The notes under the pieces are model-generated. The model made no database searches and was not told the DNA's origin. It worked only from the letters and a program-made list of their open reading frames with translations. Shown piece after piece: positions 1-64,000 of a stretch of 64,000 nucleotides of DNA. The first letter of the stretch is position 1; each line of letters opens with the position of its first letter. The DNA is taken from the sequence record OQ992561.1. The stretch is one strand, 5' to 3'. The position numbers were made by a program, and so were the translations under genes.

Positions 1-127
1 ATAAGGCTTATATTGGCTTCTACAATGCTAATCCAGAAATCCAATAAGCCTGGAAATGCACCCAATCTAATGAGAAGGTCTATATTCTGATCTTCTCATT
101 AGTACTCTTGTAGAAGGAGCCATTATC

Positions 128-616
128 ATGGCTGAATTTATTATAGGTAAAGATATATTCAATGTACCTGGTGATCTTTATCTAATCACTGTTAATGTTG
201 TTGGCGTCATGGGCGCTGGTTTAGCTAAATCGTTTAAAGAAAAGTATCCTGAACTTTTTGAAAGATACAAACACGATTGCAAAAAGAGAATTATTACTAT
301 TGGTAATCCGGTTATTTACAAAGCATCCGATGGCAAACGTTTTATGATGTTTCCCACTAAGGATAATTGGCGGAACCCATCTCAAATTAGTTTCATTGAA
401 CGTGGACTAGAGTGGATGATGGAGAACGTATCGGATTCTGCGGAAAATGAAGAAGACTGTATTCATCCAGATTGGAAAATTATCATACCACCTTTAGGAT
501 GTGCTAATGGCGGACTAGATTTTTCTGATGTTAGAACTATCATTGAAGACTGGTCTAATCACATGCCTAACCAAATTGTGGTTGTTTATCCGCCGTGGAT
601 GGATTCATCGGTTTAA
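128..616 (+). CDS. Macrodomain protein (DarG/TARG1-like ADP-ribosyl hydrolase)
   Basis: Motifs VNVVGVMGAGLA, FPTKDNW and PPLGCANGGL typical of DarG/TARG1-class macrodomains; AGGAG RBS; terminator follows. Confidence 0.85.
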   Translation: MAEFIIGKDIFNVPGDLYLITVNVVGVMGAGLAKSFKEKYPELFERYKHDCKKRIITIGNPVIYKASDGKRFMMFPTKDNWRNPSQISFIERGLEWMMENVSDSAENEEDCIHPDWKIIIPPLGCANGGLDFSDVRTIIEDWSNHMPNQIVVVYPPWMDSSV

Positions 617-620
617 CATT

Positions 621-642
621 AGCCTTCCCATTAGGGAAGGCT
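621..642 (+). terminator. Intrinsic terminator
   Basis: AGCCTTCCC-ATTA-GGGAAGGCT then TTATG, 5 nt after stop. Confidence 0.8.
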
Positions 643-673
643 TTATGCCGTGTATTCAAAGCATTTTAAACAG

Positions 674-681
674 TATATTAC
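674..681 (+). promoter_or_regulatory. phiKZ-type early promoter core TATATTAC
   Basis: Exact TATATTAC with TTAA at -8..-5, as at 12591 and 63782; known phiKZ early (vRNAP) promoter motif; precedes small-gene block. Confidence 0.75.
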
Positions 682-739
682 ATTTGTGATATTACTGTAA
701 ACCATATCATACAACTTAATGTAAATAGGGGCTTTTATA

Positions 740-1078
740 ATGAAATTCAATACGATTGCAAAAGGTGTATCTTTTCTTCTGGCCACTGCATCACTGGCTG
801 GAACTGGGTATGTTATCTACAAGAAGGCTAAGGAAACTAAAGCTAACTTTGACAAACTCATGGGTTTCAGGGATCAGTTTAAAAGTATTTCAAAAGAGTA
901 TGGCGAATCAGATGAGTTCATGATGTTCGTCAATACTGCAATGACCGAGACAACGGACAGTGCTGTTGCTGAGAGCAATATTGAAAAACATCGACTGGAT
1001 GTAATTCGTAATAAACTGTCGATCATTTATGGTGATGGCTATACGAATCAAGTATTCGATACAGTTCGTAAGATGTAA
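740..1078 (+). CDS. Small hypothetical protein with N-terminal hydrophobic helix
   Basis: 112-aa ORF, ATAGGGG RBS, N-terminal GVSFLLATASLAGTGYVIY. Confidence 0.8.
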   Translation: MKFNTIAKGVSFLLATASLAGTGYVIYKKAKETKANFDKLMGFRDQFKSISKEYGESDEFMMFVNTAMTETTDSAVAESNIEKHRLDVIRNKLSIIYGDGYTNQVFDTVRKM

Positions 1079-1087
1079 AAATGGATA

Positions 1088-1104
1088 GGGCCTCACTGAG
1101 GCCC
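1088..1104 (+). terminator. GC hairpin, possible terminator or processing stem
   Basis: GGGCCTC-ACT-GAGGCCC 10 nt after stop; no clear U-tract. Confidence 0.4.
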
Positions 1105-1187
1105 CATTCAAATATGATTACGATAATAAAATTATATTTGAATGAGTTTGTTAAACCTTTAATTAATGTAAAAAAGGAAAATACAAA

Positions 1188-1349
1188 ATGAATATTGATA
1201 AAGTTAAACTTCAAAAACTTATCGCGGATGTGCCCGAGGCACCTAAACATAAGAAGATTAAAAACGTCATCACCAAATATGCGGAGATAGCACTAGGAGT
1301 ATATGTTGGTATTATAATAGCTAAACGTGTTCTAAATATCAAGTTTTAA
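1188..1349 (+). CDS. 53-aa small membrane protein (not in ORF track)
   Basis: Hand-translated MNIDKVKLQKLIADVPEAPKHKKIKNVITKYAEIALGVYVGIIIAKRVLNIKF; AAGGA RBS; C-terminal hydrophobic helix. Confidence 0.7.
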   Translation: MNIDKVKLQKLIADVPEAPKHKKIKNVITKYAEIALGVYVGIIIAKRVLNIKF

Positions 1350-1394
1350 TATAATCAAAATAAATCTACATTCATTAACTAATAGGATATTATC

Positions 1395-1712
1395 ATGCTT
1401 TCCATTATCGGTAATGTTGTAAAAACTGGTCTCATGCTGGCTGGTACCATCTATGTGTTCGAAGTCAGTGTGACTGTTTATAATGAGATTAAATTAGAAA
1501 AGAATATCCGTGAAAAAGTAAAGGACTATTCCGATTATATCAAATCTAATTCAAATAATACCACCGTGGAAGTAATGACGGACTTTATTGAAGTAGAGCT
1601 TATATACGTTATTAATGATGGATTGGATATGTTTAACACCATCAGTGATAAACATCGAATTAAATCAAAAATCCGTAACTGGATTAAGGATGCAATTAAC
1701 AATGAACTCTAA
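1395..1712 (+). CDS. Small hypothetical protein with N-terminal hydrophobic helix
   Basis: 105-aa ORF, AATAGGA RBS. Confidence 0.8.
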   Translation: MLSIIGNVVKTGLMLAGTIYVFEVSVTVYNEIKLEKNIREKVKDYSDYIKSNSNNTTVEVMTDFIEVELIYVINDGLDMFNTISDKHRIKSKIRNWIKDAINNEL

Positions 1713-2142
1713 GCTATCTCTTACATTAGGGATGGTAAGTGGAGCCGTACTCGGTAAGCTTGCTTGGGATTCTAGAGAAAAACTCTATGAATTCTATTAT
1801 GGACGAATTATTATCCATAAACTGAAAGCTTATCAAAAGACCATGGATGTCGATAAACTACCGTTCCATCCAGCAACAGCAATGGCCCATTATCTTAAGG
1901 CTAGCATTAATGCATCCAAGGAGACACTTGTGTCACTGGATCTTCTTGAGAGCATTAATGAAGTAGGGCTTAAATATATTGAATCAGTGCGATGCCGTTA
2001 TGATACTGCATGGCAAATGAGTCTGCACAGGAGGCTTGTCAAACGGCAGAAAGAGATTGAAGAAGAGAATCGTCGTATCGAAGAAGAAGAACGACGTAAT
2101 CGGAAACAACTTGATCTGTTCGATGATGTGTCAGATGTGTAA
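1702..2142 (+). CDS. Hypothetical protein, N-terminal hydrophobic helix, charged C-terminal coil
   Basis: Start moved to ATG 1702 (AAGGA RBS) from track start 1615; followed by TTCG terminator. Confidence 0.75.
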   Translation: MNSKLSLTLGMVSGAVLGKLAWDSREKLYEFYYGRIIIHKLKAYQKTMDVDKLPFHPATAMAHYLKASINASKETLVSLDLLESINEVGLKYIESVRCRYDTAWQMSLHRRLVKRQKEIEEENRRIEEEERRNRKQLDLFDDVSDV

Positions 2143-2150
2143 CTGATAAT

Positions 2151-2173
2151 GGGAGTCTTCGGACTCCCTTTTA
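2151..2173 (+). terminator. Intrinsic terminator
   Basis: GGGAGTC-TTCG-GACTCCC plus T-tract. Confidence 0.9.
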
Positions 2174-2229
2174 TTTTCTACATCGTATTATTTTTTAATC
2201 ACTTCAATAAACGTAAATAGGTATACAAA

Positions 2230-2586
2230 ATGAATATTGATAAAGTATCACTCTGTCTTGGTATTTTTGTTGGTTCAGTTACAATGTGTGCAGTTGGTAA
2301 AATCTATCATAAAACTGTTATTGATGTAAAAATCAATAAGTTGCGTAATGCTGCTTCAGTGTCTAATGAAATTCTTACAATGCTTTCTAAGCGTGCCTCT
2401 GTTATTCGCGCTGAGGTTATGCCAACCGCAGAAGACTTTATCGATTGTGAAGGTAAAGTACACAACAAACTCACTGAAGAGTTACAGGACATCGTCGCTG
2501 GTTTTAAAGTAGCGCCTGAACACGGGGCTAGTGTTAATACACGTATTAATGATTGGTTCCTACAAACGTTCCCAACTGTTTACTAA
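2230..2586 (+). CDS. Small hypothetical protein with N-terminal hydrophobic helix
   Basis: 118-aa ORF, AATAGG RBS, starts MNIDKV like 1188 ORF. Confidence 0.8.
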   Translation: MNIDKVSLCLGIFVGSVTMCAVGKIYHKTVIDVKINKLRNAASVSNEILTMLSKRASVIRAEVMPTAEDFIDCEGKVHNKLTEELQDIVAGFKVAPEHGASVNTRINDWFLQTFPTVY

Positions 2587-2596
2587 TAGGTGATAT

Positions 2597-3019
2597 ATGT
2601 CAAAAGTAGTATTTCCTAATGGTCTACTAATAGCGCTCATGCAAAACTTCGATCACACTCTCGAATGTTTTGATCATGATGTTAGTGTTTTTAAAAAGGC
2701 ACTCAGTGACCTAGATAATAAAATTAAAGGTGGTATTAAGTCACTTGATAATGATTACCCTAATGCTAAAATTGCATTAGAACGCATTCTTGAAGAACTT
2801 TTTAAAAGAGGATTACATATCCCTGGGCCTTCTGGAAAAGCATTTGTCATTGAAAAAGTTCACATTGTAGATAGCACAGGTGTGGCTAAGGCATACCGTG
2901 TCAGTTACAATGATGAAAAAGCTATGCCTGAATATGTATCAGCCGATAATGTATGGGGTGCACTAATTTCATATCAAAAACGTAGTCGTAGTGCAAATCC
3001 ATTCAAACCAACTGCGTGA
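2597..3019 (+). CDS. Hypothetical protein
   Basis: 140-aa ORF, AGGTGA RBS, operonic spacing. Confidence 0.8.
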   Translation: MSKVVFPNGLLIALMQNFDHTLECFDHDVSVFKKALSDLDNKIKGGIKSLDNDYPNAKIALERILEELFKRGLHIPGPSGKAFVIEKVHIVDSTGVAKAYRVSYNDEKAMPEYVSADNVWGALISYQKRSRSANPFKPTA

Positions 3020-3090
3020 AAAGGATCTGATGGTTAAAGCCATAATCCATTATCGTATTACATAATACCTGCAAAAGAAGGAATAAGTCA

Positions 3091-3342
3091 ATGAGCGAAT
3101 CTAAAGAAGTTATCAACATGGTGGAATGTTTTATCAGTGAATCTTACATGGAGCCAGGTGTTGACCACAATCGTCGGATTTTGATGCGTGAATACGGGAT
3201 CAACCCTAACAGCGGTATACCACTTCGGGGGAACTGGGTTCTGCGTAACATGCTCACTGGGGAATTTATCGACAATGATAAATACCTCAACGATATTGTT
3301 GAACGTAATTCCATCCAATTCGAACGCAATACCTTCGTCTAG
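3091..3342 (+). CDS. Hypothetical protein (paralogue of 4336-4611)
   Basis: 83 aa; REYGINP...RGxWV.R...TG.FID shared with 4336 ORF. Confidence 0.8.
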   Translation: MSESKEVINMVECFISESYMEPGVDHNRRILMREYGINPNSGIPLRGNWVLRNMLTGEFIDNDKYLNDIVERNSIQFERNTFV

Positions 3343-3377
3343 CTATAATTAATCCAAATCTGAAAATAGGTCAAACC

Positions 3378-3761
3378 ATGAACGAACACATTCAAAAGAA
3401 AATCAACCAGGGTACTGGCAGACTGGCTATGTGCAACTTCGACAAAATGAACTATGTTCAGGGTCGTGAGTACTATGCTATCTCAGATAGTGGTTTACTT
3501 GAACAAATCGTTGCTCTATGCGCAGTTCAGTGGCCTCAGGAAATGGCCAACTACCTGCATGATGAAAGCGCTCTGTTCTGGGCTCTTTTCGACCGTGGTA
3601 TCGTAGCTGATGGTAAACCTCGCGCCGACCGTAAAGACTTCATCTACGAACGCCTTGGTTTCATCCACAAGAAGAAGTTCAAAAAATACGGCTTGTCTAT
3701 TCTACGGCGAGCGCGCACCCGCTCGATGGCTAGTTTTGAGAAAGCTCAAGAGACTTGCTGA
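3378..3761 (+). CDS. Hypothetical protein
   Basis: 127-aa ORF, AATAGG RBS. Confidence 0.8.
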   Translation: MNEHIQKKINQGTGRLAMCNFDKMNYVQGREYYAISDSGLLEQIVALCAVQWPQEMANYLHDESALFWALFDRGIVADGKPRADRKDFIYERLGFIHKKKFKKYGLSILRRARTRSMASFEKAQETC

Positions 3762-3796
3762 GCTATGCTGCAACACCAATACGAGGATCGTTAATT

Positions 3797-4294
3797 ATGA
3801 ACCGCATGATTCCTGCAAATGAGCGTGACAGTGAACTCAGTCTCTATGGCTATTTGACCTCTGTTGTAACTGGTGGGGTTGCTTGGGATTATAACCCTAT
3901 CGTTCTGCTGGAGAAGATGTGTAATCGTGATGATGAGGCCATCTGCATGGGTGAACCCAATTACGATCAATTACGTTTGATCGGTGCAAGGGGTATGTTC
4001 GAACAGATCTCTGAAAACATCCTGTCTCGCAATGAACAAATCATGGATGGTGTTCGTGATTTCTTCAAAGATGGTCTCCAGTTGAAAACCAATGTAGATG
4101 ACATGTTGGTGAGACTGAATTATCAAACTGTGCATAACGGGACTGATATGGATGAGGTGATCATGGTAAACTTGTTCAAAAAAATTGATGGTGATTATGT
4201 GGTTGCTCATAAGTGCACATATGACCCTCAAGATTGGAAACATGCGTTATATTACTTCACCAATGCCTCCATGATCAGTCAAAAACAAAAATAA
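3797..4294 (+). CDS. Hypothetical protein
   Basis: Start moved to ATG 3797 (GAGGA RBS). Confidence 0.75.
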   Translation: MNRMIPANERDSELSLYGYLTSVVTGGVAWDYNPIVLLEKMCNRDDEAICMGEPNYDQLRLIGARGMFEQISENILSRNEQIMDGVRDFFKDGLQLKTNVDDMLVRLNYQTVHNGTDMDEVIMVNLFKKIDGDYVVAHKCTYDPQDWKHALYYFTNASMISQKQK

Positions 4295-4335
4295 ATATCA
4301 TGCATATCCCTTCAGGTAATTTTAGAGAGGTTATT

Positions 4336-4611
4336 ATGAGCAATAAAGATGTATCAATGATCCCAGTTTATGAAAATCACTTTGTCACTACTGGTGCTAC
4401 TCCACGACATGAAGCAATTGTGGTATGTCGTGAATATGGTATTAATCCATTAGATGATGCACCATTTCGGGGTTCATGGGTGATGCGCTACCGAGAGACT
4501 GGCAAATTCATTGATTGTTCCAGGGATATTGATGATTTAGCTAAGAAATATAATCTGACCATTCATAAACCAACCATTGAATTATACACCAGCACGTATA
4601 TTGGTCAATAG
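4336..4611 (+). CDS. Hypothetical protein (paralogue of 3091-3342)
   Basis: Start moved to ATG 4336 (GAGG RBS); shared motif with 3091 ORF. Confidence 0.75.
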   Translation: MSNKDVSMIPVYENHFVTTGATPRHEAIVVCREYGINPLDDAPFRGSWVMRYRETGKFIDCSRDIDDLAKKYNLTIHKPTIELYTSTYIGQ

Positions 4612-4615
4612 AAAA

Positions 4616-4640
4616 AAACCACCCTATATAAGGGTGGTTT
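4616..4640 (+). terminator. Intrinsic terminator-like hairpin
   Basis: AAACCACCCT-ATATA-AGGGTGGTTT. Confidence 0.7.
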
Positions 4641-4656
4641 ATAAAAGAGGTGAAAT

Positions 4657-4920
4657 ATGCATAAACTTAATCCTGGTTGTTATCCATTAACTATAAATCC
4701 TAATGGTAAGTTTCTGAATAAAGACGATTTACGGAATCTTCCCAATGGGATTTATGTAACTTCTCCGTTACATGGTCCTAGGGTATATAGCCATGATCGA
4801 CGCGTTATGGTTGATGGTGATTATTGTTATCTAATCACTGCACCGAACATAAAATTCAAGGTAAGTGATTTCTTTAAATATAATGTAGTTTATTATCCGA
4901 GCATTTACCTCAAGAGGTAA
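4657..4920 (+). CDS. Hypothetical protein (paralogue of 5276-5503)
   Basis: 87 aa, GAGGTG RBS; NLPxGxY...PxHGP.....DR motif. Confidence 0.75.
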   Translation: MHKLNPGCYPLTINPNGKFLNKDDLRNLPNGIYVTSPLHGPRVYSHDRRVMVDGDYCYLITAPNIKFKVSDFFKYNVVYYPSIYLKR

Positions 4921-4927
4921 TAAATAA

Positions 4928-5212
4928 ATGGCAAACGAATGCACTCCCGGTGTCTGGGATACACTAGCTGACTCGACAAAAGAAACTGAAAACCTACGTA
5001 TCCGTTCCCAACTCATGCGGGCTCTCACCCGTACTATAAAGGGCTGGGATCTTCCGCAAAAAGACGCTGCTGCTCGCCTACATGTTACGCAACCGAGATT
5101 GAATGATCTTCTCAAAGGCAAGATTGACAAGTTCTCTCTGGACGCCCTGGTAAACCTACTGGACGCGGCTGATCTGACTCTTGAGATATCAGTGATCCCA
5201 CGTGCAGTATAA
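4928..5212 (+). CDS. XRE-family helix-turn-helix protein (HigA-like antitoxin/regulator fold)
   Basis: QKDAAARLHVTQPRLNDLLKGKIDKFSLDALVNLL is a typical XRE/HTH_37 signature; GAGGT RBS. Confidence 0.85.
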   Translation: MANECTPGVWDTLADSTKETENLRIRSQLMRALTRTIKGWDLPQKDAAARLHVTQPRLNDLLKGKIDKFSLDALVNLLDAADLTLEISVIPRAV

Positions 5213-5275
5213 ACCATGGGGACGCAGCTTGATACGGCCACCGGGTGGTTTCATGACAGCAAGGAAATAAAGAAA

Positions 5276-5503
5276 ATGACAACTGATAAAAAGTTTAGCA
5301 TTAAAGAACTCGGATGGGAAAAAGCCACTAATCTACCCGATGGTGAATACTACACTATTCCTAAACATGGACCACAAAACTGGCGGTATGATCGCAAGAT
5401 TATCAAAACCAAGAACAGTGTAAAACTGGTAAATGAACCAGATTATAGCTGGTCAGCCCCATTCTTTTTCGAGGCAAATAACTTGTTAATCGAAGAACCA
5501 TGA
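5276..5503 (+). CDS. Hypothetical protein (paralogue of 4657-4920)
   Basis: Start moved to ATG 5276 (AAGGA RBS). Confidence 0.7.
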   Translation: MTTDKKFSIKELGWEKATNLPDGEYYTIPKHGPQNWRYDRKIIKTKNSVKLVNEPDYSWSAPFFFEANNLLIEEP

Positions 5504-5661
5504 CTATGAAACGATCACCAGGTTATTTTAAAAGAGTAGTAAAAGAACTAACTGAGCGAGAGAATATTATACATCAGAAAGTTCTTAAATACATCAATGA
5601 TAATCCGAATATTTCTTATAAAGAAGCACGTCAGATAGTAACTAAGGAGATTATAAAGTGA
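5500..5661 (+). CDS. 53-aa hypothetical protein (not in ORF track)
   Basis: MTMKRSPGYFKRVVKELTERENIIHQKVLKYINDNPNISYKEARQIVTKEIIK; ATGA overlap upstream and GTGA overlap downstream. Confidence 0.7.
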   Translation: MTMKRSPGYFKRVVKELTERENIIHQKVLKYINDNPNISYKEARQIVTKEIIK

Positions 5662-5870
5662 CTATTTCAATTCCTGCATCAGTTCGTGGTGAGTTTGGAA
5701 TTTATTACAAAAATAATAAGAATCTTCGACTGGGTCAGGCATGGCATAATTACATGCGTCTTGAAAATATCCAAAATGAAATGGATAAAGAATGGGCTGA
5801 TAAACTCTGGAATGCTTCTGATAAAGAAGCAGCTGATATGGTTGATGAAGCCACTAATTGGACTATGTAA
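5658..5870 (+). CDS. Hypothetical protein
   Basis: 70 aa, GTG start, AAGGAG RBS. Confidence 0.75.
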   Translation: MTISIPASVRGEFGIYYKNNKNLRLGQAWHNYMRLENIQNEMDKEWADKLWNASDKEAADMVDEATNWTM

Positions 5871-5909
5871 CTAAACAATATTTACTATAGTAAATAAGGA
5901 GAAATACAA

Positions 5910-6053
5910 ATGACTAATGAAGAAATTATCGTAGATGAAAGTAAATGGGCCGATGACAGCGAGATGGTTGGCTGTAAACCAGTTGATCTGTTTATTGATT
6001 TTTACTGGGTAGAGCCCACTCATCATACTCAAGAAGGAAAAGAGGATAATTAA
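5910..6053 (+). CDS. 47-aa acidic hypothetical protein (not in ORF track)
   Basis: MTNEEIIVDESKWADDSEMVGCKPVDLFIDFYWVEPTHHTQEGKEDN; AAGGAG RBS; stop 1 nt before next ATG. Confidence 0.65.
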   Translation: MTNEEIIVDESKWADDSEMVGCKPVDLFIDFYWVEPTHHTQEGKEDN

Positions 6054-6054
6054 C

Positions 6055-6330
6055 ATGGGTGAATATACACAGAATGGTATTCGTCATTTTCGTCCGGATG
6101 ATACCGAAGATACCTTTTATATCTTGGGTGATTGTTACGTAGTCAATACTATCGCCGATATTGTCGAGATGGCGACTAAGAAATGGGGTGATGGTATTAC
6201 TCTTGATATGATTAATATCAGTACTGAATATATTCATACAAGTTGTCTAGGACATGATGAGTACGACCCTGGCGATTACAGTAATTATCTATGCATCTCA
6301 CGTATTAGGGAAACACCGCTGATTAAATAA
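6055..6330 (+). CDS. Hypothetical protein
   Basis: 91 aa, GAGGA RBS, terminator follows. Confidence 0.8.
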   Translation: MGEYTQNGIRHFRPDDTEDTFYILGDCYVVNTIADIVEMATKKWGDGITLDMINISTEYIHTSCLGHDEYDPGDYSNYLCISRIRETPLIK

Positions 6331-6343
6331 ATTAACGACATAA

Positions 6344-6365
6344 GCCCTCTCCAAAAGGAGAGGGC
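6344..6365 (+). terminator. Intrinsic terminator (conserved GCCCTC family)
   Basis: GCCCTCTCC-AAAA-GGAGAGGGC. Confidence 0.8.
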
Positions 6366-6495
6366 ATTTATTCAGTTAAACGTTTAAGAATAAAAGAATT
6401 AGCCCTACTGTAACAGCAGTAGGGCTATATGCCGTTGAGTAAAAAATACTCAACATTTTCGCCCAAGTGGGCTTGGATTAACAAGAGGAGCAATC

Positions 6496-6801
6496 ATGTT
6501 AATTCCAGTTACCGCTAACAATGTTAGCCCTGACCTGCACAGAATGCAGGAAGTGGGTTTCTTTTTCAAGAGACCCGATGGATCAACCCATAGTATGTCG
6601 GTTGCGAAAACTCAAGCCGATAATGTTATCCAATGTCGAGATCGTAAAGGTAACTTCATTGGTTATTGGGCTGGCCCTACAATAGGATACGTCAACAACG
6701 CAAGTTTAGCCGTATCCATCAACCCCTTCGACAATTTCATAGTAACGGACACTGACATGGATCAGAAGAAGTTCTATGTAACCGAAAGGAGAAGCCTATG
6801 A
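6496..6801 (+). CDS. Hypothetical protein
   Basis: 101 aa, GAGGAG RBS, TGA-TAA double stop. Confidence 0.8.
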   Translation: MLIPVTANNVSPDLHRMQEVGFFFKRPDGSTHSMSVAKTQADNVIQCRDRKGNFIGYWAGPTIGYVNNASLAVSINPFDNFIVTDTDMDQKKFYVTERRSL

Positions 6802-6809
6802 TAAACAAC

Positions 6810-6829
6810 CCCTCTCCTTCAGGAGAGGG
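6810..6829 (+). terminator. Intrinsic terminator
   Basis: CCCTCTCC-TTCA-GGAGAGGG followed by T-rich tract. Confidence 0.8.
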
Positions 6830-6854
6830 ACTTATTTGAATTCTTTTTTTTTGT

Positions 6855-7440
6855 TTAAGTGAGAGCCGCCCGCTAAAGCGGCTCCCAAGTGGAGTTAAGT
6901 CTCCCGCTAAAGAGACACTCCAGTATACATGGGGTAGCGACTCCTCATGTAGATATCCTAATTAATCTCTTTAGCTAGTAATCAATACCAGTTATCACTC
7001 GTTGATAATTGATTTGTTTATTAACTAATTTGACTTAATCAGAATAATCAATACATATTGTTAATAACCTAGTATATTATTACCAGTATCATTGAGTAAT
7101 ACTGGTAATTAAATTTTACTCATGATTATTACCTAATGTGGAACTGAGGAATCGGATCGCCCCGTAGGGGCTTTTATTTCATAATAAACTATACCGAAGG
7201 TATATCCTTATTCTAATAATAAACAATATTAGCATTATTCTAATAGCGTTAGCTAATACATACTGTCTCCCTAAAAGGAGACACAGTATAGATTATATTT
7301 TTTTAATTAAAAATAATAAGTCTAGAGATAGACTTTCTTTATGCCTTTAATACCTTCTAATTTGCTCTATAATCGATTTTATTCGTTATTCACTAGCATA
7401 TTAGCCATACGACATAAAAGCCCTCCTATGAGGGCTTAAA
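6855..7440. other. Long non-coding region packed with inverted repeats (candidate structured RNA or replication origin)
   Basis: No ORF of 60 aa or more; about ten discrete hairpins read by hand; lies between convergent operons next to the DnaB operon. Confidence 0.6.
7418..7437 (-). terminator. Terminator for minus-strand gene 7487-7855
   Basis: AAGCCCTC-CTAT-GAGGGCTT with CATAA flank. Confidence 0.7.
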
Positions 7441-7486
7441 TGCTTTATTGATTATTAGACGAATGGATTAATCAGAATTAAATATA

Positions 7487-7855
7487 TTACATTAATTCCT
7501 TTACATCATCTGGAATAGATTCACACCGATCTAAATCCCAATAGATGTGTGTATAGTGATCCTGGTTTACGATGCTGATAAAATCCCCATTAGGATCGGG
7601 TAATGGTTTACGGATCACATCGACATAGATAGTGTAGTACAGATATAGGTCACTGATAAGTTCATCGATATTTAGGTTATTACCTTCTGCATATTTACCA
7701 TATTTAAAATAATGGGCTTCTTCTGCTACAGCATAACGGATTTTATCGTAATTTTGTGATGCGGCATATACACGTGCAAATAGGGGTCGATTAAACTTTC
7801 TACATTCACTAATATTCTTTCTTAAAGTATTTACTAAATTATCAATTGCACTCAT
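7487..7855 (-). CDS. Hypothetical protein
   Basis: 122-aa ORF, AATAGG RBS on minus strand. Confidence 0.8.
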   Translation of the reverse strand: MSAIDNLVNTLRKNISECRKFNRPLFARVYAASQNYDKIRYAVAEEAHYFKYGKYAEGNNLNIDELISDLYLYYTIYVDVIRKPLPDPNGDFISIVNQDHYTHIYWDLDRCESIPDDVKELM

Positions 7856-7879
7856 TTAGATTACCTATTAAATTATAGT

Positions 7880-7899
7880 GCTCTCCCCGAAGGGAGAGC
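7880..7899 (-). terminator. Terminator after DnaB helicase
   Basis: On minus strand GCTCTCCC-TTCG-GGGAGAGC, 10 nt after helicase stop. Confidence 0.75.
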
Positions 7900-7908
7900 T
7901 TTATGTTG

Positions 7909-9456
7909 TTAATATCCCCAGTCATCTCCACCAGTTGCTTGCATATTACTAAGACTTGGTACGAAATCCATGTAATTGTTTTCTTCTTTATCGATATCCC
8001 ATCTAATGCCACCGATACGGTCTGGATCAAACGGCATAACAAAATAGTGATGCTTACTATCACTTACAACGTTACGGTGTTTACCACGTTGTACAGTTAG
8101 ATAATACTTACCACTTACTTTAACAATGTGGAAGAAGAATTCCAGATCAGGTTCTTGTCCAAGTCGACGACAACCATCATAGTAACCTTTGTTAGCAACT
8201 TGTTTAACAAAGTCTTCTGGTGGGATATTATCCCTGATTAGTTCTAATGCCTGAGAACTTAACTGATGCGGACTAAAGAATGTGATACCACGTGGTGCAG
8301 TATAGTTACGCATTCGCCTAAATAGGAGACGAACGTCATCACCTGCTACACTGGTCACTAATCCAGTTTTAGGCAACATGTTTAGATAATCTACGCAGAG
8401 ATATTGTAGTTCATAACCACGTGCTTGATATGTATCTAGGTAGTTAACTAAACCAGCAATCGTAAATTCAGTTGGGTCAAAACGATACATTACTGGTTCA
8501 AAACCATTTTCACGGAGACGAGCTGATACATATTCAGCTGCTTCAGCTTTACTAATAGAACTACGATCTACCTTGATACCTGTTTCATTTTCGTAAATAT
8601 ACTCATAAATGAAAATAAGGTTATCCGGAATCTCATTCTCAAGAGTAATAAACATTACTAATGGTTTCTTATTGATATCACGCATGTATGGTTTATTAAA
8701 TAGACACACATGGCAAAATAGACTCATAGAAACGCCAGATTTATATTGATGTTGTAGGCCACCACCGATAATAAATTCACCACGTTTTAATGCACCCAGA
8801 TCACCAAGCATCCTGTTAAAACCTTTCCATCCAGTTCGGAAAGCACCATTTGGTGAAAGAATGGTTTTAGCTTCTTCGAAGAAGCCTTCAATAGAGTCTA
8901 GATTACCAAAATCAAGTGCACCCATTTCAGCTGGGTGTTTCTCTTCAGCACGCGCGCGAATATATGGGTCAGCTCTGGTTGCCATTTCATTAATGATTGC
9001 CGGAATATCAGCAGAGCCCCTATTGAAAAGAATTTTTGATGAACATTCTTTTACAATAGCTTTTACCTTCTCATCAGCTAAGTAGCTATTTAGATCACGA
9101 CGATATGAAGTTACACGCATGGCCAATGCCATGCCATTTGGAAATTCTTCTTCTACCGCATTTTTAACAGCATCGTATAGATAACTTTCTTCACGACAAC
9201 ATACTTGTAGTGATTGTAATACCTGTTGGGTAGCTGGGAAATATGCTTTCTGTTTCTTATTTAGATCCACTAGTAGATTACGAAGATCTAAAAATGTTTG
9301 TCGACCATGATCTACATCTAATGTACCACCCTTATCATTTAGAGTATCAAGAATCTCGGTAACCAATTCATTGGATGGTTCCACAGGAGAATCTTCTCGA
9401 TTTTCTAAACATAATAGAGTGATACATGAAACGAGTAATTGTTTTGGACTTGACAT
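7909..9456 (-). CDS. gp118: DnaB-like replicative helicase
   Basis: GWKGFNRMLG..GALKRGE, VMFITLE, CVDYL, HQLS and VQRGKHR motifs of SF4 helicases; position next to capsid operon. Confidence 0.88.
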   Translation of the reverse strand: MSSPKQLLVSCITLLCLENREDSPVEPSNELVTEILDTLNDKGGTLDVDHGRQTFLDLRNLLVDLNKKQKAYFPATQQVLQSLQVCCREESYLYDAVKNAVEEEFPNGMALAMRVTSYRRDLNSYLADEKVKAIVKECSSKILFNRGSADIPAIINEMATRADPYIRARAEEKHPAEMGALDFGNLDSIEGFFEEAKTILSPNGAFRTGWKGFNRMLGDLGALKRGEFIIGGGLQHQYKSGVSMSLFCHVCLFNKPYMRDINKKPLVMFITLENEIPDNLIFIYEYIYENETGIKVDRSSISKAEAAEYVSARLRENGFEPVMYRFDPTEFTIAGLVNYLDTYQARGYELQYLCVDYLNMLPKTGLVTSVAGDDVRLLFRRMRNYTAPRGITFFSPHQLSSQALELIRDNIPPEDFVKQVANKGYYDGCRRLGQEPDLEFFFHIVKVSGKYYLTVQRGKHRNVVSDSKHHYFVMPFDPDRIGGIRWDIDKEENNYMDFVPSLSNMQATGGDDWGY

Positions 9457-9595
9457 TTTTATAGATTTCCAATTGTGAAATTAAGAGATGTACAGTGTAT
9501 CATTTAGATAGCTAGTAATTTTAGTGAATGTATTTGCTATATTGCTATGTAGACAGTTCCCAAAAGCCTAAAGTTACAATATAGGTACTTTCACA

Positions 9596-10129
9596 ATGAC
9601 CCAAGTTCTGGTTATGCCAAAAGCTGTTTTTGAATCATATAAAACAGCAGGTGTACAATTTAACAAATTGTTAGACACCAACTATATAGTTTCCGAAACC
9701 TCCGTAAATGATCTTGCGGAGATACATCAGGCTTTAACTGCTTTCCCCTTTCTATTACCAGAAAAACTAGATATTAAGTTAGCAGTAAGCCCGATAATCA
9801 AAGTTGCTGAGCTAGGTGAAATAGACGGTCCTGACCAATTTAAGATGAAGGATTTACACAATCGTTTAGAGAGCCGCCTAGCGACTAATGAACTTAGGGA
9901 TGCAGGTAACCGTAATTTAGTGTACGATTATTACCTATATCCTGTAGATGAGAATCTGTGGGTTGCGGTGCAGCAGAGTGCGCACATTGCAAGTAGCGAT
10001 CCTAGACGTGTCTCAATTCAACTTAACCATACTTTCTTTGATAGTATGATAAATGAAATGTTGAACACCCGCCCACGTGAATCCGTGGCGTCAACACAAA
10101 TTTTTACCTATTATTTGGAGAGCTGCTAG
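9596..10129 (+). CDS. gp119: Minor capsid/virion structural protein
   Basis: 177 aa directly upstream of major capsid gene; phiKZ synteny. Confidence 0.7.
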   Translation: MTQVLVMPKAVFESYKTAGVQFNKLLDTNYIVSETSVNDLAEIHQALTAFPFLLPEKLDIKLAVSPIIKVAELGEIDGPDQFKMKDLHNRLESRLATNELRDAGNRNLVYDYYLYPVDENLWVAVQQSAHIASSDPRRVSIQLNHTFFDSMINEMLNTRPRESVASTQIFTYYLESC

Positions 10130-10201
10130 GTTGATTCCGGAAAAGATGCTTAGTAGACCCAAATTTTTAAACCAAAAACTCATCCTACGTAGGAATAAAA
10201 A

Positions 10202-12445
10202 ATGAGCGTACATGCCCTAAGAGAACTGTTTAAACACAAAGGCGAAAAGAATTACGAAGTCTTCTCAATGGAAGATTTCATTGGCCGCCTAGAAAGTGAA
10301 ATTGGTCTAAATGACAGCGTTGTTAGTCAAGGTCGTTCCCTTATTAGCAGCATTTCACATGAAAACTTCGGTACCGTGCAAGCTACCGACATTCAAGATG
10401 CCGCTGCAATTTATAACAAAATGCAAATGCTCGTTAACGACTATGGTTTCGAACGAGTAAGTTCCAGTGATCCTCAAGTACGTGCTCGTGAAGAACGTGT
10501 CCGTGAGAACCAAATCACTGCTGCTACCATGGCTGCTATCGCCTGTGCTGATGAAACTAAATATATCCGTGCACTACGTGGTATTACCAAAGCTAAAGCT
10601 TCTAATGAAGATCATGTTAAGGTTGTACAGCATCAGTTCAATGGCCCTGCTGGTGGCATTCAAGTATTCGAAAATGGTGTTGGCCTAGAGAACTATAACG
10701 AGAAGTCACAGCGTGATTTCCGTGTTGTAACTATTGGTTATAACCTAGCTGCTAGCCGTCAGGATGAATTCGCTGAGCGTATCTATCCGACCACCGTTAT
10801 CAACCCGATTGAAGGTGGTGTTGTTCAGGTTCTTCCTTACATCGCTGTAATGAAAGACGTTTACCACGAAGTATCCGGCGTTAAGATGGATAACGAAGAA
10901 GTGAACATGGTAGAAGCCTATCGTGATCCTTCCATCCTCGACGACGAAAGCATTGCACTAATTCCTGCCCTAGATCCGGCTGGTTCCAATGCTGACTTCT
11001 TCGTAGACCCGGCTCTTGTTCCTCCGTACACCATCAAGAACGAGCAGAACCTAACTATCACTACTGCTCCGCTAAAAGCGAACGTACGTCTTGATCTAAT
11101 GGGTAACTCCAATGCTAACCTACTCATTCAGCGTGGCATGCTTGAAGTTTCTGACACCATTGATCCGGCTGGTCGTCTAAAGAACCTATTCGTTCTACTC
11201 GGCGGTAAAGTTGTTAAGTTCAAGGTTGACCGTCTACCTCGCGCTGTGTTCCAGCCCGATCTAGTTGGTGATACCCGGAACGCAGTTATCCGTTTCGATA
11301 GCGATGACCTTGTTGTTAGTGGCGATACCACTTTCATCGACGGTTCAGCTGATGGCGTTATTAACGACCTTAAGACTGCTAAACTAAGCCTACGTCTAAG
11401 CGTTGGTTTCGGCGGTACTATCAGCCTATCCAAAGGCGATTCTAAGTTTGGTGCTACCGACACTTACGTCGATAAAGTTCTAAACGAAGATGGTCAAGTA
11501 ATGGATAATGCTGACCCGGCTGTTAAAGCTATTCTAGATCAGCTAACTGACCTAGCTGTTATCGGTTTCGAACTAGATACTCGCTTCACCAACACCAACC
11601 GTCGTCAGCGTGGTCACCTACTACAGACCCGTGCACTACAGTTCCGTCATCCGATCCCGATGCACGCTCCTGTAACTCTACCGATGGACACCATGACCGA
11701 TGAAGGTCCGGGTGAGGTTGTTAAAGCTCTAACCGTTAACACCAACATCCGTAACAGCAACAACGCTGTTAAGCGCATGCTTAACTACCTTGCTCAACTA
11801 CGTGAAGTTGTACACAATGGTTACAACCGTCCGAAGTTTGGTATCATCGAAGGTGCACTATCCGCTGTAATGCGTCCGACCTATCGTTACAAAGAACTAG
11901 ATCTTGAGAAAGTCATCGACACCATCAAGTCTAAAGATCGTTGGGACGACGTTTGCGCTGCGATCCTAAACTGTGTTAAAGCTGAGCTATTCCCGGCTCA
12001 CCGTGATTCCAACATTGAAGCTGCCTTCCGTGTTATCTCCGGTAACCAGGATGAAACTCCGATGTATCTCTTCTGCTCCGACAAAGAGATTGCTAACTAT
12101 CTAATGACTAAAGGTGACGACCGTACTCTAGGTGCTTATCTCAAGTACGATATCGTTTCCACCAACAACCAGCTATTCGATGGTAAGCTAGTTGTAATTC
12201 CGACCCGCGCAGTACAACAAGAAAACGACATCCTCTCCTGGGGTCAGTTCTTCTACGTATCTACTGTTATCGCTGACCTACCGATCACCCGTGGTGGTCA
12301 CCAGGTTACTCGCGAAATCGCGGCCATTCCGTTCAACCTACACGTCAACAACATTCCGTTCGCACTAGAGTTCAAGATCACTGGCTTCCAGAAAGTCATG
12401 GGCGAAACTCAGTTCAACGGTAAGCTTGCTGATCTTAAGCCGTGA
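10202..12445 (+). CDS. gp120: Major capsid protein (precursor)
   Basis: 747 aa, strong codon bias (CTA/CGT/GGT/GCT); GLE at residues 161-163 fits the known prohead-protease cleavage after E163; TGA stop. Confidence 0.95.
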   Translation: MSVHALRELFKHKGEKNYEVFSMEDFIGRLESEIGLNDSVVSQGRSLISSISHENFGTVQATDIQDAAAIYNKMQMLVNDYGFERVSSSDPQVRAREERVRENQITAATMAAIACADETKYIRALRGITKAKASNEDHVKVVQHQFNGPAGGIQVFENGVGLENYNEKSQRDFRVVTIGYNLAASRQDEFAERIYPTTVINPIEGGVVQVLPYIAVMKDVYHEVSGVKMDNEEVNMVEAYRDPSILDDESIALIPALDPAGSNADFFVDPALVPPYTIKNEQNLTITTAPLKANVRLDLMGNSNANLLIQRGMLEVSDTIDPAGRLKNLFVLLGGKVVKFKVDRLPRAVFQPDLVGDTRNAVIRFDSDDLVVSGDTTFIDGSADGVINDLKTAKLSLRLSVGFGGTISLSKGDSKFGATDTYVDKVLNEDGQVMDNADPAVKAILDQLTDLAVIGFELDTRFTNTNRRQRGHLLQTRALQFRHPIPMHAPVTLPMDTMTDEGPGEVVKALTVNTNIRNSNNAVKRMLNYLAQLREVVHNGYNRPKFGIIEGALSAVMRPTYRYKELDLEKVIDTIKSKDRWDDVCAAILNCVKAELFPAHRDSNIEAAFRVISGNQDETPMYLFCSDKEIANYLMTKGDDRTLGAYLKYDIVSTNNQLFDGKLVVIPTRAVQQENDILSWGQFFYVSTVIADLPITRGGHQVTREIAAIPFNLHVNNIPFALEFKITGFQKVMGETQFNGKLADLKP

Positions 12446-12526
12446 GCTGGAAAGGGTTACCGTTATCTAGAAAATGGGACTATCCGTTATTTGGAAGACG
12501 GTAATGCCCGGAAGTTAGAAGAGTAA
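12446..12526 (+). other. In-frame 26-codon extension of major capsid protein beyond TGA (putative readthrough tag)
   Basis: Hand translation AGKGYRYLENGTIRYLEDGNARKLEE-TAA; matches C-terminus of 37621-38154. Confidence 0.8.
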
Positions 12527-12535
12527 CAGACATAG

Positions 12536-12555
12536 GCCCTCCCTTCGGGGAGGGC
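12536..12555 (+). terminator. Capsid operon terminator
   Basis: GCCCTCCC-TTCG-GGGAGGGC-TTTAT; identical to 44866-44885. Confidence 0.9.
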
Positions 12556-12590
12556 TTTATGTTGTATTACATTAAAAAAAGTTTAAGATC

Positions 12591-12598
12591 TATATTAC
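12591..12598 (+). promoter_or_regulatory. Early promoter core TATATTAC
   Basis: TTTAAGATC-TATATTAC upstream of operon containing the nvRNAP subunit. Confidence 0.75.
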
Positions 12599-12641
12599 AG
12601 TAATGATCATGATCTTCTAATTTAAAAATAGGTTAATCCAA

Positions 12642-13094
12642 ATGAACGTTCAATTATTTCCAGAAGTCATCGAAAGATGGCAAGATGCCCTGAGGGTATC
12701 TCTTATAGAAAAAAATACCATGGTAGATAATAAGATGTCTACCGTAGATGATGATAAATACATTAATACTTTCTTTGAAGAATTCCATCCTGTTCAGGAT
12801 GCCTTTATGCCCAAAGGGCTAGAGGACTTTATTACAGATTATGCCAAGAAAAACATTGAGGAGATCCCTCAAGAAAAACAGTTTAAGCGGGCCACCGAAA
12901 AGTTATATTGTTCGAGTGACCCGCATAAATGGCAGAAATCAAGTAATAAGGAAAAGAGTGAATCCTTCAAGGGAAGGTCCGTACATCAAACTAAAAAGAG
13001 GCTCCCCAACATTGTAGATTTGGAGGCCGTTGTGATTAAGGTAGATTTCAATGGTAACACTAAAAATTGCGGGGCTTACTCAAGTATCAGTTAA
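12642..13094 (+). CDS. Hypothetical protein
   Basis: 150 aa, AATAGG RBS; gp121 by counting. Confidence 0.75.
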   Translation: MNVQLFPEVIERWQDALRVSLIEKNTMVDNKMSTVDDDKYINTFFEEFHPVQDAFMPKGLEDFITDYAKKNIEEIPQEKQFKRATEKLYCSSDPHKWQKSSNKEKSESFKGRSVHQTKKRLPNIVDLEAVVIKVDFNGNTKNCGAYSSIS

Positions 13095-14133
13095 GCCTAC
13101 TATCGATCACCCGTATGATAAGAAATCGGGAACTGCATACACTAAGGGTGATCCATACGCTAATTGGAATCTCCCTGTCTCACGTTTTGTTGAGTATCGG
13201 AATGAATCATTTCATCGTATTACTGTAGTTGATTCATCTGGTCACGCTATCAATATTGGGACATCCCGTAAGTATGTAATGTCTAATAGACTGGTAGTTA
13301 AGGTCATTTACCGATGGAGTGGTGATGATAGTTTTAACTATGAAGTTATGGCTAAATCTATTCCAGGTTTTACACCTGAGGAAATGTTAGAATATATTCA
13401 GTCATTTAGTCGACAGACATTCGATCAGTTTAATAACCAGTTATCTGAGATTACTATTTGGTATTCAATTGACTTATCAAAACTAGTAGATCAGTATCAT
13501 GGTGGTTGGATTCAGAGTTTAGGTATCCAAGTATTTAAAACTGAGTATAGTCAGTATTTTGAATTTTATCCAAATAGAAATATTAGTCCTCCTGGTTACA
13601 GCGGACTTAGTCCAGAAGAAGAAGCACTTTCTAATCAAGTATGGAATGAAACATATTCTTTAACGTATAATACTGACATCAATAAACCAGATAAATTGTT
13701 TTATGTAATGGCTGGCAGAATTATGGCCATTGAGTCAATCTATAATCCATCATTAGATCCTGGTCTTATTGTTAATATCCGTGGTAAGCATGGGTGTATC
13801 AGTCATAATGGCGAAAAGAGATATGTAATACCTCCTGAACAGTTCCATGAAAATGGTTTCTTTAGAACACATGAAGAAGCTGCTGCAATGGTTGGAATTA
13901 AAGATAAGAAAGTTATTGAACGTCTTAAGACTGCGCTCTTAACAGCAGCTGATATTAAGGAAAGGGAAGCCCAGGAAAAAGCAGCTGGTACGTTTGATAA
14001 AGAATTCAAACCAAAAGATGTTGTATTGATTCATGGTCTAAAATGGGGTGATCTAAACTCCATTGCCTCTGATCTAGTATCATCCATTAAAATTGTAGGT
14101 TCACTGATGGATTTAATTTTGCCAAAAGTTTAG
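13051..14133 (+). CDS. Hypothetical protein
   Basis: 360-aa ORF; gp122 by counting. Confidence 0.8.
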   Translation: MVTLKIAGLTQVSVKPTIDHPYDKKSGTAYTKGDPYANWNLPVSRFVEYRNESFHRITVVDSSGHAINIGTSRKYVMSNRLVVKVIYRWSGDDSFNYEVMAKSIPGFTPEEMLEYIQSFSRQTFDQFNNQLSEITIWYSIDLSKLVDQYHGGWIQSLGIQVFKTEYSQYFEFYPNRNISPPGYSGLSPEEEALSNQVWNETYSLTYNTDINKPDKLFYVMAGRIMAIESIYNPSLDPGLIVNIRGKHGCISHNGEKRYVIPPEQFHENGFFRTHEEAAAMVGIKDKKVIERLKTALLTAADIKEREAQEKAAGTFDKEFKPKDVVLIHGLKWGDLNSIASDLVSSIKIVGSLMDLILPKV

Positions 14134-14142
14134 GAGTTTATA

Positions 14143-15774
14143 ATGCCGGATCCATTTCTAATTGAAAAGATTCGTGAAAATACGCCTTGCATGAATCCAA
14201 CACTAGCAAATGGTATCACAGTCGAACACACCATGACTCGTGATCCAAATACTGGTGTTAATATGACCAGGCGTTATATTGATTCTTTATTTGATATCAG
14301 TTCAGTTCTATTTCCCGATGGCTTCAAATATGAAGGCAATCGTGCATGTACACCGCTTAAGCATTTTGAAGAGATTACTCGGGAATATAATGCTAAGCGT
14401 ATTGCCAATATTGCTCCAACTGACATGTACATGATTGACCTAATGTTTAGTTATAAAGGGGAAATGCTTTATCCTCGTCCAATGTTGTTACCAGCTTTTA
14501 AGAGAGGCAATATGGTAACTATCAATGGTGCGAAATATATCGGTTCACCAGTATTAACTGATGTTGGGTTCTCTGTACTTAATGATAGCATCTTCATCCC
14601 GTTTCGTCGTACTAAGCTAACCTTTAAACAAACTGACCACCATTACATGTGCAATGGTCAGCGTAAAATCATGTATGTGATCTGGTCACAGATTCACAAT
14701 GAAATGGCTAAGCGTACTAAACGAGATCTGGATAATCGACCACATATTGAGTCATGTTTAGCTCATTATTTCTTCTGTCAGTTTGGAGTAACTCAAACTT
14801 TCAAACAATGGGCTAATGTAGATGTTAAGTGTGGACTGCTGTCTGATTTTCCTGAAGAAGAATATCCACGTGAAAAGTGGAATATTTATTCCAGTGCAAC
14901 ATTAAAAGGCAAACATCCCACCGGTGAAATGGTTCTTGTTATACCTCGTCATCAAGAATCTATTTTTGCCACACGACTTATCGCTGGTTTCTGGTATGTG
15001 GTCGATGCATTTCCAATGCGGTTTACTCGACCTGAATATGTAGATAGTACCAACTTATGGCGTGTTATCCTAGGTCACATGGTGTTTGGTGATTTTGAGC
15101 ACCAAGGTAAAGTAGAGGAAAACATTGATTCACACCTACACAGTTTCTGTAATTCACTAGACGAAATGACTATTGAAGAACTTAAAACAGTTGGTGTCAA
15201 TGTAAGTACTATTTGGGAACTTCTTTACGAGATCATGACTAGTTTGGCTCATCATCTTTATGCTACTGATATTGATGAAACTAGTATGTATGGTAAAAGG
15301 TTAACAGTACTGCATTACTTGATGTCAGAGTTTAACTATGCTGTAAGTATGTTTGGCTATATGTTCCAGTCTAGGCGTGATCGTGAATGGACTGTGCAAG
15401 AGCTAAATGAAGGTTTAAAACGTTCCTTTAAACTACAGACAGCTATTAAACGATTAACAGTGGATCATGGTGAACTCGATACAATGAGTAATCCAAACTC
15501 CAGTATGTTGATTAAAGGGACATCTATCCTAGTTACACAGGATCGAGCTAAAACAGCTAAGGCGCATAATAAGTCTCTAATCAATGACTCATCTAGGATT
15601 ATTCACGCATCTATCGCTGAGGTAGGTCAATATAAAAACCAACCTAAGAATAACCCGGATGGTCGAGGTAGACTTAATATGTATACCAAAGTTGGTCCAA
15701 CTGGACTAGTTGAACGTCGTGAAGAAGTACGTGAAATAATTGACAATGCTCAGTTAATGTTCCGTGCAAAATAA
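14143..15774 (+). CDS. gp123: Non-virion RNA polymerase subunit (beta N-terminal part)
   Basis: 543 aa; C-terminal HASIAEVGQYKNQPKNNPDGRGRL resembles beta-subunit conserved region; phiKZ nvRNAP gp123 position. Confidence 0.85.
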   Translation: MPDPFLIEKIRENTPCMNPTLANGITVEHTMTRDPNTGVNMTRRYIDSLFDISSVLFPDGFKYEGNRACTPLKHFEEITREYNAKRIANIAPTDMYMIDLMFSYKGEMLYPRPMLLPAFKRGNMVTINGAKYIGSPVLTDVGFSVLNDSIFIPFRRTKLTFKQTDHHYMCNGQRKIMYVIWSQIHNEMAKRTKRDLDNRPHIESCLAHYFFCQFGVTQTFKQWANVDVKCGLLSDFPEEEYPREKWNIYSSATLKGKHPTGEMVLVIPRHQESIFATRLIAGFWYVVDAFPMRFTRPEYVDSTNLWRVILGHMVFGDFEHQGKVEENIDSHLHSFCNSLDEMTIEELKTVGVNVSTIWELLYEIMTSLAHHLYATDIDETSMYGKRLTVLHYLMSEFNYAVSMFGYMFQSRRDREWTVQELNEGLKRSFKLQTAIKRLTVDHGELDTMSNPNSSMLIKGTSILVTQDRAKTAKAHNKSLINDSSRIIHASIAEVGQYKNQPKNNPDGRGRLNMYTKVGPTGLVERREEVREIIDNAQLMFRAK

Positions 15775-15809
15775 ATTAAATCTTTAACTACTTAATAGGT
15801 ATTATTCAC

Positions 15810-17975
15810 ATGAACTATGCACAGTACAATCTACCTGTCGATTTTGAGAGTGTAGATACCAGTACTTTCGATCCTAACCTACCTAATGGGAATTATCTGT
15901 TTAGCCTACCGCTACAGTTATCACCACATCAACAACATCCTCAACTACAACCATATTTCAATGGTGTAATTGGGTTGTTCCGGCTGAATGCTCAAAATGC
16001 TGCTACTACCACCCAGCTTCATGCATTTGCGTATAATCTGCTATCTAGTAATGGTTTTCAGAATAACTATTATCAGCAGTGGGCTCAGAAAGTTATTGAC
16101 TTTCTAGAGTTTCTATTTATTCATCGTCAAATGGTGAATAACCCACAGCAGGCAATGCAGCAAGCTGCATCTCTAGTATGGTCTGGTTTTGTTGGTAAAT
16201 GTGCTCAAACCTTCCCGCAGCTACAAAGTCTAGTTCAACATCTAATGCCGAATATCCAACAGGCACTTGGTGTAATCGGGCAGATTGAATCAGATATCCA
16301 AAAGATGCGTATGGGTGGTAACACCATGATGCAGGGTGGATATCAACAACCTGGTGTACAGCCTGGAAGTTTCCCTGGGATGGGTGCAGCAATGGGTCGT
16401 CCTGGCATGAGTTCACAACTACCTCCAATTAACGCAGGTATCCAACAGACCTATGGTCAACCGGCTACCATGGCTAATCCGCAGCTGAACATTCCAGGGG
16501 CATATACACCAACAACTAATCATGACACTGGTCCATCAATTGCAAATGCCGCATATGACGTACCTGGTTCTTCTCCTTTCCTGGAAAATAAACCAGTCAT
16601 GCAACCTAAAGACTCTTGGGGTGCAACTGTTGAAGTATCTCCAAATAGCAGTTATGATACAATCCCTGGTGGAGGCAATGTAATGATTCTACCTGAACTA
16701 CAACAAAATGCAAATACTGTAACTAATGATAATACGGATCTACCCATCCCTCAAGATGTGAAAGAACTCGTATTCGATCCGAACTATTATGTACCCAATG
16801 GATTTGTAATTAATAAAGATCGTCCGATGGATGTTATCTATAATCCAGGTGGCATTGAAATCCGACCTGCTCATCTAGTTGCAGATAAACCTGATTGGGT
16901 ACGTACTGCTAGTTCAGCTAATCCATACAGCATCCTAATGGATCCGGCAGTATATTGTCGCTTCCTTGCTAAATGGCCTGATAACACTGTACATGAAGTA
17001 TATCGTAAGTGGGAGAATCACATGGAAATGGATTATCTAAAGCATGAGCTTCAAGATGATCTCCGTCGTCAAGCACATCGTGGTGGTGGTGCGCGTACTG
17101 CAACCAGTTATAAGCTATCTACCATTATGGGTGATGCCAAACCGGTTAAAGAAGTAGCCGAAGAGTTTTCACCAAATGATGCTGGGTTAACTGATAATCG
17201 TGAACATGATCCAGTTATCCTAGAAGGTTATATTGCTTGTGCAAATAATCTTGAAGCAGAAGCTGGTGCACTCAATGCAGTTCGTGAAGCACTTGAGCTA
17301 AGCGAAGATGATGTAGTTCCAGCACATGAGTATCGCGCAGCATCATCCCATCCATTTGATGCTTCAACTGAAGTCATGTATGAGATCGAGGATATTCGAA
17401 AAGAACCCGATCCGCATCTAATTGCAAAGCGCCTTAAGCAACTAATGCTAGATGGTAAGCTGGCTCAACGCTACTATCGGTTCCTAGTTGAAAGGCTCAC
17501 CAGTGCAGTTAATGAGTTCCTGGCTGATTCAATGAGTCAGAAGGTAACCATTGATGACTTCTGTGAAGATATCGGTGACCTTATCGCATATCTGATCGGT
17601 AAGAAGGGTAAGTCAGTAGCTGATAAATTTACCGCTAGTATTCCGTTTATTGTTGGACGGAGTATGTGTGTTAATATTGATCCAGAAGAAGGTAATTCTA
17701 TTCTAGATCTATCAGTGCGTTTCCAAACTGGCTGGCGCCTTGAGGAACTATCCTGCCTAAATATTTATACCGAGAAAGCAGTGCTTATCAGTAAACTTAC
17801 TGAACCTAAGATTACTCAAGTAATCATGGGAATGGCAAAGCGTCTAAATAGCTCTAAAGATTCAGATGATGCACGTACCCACAAAATGTACATTATCACT
17901 GCTGATGGATCTTATCTACAAGTTATTCGTGGCGCTCTTGTTGATAATGCTGTTCTACTTAAGCTTATCAAATAA
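15810..17975 (+). CDS. Large hypothetical protein with Q/P/G/M-rich low-complexity linker
   Basis: 721 aa, biased codons; gp124 by counting. Confidence 0.85.
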   Translation: MNYAQYNLPVDFESVDTSTFDPNLPNGNYLFSLPLQLSPHQQHPQLQPYFNGVIGLFRLNAQNAATTTQLHAFAYNLLSSNGFQNNYYQQWAQKVIDFLEFLFIHRQMVNNPQQAMQQAASLVWSGFVGKCAQTFPQLQSLVQHLMPNIQQALGVIGQIESDIQKMRMGGNTMMQGGYQQPGVQPGSFPGMGAAMGRPGMSSQLPPINAGIQQTYGQPATMANPQLNIPGAYTPTTNHDTGPSIANAAYDVPGSSPFLENKPVMQPKDSWGATVEVSPNSSYDTIPGGGNVMILPELQQNANTVTNDNTDLPIPQDVKELVFDPNYYVPNGFVINKDRPMDVIYNPGGIEIRPAHLVADKPDWVRTASSANPYSILMDPAVYCRFLAKWPDNTVHEVYRKWENHMEMDYLKHELQDDLRRQAHRGGGARTATSYKLSTIMGDAKPVKEVAEEFSPNDAGLTDNREHDPVILEGYIACANNLEAEAGALNAVREALELSEDDVVPAHEYRAASSHPFDASTEVMYEIEDIRKEPDPHLIAKRLKQLMLDGKLAQRYYRFLVERLTSAVNEFLADSMSQKVTIDDFCEDIGDLIAYLIGKKGKSVADKFTASIPFIVGRSMCVNIDPEEGNSILDLSVRFQTGWRLEELSCLNIYTEKAVLISKLTEPKITQVIMGMAKRLNSSKDSDDARTHKMYIITADGSYLQVIRGALVDNAVLLKLIK

Positions 17976-17981
17976 GCATGA

Positions 17982-18003
17982 AAGCCCCTCCGAAGAGGGG
18001 CTT
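17982..18003 (+). terminator. Intrinsic terminator
   Basis: AAGCCCCTC-CGAA-GAGGGGCTT then ATTTAT. Confidence 0.85.
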
Positions 18004-18055
18004 ATTTATGAGTAATGTATAGTTTAATCAAATATTGTAAAAAAGGAGTAATACA

Positions 18056-18688
18056 ATGCTAGCTAAAATGAATAAATTCTTTAAAGAATTACTAAACAAA
18101 AATACGGTGAATATGGCAGGACTATTCGATGATGTGGTATTGATGAATAGTTATAGTAACTATAAACCAGATTTTAATGACACTGTAGAAGTAAATACAA
18201 AATGTGATCTACCGGCAAATGGTAAAGTTCTAGTTCTATATGTCGTTCAAGATACAATGGATATGTATATTTGGGATGGCCAACAATATCTTTCTTATAA
18301 TCCATATTCCACTGAGCAATTAGCACCAATGATTGATGACCCATCAGCATTTATTCCATCAACCAAAGCTAATACTTCTCTAAAAGTAACTTATGGTATC
18401 TGGGCGCTTAAGAAAGATCTAGAAACTATCCAGAAGTATTCAATTGGAATGCACACTCTTCTTGATAAACATTCACTAGCACGAGTTAATGATAAGAATC
18501 CTATTAATAAGGTATTCTTCGAAACATGTCATAAAGCCCTATATACTGCACTTCGTGAATCATACAAAAACAATATGGTTAAACCACAAATCGCAGATGC
18601 AGTTACCAAGGAAGGATGTTGGTTTGGGCGAGATCATCGATCTAATAAACTGTCATTTAAATGCGGTGAATTTAAGGTTGAATGGTAA
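18056..18688 (+). CDS. Hypothetical protein
   Basis: 210 aa, AAGGAG RBS. Confidence 0.8.
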   Translation: MLAKMNKFFKELLNKNTVNMAGLFDDVVLMNSYSNYKPDFNDTVEVNTKCDLPANGKVLVLYVVQDTMDMYIWDGQQYLSYNPYSTEQLAPMIDDPSAFIPSTKANTSLKVTYGIWALKKDLETIQKYSIGMHTLLDKHSLARVNDKNPINKVFFETCHKALYTALRESYKNNMVKPQIADAVTKEGCWFGRDHRSNKLSFKCGEFKVEW

Positions 18689-18708
18689 TAATTAAGTAAT
18701 GGCATAAA

Positions 18709-18730
18709 CCCCTCTCCGCATGGAGAGGGG
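18709..18730. terminator. Bidirectional terminator between convergent genes
   Basis: CCCCTCTCC-GCAT-GGAGAGGGG with CATAA/CTATG flanks and T-tract. Confidence 0.8.
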
Positions 18731-18752
18731 CTATGTCTTTATTTTTTTTTAT

Positions 18753-19196
18753 TTAACTACTTTCAAATTCAAGAGTTACTGGTATTGTTGGTATCCACGA
18801 CAAGTTATTAAAGTATGGATGTATCGTAACCGTATTCCCAGTAATAGGTTGCGGTTGTATCTCATCTATAATAAATGGAATACCGTAAACATCTCTTAAT
18901 TTTTCAGCTACTTCTAAATTATCAGTATAGTCAGTTGGTTTACCCGGTACTTTTATACCAAGACAGTACTCTGGTAAAGAGCGTCTATTAAAGTAAATAA
19001 CTGTCTCACCTTTAAAATAAAGTGAACTGGTCTTCGCTCTCATTGTTGTTTTGGCATTTGTACCAGTTGCTAAGAATGTATCAGTCCCTATAAATTCAAC
19101 ATCATCAACAGTTAAATCCCTAGGCTTACCATTATTATCTTTAGGTTTATTAGCCACATTCCAAGCAGCTACTAATTCAGCTCTTGTATCAGCCAT
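18753..19196 (-). CDS. Virion structural protein (paralogue family with YxR[RL] motif)
   Basis: 147 aa; IYFNRRSL motif; gp126 by counting. Confidence 0.7.
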   Translation of the reverse strand: MADTRAELVAAWNVANKPKDNNGKPRDLTVDDVEFIGTDTFLATGTNAKTTMRAKTSSLYFKGETVIYFNRRSLPEYCLGIKVPGKPTDYTDNLEVAEKLRDVYGIPFIIDEIQPQPITGNTVTIHPYFNNLSWIPTIPVTLEFESS

Positions 19197-19204
19197 TACA
19201 CACC

Positions 19205-20080
<876 letters not shown>

Positions 20081-20087
20081 TCGCTCC

Positions 20088-22268
<2,181 letters not shown>

Positions 22269-22288
22269 TTACTCACTTTAAAATTTAG

Positions 22289-24979
<2,691 letters not shown>

Positions 24980-24999
24980 TAATTTCTAAACAACATAAT

Positions 25000-25020
25000 G
25001 CCCTCCCGTAATGGGAGGGC
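25000..25020. terminator. Bidirectional terminator
   Basis: GCCCTCCC-GTAAT-GGGAGGGC with CATAA/TTATG flanks between convergent genes. Confidence 0.85.
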
Positions 25021-25028
25021 TTATGACG

Positions 25029-26312
<1,284 letters not shown>

Positions 26313-26409
26313 CTATTAGTCTCCATGGAATGATTGGACAATCCTATGTGAATTTCACATCATTACGCTAACAAATTGCGCAATAGCGTTTTATTAAAGG
26401 AGGGCAACC

Positions 26410-28725
26410 ATGGCCCACGGTGAAACTGGGTTATATCCATTCGACCCCAATGGAACAAATCCCCAGAACTTTATTAAAGGTGAGCGCCAAACTCTCCAGG
26501 TACCAGATGGTGATGATTATTATTTCATTATACCATTTGCTGCACCTTTCTTTGTAGATTCATTACGACTATTTAACCCACTGACCAATCAGACTTATGT
26601 AGAAGGTGTTGATTACCTTATTGGGCATTGGTTTATTGAAGCTATGGAATCGATAGGTAGACCTATCGCTGGATCTATACGTATCATGAAGCGTTCGATA
26701 AACGCTATGATTGGTATGGATTATCGTACAATAGGTGGGCAATGGGGATTTAGTAATCAACAGATCCTGGCTGAGCTTGCACGCAAACAGTATAACCCCT
26801 TGATTCGGTCATGGGGTGCAATTGGTCCATTACCTGCTTCTTTCCCACCTTTAGAACACAATCAACCTATTGATTCATTAGTAGGTAGTAAAGAGATTCT
26901 TGAAGGTATCGAAGGTATTATAGAAGCTATCCGTGCTGCGGCTGCCGGTACAACTGACCAACATATTCGTGATTATAATAACCCACACAGGGTAACTAAA
27001 GCACAAGTTGGCTTGGCACTAGTTCCAAACTATGCGATGGCAACTGATCAACAGCATTTAGATGCTAATCGTAATGATCTATTTACGAACCCACGTGGTA
27101 CATTAGCATTAGTCAATAAGTTTGCCGTAAATCCACTTAATGCTCACATAGCGGCTAGGGGTAACGTACACGGTCTAACAGCAGCTGATATTAATTTAGG
27201 TAATGTTCCTAACTATCCAGCTGCAACACCAACTACCGCGGTAGATGTAACTAATGATTCGGTATTATTAACACCTTATACTGCATCTATTCTCTATAGT
27301 CAGATTGGTGATGCTTCTAGAATTAATGAACTAGAAGAGAAACTTGCATCACATATTAAAAACTTTAATAACCCACACGTTGTAACTGCCGACCAGGTTA
27401 ATGCATATACTAAAACACAAGTTGATCAACTACTGGCGGGACTAGGTGGTGGTGATGCTTCTACCTTTGGTGGATTAACACCTGAGCAATGGAAAGATGA
27501 ATTCCCATCATTCGGTGATATTGAAAGGATGGCAGCCGGCTATAACGCTAACTGGGATGATGCACAATTAAAGATAGATACATTGCCAGTTATTGTAGAT
27601 GATACCAGTGAATATGACCGAATGGAATTAATTCAAGGTGTCATGGCAGGTTTCCATGCTTATGCTGGATTTAATAGTTGGTGGGATTGTACAATTGTCA
27701 GAGATGACCATATAGTTCATCCTAAATCGCCAGCTAACCCTTATGTAGTTATGCCAGAGCGCTTAGGCTATGCTCAGGAATCTTGGGTATCTCACCGATA
27801 TGGTCAGTATTGGGTAGAAAATGGTGTAGCCAAGTCAGCATGTATCGATGAAACTAAAGTCGATGAGATGATACCAATTCCAGCAGAATGGACTGCACCT
27901 ATAGATGGGAATATCCCTTCAAGTATCTGGGCAAATAAAACATCTCTGTATATGTTAACAGGTAAGTTTATCTTTAGTTCAACAGGTGAATCAGCTATCT
28001 TTGAGCACCAAGATCTTTATCGCTGTGTTAAAGGTGGTGCATCTGAACTATTAGTACCTGCTGCTAATAAACCATGGGCTTTATTTACCAATACTGAAGA
28101 TACCTATCCTGGTGAAATGACAGTTGTTGTAAACATAGGTCCAGCTAGCAGTGCTGACTATGTATATACAGCTTATGGTATCCCAAGCTTCGTTAGTGCT
28201 TTTAATGATTTTGTTAACAACACAATTAAACCATTGAATCATGTTATTGATTCAATGTCAATTGGTTGCACCCACATCATCATGCATTCAATAGACCCAT
28301 TAGTTGCCTCTGAAGATTACACATCTGAATCTAGTAAAGTACATGTCATGGAAATCATCCGCAATGGTAATGATACATCCTTTACGGTTATCTCGCCATT
28401 ATGGTTCGATGGACGTGGTAACGATGTAACTGCTAATGTATATAGTAACCCAATTGGTGGTGTATCAGGATTATATACACATTACACTGTGATGTATGGT
28501 GATGGCCAAATCGCTTTCTTCGGAAATAACGATAATGGACAATGTGACGTGGATGATCATGCTGGACCATATATTCAATTGGCAGCAGGGCATAATTTCA
28601 CTGTGACAGTAAATACTTTGAATCAAGTCATGTTTTGGGGAGATTCACCTGATAACTCCTTATTATGGAATGGCAGGGGTACACGTGTGAAACATATTGA
28701 ACCAACTCCACCCACTGGTCCATAA
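26410..28725 (+). CDS. gp131: Baseplate/tail-fibre protein with C-terminal beta-propeller
   Basis: 771 aa; HxxxxxNPHxVTxxQVGL repeats; C-terminal RCC1-like GNNDNGQ...AAGHNFT...FWGD. Confidence 0.85.
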   Translation: MAHGETGLYPFDPNGTNPQNFIKGERQTLQVPDGDDYYFIIPFAAPFFVDSLRLFNPLTNQTYVEGVDYLIGHWFIEAMESIGRPIAGSIRIMKRSINAMIGMDYRTIGGQWGFSNQQILAELARKQYNPLIRSWGAIGPLPASFPPLEHNQPIDSLVGSKEILEGIEGIIEAIRAAAAGTTDQHIRDYNNPHRVTKAQVGLALVPNYAMATDQQHLDANRNDLFTNPRGTLALVNKFAVNPLNAHIAARGNVHGLTAADINLGNVPNYPAATPTTAVDVTNDSVLLTPYTASILYSQIGDASRINELEEKLASHIKNFNNPHVVTADQVNAYTKTQVDQLLAGLGGGDASTFGGLTPEQWKDEFPSFGDIERMAAGYNANWDDAQLKIDTLPVIVDDTSEYDRMELIQGVMAGFHAYAGFNSWWDCTIVRDDHIVHPKSPANPYVVMPERLGYAQESWVSHRYGQYWVENGVAKSACIDETKVDEMIPIPAEWTAPIDGNIPSSIWANKTSLYMLTGKFIFSSTGESAIFEHQDLYRCVKGGASELLVPAANKPWALFTNTEDTYPGEMTVVVNIGPASSADYVYTAYGIPSFVSAFNDFVNNTIKPLNHVIDSMSIGCTHIIMHSIDPLVASEDYTSESSKVHVMEIIRNGNDTSFTVISPLWFDGRGNDVTANVYSNPIGGVSGLYTHYTVMYGDGQIAFFGNNDNGQCDVDDHAGPYIQLAAGHNFTVTVNTLNQVMFWGDSPDNSLLWNGRGTRVKHIEPTPPTGP

Positions 28726-28737
28726 GAGGATTTAAAA

Positions 28738-29070
28738 ATGGCAGAAGTTACACGTCAAGAGATGGATGCTCAAATAAATGCTTCTATTAGTAATCAAGGC
28801 TTATTTACTAAGGCAGTCCTTAATAAATTCATAGCTGTTATTAATAGGATCAATGGGCACATTGCAGCTAGAGGTAACCCACATAATCTGCAACCATCAG
28901 ATATTGGTCTTGGTAATGTGGCTAACTATCGTCCAGCTACTAAGAAGCGTGCACAAGAAGGTTTCAATAACACTACGTACATGACTCCTAAACGGACAGA
29001 TGATTATAATCGAGTGCACATATACGGTCCACTTGCGAAATTATTTAATGACGCAGCAGACCGTCTATAA
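28738..29070 (+). CDS. Small tail-fibre-associated protein
   Basis: 110 aa with one HIAARGNPH..GLGNVAN repeat. Confidence 0.8.
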   Translation: MAEVTRQEMDAQINASISNQGLFTKAVLNKFIAVINRINGHIAARGNPHNLQPSDIGLGNVANYRPATKKRAQEGFNNTTYMTPKRTDDYNRVHIYGPLAKLFNDAADRL

Positions 29071-29086
29071 ACATCTGACCCGGCAT

Positions 29087-29115
29087 AAGAGACACAGCTT
29101 TTGGCTGTGTCTCTT
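29087..29115 (+). terminator. Intrinsic terminator
   Basis: AAGAGACACAGC-TTTTG-GCTGTGTCTCTT plus T-tract. Confidence 0.85.
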
Positions 29116-29144
29116 TTTGCTGTTTCAGTTAAAAGGTATTTCTT

Positions 29145-30533
29145 ATGTATAATCCTATTTTACAATTACCATTTGATCCATTAGGTACAAATCCAGATTG
29201 TTTCATTGGTAGTGAACCACATACTCTAGTTCAGTATCAAGGGTTCGACTATAGAATCATCAAATTATATCATGGTGGATTCTATACAAAAGGGTTAGAA
29301 GTTTATGATGGTAAATATAATCGTTTAGTTAAAGATATCGATTACATTGTTACTTATTATCATAAAGATGCTAGTGCATATGTTGGTCAAGAAATATGCT
29401 CAGCAATTGTTTTCTTAAAAACACCTAGTACACCAATAGTGTATACTTCAGCTCACATGGTTGGTGGTGACCTAGCTTTTAGTTTCACAGTTATTGATGA
29501 TTATATTAACTGGTGGAAAACAAATGGTAAACCAAAGCCAAAAGACCTTGACTACACTGGTAATGAACCATACTGGAAAGATGGTGAGTTAGTTGGTGAA
29601 CGATGGCATCTTGATACATATCAGCCTTACAATAATGAGATGGAGTGGATAACACAAGCACTCATGGCTGGCGATACAAATGGTGAAGATAAATATCGTA
29701 GTAAAGTTAAAGAGATCTATGATGAATTCTTAAAGAAATTTAATGATAGGCTAGAAAAACATATTCAAGATAAAGCCAATCCGCACAAGATCACTCCAAC
29801 TAATGTAGAACTAGGTTTAGTTAATAACTTCCCATTGGCTACTCCAGCCATTGCTCAGCTAGGTCAATCTAATGCGCATTATCTGACACCACAATTAGCA
29901 TATGGTGTATTAGATGAAATAGCTATAAAACCACTCAATGCTCACATAGCTCGTCGAGATAATCCACATAAAGTCAAAAATACACATGTACAGTCATATT
30001 TGAAAAGTGATTTCGATACACGGGTCACTGGTAAGTATTTAAAGACTGATACGGTGGCTAATACCAATATGGTTTATTATAAACCTAAAGGGCAACCTAC
30101 TGCTACTTTAATGGGTTATAGCGATCTTATTTGGTGGATGCGCAAGAACTTTGATACCGATGTGAACTTTACAGCTGGTGATGGCCAGAGTAATGTCATC
30201 AATATAAATCGGATTGGTTCTGGTACAATGGGGCAATGGAAAGCACCGCTCCGTGGGAATGGTATATTTACACATTTTGATCAATTAGCCACAGAGTATT
30301 CATTTCCGGTTAAGTTAAAGTTTTATGCACTAGGATTACAACCATCCGTGCAGGCAGCATTAGATTTCTGTAGAACTAACTTTACTAATCTAGATACATG
30401 GCCTATTGGATCTACTGTATTCTTTACTATTAAAGAACAGAAAATCCAGGCAGCTGGTAACGGATTGATTTTCGTTGATTATACTCCTAACTACGTGTGT
30501 TTCCGTTCACAAGGTGGCTGGGTAATTCCATAA
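29145..30533 (+). CDS. Tail-fibre/baseplate paralogue
   Basis: 462 aa; LPFDP.G N-terminus and NPH repeats. Confidence 0.8.
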   Translation: MYNPILQLPFDPLGTNPDCFIGSEPHTLVQYQGFDYRIIKLYHGGFYTKGLEVYDGKYNRLVKDIDYIVTYYHKDASAYVGQEICSAIVFLKTPSTPIVYTSAHMVGGDLAFSFTVIDDYINWWKTNGKPKPKDLDYTGNEPYWKDGELVGERWHLDTYQPYNNEMEWITQALMAGDTNGEDKYRSKVKEIYDEFLKKFNDRLEKHIQDKANPHKITPTNVELGLVNNFPLATPAIAQLGQSNAHYLTPQLAYGVLDEIAIKPLNAHIARRDNPHKVKNTHVQSYLKSDFDTRVTGKYLKTDTVANTNMVYYKPKGQPTATLMGYSDLIWWMRKNFDTDVNFTAGDGQSNVININRIGSGTMGQWKAPLRGNGIFTHFDQLATEYSFPVKLKFYALGLQPSVQAALDFCRTNFTNLDTWPIGSTVFFTIKEQKIQAAGNGLIFVDYTPNYVCFRSQGGWVIP

Positions 30534-30544
30534 GGATAGTTTAG

Positions 30545-31918
30545 ATGAATCCATTACTTTTACCTCTTCCATTTGATGAAACTGGAGAGAGTTATAGTAA
30601 CCGAACAAAGGGTGAATACCATTCACTAGCAAAACAGAAAGGATTCCCCTATCGCATCATTGTGATGGATAAGGGTTACTTTTATACTAAAGGAATGGTT
30701 ATCAGAGATGGTAGGCAAAATGAGTTAAATCCAGAGATGGATTATCAGTGCACTGGTATTAATCCAGAGGTAATCGAGAAGACTGGACTTGAAGCTTGTT
30801 CAGTAATTGTCATTACAAAACAAGATGTCCACGAGGATATTTACATTGATGCTCAGATGTGCGGTGGTATATACTGTAACCTTGCGCCTTCCATTTCTGA
30901 ACATGCTAATGCTCTTTTAAATAATACCCGTAAACCACATTGGTCTAATATCTTAGATATTCCTGACCAATTCAAACCTAATGGACATATGCATGCCTAT
31001 TGGGAACTTTATGGTTTTACACCTAGAGTTGTTAAGTTAAAAGAAATAACTGACTTATTAAAGAAAAGCTCATCTGACTCATATGACTCCATTTTAGATG
31101 AGTTTAAATATCAATTAAGTCTAATAGAAGCTGATCTGAATACAATTGAAGCACGGCTTACTACACACATCAATGATACCACCACCAACCCACACCAAAC
31201 ACGTAAAGGGCAGGTGGCATTAGGTAATGTTTATAACGCTGGTATTGCAACTGAAACACAAGCCAAACAACCAAATGGCGCTATCATGAATGTCTATGCT
31301 ACGCCATGGTCAATGAAGTTATCTGTTGATACCAATTATACAGTACAGTATTTAGCCCACGTTAACGATATTACCACTAACCCACACAGGGTAACAGCTG
31401 AACAACTAAATACATATACTGTTACCCAAGCTAATATTTTACTAAATCAAAAATTAGATAAAGGTAAAACAGCTAATACATCTAAACTATTATTTGGTCA
31501 AGATGTTTATAGCATGGGTGAAACGGTACGTGCTAAAATGCCTTTAAGTGTATTGACGACTGGTCGGCTAGCACCTGGCCGGATCGGTAACTCAGCGACT
31601 TGGCCAGGTCGTGATTGGACATTAATGCCTAATGGCCAATGGACACACTTTGGATTTATATTCAATCGCTTCCAGAAAACAGGGACGATGGTTCACTGGA
31701 ACAATACTAACTTCAAGTCTATCCAAGAAGCAATTGCTTTCCATAACACATACTTCTCAGATCCTGACCAATGGTGGCCTGGTTCACTAGCTATCTGCCA
31801 TTACGAGCAAGAGTTCGTTATTGGGCATGGTAATGGTACAACAGCTACTTCCTATAGGAATACTTTATTCTTACGTAAAGTGGGATCAACGTGGACCAAT
31901 ATAGGGGAACCGGCATAA
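30545..31918 (+). CDS. Tail-fibre/baseplate paralogue
   Basis: 457 aa; LPFDETG N-terminus and NPH repeats. Confidence 0.8.
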   Translation: MNPLLLPLPFDETGESYSNRTKGEYHSLAKQKGFPYRIIVMDKGYFYTKGMVIRDGRQNELNPEMDYQCTGINPEVIEKTGLEACSVIVITKQDVHEDIYIDAQMCGGIYCNLAPSISEHANALLNNTRKPHWSNILDIPDQFKPNGHMHAYWELYGFTPRVVKLKEITDLLKKSSSDSYDSILDEFKYQLSLIEADLNTIEARLTTHINDTTTNPHQTRKGQVALGNVYNAGIATETQAKQPNGAIMNVYATPWSMKLSVDTNYTVQYLAHVNDITTNPHRVTAEQLNTYTVTQANILLNQKLDKGKTANTSKLLFGQDVYSMGETVRAKMPLSVLTTGRLAPGRIGNSATWPGRDWTLMPNGQWTHFGFIFNRFQKTGTMVHWNNTNFKSIQEAIAFHNTYFSDPDQWWPGSLAICHYEQEFVIGHGNGTTATSYRNTLFLRKVGSTWTNIGEPA

Positions 31919-33309
31919 TGATTACTTTTTTACCATTAGATCTAAAAGCTAAATTGGCTTCTAATTACATTGTAGATGAGGAACACACACTCATTCAAGT
32001 TGCTAATAAAACACACCGTGTACTGATGTGTACACATGGTGGTTTCTATACAAAGGACTTTAATCTACGTGATAAGAAGACTGGTTTATCTTTAAACAAA
32101 GATCAATATAAAACAACCTACCTTTATTCACAGTTATCTGAAATGACTGGTTTAGAAGTAATGGGTATTGTTGTAGTAACTGATCCTAAAGTTAGTCCTA
32201 ATGTCCAAGTTACATATAGAGCAGTTGGTGGTTTCTTTAGTATTTCAGCATTAGAACTTAAAGCTGTTTTTGATAAACTTGAATTAGATGAATTAAGTTT
32301 CACCTGGGATGATATTATTGGTAAACCCGATGCATATCCACCTGCACCTCATGGCCATGAATATTGGCAGATTTATGGCACAGATACAATGGTAACCGAA
32401 TTAAACCGAATAGCACATGCTTATCGGGTCGGTAGAAGTGCTATGGATAATGCTGCTGATGATTATTATAAAGTTTATCTTGCTGATGCAAAAACTGCTG
32501 TAGATGATTATAGAGATCGGGTTACAGCACACTTAACTGATTATAATAATCCACATGCCGATGATCGGTTCAAGTTAATTCCACCGCTTGATAAGATATC
32601 TAACTGGGGTTTTGCTACTGAAGCTGAGTCAGTTAATAGAAATATAAATAATAAATACATGCCAATTGGTGGTATTTATCGTATTCTTAATATTGATACA
32701 TTGGCTAAACTTGCATCACATATTAAAAACTTTAATAACCCACATGTTGTCACAGCTGACCAAGTTGGATCATATACCAAACCAGTAATGGATTCTAAAA
32801 TATCTCCATTGTTAGGTATCAATGAACAAGCAGCTAATGCAACTACTATTGGTGCTACTACCAATAGTCAGGGTTATCCAGTTGCTGGAACAGGTAAGGT
32901 ATATCAGAATTTCTGGAATGATGTTCGAAAAGATATTCCAGCTGAAGAGGTAACTAGCGGTGTATTTAAATGGGGTGCATTAGGTAAAGGTAATGCATCA
33001 ATATTAAATGATCCTGAAAGATATTATCTCGCAAGCGATGGTACTTGGCAAGACTGGGTTGAAGCTTTTAAAGAGTGGAACAAAGATAAGATTAAAGCTA
33101 TTACCTTAGGCCAGGTAAATAGTGAAGCAGAAGCATTAAACACGTTAAATACGATGTTTACCGATAATACCAAATATCCTGAAGGCACTTACGCTGTTGT
33201 AGGTGTTAGAACCAATACCCCCTTTGAAGCCTATTATTACCAGCAATATGTAGCAATTAGAAATAATGGTACATGGCGTTGGATGATTCGAGCTGGAGCA
33301 CTTGTATAA
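31918..33309 (+). CDS. Tail-fibre/baseplate paralogue
   Basis: Start moved to ATG 31918 (TAATG coupling); NPH repeats. Confidence 0.8.
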   Translation: MITFLPLDLKAKLASNYIVDEEHTLIQVANKTHRVLMCTHGGFYTKDFNLRDKKTGLSLNKDQYKTTYLYSQLSEMTGLEVMGIVVVTDPKVSPNVQVTYRAVGGFFSISALELKAVFDKLELDELSFTWDDIIGKPDAYPPAPHGHEYWQIYGTDTMVTELNRIAHAYRVGRSAMDNAADDYYKVYLADAKTAVDDYRDRVTAHLTDYNNPHADDRFKLIPPLDKISNWGFATEAESVNRNINNKYMPIGGIYRILNIDTLAKLASHIKNFNNPHVVTADQVGSYTKPVMDSKISPLLGINEQAANATTIGATTNSQGYPVAGTGKVYQNFWNDVRKDIPAEEVTSGVFKWGALGKGNASILNDPERYYLASDGTWQDWVEAFKEWNKDKIKAITLGQVNSEAEALNTLNTMFTDNTKYPEGTYAVVGVRTNTPFEAYYYQQYVAIRNNGTWRWMIRAGALV

Positions 33310-33911
33310 TGAACAATCCGTTATCACTCCAAGAACTATCTTTAGCTACTGCACCTACTGAAGATAAAGTAAAAGTACTATTAATGTTTAACCGTACATC
33401 TGAGGTATTCCTACAAAGCGTGGGTTATCTACCTTTAGATGCATTTGATGCTAAGTCACGTGAGCACACTATTTTTGTTGAAGCAGAAATGGGTACTTAT
33501 GATGTGGTCGTAAGTAATACACCTGGTAAACAACCTACACTTTCTGATTGGAAGATTGTTCCTAAAGAAGAAGCACCACAAGTGATTACTGAAGATCACT
33601 TAAATAGTAAAGTAGCTTACAAAATTACTGAACGCTATCCAGTGACTGAGCAAATCAATATCCTTGCACGTGCAATTAAACAGCTAGCTGAAAAATATGG
33701 TCAAGAGTTAGATGAACTAGAAGAAATGCTTGATTATATTGATCTTGTTAAACGAACTAATCGCGCGCATAAGGAGGCCCTAATTGAGAGCCCAGACGTT
33801 ATCTATAAATCCAGGGAAGATCTCGACGCTGAGAAAGCACATCGATATGCAGGTGGCCTGCATGAGCTTATCGGCCCACGAAAGATCGACCAAGGACGTG
33901 TTTTCAGCTGA
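33309..33911 (+). CDS. Probable tail-fibre assembly/chaperone-like protein
   Basis: Start moved to ATG 33309 (TAATG); KITERYPVTEQINIL motif; follows fibre genes. Confidence 0.55.
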   Translation: MNNPLSLQELSLATAPTEDKVKVLLMFNRTSEVFLQSVGYLPLDAFDAKSREHTIFVEAEMGTYDVVVSNTPGKQPTLSDWKIVPKEEAPQVITEDHLNSKVAYKITERYPVTEQINILARAIKQLAEKYGQELDELEEMLDYIDLVKRTNRAHKEALIESPDVIYKSREDLDAEKAHRYAGGLHELIGPRKIDQGRVFS

Positions 33912-34344
33912 ATTTGCAGCTGACCTTGTATCTTATCTGGATACACTAGGAGATTCCTGGTGGTTTAATCGGAAAAAAATTAATAGTATCCCAACCAAAG
34001 GTATCACTGAGTGTGATTATTGGTTTTTAGGGCATAACCAAATGCCAATGGAATTACGGGAATTACTATTTCATATTGCACCTAAGGTAGAAGGCGCTTG
34101 GTTAGGTGAAGTTCTAATCAACCGATATGAAATTGGTACAGGTATGCCTGAACACATCGATCAAGCTGTTTATCGTTACAACATGGTTATTGCATTAAAT
34201 GACAATGGCGATGGTATAACGATAAATGGCGAGTTTTATCAGGATGTGCCAGGTAGGGCTACTATTTTTCCAATCCGTTCAGAGCCACATGAGGTCCCTC
34301 CAGTTAAAAATAAAAGATACGTCCTTATATATCTCTACGAGTAG
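33862..34344 (+). CDS. 2OG-Fe(II) oxygenase
   Basis: NRY..G.GMPEHID (HxD), EPHEV (distal His), KRYVL (Arg); start ATG 33862 inferred from AGGTGG RBS. Confidence 0.75.
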   Translation: MSLSAHERSTKDVFSAEFAADLVSYLDTLGDSWWFNRKKINSIPTKGITECDYWFLGHNQMPMELRELLFHIAPKVEGAWLGEVLINRYEIGTGMPEHIDQAVYRYNMVIALNDNGDGITINGEFYQDVPGRATIFPIRSEPHEVPPVKNKRYVLIYLYE

Positions 34345-34352
34345 GGTACAAC

Positions 34353-34841
34353 ATGGCAATTAAACTTAAGACTCTATCTAAGACAGAACTAAAAACATTA
34401 ACAAAGCTTAAAGGTGAAGTTTCATTTAGAGACTCATATGGCCACCGTATGCGAGTTGGCACTAATGGCCTTAAAGCATGTAGTGTTTATAATACTTCAA
34501 AATGGTTTAATTGGACTGCTAAACAGCGTAAAGAAATTAAACCAATTTTAGGCGAAGAATTATTTAACAAAGCACTGCAAGTATGGTTTTTAGATTTCCC
34601 CAAAATAGATGGATTTCTAGATGAGATGAATTATTGGGTAGATAAACCCGAGTCCGGTACTATTCTTGCTTGGAATATTGGACCTGATGCTAAGTTCATT
34701 TTAGATGGCGAAGAACTATTAATTGGAAAAGGTGAAGGATTAGTATTTCATCTATCCCAATTACATGAAGTAAAACGTTCCCATAATGGACAATCATGGA
34801 TCTGTATAATGGTACGTGGTGCTCCTGAAAAATTTGCTTAA
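34353..34841 (+). CDS. Double-stranded beta-helix (2OG-oxygenase/cupin-like) protein, degenerate metal motif
   Basis: GEGLVFHLSQLHEVKRS...WICIM; no clear HxD. Confidence 0.55.
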   Translation: MAIKLKTLSKTELKTLTKLKGEVSFRDSYGHRMRVGTNGLKACSVYNTSKWFNWTAKQRKEIKPILGEELFNKALQVWFLDFPKIDGFLDEMNYWVDKPESGTILAWNIGPDAKFILDGEELLIGKGEGLVFHLSQLHEVKRSHNGQSWICIMVRGAPEKFA

Positions 34842-34850
34842 CAGCATAAA

Positions 34851-34870
34851 TCCCCTCCATGTGGAGGGGA
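34851..34870 (+). terminator. Terminator-like hairpin
   Basis: TCCCCTCC-ATGT-GGAGGGGA with CATAA flank. Confidence 0.75.
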
Positions 34871-34906
34871 ACTCTTACAAATTTACTCAATAGTACAGTG
34901 TACTAA

Positions 34907-35833
<927 letters not shown>

Positions 35834-35835
35834 AT

Positions 35836-36399
35836 ATGCTTAAGCTTCCAGCGAGTGATGAGCCATTTCGGGTACTAGCATTAGACCCTGGTTCACAAAA
35901 CCTCGGCATAGCTATTCTGGAAGATAAGTTGGATGGAAGTAATAAGGTGGTACGTAATGCATTTACCTGCCACCTTAAAGATACAAATCCGGCATATGCT
36001 GCCATCTCCGAGGTTCATGGTAGTAGATTTACTAGAATGCAGCAAATGAGTGATGTGGTACTAAATATACTACATACTGAAAAACCACATGCAGTTATTG
36101 TAGAGTCTAACTATCTTGGTAAGTTTGCCCAAAGCTTCGCTGTACTTGTAGAATGTGTGACCTATGTACATAGAGCATTATACGAGTATGATAGATTTAT
36201 ACCTTTATACATGATTGATCCTACTACAGTTAAAATCAATGCGGGTATGAAAAAAGTAAAGGGTACTACTAAAGATGATGTTAAAGAAGCAATGCGTTCT
36301 CGTACTGACATCACATGGAACATCGATATAGATAGTCTAGATGACCACTCTATGGATGCTTGTGCGATAGCTTACTACTACCTTACTAGGATTGTTTAA
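35836..36399 (+). CDS. RuvC-like Holliday junction resolvase
   Basis: VLALDPGSQNLG, VIVES, DDHSMDACAIA acidic active-site motifs. Confidence 0.88.
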   Translation: MLKLPASDEPFRVLALDPGSQNLGIAILEDKLDGSNKVVRNAFTCHLKDTNPAYAAISEVHGSRFTRMQQMSDVVLNILHTEKPHAVIVESNYLGKFAQSFAVLVECVTYVHRALYEYDRFIPLYMIDPTTVKINAGMKKVKGTTKDDVKEAMRSRTDITWNIDIDSLDDHSMDACAIAYYYLTRIV

Positions 36400-36414
36400 C
36401 AATTCGAGGTAACA

Positions 36415-36921
36415 ATGTTCCTATTAGCAGGTATACGAAAAATAATTGGTAGCGTGCCATTGCATATATGGTTACTATTAGTTATTCTGATAGGTGCCTT
36501 AATTGGTATCATATATTACAAAAATAGTTATGAGACGGAACTTGTTCGCTCTACAGATTTAATTGGAAAAATTAAATCTTATGAAGCGGCAGAAAAGGTT
36601 AGGATTGAATCAGATCGTATCTCCGATAAAATTCAAGCTGAACTAATTACTAAAAAGAAAGAGATACAAAAAGAGCAGGCGCAATCACGCACTGAGGTGA
36701 TTGATGAGTACATTAGTTTATCAGGTCGTGGATATACTCCACCTGTATGGCCTGAGGTTAAAGCTAAAACAACTAATGGGGAAAGCACCACTACTGAGAT
36801 TAAACATGAAACTGACACAAAAAAAGATAACATTAATAAGTCTATTAATGCTATTGCTAAACGGATGTACGAGCACTACTGTGCCGCCTCCCGTGAAAAT
36901 ACCAGTTGCAATCCCAAGTAG
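36415..36921 (+). CDS. Putative inner-membrane spanin (Rz-like)
   Basis: N-terminal TM helix then coiled-coil; 3' end overlapped by lipoprotein gene. Confidence 0.7.
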   Translation: MFLLAGIRKIIGSVPLHIWLLLVILIGALIGIIYYKNSYETELVRSTDLIGKIKSYEAAEKVRIESDRISDKIQAELITKKKEIQKEQAQSRTEVIDEYISLSGRGYTPPVWPEVKAKTTNGESTTTEIKHETDTKKDNINKSINAIAKRMYEHYCAASRENTSCNPK

Positions 36922-37168
36922 TTTGCTTCTCCCTTGTGATGTAGAAGCCCCACCTACAGCTAATGAGATCATCAATGCATTAGATAGATATAAAGCTGTT
37001 GGGGTTACTGATGAGAATGAAGCACGTTTCTTACTTATGACCGAACATTGGCTTTTACAAACTGATGCACTTGGACTATGTAATATCCAAGTAGACAAAT
37101 TGCGTGAATGGAACGAACGTCAACGTAATTTGGAGAATAGTCATGACCCTAGAGGACGTTCTGATTGA
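36806..37168 (+). CDS. Putative outer-membrane spanin lipoprotein (Rz1-like)
   Basis: MKLTQKKITLISLLMLLLNG-C lipobox; Pro-rich linker PPPVKIPVAIP; overlaps i-spanin in another frame. Confidence 0.75.
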   Translation: MKLTQKKITLISLLMLLLNGCTSTTVPPPVKIPVAIPSSLLLPCDVEAPPTANEIINALDRYKAVGVTDENEARFLLMTEHWLLQTDALGLCNIQVDKLREWNERQRNLENSHDPRGRSD

Positions 37169-37538
37169 GATCGATGGTAATCCTTTATCTTCTTCTAAAG
37201 ACTATGGAAAGAAGATACGTACCTATTTGAATAGTGTATTGGAAAAGGAACAACGTATAAATCTAAGTATAACTGGTGAGGAAGTACTTAGTCTAATTTA
37301 TGCTATTACCGATTCAGATCTTCAATATAAAATTCTCAGCCGGGAAATTGCTGAAGTGAAGGCTAAAGATTCTTACCGTAATGCGGTATTGGTATTAGCT
37401 GGTGGCGTTACTCTTATTGGGGCATCAGTATCTACTATGGTAGTTTTATCTGGTGCACCTATGTCAGAAGAAAGTGCCAATGTGTTAAAGACTATTGTGC
37501 AAGGTACCTTTGAATTAATAAAGATGCTTATGCAATAA
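37143..37538 (+). CDS. Membrane protein, holin candidate
   Basis: Start moved to ATG 37143 (GGAG RBS); hydrophobic AVLVLAGGVTLIGASVSTMVVLSG near C-terminus. Confidence 0.45.
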   Translation: MTLEDVLIEIDGNPLSSSKDYGKKIRTYLNSVLEKEQRINLSITGEEVLSLIYAITDSDLQYKILSREIAEVKAKDSYRNAVLVLAGGVTLIGASVSTMVVLSGAPMSEESANVLKTIVQGTFELIKMLMQ

Positions 37539-37548
37539 AAACTATAAT

Positions 37549-37573
37549 AGCCTTCCTCTTCAAGAGGAAGGCT
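37549..37573 (+). terminator. Intrinsic terminator
   Basis: AGCCTTCCTCT-TCA-AGAGGAAGGCT-TTAT. Confidence 0.85.
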
Positions 37574-37620
37574 TTATAATGCTATGTGGATTAAACATTT
37601 TACCACTATAGAGGTTTGAC

Positions 37621-38154
37621 ATGCAGGATATCTTTCCGTATGACATGGCATCGAGGGACGCGTTAGTAAAACTTGCGCGGGATGATTTAAAAATAAACTT
37701 CAAACCAGAAACAGTTACATTTGAAGATATGTTTTTTAGTCCAACCACGATTGAGCCTGGACGTACATTTATTGAAATGATCGACATTACTACTGGCATT
37801 AAGTACATGTTAACTTACCGTCGGTTAGATTTTGCTGATCCACGTGCTATTGGTGAAGGATCTATTCTTAAGATAGTTGGTACTTTAACACCTAAAGCAA
37901 TTGCTGAAGAAATTAACCGTTCACGAGGTTGGAAGCTTGGACCAGATGATATTTCATTTGATACAACACCAATCAATGCAACTACAGATGTTGTTCCATA
38001 CACGATAGTAGCTATGTCGAGTAGTTATGCTTACTATGGTGAATGTAATATACTAATTCAACGTATTGATGATACGTCAGATACTATCCGACTATTAGAG
38101 AATGGTGCAGCACGTTATCTAGAAAATGGTCAAATCCGTTATCTAGAAAGTTAA
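37621..38154 (+). CDS. Virion structural protein (YxRLD family) with C-terminal RxLENG triple repeat
   Basis: 177 aa; LTYRRLDF; ends RLLENGAARYLENGQIRYLES; gp143 by counting. Confidence 0.8.
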   Translation: MQDIFPYDMASRDALVKLARDDLKINFKPETVTFEDMFFSPTTIEPGRTFIEMIDITTGIKYMLTYRRLDFADPRAIGEGSILKIVGTLTPKAIAEEINRSRGWKLGPDDISFDTTPINATTDVVPYTIVAMSSSYAYYGECNILIQRIDDTSDTIRLLENGAARYLENGQIRYLES

Positions 38155-38176
38155 GTAATACCCTCAATGAACCTAA

Positions 38177-38998
<822 letters not shown>

Positions 38999-39081
38999 GA
39001 TGTAGCAATAGAATGGAGTCTATGGTATCATGTGAAACTTCCCCTCATGATAAACCACATCTTTTGCTAATGTAACTTTTT

Positions 39082-39101
39082 GAGAGTCCTTCGGGACTCT
39101 C
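39082..39101 (+). terminator. Intrinsic terminator
   Basis: GAGAGTCC-TTCG-GGACTCTC-TTATG. Confidence 0.85.
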
Positions 39102-39203
39102 TTATGTTGTTGAAATATTACTCATTGGCAATAGTACATTACTGTATGAGTCTTCTTCGAAAGACTAACATGTTAGTGTTTCTTATACAGCAAGGAAATA
39201 AAA

Positions 39204-41573
39204 ATGGCAAATGCTACAGACAAAGGCAAGATCAGTCAACTGCCGGATCTAGCTACTCTTAATGATAGCGAGTATATTGAATTAATTCATACCGATGCAG
39301 CTGGTCAAGTCGATAACTATAAGTTTCTGCTGTCAAAACTACAGACTGGGGCACCCGGTCTTAGTGCGTACGAGATTGCCGTTAAAAATGGTTTCCAGGG
39401 AACTGAAACCGAATGGCTTGATTCGCTTAAAGGTAAATCTTCTTATCAAATCGCAGTCGATCTAGGCTTCGTTGGTACTGAAGAAGAGTTTATAGCATCC
39501 CTTAAAGGTGATGCTGGTAAGAGTGCATATGAAGTAGCTGTGGAAAATGGTTTCCAAGGTACTGAACAGGAATGGTTAACATCACTGCATGCAACCATGA
39601 CTGCTGAACTACTCCAGACACTCTTAAATCAACAAGGCTATACAGTTAAAGATGTACTGCGTGTAACTGGTAAGAATGGTGGATTATCATCCAACGCTGC
39701 TTTCCATAACTTTGCTTTCCTGTTTGATAAGCGTCTAAATCAAGATGACTTAACTGCTGGTGATAAAGTACCTCAGCGTATGATGGAACAAGGTCGTATG
39801 GAGGCAGAAGGTTATTCTTATCTAAAGAACGCCTCTGCACCCACTACGCAAGGTGCATTACCCGAATTACCTGAGTCTGAAATTCGTATTTATGACAATG
39901 GTGAATTCCAGATTGGTAGTTTAACTGATTACATTGCATTCAAGAATGACGGCAATATCCGTATTGTTGAAGGCGTTGATGAAACAATTGTTGATCTTAA
40001 GAACCTTCCTAAAAACGAAGGTATTAGTGGCGGTGTATTCGTCAAAGATGTACAAGCAACTGATCCCAGTCAGAACGTAGGTAGTATTGTGCGTACCCCT
40101 GATGGACACAGCGTACAGTCATGCCTATCGACTACTAGTAATGTTCGGGTTATCGTTGATGCAATAACTGGACATTCTAGTTATGTACCTAGTGTTAAAA
40201 TCAATAACGTAGATGCAGTTGTAACTCCTGGCGTTAATCCACCTATGTGGATTGCTACCGCCGATATTGATCTTGGTGCACCTACTACTGAAGGTTATGC
40301 TGATATTGTTGTAGAACACGCCGATGGGGCTAAATTCACTACTAAGGTATTAGCCGATACTCCCGCTAATATTACCAGTGCTGTATTTACTGGCGGTTAT
40401 CCGTTAGGTCAAACAGAACTTAAAGAAGATGACCTTGTTGCAATTAAAGTTGTTACTGATGAAAATATAGTAGCATACGAAATTGCTGACTTTGGTGCAC
40501 TGAAAGAAAGTAGTGGTACTGTTGCACCTACTAAAGAACTAGAGGTTACTGGTCTTTACGTAGCTGATCGTGGTAATACTACTAAGGCATATGGTTTCCG
40601 TGTACGTGTTCAGAAATCAACTGGATCATGGTCAGAATGGTTTACTTCCAGTGATGCTGGTTCCGAAGATAAAATTAACACTATGCAGTTAAACGATCTT
40701 CGCCCAGTTGTTAATATTGGTCAAGTAACTTATCCGTCTGGTCAAAGTGCTATTAAAGTAGGTGAAACTGCTACTGTAGCCAATACGGTATCTAATGCTG
40801 ATAGTGTGGTTTATTCCTCACCAAATGATCAGCTTACTATAACCAGTGCAAATGAAGCAGAAATTGCTAAGGTAGTTACTTATAAGTCAGGTACTTATAA
40901 CGACAGCACTAATAACCTATTAATTACTGCTAAACGTGCAGCTAATGGTAGTGTAGCTACAGCTACTGCTGTTGTGGCTATTGCAAATGCGGCACCTACT
41001 GCGACGGTTACCTACCCTGCTGCTCGCCTTCGTTCAGGTGGTAACTTTGGAACCCAAGTACAAAGTCATGTCATTACTTTAACCTCTACTCAGAAACTAA
41101 GTGCAGCTCCGGCCATGAATGCGCCTGGCGGTAAGTGGGCTACTGAGGATTGGAAATCTGATGCCACTGGTAAGGTATGGACACGTGCATTACTAGTACA
41201 TGACGATGATCCTAAAGGAACCTACGATTTTAACAGTGTGGTTCTAAAAGGTTTAGCTGGTGTTGAAGCTAATAGTGTAAATGGTGGTACTTACGTACTA
41301 GGTGGATTTGTATTCCGCACTCTAAGTGTGGCTGCTTGGCCGAACCGTGAAACTGATATTGGTACTGAAGTAACCAATACTGGTAAACTACGTTGCAGTA
41401 ACCTATCTAAAGGTTCTACTGGTAGCTTAAACTTCACTTATAAGGCGGATGATGCAAATCAAGTTGACACCTACACCATCAAGGATGGCAATAAGTGGTA
41501 TAACTGTGACTCAGCAAACGCTGTATCCAACACCACTGGACTGATGAAAATCGAACTTGAGGAAGTAGTATAA
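39204..41573 (+). CDS. Virion fibre protein with KISQLP N-terminal module, SAYEIAV repeats and beta-rich C-terminal domains
   Basis: 789 aa; three (G)KSAYxIAVxNGFxGTExEWLxSL repeats; gp145 by counting. Confidence 0.8.
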   Translation: MANATDKGKISQLPDLATLNDSEYIELIHTDAAGQVDNYKFLLSKLQTGAPGLSAYEIAVKNGFQGTETEWLDSLKGKSSYQIAVDLGFVGTEEEFIASLKGDAGKSAYEVAVENGFQGTEQEWLTSLHATMTAELLQTLLNQQGYTVKDVLRVTGKNGGLSSNAAFHNFAFLFDKRLNQDDLTAGDKVPQRMMEQGRMEAEGYSYLKNASAPTTQGALPELPESEIRIYDNGEFQIGSLTDYIAFKNDGNIRIVEGVDETIVDLKNLPKNEGISGGVFVKDVQATDPSQNVGSIVRTPDGHSVQSCLSTTSNVRVIVDAITGHSSYVPSVKINNVDAVVTPGVNPPMWIATADIDLGAPTTEGYADIVVEHADGAKFTTKVLADTPANITSAVFTGGYPLGQTELKEDDLVAIKVVTDENIVAYEIADFGALKESSGTVAPTKELEVTGLYVADRGNTTKAYGFRVRVQKSTGSWSEWFTSSDAGSEDKINTMQLNDLRPVVNIGQVTYPSGQSAIKVGETATVANTVSNADSVVYSSPNDQLTITSANEAEIAKVVTYKSGTYNDSTNNLLITAKRAANGSVATATAVVAIANAAPTATVTYPAARLRSGGNFGTQVQSHVITLTSTQKLSAAPAMNAPGGKWATEDWKSDATGKVWTRALLVHDDDPKGTYDFNSVVLKGLAGVEANSVNGGTYVLGGFVFRTLSVAAWPNRETDIGTEVTNTGKLRCSNLSKGSTGSLNFTYKADDANQVDTYTIKDGNKWYNCDSANAVSNTTGLMKIELEEVV

Positions 41574-44500
41574 TGGCTTCTGCATTTGAAGATTATGTAA
41601 ACGGGGAACTCCCCAAACGGGTATCATCAATTGATGAACCCACTTCTGTAGTTAATGGACACATCCCGGTTTCTACCGGGGTGGGTCTTAATACCACTTT
41701 CGTTGATCCTGTTACTATACCTGGATTAAAGGGTGAAGATGGTCAGCCGGGTAAAGATGGCGATCAAGGTCCCCCTGGCCCAGTTGGTCCGGCTATTAAC
41801 ATTATCGCTAATGTTGATCTAGCAACATTCGAACAAGATATTAAACCATTAGATACGCATAATGTCGGTGATGCTTGGTTCGTTGAAGATCGGCTATGGG
41901 TATGGGAATCACCGCTAGGTAATGAAGATCCCCCTGTAAAAGGTCGTTGGGTTGAAACAGGTTCACTTCGTGGTCCAGATGGTACTGGTCTGGTTATCCG
42001 TGGTCGTTGGCCTAATAACTTAGAATTACCTAAGACTGAAAGTAATAAACCTGGAGATGCTTACTCATGGAATAATCAACTCTGGGCGTGGATGCTTATC
42101 TCAGGTAATAATCCGCCAGAGAATCCAACTATTGATGACTATGATTGGTTCCCAGTTACACCACAGGGTGAACGTGGACCTGAGGGCCCTGAGGGTCCGC
42201 AAGGTAAAGATGGTGAAATTGGTCCTGAAGGTCCTCAGGGTGAACCAGCAATGCCGTTTACCATTAAGGATTCACTACCATCACCAGCTGATTTACCTGA
42301 TCCATCTGTAGCTAAAGAATCAGAAGCATACTTAGTTACTATGGAAGCTGGTAAACCAGAACATCTATTCATCTTTGTAAAAGGGGCATGGTCAGACCTA
42401 GGTACTTTCCAAGGCCCTGAGGGCCCACAAGGTAAACCAGGTAATACAGGTGATCCGGGTCACGATGGTAAACAAGGTGAACCTGGTCCACAAGGTCGTA
42501 ACTTAGAAGTAGTTAAAGCAGTTGAAACTGCTGATGATCTATTAACCACCACTGGTGTAGAACAATACCAAGGTGTTTCAGTACGTTCCACCAATACGGT
42601 TTATGTACTGACTGGCCAAGATCCGACTGTTGATATCTCATGGACAGCCATGGGTTCATTCCGTGGCCCGCAGGGCCCTGAAGGTCCGCAAGGTGAAGAT
42701 GGCGAACAAGGTCTACCTGGTGAACCAGGGGCACAAGGTAAATCGGCTTTCCAAGTAGCATTGGACAATGGCTTCACTGGTACTGAGGGTGAATGGTTAA
42801 TCAGTCTACATGGTAAGAACGTAGTTATTACTGGTGCTGTTGCCAATGAGGCAGCCCTGCCGGCAGATGCTCCTGATCAGGCAGCGTACTTCACACAAGA
42901 CACATCTACCTTATTTGTTAAGATAGATGGTAATTGGGTAAATAGTGGTACACATCGAGGTCCTAAAGGTGAAGATGGCGCACCTGGTAAAGACGGTGAT
43001 CAGGGACCAGAAGGACCCGAGGGACCAGAAGGCCCACAAGGTCCCGCTGGTGAACCTATCCAGATCATCGCAGCGATTGACACTCCTGAAGATACCCCAC
43101 CAGAAGCACTTGCCGATAACCAATGGAAAGCATATACTGTTAAGTCCACGGGCGAAGTATTTGTTAACATGGACGGTAGTCGCTGGACTAGCATTGGTAT
43201 TATGGCAGGTCCGCAAGGTAAACCGGGTGAAGGTTTAAACATTAAAGGTGTTTTAACCGATGCTTCACAACTACCAAAGAAAGACACTGATCCTGACTTA
43301 GTAACTGGTGATTCATACTGGGTTGAAACTAACGAAGGTACAATGCTCTATACTTACCAAGGTCAGGAAATTGATGGCTATATCGGCCCAATTAATCTAA
43401 ATGGTGAGCAGGGTATCCAGGGTGTCGAAGGCCCACAAGGTCCTGAAGGTAAACAAGGTGGTGGTCTATTAATTATCTATGTTGGTGATGATGCTGGTAA
43501 ACCAGTAGCATCTGCTGATAACGTAGGTAAAGGTATTGCCATTCGCACCAATACTGAAGGACAAGTAGAAGTATTTGTAAGTATCGATACTGAAGGTACA
43601 TTTACTTGGGAAAGCCTAGGTGTCTTAGCCATGGGTCCGCAGGGTCCTGAAGGTCCTGAGGGCAAACAAGGTGTTCCAGGTATCCCTGGTAAAACCGGTC
43701 AGAAAGGTGAACGTGGATCCTCTTGGGTAATTCTACCTGAAGGTCAAACTGCACCCACTTCTATCGATGGTAATCGTGGTGACTGGTGTATCGACAAAAC
43801 TGGTACCGTTTGGTATAAAGATGCTAACTGGGTTGTATTCTACAAATTAATGTCAGTTCCAGTTAGTGAAGTCGATCCAGAAGATGTCGATAAGAAAATG
43901 GTTCGGTACAAACTCGGTTGGACTGAACTACCTGTTGATGAGGTGGTAGATGCTGAAGTAGGTGTCTTCTATGGTCGCCGTAAAGCAACCGCTGACGGGG
44001 CTGTTGAATGGACTGCTATTGAATTACCAACACCTGCCATTGATGCTGTACCTAGTCCAGTTGTTAATGCACAATACGTTCGTAAAGGTATTGCAGGGGG
44101 TGAAACTGAATGGGCTACCATTACATTCCCAGAAATTCCTTCAGATGTAGTACGCGATACTGCACAAGCTACTAAGCCTCAAGGTCGTGTAGCTGGTAAC
44201 TGGGTTGATGTAGCACCTCTGCAAACCGATGATACTCTAATGGGTATGCAAAATGGTGAATGGGTAGCTGTACCAGCCGCAGTTATTGGTGAAGTACCTA
44301 GTGAAGGTGCTAATGGCACTAACTATGTACGTGAGAAAACAGCTAGTGGTTCTAAATGGACACCTGTAACTATTATAGTTGATCAAGCTGATGCTACTAG
44401 TGGACAACTATTCCTACGTAATGCTGCGGCTAAATCATGGACTCTATTCCAAGGGCCGAATAATGATGTAACCGCTGATGGTGATTGGCTACGTAGCCGT

Positions 44501-44854
44501 ACTGGTACTAATATTACTTGGAAGAAGCTAGATAAATCATTCGATGCATATAGCCTAAAATCAAGTACATTCACTGGTACAGCTCTGACTATAACACCTG
44601 CTAACCAGCAGTGCTATAGGGTTCAAACTGCTGCTAACCAAACCATTACACTAGAGAATGGACCTGTTGATCGCATGATCACAGCTGTTCTTGTATTGCT
44701 TGGTAAGGTAGCTATGCCAACACTGTCTAGTGCAGTGCTACAGTGGAACAATGGTACTCCAGTAATAGTAGATGACCTAGGTGATACTAAAACAGTTCTC
44801 ACCCTCTTATGGGATGGTACTAACTGGATAGTTTCCAAAGGTGCTGTTATTTAA
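41573..44854 (+). CDS. Collagen-like fibre protein
   Basis: 1093 aa; repeated G-X-Y blocks (GPEGPQG) separated by globular repeats; TAATG coupling; gp146 by counting. Confidence 0.85.
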   Translation: MASAFEDYVNGELPKRVSSIDEPTSVVNGHIPVSTGVGLNTTFVDPVTIPGLKGEDGQPGKDGDQGPPGPVGPAINIIANVDLATFEQDIKPLDTHNVGDAWFVEDRLWVWESPLGNEDPPVKGRWVETGSLRGPDGTGLVIRGRWPNNLELPKTESNKPGDAYSWNNQLWAWMLISGNNPPENPTIDDYDWFPVTPQGERGPEGPEGPQGKDGEIGPEGPQGEPAMPFTIKDSLPSPADLPDPSVAKESEAYLVTMEAGKPEHLFIFVKGAWSDLGTFQGPEGPQGKPGNTGDPGHDGKQGEPGPQGRNLEVVKAVETADDLLTTTGVEQYQGVSVRSTNTVYVLTGQDPTVDISWTAMGSFRGPQGPEGPQGEDGEQGLPGEPGAQGKSAFQVALDNGFTGTEGEWLISLHGKNVVITGAVANEAALPADAPDQAAYFTQDTSTLFVKIDGNWVNSGTHRGPKGEDGAPGKDGDQGPEGPEGPEGPQGPAGEPIQIIAAIDTPEDTPPEALADNQWKAYTVKSTGEVFVNMDGSRWTSIGIMAGPQGKPGEGLNIKGVLTDASQLPKKDTDPDLVTGDSYWVETNEGTMLYTYQGQEIDGYIGPINLNGEQGIQGVEGPQGPEGKQGGGLLIIYVGDDAGKPVASADNVGKGIAIRTNTEGQVEVFVSIDTEGTFTWESLGVLAMGPQGPEGPEGKQGVPGIPGKTGQKGERGSSWVILPEGQTAPTSIDGNRGDWCIDKTGTVWYKDANWVVFYKLMSVPVSEVDPEDVDKKMVRYKLGWTELPVDEVVDAEVGVFYGRRKATADGAVEWTAIELPTPAIDAVPSPVVNAQYVRKGIAGGETEWATITFPEIPSDVVRDTAQATKPQGRVAGNWVDVAPLQTDDTLMGMQNGEWVAVPAAVIGEVPSEGANGTNYVREKTASGSKWTPVTIIVDQADATSGQLFLRNAAAKSWTLFQGPNNDVTADGDWLRSRTGTNITWKKLDKSFDAYSLKSSTFTGTALTITPANQQCYRVQTAANQTITLENGPVDRMITAVLVLLGKVAMPTLSSAVLQWNNGTPVIVDDLGDTKTVLTLLWDGTNWIVSKGAVI

Positions 44855-44865
44855 AATGACATATT

Positions 44866-44885
44866 GCCCTCCCTTCGGGGAGGGC
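44866..44885 (+). terminator. Intrinsic terminator
   Basis: GCCCTCCC-TTCG-GGGAGGGC-TTTATTTT. Confidence 0.9.
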
Positions 44886-44953
44886 TTTATTTTGTCTTTT
44901 AAGATTGATTCATTATTAACCATACCATCGTACCAGTTATATCTAAAAAAAGC

Positions 44954-44980
44954 ATAGAAAGCCCTATTAGGGCTTTCTAT
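44954..44980 (-). terminator. Terminator for minus-strand operon
   Basis: ATAGAAAGCCCTA-T-TAGGGCTTTCTAT; A-run on + strand gives U-tract on - strand. Confidence 0.8.
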
Positions 44981-44986
44981 TGGGTA

Positions 44987-45703
44987 TCATGGCTTAAACA
45001 TGGAAAAGTATTCAGCATCGATGAAATCAAAGTCGATATTAAGTTTATGCTTTAACTGGAAATCCATGATAATAAACTGTTTATCTTCAACAGCTAATTC
45101 ACTTACATCTTTCTCAAATAGTTTTGGACCAATAATAGTAAAGTCAGGCATCAACACTTGTCCTAATTCAAGAACATGGGTTTTACACCATTCTCCAAAA
45201 TTATACATAATCGCCATTGAATAGATAGAGTTTAATCTAGAACAAGTAAGGTCTGTTAATGGAGTATTAATCAGGGTGATCTGAATATGATCACCAATGT
45301 ACTTATGTAAGCAGTATAGTAATTCATCTTGAGCATCTGGTGTCAATTCATATGGCCAGATATTGACTTCAAGACATGTTTCAAAATTAGCATTAACTAT
45401 ACCATCTAATCTATTCAAATCTGATTGGGCTATTAATTGAATAATAAATGGAATGATACCAGTGAATATAGAACTATTGATAGTGTCAGCAGTATTTTCA
45501 CCACCACGTTTAGAATAAGCTTCGACAAATTGTTCATTAGTTACTAAACCATCTGTTAGTTTAGTCCAATCATCCATTTCCCTATGCCAGTAAATTTGAC
45601 CATTGGTAACAAGCTTATTAGCTGCATCTTTATTTAGTAACCTAATGGTTCCTAATCGTGTATCTAATAGTGAGTCAAGATCAATTAAGATTTTACGAAA
45701 CAT
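44987..45703 (-). CDS. Hypothetical protein, possible HAD-like fold
   Basis: 238 aa; N-terminal ILIDLDSLLDT. Confidence 0.7.
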   Translation of the reverse strand: MFRKILIDLDSLLDTRLGTIRLLNKDAANKLVTNGQIYWHREMDDWTKLTDGLVTNEQFVEAYSKRGGENTADTINSSIFTGIIPFIIQLIAQSDLNRLDGIVNANFETCLEVNIWPYELTPDAQDELLYCLHKYIGDHIQITLINTPLTDLTCSRLNSIYSMAIMYNFGEWCKTHVLELGQVLMPDFTIIGPKLFEKDVSELAVEDKQFIIMDFQLKHKLNIDFDFIDAEYFSMFKP

Positions 45704-46199
45704 TATTATTTACCGCCTTCTTTTTAGATGGCTTAGCTTGAACTGGGATAGATTCAACTAGATTAGTAATATAACGGATATTTAAACATTGGCAAATAAT
45801 CCAAACTAACCAATCATTTTGGTATAAAATGTCAGTTAATTCTTTTCGTGGAATTAATCGCGCTAACATTTCTTGGTCAACAATAGTTGAATTAGATTGA
45901 TAAGGATAAATAGAATTAGCTAGTAATTCCACTACACCATCCCAATCATTAACAGCCATTTTAAATCGACTAACTAAACTTAAGATAGGTTGAAGACGAT
46001 TACCTTTATTACGGAATAAATTCCAGATATCCCTAATAACTGTTTTATCAGCAATGTGATACCAATGAGTATTGGTACTCCAGTTATTTAGTAAATCCAA
46101 AATATCCGCAATGATTTCAGCACTGTATCCATTTACTAACTCAGTATTAGATACAATTAAAGCTTCGCACATATCTTCATAAATCTGGCGATTATTCAT
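45693..46199 (-). CDS. Hypothetical protein
   Basis: 168-aa ORF in operon. Confidence 0.75.
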   Translation of the reverse strand: MNNRQIYEDMCEALIVSNTELVNGYSAEIIADILDLLNNWSTNTHWYHIADKTVIRDIWNLFRNKGNRLQPILSLVSRFKMAVNDWDGVVELLANSIYPYQSNSTIVDQEMLARLIPRKELTDILYQNDWLVWIICQCLNIRYITNLVESIPVQAKPSKKKAVNNNVS

Positions 46200-46201
46200 A
46201 A

Positions 46202-46876
46202 TTACACCAAGTTATTTTGTAGCATCATGCCTTTTAGATAACATGCAAATGTTTTATTAGATTGCACAGTAGTATCATAAGTGGACATGATGGAATCAAC
46301 AGAAGCACTACCAGTTTCGATAATAGAGCGGTTCATTGCATTATACGCCTTCTGGTCGCCACCACGCAGTTTCATGAATTCGATCATGGAATAACGGAGA
46401 CCTTTTGAAGCGTTAACTTGAATCTCTGGTGCAGACATACGTGATCCTTTAGAATCACCAGTTACCTGCCCTGACCTCTGGTCAATCACGTGACTAGAAC
46501 CTGGAATACTTTTCTTTTTCTCAAGCATTTGTACTTGACGACGAATTGGTATTAAACCAACTAAATGTTTATTAGCAGTTCGATATACCTGGCCAGTACC
46601 TGGATCAGTTAAAATGATGTGTTGGAATAAATTATGACCAATCGCTTTAGCAACTTTATAATTTTGCTTAATAGTTAATTTAGGCTTAGTGCATAAGTTA
46701 GGAGCATATAATGCCAACATCTCTTCACCAGAATCTAACTTATTAATCCACTCCTCAAATTCCTCATCATTCATTCGTGCAAACATTTCTTTATAGATAT
46801 CAACATTACTACTACCAGGTAGAAACATGTCAATAATCCATAGGCATTCTTTTTCTACCAATTCTCGTTTAGTCAT
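46202..46876 (-). CDS. gp149: Virion RNA polymerase subunit (beta C-terminal part)
   Basis: 224 aa; SGQVTGDSKGSRMSAPE corresponds to beta C-terminal GQRxGEME region; phiKZ synteny. Confidence 0.82.
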   Translation of the reverse strand: MTKRELVEKECLWIIDMFLPGSSNVDIYKEMFARMNDEEFEEWINKLDSGEEMLALYAPNLCTKPKLTIKQNYKVAKAIGHNLFQHIILTDPGTGQVYRTANKHLVGLIPIRRQVQMLEKKKSIPGSSHVIDQRSGQVTGDSKGSRMSAPEIQVNASKGLRYSMIEFMKLRGGDQKAYNAMNRSIIETGSASVDSIMSTYDTTVQSNKTFACYLKGMMLQNNLV

Positions 46877-46908
46877 GGTAATTTCCTCTAAGGTTGTTTA
46901 ACATACCA

Positions 46909-47229
46909 TTAGCTTGAGCGAGATACCCCTTGATAGACAGGTATTGAATTCTGGTCAGTACATGGTGGTAACCTATGCCTCTTAAGAATTGGTAATATAT
47001 TGGCTAGAAAATTAGCATACCATACTTCAAAGGTGACTGAATCATCAATGGTGGTTCTAGCTGTCAATGTCTGACTAGGGTATTGAGCTAATAGTTGCTG
47101 AAAGCAAGCTGATAAAGTGGGTACGTCTGTACACACTGGTAATCGACGTAATAGATCTTCTGATAGTTCAACATCAAACATTCGTAGACGTTGACAAAGT
47201 GTTAAACGATAATCTTCTGTAGTTTTCAT
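46909..47229 (-). CDS. Hypothetical protein
   Basis: 106 aa, AAGGA RBS. Confidence 0.75.
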   Translation of the reverse strand: MKTTEDYRLTLCQRLRMFDVELSEDLLRRLPVCTDVPTLSACFQQLLAQYPSQTLTARTTIDDSVTFEVWYANFLANILPILKRHRLPPCTDQNSIPVYQGVSRSS

Positions 47230-47252
47230 TATAGTTCCTTAGGGTCTTTATT

Positions 47253-47603
47253 TTACTTTGATATCTCACCACAGTAAATGACCTCTGTTTTTGTTTCAAG
47301 CCATTCTACTAATAAATGCCGGTGACAGAAATTACCAGCGCGACAATAACAACCTAATGCTACTTCCTCTAATTGGAAGAACCATTTAAAGAATTCTGGA
47401 TTATCAATCAATGATTGCTCTAATATACTGAGATATGCTTCAGTGTATTCATCACTTGATATAATTCCTTTCTTATGTCCCATAACCATTAACCACGTAG
47501 GCGCGAGTTGATATGCACCTGATTTAACAGTTATGTCTAGCGGTTTTATTCCTTTCTCTATAACTAACTTATATTTAGCTATCTGATAAGTGTAAACATT
47601 CAT
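47253..47603 (-). CDS. DUF488-like protein
   Basis: LAPT....EYTEAY...ALGCYC....FCHRHLL pattern. Confidence 0.65.
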   Translation of the reverse strand: MNVYTYQIAKYKLVIEKGIKPLDITVKSGAYQLAPTWLMVMGHKKGIISSDEYTEAYLSILEQSLIDNPEFFKWFFQLEEVALGCYCRAGNFCHRHLLVEWLETKTEVIYCGEISK

Positions 47604-47619
47604 ATATCAAACCTGACAT

Positions 47620-47646
47620 AACTAGGGATCTTATTGACCCCTAGTT
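47620..47646 (-). terminator. Terminator-like hairpin after uvsX
   Basis: AACTAGGG-ATCTTATTGAC-CCCTAGTT. Confidence 0.55.
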
Positions 47647-47679
47647 ATTTTAAAACTGGCGATAACATCTATACTAACA

Positions 47680-49119
47680 TTAAGCTTTTGCTTTAGCTAG
47701 TTCAAGAGGTACAATTTTAGCTTTTTCTTCGTCAGTCATCCAGTATGGTTTATATTCACTTTTACGCATGCGTAGTAGGTCATACGTTGATAGGAATTTT
47801 TTATCACTAAACTGTTCGTCTTCTTCGAACATCCAATAGCCACGAGTATTATTAAGAATGATATCCCAATCATAACCCATTACTTTAAGATCAGCATATA
47901 GCTCAGCTGGCGTTACTACATAATCTCCAAGATTCCAACGTTGGAATTGAATTAATTGTAGCATTTCAGATTGGATTTCAACAGCTCGTTGTAGAGCAGG
48001 GTTATCCATCAATTTCTTACGAACAGTGGTCCGACTTAGTTTGATATCAGGACATAGCTCAACGAAGTAGTTAATGTTATTACCACCAATCCCCCAATCA
48101 TTTTCACGGCAATAATGGAATTCCGATAGTGATGGAAGAATACCTTCAGTCTGTGAAACAATGAGATGGAATGGTAGACCAGTAATTCCACCTTTACCAC
48201 GTAAGTTAATAACTTCTAGAATACGTAGATCTGTATCGCCTTCAATAGCAGTTGAATTGTCAATTGGATATAAAGGCATTTTTTCTTTATTGACTAACGG
48301 TTTATTAGATTCAATAGAAAACACATTATTCGGCAGAGAGTAGAAACCACCTGATACCCCTTTAAGAACCGTATCCTTCTTCATATGCGATAGATTACGT
48401 TTATCAGTAGGGTACATCTCAATTTGAATAATATCTCCAACGTGTGCAGTGAGAATCATGTATGTACTGGTTTTAGCACAGATCTGCGGTAGCTGGTTAA
48501 ATAACTGATTCTTAGCTTTACCATTAGTCATTGCATCAGTGTTTACTTTAGAATCACCGATAGCATTTTTAGCATACATTTCAGACACAGCTGAGACAAT
48601 GAACTTTGAGAAACTATCAATGAACCCGCCAGTTGGGTACAGTGCTTTCTTATTATTACCATTCACATCAAGAAATGGGGTAGTACGTAGATAATCTTTT
48701 TCAGCCTTTTCTTTTTCAGATAATGCATCGCGGAAGATTTTGAACCACTCATCCCCAGTATAACGAGATAAGTCAGTAAACATGTATTGCTCATCATTTT
48801 CCCAATCGATAGCAGCTAGCTCAGGATAAGCTTGTGCTAAAGATGTAAATCGAGCACCTGGGTTTAATGTACCTTCTGTATCGTAAGTCATTGCATGTGC
48901 ACCGGGGAAAGCACGGCGCATCATTGCCATGAGGTAGATACCTAATGCAGTTTTAAAATTGTTAGGTCGTGAAGCAATACCAGTTAGTGATCCCATACCA
49001 CCATTTAGAATCATTTCACCATGCTTACCTTGTTCATACTTACCAGTTGAAATGTCCATAAGGCATCCGATATTAAGAGCAGGTCGGAAAGCTGGACGTT
49101 CGAAATGTTTACCAAACAT
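47680..49119 (-). CDS. uvsX: RecA/UvsX-like recombinase
   Basis: 479 aa; degenerate P-loop ASRPNNFKT, YDTEG, FIDSFS; phiKZ gp152 position. Confidence 0.82.
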   Translation of the reverse strand: MFGKHFERPAFRPALNIGCLMDISTGKYEQGKHGEMILNGGMGSLTGIASRPNNFKTALGIYLMAMMRRAFPGAHAMTYDTEGTLNPGARFTSLAQAYPELAAIDWENDEQYMFTDLSRYTGDEWFKIFRDALSEKEKAEKDYLRTTPFLDVNGNNKKALYPTGGFIDSFSKFIVSAVSEMYAKNAIGDSKVNTDAMTNGKAKNQLFNQLPQICAKTSTYMILTAHVGDIIQIEMYPTDKRNLSHMKKDTVLKGVSGGFYSLPNNVFSIESNKPLVNKEKMPLYPIDNSTAIEGDTDLRILEVINLRGKGGITGLPFHLIVSQTEGILPSLSEFHYCRENDWGIGGNNINYFVELCPDIKLSRTTVRKKLMDNPALQRAVEIQSEMLQLIQFQRWNLGDYVVTPAELYADLKVMGYDWDIILNNTRGYWMFEEDEQFSDKKFLSTYDLLRMRKSEYKPYWMTDEEKAKIVPLELAKAKA

Positions 49120-49216
49120 GTTGACTCCATTTTTTAAGTTAAACAGTCAATTAATTGATTTGGAGAGTAATTTTATGTCTACATATTCAACAATCCTTGC
49201 GCAAGGAAATTAAGAC

Positions 49217-50131
49217 ATGTTTAACATCCATAAATACGCTAAAAGTATTTCACTAGAAAATGATTGTCAGGATCTAATTGAATCTGACAATATTGTTAAT
49301 GATGATATTAGTTTAGTACAAGTTGATCCAAAACAACAGCTTGTAGATATTACTGAGACTATTTCTCAAGAAGCTAATTTCGCAACAAACGCTATTAACA
49401 TTATCAATAAACGCGGTGCTAATTTTGCTATCGCTGCTCGTAATGCATTTACGTCGATGACTAACTGGAGTAATCAAATTATTCCTGAGTTTCATCCATC
49501 GCAGATGCGTCATTTAGTTTCACACATTGACTATTTAGAAGTAACAAATACAATCGTGCCACAACCAGTTGGTTTTAATGGTGAGATTCCAGACTATGTT
49601 GATTATCTATTAACAGAAGCTAAGGAAATGGCTACTATTATTCCAGCAGTATTAGACCCAGTTAAAGCACAACTTGGATATTACTTACAACAGCGGGCTG
49701 ATCGAATGGATAAGCGTGGCTTTGCTAATTCATTTGCAATGGCATCAATCAATGACCTTGCTAAAGATGCATCCTTCTATGACAGTGACAACCGGTCAAG
49801 TACAGCTGAGTTTGGCAAGCTTTACCCATCATTAAATTCATTTGTTGATGCAACAAAGAAAATGAACGATATCCGTAGCATTTTATCACGGGTTCGTCCA
49901 AATGATGTAAAACGTGCTTCAGAAGCGCTTAGTCAATTAATTGATAGCTTTATGGAGGATGTTAAGGATAGTAACTCTGACACCTCTCCAGAGCTATTAC
50001 AGACATTAATTGAAGGGGTTACATGGGCAGCAGACCATGTTGAACGTTATTCAACACTCTTTACTAAGATTGTTGAGACTGCGAACACAATGAAAGCCAC
50101 TGAAGATATTCTTCGTGAAATCATTGGATAA
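49217..50131 (+). CDS. Probable internal head protein
   Basis: 304 aa helical; SLE protease-type site near N-terminus; gp153 by counting. Confidence 0.6.
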   Translation: MFNIHKYAKSISLENDCQDLIESDNIVNDDISLVQVDPKQQLVDITETISQEANFATNAINIINKRGANFAIAARNAFTSMTNWSNQIIPEFHPSQMRHLVSHIDYLEVTNTIVPQPVGFNGEIPDYVDYLLTEAKEMATIIPAVLDPVKAQLGYYLQQRADRMDKRGFANSFAMASINDLAKDASFYDSDNRSSTAEFGKLYPSLNSFVDATKKMNDIRSILSRVRPNDVKRASEALSQLIDSFMEDVKDSNSDTSPELLQTLIEGVTWAADHVERYSTLFTKIVETANTMKATEDILREIIG

Positions 50132-50139
50132 CAGCATAA

Positions 50140-50162
50140 GCCCTCTCCCAAAAGGAGAGGGC
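50140..50162. terminator. Bidirectional terminator
   Basis: GCCCTCTCC-CAAAA-GGAGAGGGC with CATAA/TTATG flanks. Confidence 0.85.
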
Positions 50163-50177
50163 ATTATGTCGTACCAA

Positions 50178-50597
50178 TCAATTTGGAATACACTTCTCAT
50201 GTAAACTTAATTTAAAGAGAGTTTTCAAATCCTTTAAAAAAGTTGCATCATCAGCATATTTCATCCAACACGGAGTCTTACGAATAAGCCTCATGAAAAA
50301 TTGATCAGTGGTTAGATCTGCTTTATCAATCTTATCGATTGCTATCACGCCTTTCCATACGTACGGCCCATAATGAATTGGGAGTCGTAAGGCAGCTTCA
50401 TCGCGTACTAGTTTCATGTTAGAATTCAAATGAGAGATCTTTTCACACTCATTTGTCTTACACTGTACTATAACGGAGTACAGTGACGCCATGACGCACA
50501 TCCGCTTTAGTTCGGGATCAGCATAGTCCCAGAGCTTAATCCAAATTGCCCTGAAACCATTCTTAACCGACTTTTTGAATCTGCTAATAAGGTTCAT
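50178..50597 (-). CDS. Hypothetical protein
   Basis: Start moved to ATG 50597, just past RNase H stop. Confidence 0.7.
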   Translation of the reverse strand: MNLISRFKKSVKNGFRAIWIKLWDYADPELKRMCVMASLYSVIVQCKTNECEKISHLNSNMKLVRDEAALRLPIHYGPYVWKGVIAIDKIDKADLTTDQFFMRLIRKTPCWMKYADDATFLKDLKTLFKLSLHEKCIPN

Positions 50598-50607
50598 GGA
50601 ATACCCA

Positions 50608-52056
50608 CTATTTTGGGAGAATAAATTGTGTATAGGGTGATTGATAGATAGCTGAACCATCATCCGTCACGAACACAATTGAATATGAATAAGAATATGG
50701 ACCTTCAGCTACTACAAGAATTTCCATTTTAACTTTATTAGCTCCAATACGAGCTAATTGGTTTCTACTTGGAATATCGATATTTAATACAAGCTTTAAT
50801 TTTATCTTACGATCTTTAAATGTGATCGGAACTTCTACAAAGCCTGTATTAGATGTAATCGTCTTAAGTAGTTGATAGCCAACTTTCTTACCCTTTGCGA
50901 CTTCCTCGAAGAAGTGCTCGGTAATATCAATAATACCAACCGACTCTCCAAGTTTACCAGCCAAGTAATCTTCAAGACGACTGCGCATAACATTAAATGT
51001 AGCTACAGCATCATTTGCCATACGTGGTGGATTAAGAGTCCGACTAATGAGTTCATCTGTTGGCGTCGACAAAACATTGATATCTTTCCATACGACTAGA
51101 GCAGGTAGCCCCATGGATTCAATTTTCTGTCGAATGGTTGCACGATATGCGTTTGCCAAATTGATGATACCCAGTTCTGGATTTTCAGTACCCAGTGCTT
51201 CTGTATGCATATTAATTAGTAACTGGAGATACTCATCTGGCTCATTTGCCTTATATACACTGAAGGTTGCTTCAGAGATACGACGCCCTAAAATTAAATC
51301 AGCTTTAGCTAATTTATCTTTAGCAGTGTCTTTTGGTTTATGACCATAGTTATGCATACGACCTAAATTATAGGTGTAATAGAACCCATCTGGTTCTTCT
51401 CCAGAGTTAATGGCGAAGAGTAACCTACTTTCGAGGATAAGTGGATTAACAACTTGTTTTTTAAGTTTGTTAATTTCTTCGCCTTTAACCGAAACCATCA
51501 CTGGCTTATCATTATTCTGTCCCGAACCAAGCTTAGCATTAGCATCAGCTTTTTCATTACCAATGTCTCCGTTATGACCGCGGACCCATTGGATGCTTAA
51601 TGGTTTATTAGTTTCTTCCCATTTAGCTTTTAGTTCGACCATCTGTTTCCATAGGTCCTGGTTTGCTACCGGTGTACCGTCTGATTTAATCCAATTGGAC
51701 TTAATCCATTTGGGTAAATATGCGGTCATACCTTTTCTAACGTATTCACTATCCATGAGCATCGTTAGTCTAGGTGCATCTGCTTCATGGGCTATTTTGA
51801 AAGCCTCAATTGCAGCGGTTAGCTCACCTGTATTATTAGTAGGGTTATTAGTTACACTACCAAATGCATCAATATAATTTAAAACAGTGCATGTCTCATC
51901 TGCACCTACATCTAAGTATCCCTTAGCTGTTGGTTGCTGTTTGGTGGCTGCTTTAGATTTCATTGCAACATTTTCATAGGTATAACCATGAATACCCCAA
52001 CCAGCTTTACCCTGTCGGAATGATCCGTCAGTGTATAAAACCATACCGTCTGACAT
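50608..52056 (-). CDS. gp155: Ribonuclease HI with long C-terminal extension
   Basis: YTDGS, TNNTGEL, DSEYV, NQDLW, WVRGHNGDIGNEKAD motifs. Confidence 0.92.
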   Translation of the reverse strand: MSDGMVLYTDGSFRQGKAGWGIHGYTYENVAMKSKAATKQQPTAKGYLDVGADETCTVLNYIDAFGSVTNNPTNNTGELTAAIEAFKIAHEADAPRLTMLMDSEYVRKGMTAYLPKWIKSNWIKSDGTPVANQDLWKQMVELKAKWEETNKPLSIQWVRGHNGDIGNEKADANAKLGSGQNNDKPVMVSVKGEEINKLKKQVVNPLILESRLLFAINSGEEPDGFYYTYNLGRMHNYGHKPKDTAKDKLAKADLILGRRISEATFSVYKANEPDEYLQLLINMHTEALGTENPELGIINLANAYRATIRQKIESMGLPALVVWKDINVLSTPTDELISRTLNPPRMANDAVATFNVMRSRLEDYLAGKLGESVGIIDITEHFFEEVAKGKKVGYQLLKTITSNTGFVEVPITFKDRKIKLKLVLNIDIPSRNQLARIGANKVKMEILVVAEGPYSYSYSIVFVTDDGSAIYQSPYTQFILPK

Positions 52057-52111
52057 TATTGTTTCCTCATGTGATCGATTACTAAACTAGATAATAATTC
52101 TAGCAAGTAAA

Positions 52112-52513
52112 TTACTCATCACACTTTGCACGCCATTCTTCATATGCTTGCTCAATTTTAGCGCGCTCAGATACAATATGTGACTTTAATTCTTTTATAT
52201 AGTCAGTCAACAAGATATCGATTTGTTCCGGAGTTTCTATAAACTCTGTAATAATCGGTGTTGGCGGTACCGGTTTCTTTCTTGGTAGTTCGAAAACCAT
52301 ACACTTCTTACTAGTATCCTTACTATATTTTTTAGGTGTAGGCAGAACTTTTTGTATTACCTCTTCTTTAGTTGTAACAACAGATGTATGATCATCTGTA
52401 GAAGAGGAGTGCTCATATTGGACCACAGTCGTGTTGTGCGTGTGGTACTCATGTGGCGTATAAACACAGCCACTGATAAGTGGTAGGAGTATTAGAAAGA
52501 ACTTTCTTGACAT
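52112..52513 (-). CDS. Lipoprotein (o-spanin-like)
   Basis: MSRKFFLILLPLISG-C lipobox; Pro-rich then helical C-terminus. Confidence 0.7.
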   Translation of the reverse strand: MSRKFFLILLPLISGCVYTPHEYHTHNTTVVQYEHSSSTDDHTSVVTTKEEVIQKVLPTPKKYSKDTSKKCMVFELPRKKPVPPTPIITEFIETPEQIDILLTDYIKELKSHIVSERAKIEQAYEEWRAKCDE

Positions 52514-52533
52514 GTGATCCACCAATTTGGTAC

Positions 52534-52824
52534 TTACTTTAGCAAGTCATTTAAACGACGGCGGCGCTCAAGCATTTCAGCCTTCTCAGGCGTCATTTTC
52601 TTGAGTCGATCCATTTCGGCTTTAACGGCCCAGTTGCTTGCTTTAACTGACTTCAACTCACTAGTCACTATGAATAAGGTACCTAGTAATATTACAACTA
52701 GGATTAACATTGCCGTGACATGTTTGTTTTCCAGCAACACTTCCTTAATTGTTCTATCACCAAAGATAGCCCTCTTAAGGAATGGCCAAACGAAGAGCAA
52801 GGCTTTAATAGTCAAACCGAGCAT
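52534..52824 (-). CDS. Small inner-membrane protein with C-terminal coiled coil
   Basis: TM VTAMLILVVILLGTLFIVTS; directly upstream of lipoprotein. Confidence 0.7.
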   Translation of the reverse strand: MLGLTIKALLFVWPFLKRAIFGDRTIKEVLLENKHVTAMLILVVILLGTLFIVTSELKSVKASNWAVKAEMDRLKKMTPEKAEMLERRRRLNDLLK

Positions 52825-52999
52825 GATGACCTCTGTTAGTACTATGCCTACCCATAAAAGCCAGTATTGGCATTTCTATCAATAGACTGTTACAAGGGTA
52901 TTACGTAAAGCTCATAATACCAGACTTTTTATTTTAACACAACTAGAACAGACTGATTTTATAGATGGAAACCCATCGCGCTCTAATTATGAGGATTAA

Positions 53000-54340
<1,341 letters not shown>

Positions 54341-54350
54341 TGCATAAATG

Positions 54351-54372
54351 AGAGAGGGCAAAGGCCCTCTCT
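54351..54372 (+). terminator. Intrinsic terminator (inverted member of GCCCTC family)
   Basis: AGAGAGGGC-AAAG-GCCCTCTCT. Confidence 0.75.
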
Positions 54373-54395
54373 TATATTAATCTAAAGGTGGCGCA

Positions 54396-55346
54396 ATGCG
54401 TAGATTCACTCTTAATCTGGCGGATAACCCGCGTGGACAAGATCCACGAATAGGTTTCTTCAAAGCAGTTACAACAGCATATCCGGATTTAGGTTTATCT
54501 GAAGATAAGTCCATTATCGTAATGGTAATGGATAGTGCAACTATCGATGAGCCTAATAGGGCATTTGTTCGTATTCAAAAAGATGCAACTAATAGTGCTG
54601 TTTATTACGACTTTCTTTATAATCGTTTTAATGTTAATGATTATATTAAAAATCCATATTGGACAGCATCGGAAGTAACGGTTGTTCAAGGATTAAAAAA
54701 TAGCGAAGCTTTAGTTGCGTATGTTGCTAATAAAGCTAAATTAAATTTTACTGCTAGTGACATATGGTTAGAAATATCTAATATAACGTATACCGGTGGT
54801 AAGAAACAACCAAACTTTTTATTTAAAGCTATTGATTCATCACTATGGTGGAGAGGATGGTTAAATCTATGGTTACATTCAGGTGGTGATGTTGACCCTG
54901 ATCCGCCGGACCCAGATCCAGATCCTGATCCAGAACCAACAGATGGCTATCAGATATTCCCGCAATTGCTTGTACCATTTACAATTACAGTTGATAATGA
55001 AACAGGTAAATTTGGTAATTGGATTTGTCCGCCTTATGATCAAGCTATAGGTAGGCTATTGGTACTAATGCCTAAACCAGATGATGCTCAAATAGCAGAG
55101 TCACCTAAAGGTGTTATACTACCTTCTGGCAATAGCGAGAAACTTAAGGCTGGTGCTGAATATCGAATACTGAATTTAACTAATGAAGATGTTGATATAG
55201 CTACTGCTTATCAACAGAGTATCATTAGGCCAATGTATACAAGTACTGGTTTCTTACCTAATAATGGCTATACTCGATTTATCTGTTATAATGAAACAAC
55301 TAAAGCGATGTATACACTTGGTCTGTCATGGTGGATGCAATCATGA
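54396..55346 (+). CDS. Structural protein: YxR-family N-domain, PD linker, fibre-like C-domain
   Basis: 316 aa; FLYNRFNV; PDPPDPDPDPDPEP linker. Confidence 0.7.
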   Translation: MRRFTLNLADNPRGQDPRIGFFKAVTTAYPDLGLSEDKSIIVMVMDSATIDEPNRAFVRIQKDATNSAVYYDFLYNRFNVNDYIKNPYWTASEVTVVQGLKNSEALVAYVANKAKLNFTASDIWLEISNITYTGGKKQPNFLFKAIDSSLWWRGWLNLWLHSGGDVDPDPPDPDPDPDPEPTDGYQIFPQLLVPFTITVDNETGKFGNWICPPYDQAIGRLLVLMPKPDDAQIAESPKGVILPSGNSEKLKAGAEYRILNLTNEDVDIATAYQQSIIRPMYTSTGFLPNNGYTRFICYNETTKAMYTLGLSWWMQS

Positions 55347-55747
55347 GCGAATTCTGTTATATCTACCCACCTATGAAAGTAATTGACACGTCTAAAGCAA
55401 CTGGACGTAAGTTTGATATTGACTCAACTTATCTTAATGCGCACATTATCGTTGAAGATCCTAATTATACTGATAATGATAATTCAGATAGTCCATTTAT
55501 AGTAAATTTACCAGCTACTGCCTATGATACTAAAAAAGGTAAATATGTATTTACTATTGCTAATAAGACAAATGGATTATTGGTGATTCGTGCTTATGGT
55601 AATCGTTTAGTTGGTAACCGTGTATTCAAAGTTGACTGTCAATTAAACAAAGGTGAGGCATGTGAATATAGAACGGTTTATGATTCATTAGAAAATGAAT
55701 TATACTGGTCTATCGAAGGACGTGTAATGACGGATGTACAGGAGTAA
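55343..55747 (+). CDS. Hypothetical protein related to C-domain of upstream gene
   Basis: Start moved to ATG 55343 (ATGA overlap). Confidence 0.7.
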   Translation: MSEFCYIYPPMKVIDTSKATGRKFDIDSTYLNAHIIVEDPNYTDNDNSDSPFIVNLPATAYDTKKGKYVFTIANKTNGLLVIRAYGNRLVGNRVFKVDCQLNKGEACEYRTVYDSLENELYWSIEGRVMTDVQE

Positions 55748-55750
55748 ATC

Positions 55751-56224
55751 ATGGCAGATACATCAAAATGTGATAATTTCATTCCTGGTGCATTTTACAC
55801 AACAATAAATAAATATCCATTAAAAATGAAACACCCTCTTTATGGAGATGATGTTATTTATAATCTGTTAGATGTTAAAGATTATTTTGATACTAACATT
55901 ATCTTTAAAGAAGAAGATGGATACGTATCATCACCAACAACACCTACATTTATTGGCACTGTTATTAAATATAATACATCATTGCCAAATGGATTTACTT
56001 TCGTATTGAGTTTCTATGAAAAAGATCCTATTAATGGCAAAGAGACTAGGGACTCATTAAGTTTTTGGGCACAAGACAAAGATGGTAAATTAGTTATACC
56101 TAGAGGTTTTCCATTTGAAGATGCTTCTGTGCGCGGTACGGTTGGACAACGATTTATATTAGTCAGACCTAATGGCCAAACAACTGGTGATTATATTTGG
56201 GTTTGTCCTGGTCAAGCATTTTAA
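55751..56224 (+). CDS. Hypothetical protein
   Basis: 157 aa, GGAG RBS. Confidence 0.75.
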   Translation: MADTSKCDNFIPGAFYTTINKYPLKMKHPLYGDDVIYNLLDVKDYFDTNIIFKEEDGYVSSPTTPTFIGTVIKYNTSLPNGFTFVLSFYEKDPINGKETRDSLSFWAQDKDGKLVIPRGFPFEDASVRGTVGQRFILVRPNGQTTGDYIWVCPGQAF

Positions 56225-56229
56225 TTTAA

Positions 56230-56257
56230 AGCGGATCTGCTTTAAAGTGGATCCGCT
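56230..56257 (+). terminator. Terminator-like hairpin
   Basis: AGCGGATC-TGCTTTAAAGTG-GATCCGCT then ATTATTT. Confidence 0.7.
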
Positions 56258-56298
56258 ATTATTTCGTCTTAAAGTAACTATAGTGCTCAATTGAATGA

Positions 56299-56958
<660 letters not shown>

Positions 56959-56993
56959 CAACCTTATGAACTTTAATACTCCGGAGTTTTAAA

Positions 56994-58562
56994 ATGGCTA
57001 AGAAAAAAACAGTTCCCGCAATGGATTTCTTTGCAAGTCTTGAGCGCGTTTCTGATGCTGAAGATAAGAATGTCAATCTTGATGTTGGTAAAGAATTACC
57101 AGAACAATTAAAAGATGATGAAGATGGTAAAGTAAATCCATGTGATGAAGTTACCAATGTCGTTACCAATACCCCAATTGACGTATGCAAAGGTCCAGAT
57201 GTTGATGGAACTGCTGATAAGATCAATGATAAGAAGATTCATGTTAGTCAAGGGCTAAAAGAATTCCAAGTAGCTAAAGGTGATCGTGTTGAAAACGAAA
57301 TCACTGAAACAGCTGATGAAATGATCACTAAAGTAAGTGATACTAAAGATCTTAATGTTAGTACCAAAAAACCACACCAAATTGCAGATGTCCCATCGAA
57401 TGAAGACATTTCTATTATGGAAGCCAATGAGACTGAGCAGCTAGACCATGGCTATGATGCCACCGCACTACTGGAAACTACTGAAGATATCATCACTGGT
57501 GAACTAGATGATCATCTAGAATCATTATCAGTTGAAATGTTTACAATTGTAAATGAACTGACTAAAGTAGAATCTGTTCAAACTGCATTAGAAAACTATA
57601 TTGGTTTAGTTAGTAACCGCCATCATCGCGGGCATGATGTCGATCATGATCTAGCTAAAGCTATTAGCATCGCGCTAGAGTCATTTGACTATAAATATTT
57701 TAATAACACTGTGCCATCAATGGAATCCTTTATATCACCGCTAACTCGGCCTAAAGCTTCTATTGAAGTATTAGATAATCTACAAGCTAAAGCAAAAGAA
57801 GTATCTACTGTTGCATTAGATTTCATTAAGAAGCTAATTCGCATTGTTGTAGAAACTTATCAACGTATTCGCCAGAATGTCAGTAATCAAATAGAACGCG
57901 TTAATAAGATCATGAAACGCGTTAAAGAGAATGAACTACCCGATGAAGTTCGTACTATCGCAATTCCACGCGATCTGATTCTAGGTGACACTGGTGAGAG
58001 TTGGGTTGGTGTAGACCCTGTTCAGGGGGTTACTGTAATCCGTAATCTATTTGACAGCATTGAAAAGAATGGACTGCGTGCTCTTAAAGCAGCCTTAGCT
58101 GGAAAAACAACTGATGATAAAGCACTGGCTTTAGCTAAAGGTATGTTTGGAACAGCTACCAAAATTAATGCTAATGGTGTCCGATATGCTAGCCCGGTTG
58201 TGCCCGGTAATCGTGTTTATACCTTTGGTAAAGACAAAGCTGCGGTAGACTTCTCCATTCTTGATGCACCGGGTAAACCCAACTATGGAATTACTGTTGA
58301 ACTATTAGTTGATAAGAATGTTGTTATGGCTCAGCTAAAAGCAGTTCATAACCTCCTAAATCATCTAAATAATATTCGCGGTATCTCTAAAGAGTCAACT
58401 GCTGAAATCATTGCACAGATGACTGATAAAGAAGCAACCAATGTTGGTAAGGCTTATCTAACTGGCACCACTGAAGCTAGTAATGATCTGTTTAAATGTG
58501 TGATGATCTGGATCACCGTACTTGAGAAACTAGTTGATAGTGAAATCAAGGAAACTGAATAG
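56994..58562 (+). CDS. gp162: Internal head protein (phiKZ internal-head paralogue family) with acidic propeptide
   Basis: 522 aa; many S/A-x-E sites (SLE, ALE, SME). Confidence 0.8.
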   Translation: MAKKKTVPAMDFFASLERVSDAEDKNVNLDVGKELPEQLKDDEDGKVNPCDEVTNVVTNTPIDVCKGPDVDGTADKINDKKIHVSQGLKEFQVAKGDRVENEITETADEMITKVSDTKDLNVSTKKPHQIADVPSNEDISIMEANETEQLDHGYDATALLETTEDIITGELDDHLESLSVEMFTIVNELTKVESVQTALENYIGLVSNRHHRGHDVDHDLAKAISIALESFDYKYFNNTVPSMESFISPLTRPKASIEVLDNLQAKAKEVSTVALDFIKKLIRIVVETYQRIRQNVSNQIERVNKIMKRVKENELPDEVRTIAIPRDLILGDTGESWVGVDPVQGVTVIRNLFDSIEKNGLRALKAALAGKTTDDKALALAKGMFGTATKINANGVRYASPVVPGNRVYTFGKDKAAVDFSILDAPGKPNYGITVELLVDKNVVMAQLKAVHNLLNHLNNIRGISKESTAEIIAQMTDKEATNVGKAYLTGTTEASNDLFKCVMIWITVLEKLVDSEIKETE

Positions 58563-58571
58563 GTAAACATA

Positions 58572-59759
58572 ATGTCCACATATGCAGAACTATTAATTAC
58601 CAATAATGAACTCAAAGAGGCTATTGTTTCTGTTGAAGCATATCGCCATCGATTAGCTCGTTATCAAGATCTGCTAGATGGACGTGACGTAGCATCTGAA
58701 GACCTGTCTAAAGCGATGTCATTTGCTTTAGAAAGTATCGATCCCGCCTTCTCCATAAAAGAAGGCGGTATAATTACACTACGTGCTTTAAAAGATGCAT
58801 TAGTTCGAGCTGCTAAGGCTGCACGAGATATTGTGCGGATGGTAATCGAAACACTCACGGCATTCTACGTCAAGTTTACTGGCAGTATTTCACATGTGCG
58901 TAAAACACAGCAAAAATTATCTAGGCGACTTGCAAAACTAGGTAATCGTACGACTAATACTCGATTGACTGTTTCTGGTTTACAGCGATTATCTATTAAC
59001 GGTGAATTCATTGGTGATCGACCAGATAATCTTTTAGATATCAAAGAAGTCACTAATTATATTTTAATGACTTATCCTAAAATGACTTCTAATATTGCTC
59101 GAAATATTAGTAGACAAGCATTGAATATCTTAGATAATCAAGGCGAAGATACCACTACAGAAATCATTGATGAGTTATTACAATCTTTTGCCGATATAGT
59201 GCGTCGTGATTTTAAAGCGCCGCCAGGGGATGAGCCATTAAAGAAAGGTGAGACTACTTCTACTGGTACCCATAGAAGTTATATTTTACCAGCTAATCGT
59301 GCATTTGTTTATACTGATGCTGACCATATAGCTACATCAGTTACTAATAAACAATCTGCACTAGAAATGGTTCGCAATACATTTACAATGGAATTTACAG
59401 AGTTACAAATCAATGCAATTGATAGCACTGAACGAGATATAGAAGTACCTTCTGTAACTACGCTAAGTGATATTGTAACTGGTATTGCTAATATTTTAAC
59501 GATCGCTGAACGTGCTAAACAAGGCGAAGTAGAATATAAAACAGTTAAGGTAGTTGTAGATGATTCAATTCGACAGCTAGCTGAACGTAGTGAGTTATTG
59601 GGAAGGGCAAATGGCGAGGCAATTAATATGCTCGCTGAGATATCCCGAAAATTAGCAGAACCTGTTGGTAACTACACCCATTGGTTAGCAGTAACTCTTA
59701 AAGTCTGGTTAACATTTGTTAGTCACTGCATTACTCATTATGAGAATGAAGGTATTTAA
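58572..59759 (+). CDS. gp163: Internal head protein paralogue
   Basis: 395 aa; ALES site; similar N-terminal helix and LPxNR motif to upstream gene. Confidence 0.75.
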   Translation: MSTYAELLITNNELKEAIVSVEAYRHRLARYQDLLDGRDVASEDLSKAMSFALESIDPAFSIKEGGIITLRALKDALVRAAKAARDIVRMVIETLTAFYVKFTGSISHVRKTQQKLSRRLAKLGNRTTNTRLTVSGLQRLSINGEFIGDRPDNLLDIKEVTNYILMTYPKMTSNIARNISRQALNILDNQGEDTTTEIIDELLQSFADIVRRDFKAPPGDEPLKKGETTSTGTHRSYILPANRAFVYTDADHIATSVTNKQSALEMVRNTFTMEFTELQINAIDSTERDIEVPSVTTLSDIVTGIANILTIAERAKQGEVEYKTVKVVVDDSIRQLAERSELLGRANGEAINMLAEISRKLAEPVGNYTHWLAVTLKVWLTFVSHCITHYENEGI

Positions 59760-59767
59760 CAGCATAA

Positions 59768-59788
59768 GCCCTCCCATAGTGGGAGGGC
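59768..59788. terminator. Bidirectional terminator
   Basis: GCCCTCCC-ATAGT-GGGAGGGC with CATAA/TTATG flanks. Confidence 0.85.
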
Positions 59789-59798
59789 ATTATGTTCT

Positions 59799-60971
<1,173 letters not shown>

Positions 60972-61020
60972 TTACTAGGGTTATTAACTCTATAGAGTAA
61001 GACATTATTAAGGGTTAATC

Positions 61021-63513
61021 ATGCAGATCAAGCTACTTAAGCTAATTGGCTATACTAGGTTGATGGCCAATAATACACATTATTTTGAATGGACTCCAAG
61101 CAAACAGATGATGGTTATACTTGGTAGTAATGGTTCTGGCAAATCATCTATTATTAGTGAACTGACACCTGTTGTATCTAGCAGTTCAAACTTCAAGCAA
61201 GGTGGCGAGAAACATTTCCATTGTCATGCAAATGGTAAAGACTATAAATTAATTTCTAAATATAACCGTGGCACTGGACATCATTCCTTTTTATGTAATG
61301 ATGAAGAATTAAATAGTGGTCATACCTTTAAAGAACAAGAAGAACTTGTAATGGCGCATTTCGGGTTAAACCGAGAACTGCATGAAATGTTGACAGGTAA
61401 GATGCGTTTTACAAAGTTAAAACCTAATGAACGTAAAGCATGGTTAACTAGAATGTCTGTAGTTAACCTTGATTATGCATTTAATGTTTATAACAAAGTA
61501 CGTAAAGAATTATCTAACCAGCAAGGTACTGTTAAAACAATTAATAAGCGATTGGTCACAGAACACCATGGGGTATTGAATGATTCAGAAATGACACAGT
61601 TGAAAGAAGTGAAACAACGGTTAGTTAGTCGTATTGATTTACTTTATAAAACACGTGATAAGAAAGGTGTCCTTCATTTTAGAGATGAAACCACTGCACG
61701 TAAAGAATTAGATTCTATCTTAGATGAAGCTCGTTCATTGTTAATGTCATTTCCAATGTTACCTATTCAAGTTAAAGTAGATGGGTATGAATCTTTCTTA
61801 GAACTAAATAATAAGAAGATTGAAGAATATAAATCTATACAAGCAGTTATTGCACGTTTAGTTGAAGAATTAGAAGAATTAAAAAGCTCTAATCCGAATA
61901 CAGCTGAACGTATGTCTCCAGAAGAAATACAAGAACTTAAGGACAGACATGAACATCATACACGCATTGCTGAAGAAGCTATTAGTAAATATAAGAAGTA
62001 TACCGGTAGATTTCCTTTGGTTGACATTTCTGTTAACGGTGATCCATCTGGTAAACTTACTGATCTCTCAGATCGTTGGATCAAACTTCTCACTACATTT
62101 CCTAATAATGAGAATGGTTACTTAAGTAAAGAAACTGCTATTAAAAATGCAGAAAGGCTAAAAGAATTAAAAAGTAAATACTCAACCATGGAAGGCATGT
62201 ATTTACAAATTAATCAACGCCTAAATTCATTTAAGGAATGCGCATCTATTACTTGCCCATCATGCACTCATTCATTTAAACCTGGTGTTAGTGAACAAGA
62301 TATCACAATAGCAGAAGAGCGCAAAGCTAAGTTAGATGAAGCGATGGATAGCTGTTCAAATGAGATCAAGGTTCTTGAACAGTACATGACTGACTTCAAT
62401 GAATATGTAAGTTATGTACATGGCTACGTTCAATTAACGAAAGAGTATAACGAATTTGATACATTATGGAACTATGTAGCTGAACATGTCGTAATGTATC
62501 GCACACCAGCAAAATATATAAATGATGCATTAGACTGGCGAGATGCAATGCAGCAACTCATTGTCTCTAAGCAAGCTCATGCGGAAGCTACTTTATTAGC
62601 TCAACGACTACGTGTTATTGCTGAGATGGATCAAGATGCATTAGGATTCATTAAGGCACGTACAACTGCACTAGAAACTGAAATTAATAATAAAACACAT
62701 GTAGCAACTGACTTACAAAGAAAAGCAGCTCATTTCAATAAAGCTGGTAATGCTATTCGTGAATGGGAAGATAAGTATCATTCTTTTATTGAACGGTGGG
62801 AGCAGTTTATTAAAAAGATAGTGGATACAGCTGACAACTTTGTAGATAAGGCATACCAAGCGGAGATTGATGCTGTTAACTTAGAACTATCTAGTGTACA
62901 TAGCCGTTTAAGTGAAATGGAACGTCATGAAGAACGTATTAAAGTTTTAGAATCAGAAGTTAACCATGCACAACAAATGGCTACTGATTTAGCTATTCTT
63001 GAAAAAGCACTATCGCCAAAAAGTGGTATTCTTGGTCGTTATTTATTAGGTTTCTTACAAGGAGTAGTTAAACTAGTAAATGCATACATCAATGAGATTT
63101 GGACTTATAGGTTAGAAGTATTACCTTCTAATGTTGACAAAGATGGCATGGATTATAAGTTCCCAATGCATATTGCAGGTGGCGATGTTCAGCCACCGGA
63201 CATTGAATACGGGTCTGACTCACAATTAGAGATTGTTGATTTTGCTTTTAGAATGGCTATCTTGAAATTTTTACATCTAGATGACATGCCCCTTTTCTTA
63301 GATGAATTTAGCAGGACTTTTGATGAACAACATCGAGCCAATGCTATTCCATTCATTAACAGGTTAATTGAAAATGGCATTGTTAATCAAGTGTTCTTCA
63401 TCAGCCACTTTGAATCAACACACGGTGCATTTAACCAAGCTGAATTTATTGTACTTGATCCAGCTAATATTAGTACTCCAGAAGTATTTAATAAAAATCT
63501 AGTATTAAAATAA
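61021..63513 (+). CDS. gp165: SbcC/Rad50-like SMC ATPase
   Basis: Walker A GSNGSGKSS, central CPSC zinc hook in coiled coil, signature GSDSQ, Walker B LFLDE. Confidence 0.9.
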   Translation: MQIKLLKLIGYTRLMANNTHYFEWTPSKQMMVILGSNGSGKSSIISELTPVVSSSSNFKQGGEKHFHCHANGKDYKLISKYNRGTGHHSFLCNDEELNSGHTFKEQEELVMAHFGLNRELHEMLTGKMRFTKLKPNERKAWLTRMSVVNLDYAFNVYNKVRKELSNQQGTVKTINKRLVTEHHGVLNDSEMTQLKEVKQRLVSRIDLLYKTRDKKGVLHFRDETTARKELDSILDEARSLLMSFPMLPIQVKVDGYESFLELNNKKIEEYKSIQAVIARLVEELEELKSSNPNTAERMSPEEIQELKDRHEHHTRIAEEAISKYKKYTGRFPLVDISVNGDPSGKLTDLSDRWIKLLTTFPNNENGYLSKETAIKNAERLKELKSKYSTMEGMYLQINQRLNSFKECASITCPSCTHSFKPGVSEQDITIAEERKAKLDEAMDSCSNEIKVLEQYMTDFNEYVSYVHGYVQLTKEYNEFDTLWNYVAEHVVMYRTPAKYINDALDWRDAMQQLIVSKQAHAEATLLAQRLRVIAEMDQDALGFIKARTTALETEINNKTHVATDLQRKAAHFNKAGNAIREWEDKYHSFIERWEQFIKKIVDTADNFVDKAYQAEIDAVNLELSSVHSRLSEMERHEERIKVLESEVNHAQQMATDLAILEKALSPKSGILGRYLLGFLQGVVKLVNAYINEIWTYRLEVLPSNVDKDGMDYKFPMHIAGGDVQPPDIEYGSDSQLEIVDFAFRMAILKFLHLDDMPLFLDEFSRTFDEQHRANAIPFINRLIENGIVNQVFFISHFESTHGAFNQAEFIVLDPANISTPEVFNKNLVLK

Positions 63514-63528
63514 TTATAAGCAACATAA

Positions 63529-63549
63529 GCCCTCCCGCAATGGGAGGGC
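63529..63549. terminator. Bidirectional terminator
   Basis: GCCCTCCC-GCAAT-GGGAGGGC with CATAA flank. Confidence 0.85.
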
Positions 63550-63555
63550 ATTATA

Positions 63556-63732
63556 TTAGTAACTATCTTTATAAGTGCTATTAAGTGAAACACTTTCAAA
63601 ACTCTTTTTATTTTTATCAGCCTCAACAAAGTCTTTACCAACTGATTGTGGTACACCAACTTTCTTAGCAAACTTCTTATCATTGGCTACAGCAGCCATG
63701 AAGTTATGTTGTTTTTTACTTTTACTAGGCAT
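63556..63732 (-). CDS. 58-aa basic protein (MPSKSKKQHNFMAAVA type; not in ORF track)
   Basis: MPSKSKKQHNFMAAVANDKKFAKKVGVPQSVGKDFVEADKNKKSFESVSLNSTYKDSY; GAGGA RBS; ends at shared terminator. Confidence 0.8.
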   Translation of the reverse strand: MPSKSKKQHNFMAAVANDKKFAKKVGVPQSVGKDFVEADKNKKSFESVSLNSTYKDSY

Positions 63733-63781
63733 CGTATATTCCTCTAAGTTTTCACAACTACACTAAAAAATAATTAAGATA

Positions 63782-63789
63782 TATATTAC
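63782..63789 (+). promoter_or_regulatory. Early promoter core TATATTAC
   Basis: ATTAAGATA-TATATTAC upstream of GAGG RBS and ORF at 63824. Confidence 0.7.
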
Positions 63790-63823
63790 TACTATGCATA
63801 CAATATCTTAAGAGGTTAATGAC

Positions 63824-64000
63824 ATGTTTAATCAACAATATAATCCAAATAGTTCAGCTAAGGTAATGGAGACATTACATGCCTGTGCTAAACTTATTAA
63901 GGAAATGTTTTATTATAATGATCAATATGTTCAAGTAGAATCGGCTTATACAGATGATCCAATCCAAGCATCCATTGAAACAGTAAATGATGGGTATTAC
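63824..64000 (+). CDS. Hypothetical protein, 5' part (runs off window)
   Basis: MFNQQYNPNSSAKVMETLHACAKL... open to window end; GAGGT RBS. Confidence 0.7.
   Translation, partial: MFNQQYNPNSSAKVMETLHACAKLIKEMFYYNDQYVQVESAYTDDPIQASIETVNDGYY

Follow-up and report, generated by a model that had tools for sequence, protein, structure and literature searches.

The hairpin-rich spacer beside the helicase operon of Pseudomonas phage ANB1 is probably a composite of a published small RNA gene, a control palindrome, stacked stop signals and a cross-genus block

The ORF-free spacer and its genomic context

Beside the DnaB-like helicase genes of Pseudomonas phage ANB1 (OQ992561, Phikzvirus) lies a long gap that is devoid of open reading frames (ORFs) and crowded with hairpins, and the question raised by this locus is what such a gap encodes. 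The original prediction, made from the letters alone, proposed one or more structured non-coding RNAs (ncRNAs), among them a plus-strand RNA that could end at a terminator at 7159, or a replication origin. The window that was analyzed is a stretch of 64,000 nucleotides in which the window position equals the ANB1 position minus 62,000, and the phiKZ (NC_004629) position is obtained by adding 107,868 to the window position (valid for window 6846–7297). The 5-kb stretch around the gap is 100% identical to ANB1 and 96–98% identical to 46 other phiKZ-like genomes, and BLAST aligned phiKZ and ANB1 with 97% identity across the entire spacer.

With the ORF cut-off set at 50, 60 or 80 aa, the stretch 6802–7486 (685 bp) is the longest ORF-free gap of the window, and the runners-up measure 196, 196 and 488 bp, respectively. 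The claim that this is the longest such stretch was therefore borne out, with 685 bp compared with 196 bp for the next. Two small ORFs that are annotated within it in ANB1 (6889–6978 and 7341–7439) are without support. On the left side, plus-strand genes stop at 6801, and on the right side the order is as follows:

7487–7855, minus strand: homolog of PHIKZ117.4, the right flank of the spacer
7909–9456, minus strand: DnaB-like helicase, two genes from the ORF-free stretch
Beyond the helicase, plus strand: gp119, then the major capsid gene

Since the plus-strand genes end at 6801 and the genes to the right lie on the minus strand, the gap is a spacer between two converging transcription blocks. 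It separates the plus-strand gp110–117 genes from the minus-strand gp117.4–helicase operon.

The stems listed in the original prediction are all present (6863–6884, 6890–6922, 6926–6951, 6992–7008, 7079–7089/7099–7109, 7159–7171, 7190–7204, 7261–7288 and 7318–7335), as are the two copies of TAATCAATAC at 6979 and 7045. The intervening sequences are indeed very AT-rich, with a GC content of 0.26, the value being 0.52 in 6857–6955, where the GC-rich stems cluster, and 0.38 in the whole window. A terminator scan of 6400–7900 returned seven terminator-like hairpins (1.0 ± 1.1 in shuffles). When compared with dinucleotide shuffles, region 6857–7054 folds with z-scores of −5.5 (minus strand) and −5.8 (plus strand), and region 7055–7410 with z-scores of −3.8 (minus strand) and −3.2 (plus strand); no shuffle of either region was equally stable. 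Rfam returned no matches at gathering scores in the whole window, and permissive thresholds applied to 6780–7500 gave a best E-value of 0.85, with every score far under threshold. The search for tRNAs and tmRNA found none. At 7449–7484, phiKZ and six of the eight relatives compared carry ~230 extra bp with the small gene PHIKZ117.3, an insert that ANB1, SL2 and T2P lack.

In our assessment, the spacer is probably a composite of a published ncRNA gene, a likely control palindrome, stacked stop signals and a block that is conserved across genera. Its main feature, the small RNA, is already known from phiKZ publications, and there is accordingly little new in the finding.

A published small RNA on the minus strand

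The left third of the spacer is the ortholog of an already published phiKZ small RNA, and it is read from the opposite strand. A structured-ncRNA gene is thus present as predicted, and what differs is the strand, which is minus, and the limits, which enclose only the following segment:

6857–7054, minus strand: structured ncRNA of 198 nt, ortholog of the phiKZ TU089/'5'UTR_p40' ncRNA (orthology, published ends, probe and RNA contigs)

In a Grad-seq analysis, Gerovac et al. 2021 (mBio, PMC8545117) described this ncRNA as "the first 180 nt of the 5' UTR of p40", and their Northern blot detected RNAs of ~180 nt and ~880 nt. The probe, JVO-18831, has the plus-strand sequence of 6988–7016 with one mismatch, so the RNA that it detected is a minus-strand RNA. 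The supplement of Putzeys et al. (bioRxiv 10.1101/2023.10.13.562163) lists start P060 at 114922 (minus strand), classed as "middle promoter" and also present in Wicke 2021, terminator T053 at 114725 (minus strand), the 197-nt unit TU089 and the 715-nt unit TU088, which ends at T051 (114207, minus strand). P060, T053 and T051 map to window positions 7054, 6857 and ~6337, and the minus strand of 6863–6922 corresponds to the T053 string given there. The start at 7054 was also reached independently, from the TATG motif and a public RNA contig (run X12) that ends exactly there.

In public runs, ONT RNA contigs span 6357 to ~7054, with a word depth of 19,000–37,000 at 6870–7040, 3,000–8,000 to the left of 6870, and zero at 7098–7382. 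By their mismatches, the contigs place all of this transcript evidence in phiKZ-like sequence, not in ANB1. The Logan contigs are strandless, and the strand assignment rests on the published tables and the probe. RNA coverage and Northern blotting, which had been named as checks, accordingly show a minus-strand RNA within 6857–7054 in phiKZ, and this result does not extend to 7055–7457, for which no start or stop is listed.

In an alignment of nine genomes, 6846–7054 contains 7 variable sites in 209 nt. ANB1 and phiKZ differ within the ncRNA at 6916, 6924, 6990 and 7046, and one of these differences restores a G–C pair in the 6898–6916 stem. The RNA (MFE −67.9 kcal/mol, z-score −5.5) folds into a long AT-rich hairpin, the apex of which is the TTATCA/TGATAA stem at 6992–7008, followed by three GC-rich hairpins (6926–6951, 6890–6922 and 6863–6884), so that four of the predicted stems lie inside it. 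Hairpins 6890–6922 and 6863–6884 have identical UUUAGCGG loops, and the loop of 6926–6951 holds the complement CGCUA; because of this complementarity, loop–loop contacts between them are possible in the folded RNA. The phage genome shows no enrichment of the 8-mer complementary to the UUUAGCGG loops.

The stop at 6857 lacks a U-tract, and the published table does not call it intrinsic. The UUUAGCGG-loop hairpins may represent a special class of stop hairpin. Genome-wide, the 8-nt loop is found on the minus strand in three hairpins, i.e. the twin hairpins of the ncRNA and one at phiKZ ~12020–12050, and published minus-strand stops are located right after them (T053 after the twins and T003 after the third). 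PA7 has four copies of CCGCTAAA on the plus strand of its genome, and three of them are inside these hairpin loops. At the place equivalent to the ncRNA, PhiPA3 has unrelated sequence, with a 22-codon minus-strand ORF behind GAGGAG and then a strong hairpin.

In the mechanism that we propose, the phage RNA polymerase would start at the G of TATG (G7054). Some transcripts would end just past the twin hairpins, at ~6857, and give rise to the stable small RNA, and others would continue, for a total of 715 nt, to the bidirectional terminator near 6337. A reader working from sequence only was thus able to pick out a real ncRNA gene.

The promoter and the 11-bp palindrome

Two elements are located immediately upstream of the ncRNA start:

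7055–7104, minus strand: ncRNA promoter (phiKZ P060, class 'middle'; Putzeys supplement and sequence)
7079–7109, no strand: perfect 11-bp inverted repeat with a 9-bp spacer, centered ~40 bp upstream of the ncRNA start

On the minus strand, TATG occupies 7057–7054, with the start at G7054, and TACT occupies 7074–7071 (−20 to −17). The 50 nt upstream of the start correspond to the published P060 string except for one substitution relative to phiKZ. The TATG start motif of the phiKZ non-virion polymerase, in which G is +1, and the middle-promoter motif have been described (Yakunina 2015, Wicke 2021), and P060 is published as a middle-class promoter that is active by 10 min after infection.

The 11-bp palindrome occurs at a single locus in the PA7 genome and is absent from PA1C. 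In the nine-genome alignment, its spacer (7090–7098) reads CATTGAGTA in ANB1, phiKZ, T2P and KTN4, and the exact reverse complement of CATTGAGTA in PA7, SL2, FBPa36, 30-1 and PA02, with the arms intact. On sequence grounds, such a flipped loop is the signature expected of a small hairpin-mediated inversion in DNA, and it is the sole hint of DNA-level hairpin activity at the locus. The palindrome is therefore a candidate operator or a candidate extruding DNA hairpin. Its uniqueness in the genome and its position ~40 bp upstream of the ncRNA start suit an operator, and it is probably a control site for the ncRNA start.

Antisense RNA or mRNA leader

Beyond 6857, the longer transcript enters a region for which annotations disagree: phiKZ RefSeq shows minus-strand ORFs 117.1 and 117.2 there, and most annotators call a plus-strand ORF, 6496–6801. 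This plus-strand ORF (101 aa, phrog_25431) is at least 96% identical over its full length in 47 of 47 Phikzvirus records, and AGAGGAG is located 5 nt before its ATG. The long read-through form of the ncRNA would be a cis-antisense RNA to ORF 6496–6801 that covers its ribosome-binding site, and the 197-nt species would be the stable, prematurely terminated 5′ domain of this antisense RNA. This read-through form, TU088, and the late transcript from P059 (114456, minus strand) would then both be antisense to the ORF and its ribosome-binding site. The antisense position over an intact ORF with a strong ribosome-binding site seems to be new.

A different account, which is the published one (Gerovac 2021, PMC8545117; Putzeys 2024, PMC10914365), is that PHIKZ_p40/p39 have a genuine mRNA and that the small RNA is no more than its prematurely terminated leader, an attenuator that sets protein amounts and has no antisense role. 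In line with it, TU088 spans both annotated ORFs, p40 and p39, and the longer form sediments like an mRNA, near the 30S fractions (Gerovac 2021). However, the coding targets of such a leader, p39 and p40, look weak: PHIKZ117.1 (p39) has an in-frame stop codon in ANB1, inspection of the sequence found no Shine-Dalgarno motif upstream of either p39 or p40 (117.1 and 117.2), and the overlapping plus-strand ORF is full-length in 47 genomes, with a strong ribosome-binding site. That the RNA is a leader and nothing else is thus a tentative alternative. Substitution patterns decide only weakly between the two, because the wobble positions of the two frames coincide; of the seven changes that separate ORF 6496–6801 of ANB1 from that of phiKZ, three are silent. 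Against an antisense role, neither ORF 6496–6801 nor ORF024 has a plus-strand start in the long-read tables, so the sense transcript of ORF 6496–6801 on which an antisense RNA would act is a putative one. When weighed against the leader account, an antisense role of the ncRNA appears about equally probable.

Pfam returned nothing for ORF 6496–6801 or gp117.4, and PHROGs placed both only in families of unknown function. The region upstream of the ORF (6385–6495) is paralogous to that of ORF024 (phiKZ 12.1 kb), with compensatory changes in the hairpins. The shared layout consists of a hairpin, TATATGYCGT, a second hairpin, TTTTCGCCCAA.TGGGC and a ribosome-binding site. At ORF024, phiKZ RefSeq likewise shows small minus-strand ORFs, 024.1 and 024.2, instead of the plus-strand ORF, and the hairpin that forms the published minus-strand stop T003 has a UUUAGCGG loop. 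There is no protein-level similarity between ORF 6496–6801 and ORF024 of PA1C, only the upstream regions being related. Together, the ncRNA and the sister locus at ORF024 suggest antisense units that overlie small genes left out of the phiKZ reference annotation.

Stop signals and RNA in the right half

Terminator-like hairpins were found on both strands of the spacer:

6810–6853, plus strand: intrinsic terminator after ORF 6496–6801 (stem 6810–6829, T-rich tail and T-run to 6853; terminator scan)
7159–7179, plus strand: GCCCC-GTA-GGGGC hairpin followed by TTTTATTT, called intrinsic by the scan
7261–7304, plus strand: hairpin 7261–7288 with a T-run at 7298–7304, terminator-like
7283–7264, minus strand: the 7261–7288 hairpin read in the other direction, with tail GTATGTATTA and TATG at 7262–7259, called by the terminator scan
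7335–7318, minus strand: AAGTCTA/TAGACTT hairpin with a U-rich tail (sequence and folds)
7435–7411, minus strand: helicase operon terminator (stem 7420–7435, tail TTTTATGTC, putative RNA end 7411)

The combination of a GC-rich stem and a U-tract that defines an intrinsic terminator is present at 6810–6829 (plus), 7159–7171 (plus), 7283–7264 (minus) and 7435–7420 (minus). In public RNA runs X1 and X5, sequencing-adapter junctions are located at 7411, and we infer that they mark the RNA 3′ end of the helicase operon, for which hairpin 7318–7335 is likely a back-up terminator. A similar terminator with a T-run precedes the conserved block (see below) in PA1C. The plus-strand stops at 6810–6853, 7159–7179 and 7261–7304 and the minus-strand stops at 7435–7411, 7335–7318 and 7283–7264 would thus form a stack that would hold the two converging blocks apart.

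For a plus-strand RNA ending at the 7159 terminator, as originally proposed, the published ONT-cappable-seq tables give neither a start nor a stop, although RNAs shorter than ~80 nt escape this method. More generally, the published long-read tables are empty of starts and stops for both strands of phiKZ 114923–115326 (window 7055–7457). Two Illumina RNA runs yielded contigs over 7055–7304, of which that of X1 spans the whole spacer and that of X5 ends exactly at 7304. Some RNA is therefore made there, on a strand that the contigs do not give.

A block conserved across three genera

The right half contains a block that is shared by Phikzvirus, Pawinskivirus and PhiPA3 and is composed of the following parts:

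7112–7224, plus strand: conserved block, ~110 bp
7112–7120: AATTTTACT
7144–7149: GAGGAA
7159–7171: hairpin 1
7172–7179: TTTTATTT
7182–7189: TAATAAAC
7190–7204: hairpin 2 (TATACC-GAA-GGTATA)
7205–7214: TCCTTATTCT, with a degenerate second copy of this motif at 7232–7241

In a sensitive BLAST search of the spacer outside Phikzvirus, only 7166–7224 matched, with ~90% identity in eight records. Carriers of the block include PA1C, PS119XW and HPP-Temi (Pawinskivirus), and PhiPA3 (Miltoncavirus) has it too. It is always located downstream of the gp117.4/helicase module, and the genes on its other side differ. The neighboring gp117.4 protein is only 26–33% identical across genera, and the helicase is 63% identical. 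Within Phikzvirus, 7129–7223 is the least variable part of the spacer, with one variable site among nine genomes. In phiKZ the stem of hairpin 1 reads GCCCC/GGGGC, and the other two genera have CCTCC/GGAGG; for hairpin 2, phiKZ and PA1C share ATACC/GGTAT, and PhiPA3 has GAGTTAC/GTAACTC. Both hairpins thus keep their structure despite different stem sequences. Between them, TTTTATTT..TAATAAAC is invariant in the three genera, and after them TCCTTATTCY is present in all three genera in two to three copies that are 22–27 bp apart and separated by unrelated spacers.

The block is single-copy in the genome. In a whole-genome BLAST of PA7 against PA1C, the other short non-coding matches of at least 89% identity are tRNAs, standard terminators and early promoters, and the block (57 nt, 89%) is the only match of that length and identity outside those classes. 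A pattern scan for relatives of the block found only PhiPA3 in IMG/VR, and in JGI metagenomes it returned five unrelated chance matches, all of them terminator tails. The next nearest helicase relatives, Psa21 and Viktualia, have no equivalent spacer; in Psa21, the helicase of which is 59% identical, the corresponding place holds only 54 bp. As judged from sequence comparison, the cross-genus conservation of the block seems to be new, and a block maintained around the 7159 terminator would have to serve some further function beyond stopping transcription.

The PA1C module that resembles gp15–24 (PA1C 104–112 kb, PA7 14.9–23.6 kb) has a DNA identity of 87–88%, compared with ~65–72% elsewhere. 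This identity points to a recent exchange between genera. Because the exchanged module ends 70 bp from the block, the identity of the block could partly reflect recent exchange and not constraint.

The invariant TTTTATTT..TAATAAAC was considered as an early promoter and rejected, since the real early consensus, derived from the genome, differs. This consensus of the virion RNA polymerase, ..TTCAAA..TTTAAACAGTATATTAC, was obtained from ~11 same-strand copies in PA7 and is also conserved in PA1C; we take this strand-specific repeat to represent the early-promoter consensus of phiKZ. It is present in full at window ~630–690 (plus strand). In the spacer, the only match to the consensus is ACAGTATA at 7283, which lacks the flanking parts. 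Only a single similar copy of TTTTATTT..TAATAAAC was found, in front of the gp15 homolog of PA1C and phiKZ: TTTTATTTAGTAATAAAC recurs exactly at PA1C 107431–107448, 27 nt upstream of the gp15-like gene, and a similar sequence precedes the phiKZ-type gp15 homolog.

One explanation for the block is that it is a small-RNA locus and that the right half produces one or two short plus-strand RNAs. The first, of ~40 nt and GGA-rich, would start after the TTTTACT motif and end at the 7159–7179 terminator, and the second, with the UCCUUAUUCY repeats, would extend from ~7190 as far as the T-run at 7304. Such RNAs would fit the canonical plus-strand hairpin with its U-tract, the invariance of TTTTATTT in three genera and the stems that differ in sequence yet still pair. 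The promoter-like AATTTTACT resembles the middle-promoter motif, the X5 contig stops exactly at 7304, the X1 contig covers the whole spacer, and RNAs under ~80 nt are missed by ONT-cappable-seq. However, neither strand of phiKZ 114923–115326 has a start or a stop in the published tables, ONT depth is zero at 7098–7382, the contigs are strandless, and the distance from the promoter-like motif to the possible start varies between genera. We regard these short RNAs as unlikely. The plus strand of 7138–7156 contains three GGA motifs, and the loop of hairpin 1 contains GGA in PA1C and PhiPA3 but GUA in phiKZ; the likeness of the block to small RNAs that titrate CsrA/RsmA is a resemblance only.

The transcript-poor right half (7055–7410) could instead act at the DNA level, as a replication origin or a protein-binding region, with the TCCTTATTCY repeats serving as binding sites and the AT-rich DNA as the place of strand opening. 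The GC content of 26%, the lack of long transcripts, the direct repeats kept at 22–27 bp spacing in three genera with unrelated spacers between them, and the place beside the helicase module, kept while the left neighbors differ, are all consistent with such a site, and the flipped loop of the palindrome suggests hairpin extrusion or template switching at the DNA level. On the other hand, we found no evidence for the replication origin of the original prediction. The cumulative GC skew, which is dominated by gene orientation, rises steadily and monotonically through the locus, with no turn or extreme, and there are only two to three short direct repeats, the second copy being degenerate in Phikzvirus. 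Furthermore, CCTTATTC shows no genome-wide enrichment, Psa21 has only its 54-bp spacer here, and a literature search found no described replication origin for these phages. A DNA-level site is therefore the least probable of these explanations, and we consider it very unlikely.

The two halves of the locus can also be read jointly. The block would be a functional element of its own in three genera of P. aeruginosa jumbo phages, either a very short host-directed RNA or a site where a replication-linked protein binds or initiates, and at the same time the ncRNA would be the 5′ domain of an antisense RNA that silences ORF 6496–6801, with a sister at ORF024 that has a UUUAGCGG-loop stop hairpin. 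As a whole, this joint reading is conceivable, and we hold it with some doubt.

Significance and comparison with known systems

Jumbo phages are of interest for therapy and because of their protein nucleus, and, to our knowledge, a role has been assigned to few of the small RNAs of phages. The antisense units and the conserved block could thus matter to researchers of jumbo phages.

Origins of the T4 oriF/oriG type consist of a middle promoter and a downstream unwinding element. Similarly, the ANB1 spacer has a middle-promoter-like motif followed by AT-rich DNA near replication genes, a likeness seen in the sequence alone, but in ANB1 a strong terminator is located between the motif and the AT-rich DNA.

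The closest counterpart is phiKZ TU089 itself, with which the ANB1 locus shares the start motif, the 3′ end at the twin hairpins, the probe site and the neighbors. The ncRNA is of the same type as 5′-leader small RNAs that arise by premature termination, such as RhlS of P. aeruginosa and the other 16 phiKZ candidates (Putzeys 2024, PMC10914365), in that it has its own start, stops ahead of the first annotated ORF and exceeds the read-through RNA in abundance. Unlike them, the ANB1 locus has doubtful downstream ORFs, a stop without a U-tract and a read-through RNA that is antisense to an intact gene on the opposite strand. The six bidirectional terminator regions of phiKZ (Putzeys 2024, PMC10914365) likewise lie between convergent genes and have hairpins in two directions with TTAT.. 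tails. However, their stop sites are 23–183 nt apart, whereas the ANB1 spacer, at 685 bp, is far longer and, unlike those regions, holds a whole transcription unit and a conserved block.

Follow-up and report, generated by a model that had tools for sequence, protein, structure and literature searches.

A three-unit peptide tag at the end of gp143 and behind the capsid stop codon of phiKZ-type phages: a candidate docking site for fibres

The gene for gp143 of a phiKZ-type jumbo phage ends in a short stretch of DNA that recurs behind the stop codon of the major capsid gene. Why should the end of one protein be encoded a second time, in a place where translation would normally have stopped? A sequence-only reading of this DNA had proposed that a single short beta-hairpin tag is displayed at two locations on the virion, constitutively on gp143 and at low stoichiometry on the capsid, and that it recruits a common ligand. 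The questions that follow are whether the likeness of the two sites is real, whether the second copy is translated, and what such a tag might bind.

The DNA analysed, hereafter the window, is a stretch of 64,000 nt from a phiKZ-type jumbo phage of Pseudomonas aeruginosa. The stretches tested match phage ANB1 at 100% identity and phiKZ at about 99%. The names of the window ORFs were assigned by alignment to the phiKZ record.

Two copies of a three-octad tag

The features on which the argument turns are the following.

37621-38154, plus strand: gp143 gene, 177 amino acids; an N-terminal body of DUF7941 fold followed by the tag; listed in records as a virion structural protein, with a published role as lysis regulator
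38089-38151, plus strand: C-terminal tag of gp143, octads RLLENGAA, RYLENGQI and RYLES; the stop codon is at 38152-38154
10202-12445, plus strand: gp120, major capsid protein, 747 amino acids; TGA stop at 12443-12445
12446-12526, plus strand: capsid extension of 26 in-frame codons and a TAA; second copy of the tag, a predicted readthrough product
12534-12557, plus strand: intrinsic-terminator hairpin, 3' of the extension and not directly 3' of the capsid stop, as in relatives
38216-38998, plus strand: gp144 endolysin, between gp143 and gp145
39204-41573, plus strand: gp145, 789 amino acids, fibre-like; candidate ligand of the tag
39228-39287, plus strand: N-terminal K-I-S-x-L-P module of gp145, residues 9-28, by profile match (hmmsearch)
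41573-44854: gp146, by alignment to the phiKZ record

The 17 nt at 38113-38129 are identical to those at 12461-12477, as had been claimed, and identity between the two copies extends to 30 of 36 nt (repeat family D8). The synonymous differences that had been pointed out are real (GGT/GGG for Gly, CTA/TTG for Leu); the remaining differences alter residues (Q/T and S/D). Both sites code for three tandem octads in frame. The C-terminus of gp143 reads RLLENGAA-RYLENGQI-RYLES-stop, and the frame past the gp120 TGA reads AGKGY-RYLENGTI-RYLEDGNA-RKLEE-stop. A search of the window in all six frames for the motif R-x-L-E-x-G found these two sites only, and tblastn with the 26-residue peptide finds two sites per phiKZ-type genome.

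The exact 17-mer is by itself weak evidence, because 13 direct repeats with an exact 17-mer occur in the window against 0.4 expected, most of them terminators or parts of paralogues. What lifts the match above chance is the shared reading frame, the three-unit layout, the end of the protein after the third unit, and conservation in relatives. On these grounds the match between the two tags is real.

The window also contains GC-rich terminator hairpins that are nearly identical to one another and have TTTATG directly behind them, at 622, 7880, 12536, 44866, 50132, 59760 and 63521; this hairpin family (repeat families D4, D7 and D9) marks the ends of transcription units. The fibre paralogues gp131-135 (26961-32793) carry coding repeats of the form H-x-x-x-F-N-N-P-H-x-V-T (families D5, D6 and D15). 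A 31-nt stretch, 17 nt of it exact, is common to 38260-38290 and 39611-39641, where it codes for the N-terminal region of gp144 (LQTLLN..GY) and for residues 136-146, approximately, of gp145.

A database search with gp143 returned 54 relatives, 51 of which were aligned with the window protein to give 52 sequences, down to 32% identity. The tag is present in 52 of 52, so that in no orthologue is it missing or unconserved, and in all full-length relatives three units close the protein, no more than a few residues before the stop. Fifteen columns of the alignment are invariant; five of these are the Arg and Glu of the tag units, and two tag glycines are nearly invariant. The conservation at the protein level that had been read from the synonymous changes thus holds throughout the family, and the tag is almost certainly functional as protein. 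Among cultured phages the carriers are Pseudomonas chimalliviruses only: phiKZ, PhiPA3, PA1C, 201phi2-1, Phabio, Psa21, Noxifer, Viktualia and RVTF4.

Each octad begins with Arg, followed by two residues that are mostly hydrophobic or Thr, then Glu, Asp or Asn, Gly, and two variable positions. Asn-Gly and Asp-Gly are classic tight-turn sequences. An AlphaFold2 model of gp143 has a mean pLDDT of 90, with 75-85 in the tail, and there it pairs short beta-bridges every 8 residues, one per repeat. The turns and the bridges together make a three-stranded beta-meander a reasonable structure for the tag, which probably folds in this way, with Asn-Gly/Asp-Gly turns; the model agrees with the hairpin proposed from the sequence. 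No match was returned by a Pfam scan with the two 26-residue tag peptides, a PDB profile search with 37 tags gave nothing meaningful and no chain containing the tag, and a full-text literature search for tag strings gave only noise.

Tags within one genome are no more similar to each other than tags across genomes (p = 0.94), and thus there is no signal of co-evolution between the two copies. In phiKZ the two copies are unusually close to each other, at rank 5 of 196, which a local conversion event may explain. Five genomes have the tag on gp143 and lack the capsid extension, the capsid gene ending in TAA. The gp143 tag is therefore the wider feature of the two, and on this distribution it is probably the older.

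Tag carriers and the fibre module in unrelated phages

IMG/VR was scanned with a degenerate DNA pattern for three units, and low-complexity arrays of Arg, Gly and Glu were removed. The three-unit tag was found at at least 120 loci before filtering and at 48 after it, with exactly three units in 48 of 48. It forms the very C-terminus of J-like/Phage-tail_3 tip proteins and of beta-helix spikes, stands at the very start of proteins about 250 residues long, or lies inside long tail proteins. At least five distinct, unrelated families carry it. The tag is thus far more widespread than the chimalliviruses.

In these unrelated phages, the gene 3' of the tag carrier usually opens with a conserved module of about 40 residues containing K-I-S-x-L-P; among about 42 informative loci, 24 have the start of the module within 50 nt of the stop codon of the tagged ORF. 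Downstream genes that bear the module encode fibre or spike proteins, and their first 40 residues replace the longer N-termini of their families. When the module was compared with the PDB, its sole relative was the N-terminus of the crAss001 tail fibre gp22 (E 0.0014). The match covers residues 28-56 of gp22, and the docked residues are 1-26.

Five of the small proteins of about 250 residues (IMG/VR L079, L108, L112, L122 and L177) carry one or two internal two-unit copies in addition to the N-terminal tag, and in each case a fibre gene bearing the anchor module comes next on the 3' side. Such proteins may serve as dedicated adaptors.

A profile built from the non-chimallivirus modules only was used to search the window with hmmsearch. 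Residues 9-28 of gp145 are its one significant match among the ORFs (E 8.8e-5), and orthologues of gp145 retain the module. In the window gp145 lies two genes after gp143, and in two distant jumbo phages a gene with the module directly follows a gp143-like gene. RefSeq and PHROGs label gp145 'tail sheath'; the true phiKZ sheath is gp29 (phiKZ atlas). With its PHROG fibre-repeat matches and three repeats of S-A-Y-E-I-A-V-x-x-G-F-x-G-T-E (DNA repeat D10), gp145 looks like a fibre protein rather than a tail sheath. Its neighbour gp146 contains long collagen-like Gly-X-Y arrays at 41720-43700 (families D1-D3; Pfam Collagen E 2.5e-24). Both gp145 and gp146 are absent from the phiKZ atlas, and neither has any transposon insertions, while gp143 tolerates five and is dispensable. 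Since gp143 tolerates insertions and gp145, apparently not dispensable, has none, gp145 cannot depend on gp143 alone.

From these profile matches and gene arrangements, a common ligand for both tags is plausible, the candidate being the N-terminal module of gp145. That gp145 itself is the partner of the tag is a tentative assignment, which may well prove wrong.

The constant number of units also suggests another way in which the tag could work. Three tags might associate with one another in a trimeric beta structure, so that gp143 forms trimers through its tail, in which one of the chains could be supplied by a rare capsid subunit with the extension, tethering gp143 to the head with no ligand at all. 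The units are always exactly three, some carriers, the J-like tip proteins and the spikes, would be expected to form trimers, the N-terminal, internal and C-terminal positions are those that oligomerisation motifs often take, and the AlphaFold2 monomer tail is only moderately confident. Self-association leaves unexplained, however, why the fibre module so often opens the next gene. It finds no structure of the motif in the PDB, and it would place a lone extended subunit in a hexamer, without partners of its own. It is an unlikely explanation, if the strongest competitor of docking to a fibre.

The gp143 protein and its relatives

Three further genes of the window bear on the identity of gp143.

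19205-20077, minus strand: gp127, DUF7941 paralogue of gp143 with Y-x-R-L-D; modelled at the outer baseplate periphery
18753-19196, minus strand: gp126, DUF7941 paralogue without Y-x-R-L-D (profile and motif check)
54396-55346, plus strand: gp158, probable DUF7941-type paralogue with Y-N-R-F-N (hhalign)

Against DUF7941 (PF25613) gp143 scores 19.2 bits, below the gathering cut-off of 27 bits, which gp126 and gp127 pass as clear members of the family; several gp143 orthologues carry a precomputed PF25613 match. A Foldseek search of the PDB with the gp143 model gave one significant match, 9xqd_0 (E 7e-7, TM 0.58/0.67), a chain of 150 residues from the phiKZ entry for the outer peripheral baseplate. 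This chain should be the N-terminal domain of gp127, because the phiKZ atlas models gp127 residues 1-150 there. On the predicted model, then, the N-terminal globular fold of gp143 is that of gp127 and DUF7941. A study of phage Goslar names gp143 as a DUF7941 protein (10.64898/2026.04.21.720040), and both this membership and the lysis role discussed below are already published. The Goslar study reports that DUF7941 proteins form filaments and proposes a location at the baseplate periphery (10.64898/2026.04.21.720040).

The sequence-only reading had gp143 share Y-x-R-L-D with the putative structural proteins at 18753, 19205 and 54396. The exact motif is found in gp143 and gp127 (19205); gp126 (18753) has none, and gp158 (54396) has Y-N-R-F-N. 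By profile, all three are nevertheless DUF7941-type relatives of gp143. For gp158, hhalign against the gp143 family profile gives a probability of 76% (E 2e-5, 138 columns). This protein, whose gene adjoins that of the baseplate brace protein gp157, is absent from the DUF7941 list of the Goslar paper and is, by this comparison, probably a fourth DUF7941-type protein. The earlier assignment of the tag carrier to the virion agrees with the annotation in sequence records and with the fold shared with gp127 of the baseplate periphery. The phiKZ cryo-EM atlas shows neither gp143 nor gp145.

This kinship allows the tag to be seen as the gp143 version of a DUF7941 linker, docking the N-terminal domain of the next protomer, with the capsid extension as a mimic that nucleates DUF7941 filaments on the head. 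The Goslar study lends this some substance, since it shows gp22 filaments by negative stain and predicts head-to-tail DUF7941 oligomers formed through the linker (10.64898/2026.04.21.720040), and gp143 does have the DUF7941 N-terminal fold. The linkers of gp126 and gp127, however, contain no tag-like units, which lowers the standing of the tag as a general DUF7941 linker. The same study reports DUF7941 as limited to chimalliviruses (10.64898/2026.04.21.720040), and the tag occurs in phages without any DUF7941. We therefore rate this possibility slightly below self-association, as rather improbable.

The genes for spanin, holin, gp143 and endolysin follow one another in a conserved order. The endolysin gp144 is also a component of the virion, in the whisker ring (PMC13250141). 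In plasmid assays gp143 behaves as a lysis regulator that shifts the timing of the holin, either advancing or blocking its triggering (PMC12894885). The contact with the holin is predicted to involve gp143's first globular domain and not the tail, and the paper discusses neither the tail nor an association of gp143 with the virion (PMC12894885). The tag could nonetheless serve lysis in the cytoplasm, by contact with the holin or through the turnover of gp143, and its likeness to the capsid extension would then imply no shared function. The altered holin triggering and the place of gp143 inside a lysis cassette of conserved order speak for such a role. Against it stand the predicted contact through the globular domain, the silence of the lysis paper on the tail, the annotation of gp143 and its orthologues as virion proteins, and the presence of the same tag on the tail proteins of phages whose lysis genes are unrelated. 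A purely cytoplasmic role is thus quite improbable.

The capsid stop codon and a model of fibre docking

The arrangement at the end of the capsid gene, a TGA followed by 24-30 in-frame codons with tag units and then by a terminator, is found in PhiPA3, PA1C, Viktualia, 201phi2-1, Phabio and many IMG/VR contigs. It was surveyed in 20 distinct lineages with capsid identities of 56-100% (L016-L042, L004 and L005 included). The first stop is TGA in all 20, and the base after it is A or G. The second stop varies, with 13 TAA, 5 TGA and 2 TAG. No lineage has a sense codon at the first stop (0/20), and in 0/20 is there a start codon ahead of the first unit, which rules out independent initiation of the extension. 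By comparison, 10 of 10 relatives without the extension end the capsid gene in TAA, with the terminator close behind. A global reassignment of TGA was likewise ruled out: TGA ends 9 of the 57 genes of the window, without conserved downstream frames.

The association of TGA with the extension in 20 of 20 lineages, against TAA in 10 of 10 relatives without it, points to conserved UGA readthrough. The locus combines what is looked for in a leaky stop, namely a conserved TGA, a conserved in-frame ORF and no start codon for that ORF, and on this comparative evidence readthrough of the capsid UGA is very probably real. The literature searched contained no report of readthrough in the capsids of phiKZ or other jumbo phages.

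The extension evolves under looser constraint than the capsid C-terminus (pN/pS 0.63 vs 0.26). Most of this constraint falls on Arg, Glu and Gly, the other positions being free. A search for a SECIS-like element or other RNA stimulator past the TGA found only a weak, coding-constrained hairpin to be conserved; it has 5 bp, lies 18 nt past the TGA, is shared with relatives and is mostly dictated by the Arg and Asp-Gly codons. Relatives do not keep the strong hairpin that phiKZ has at 12456-12505 (-21.6 kcal/mol, z = -4.3). One metagenomic relative has, in frame behind its capsid TGA, an ORF of 203 codons with a Big_2 Ig-like domain (L031:3454-4068). This ORF suggests that the site behind the capsid TGA is used for surface display, though its ATG at the third codon means that it could be a separate gene.

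That the downstream frame is untranslated, a relic or a DNA-level element whose 17-nt identity with gp143 arose by chance or by local gene conversion, would be compatible with the 13 exact 17-mers in the window, the rank of the phiKZ pair (5 of 196) and the pN/pS of 0.63, but is highly improbable, since in 20 of 20 lineages open frame, units and TGA have survived many nucleotide changes, the terminator always comes after the frame, and TAA is found wherever the frame is absent.

With readthrough as the preferred reading, the position of the tag on the head can be estimated from the capsid structure. The C-terminal arms of gp120 (residues 728-747) form a six-helix bundle at the centres of the hexamers (PMC11297242); in the pentamers they contact gp244, on the outer surface (PMC11297242). 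Because the arms meet at the capsomer centre, the extension would emerge there, and we infer that it points outwards.

Considered as a whole, the tag is likely to be an attachment element. Whether it is, more narrowly, a portable fibre-docking peptide, constitutive on gp143 and rare on the capsid, is a matter on which we hold evenly balanced confidence. The tag forms the constitutive C-terminal end of gp143, it is encoded again in frame right behind the capsid TGA, and across genera both copies are kept. In the mechanism that we envisage, a minor share of ribosomes would read through the capsid UGA, leaving some few among roughly 1,600 capsid subunits tagged at the capsomer centre; for these two steps the conserved stop codon argues strongly. 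The tag may then dock the N-terminal anchor of a trimeric fibre, which in phiKZ could be gp145. Three units on a single chain may form a pseudo-threefold platform for a trimer. With such docking, gp143 would act as an adaptor linking the DUF7941/baseplate network to gp145, and readthrough would put the same fibre on the head at low copy.

Of the original proposal of one tag at two virion sites with a common ligand, protein-level conservation and a virion carrier have stood, and the capsid TGA fits the low stoichiometry; the common ligand is plausible, with gp145 as its candidate. More speculative, and somewhat doubtful, is the wider view that the tag is a general portable device by which a trimeric fibre can be attached to any single chain, employed here on gp143 and on a few capsid subunits, with as yet unobserved head fibres of the gp145 type aiding the capture of the host or its flagellum.

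The phage phiKZ is the model of nucleus-forming jumbo phages and is used in phage therapy research, and two recent cryo-EM atlases leave gp143, gp145 and gp146 unplaced. If capsid readthrough is true, the virion contains a component not yet looked for in any structure or proteome search, and the prediction can be checked in existing mass-spectrometry data. If docking is true, as the tag is probably a docking site, the phiKZ virion would have fibres on both tail and head. The 21-residue tag together with the fibre N-terminus would then provide an annotation rule for which fibre joins which protein in many unrelated phages. In the literature searched, no description was found of the tag itself, of its identity with a conserved capsid readthrough extension, or of its pairing with a fibre N-terminal module.

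The closest structural likeness to the proposed docking is in crAss001, in which the N-terminus of the trimeric fibre gp22 docks on a pseudo-threefold hub of THA2 and THB (PMC10172136). The gp145-type module resembles the N-terminus of gp22; however, the crAss001 hub proteins are without the three-octad tag, and the match lies just after the docked residues. The DUF7941 filament proteins (Goslar gp22 and gp23; phiKZ gp126 and gp127) share their N-terminal fold with gp143, which differs from them in falling below the Pfam threshold, in having no C-terminal domain, and in ending with the tag that is absent from its paralogues.

Leaky coat-gene stops are familiar from RNA viruses. In Qbeta A1 (UGA) and in the luteovirid CP-RTD, a minor capsid protein that a preprint on turnip yellows virus describes in this way, a minority of coat subunits acquire a C-terminal extension that adds a surface function. 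The phiKZ arrangement resembles these in that a leaky stop, here with a predicted readthrough product, ends the major coat gene. It differs in its setting, a dsDNA jumbo phage of 280 kb whose T=27 capsid has the HK97 fold, and in the extension, which in phiKZ-type phages has only 24-30 residues and is proposed to be a docking tag rather than a folded domain. Recoding also leads to low-copy, decorated structural proteins in T7 (10A/10B) and where frameshifts add Ig-like domains to capsid or tail proteins. The phiKZ relative that appends a Big_2 Ig-like domain at the capsid stop is reminiscent of these systems, whereas the phiKZ mechanism would be readthrough of a stop in frame 0 and not a frameshift. 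Finally, T4 Hoc and the head fibres of phi29 are accessory fibres or adhesins placed at capsomer centres or on the head surface, and they are separate proteins that bind to the finished shell. In phiKZ, by contrast, the capsid protein would itself contain the anchor.
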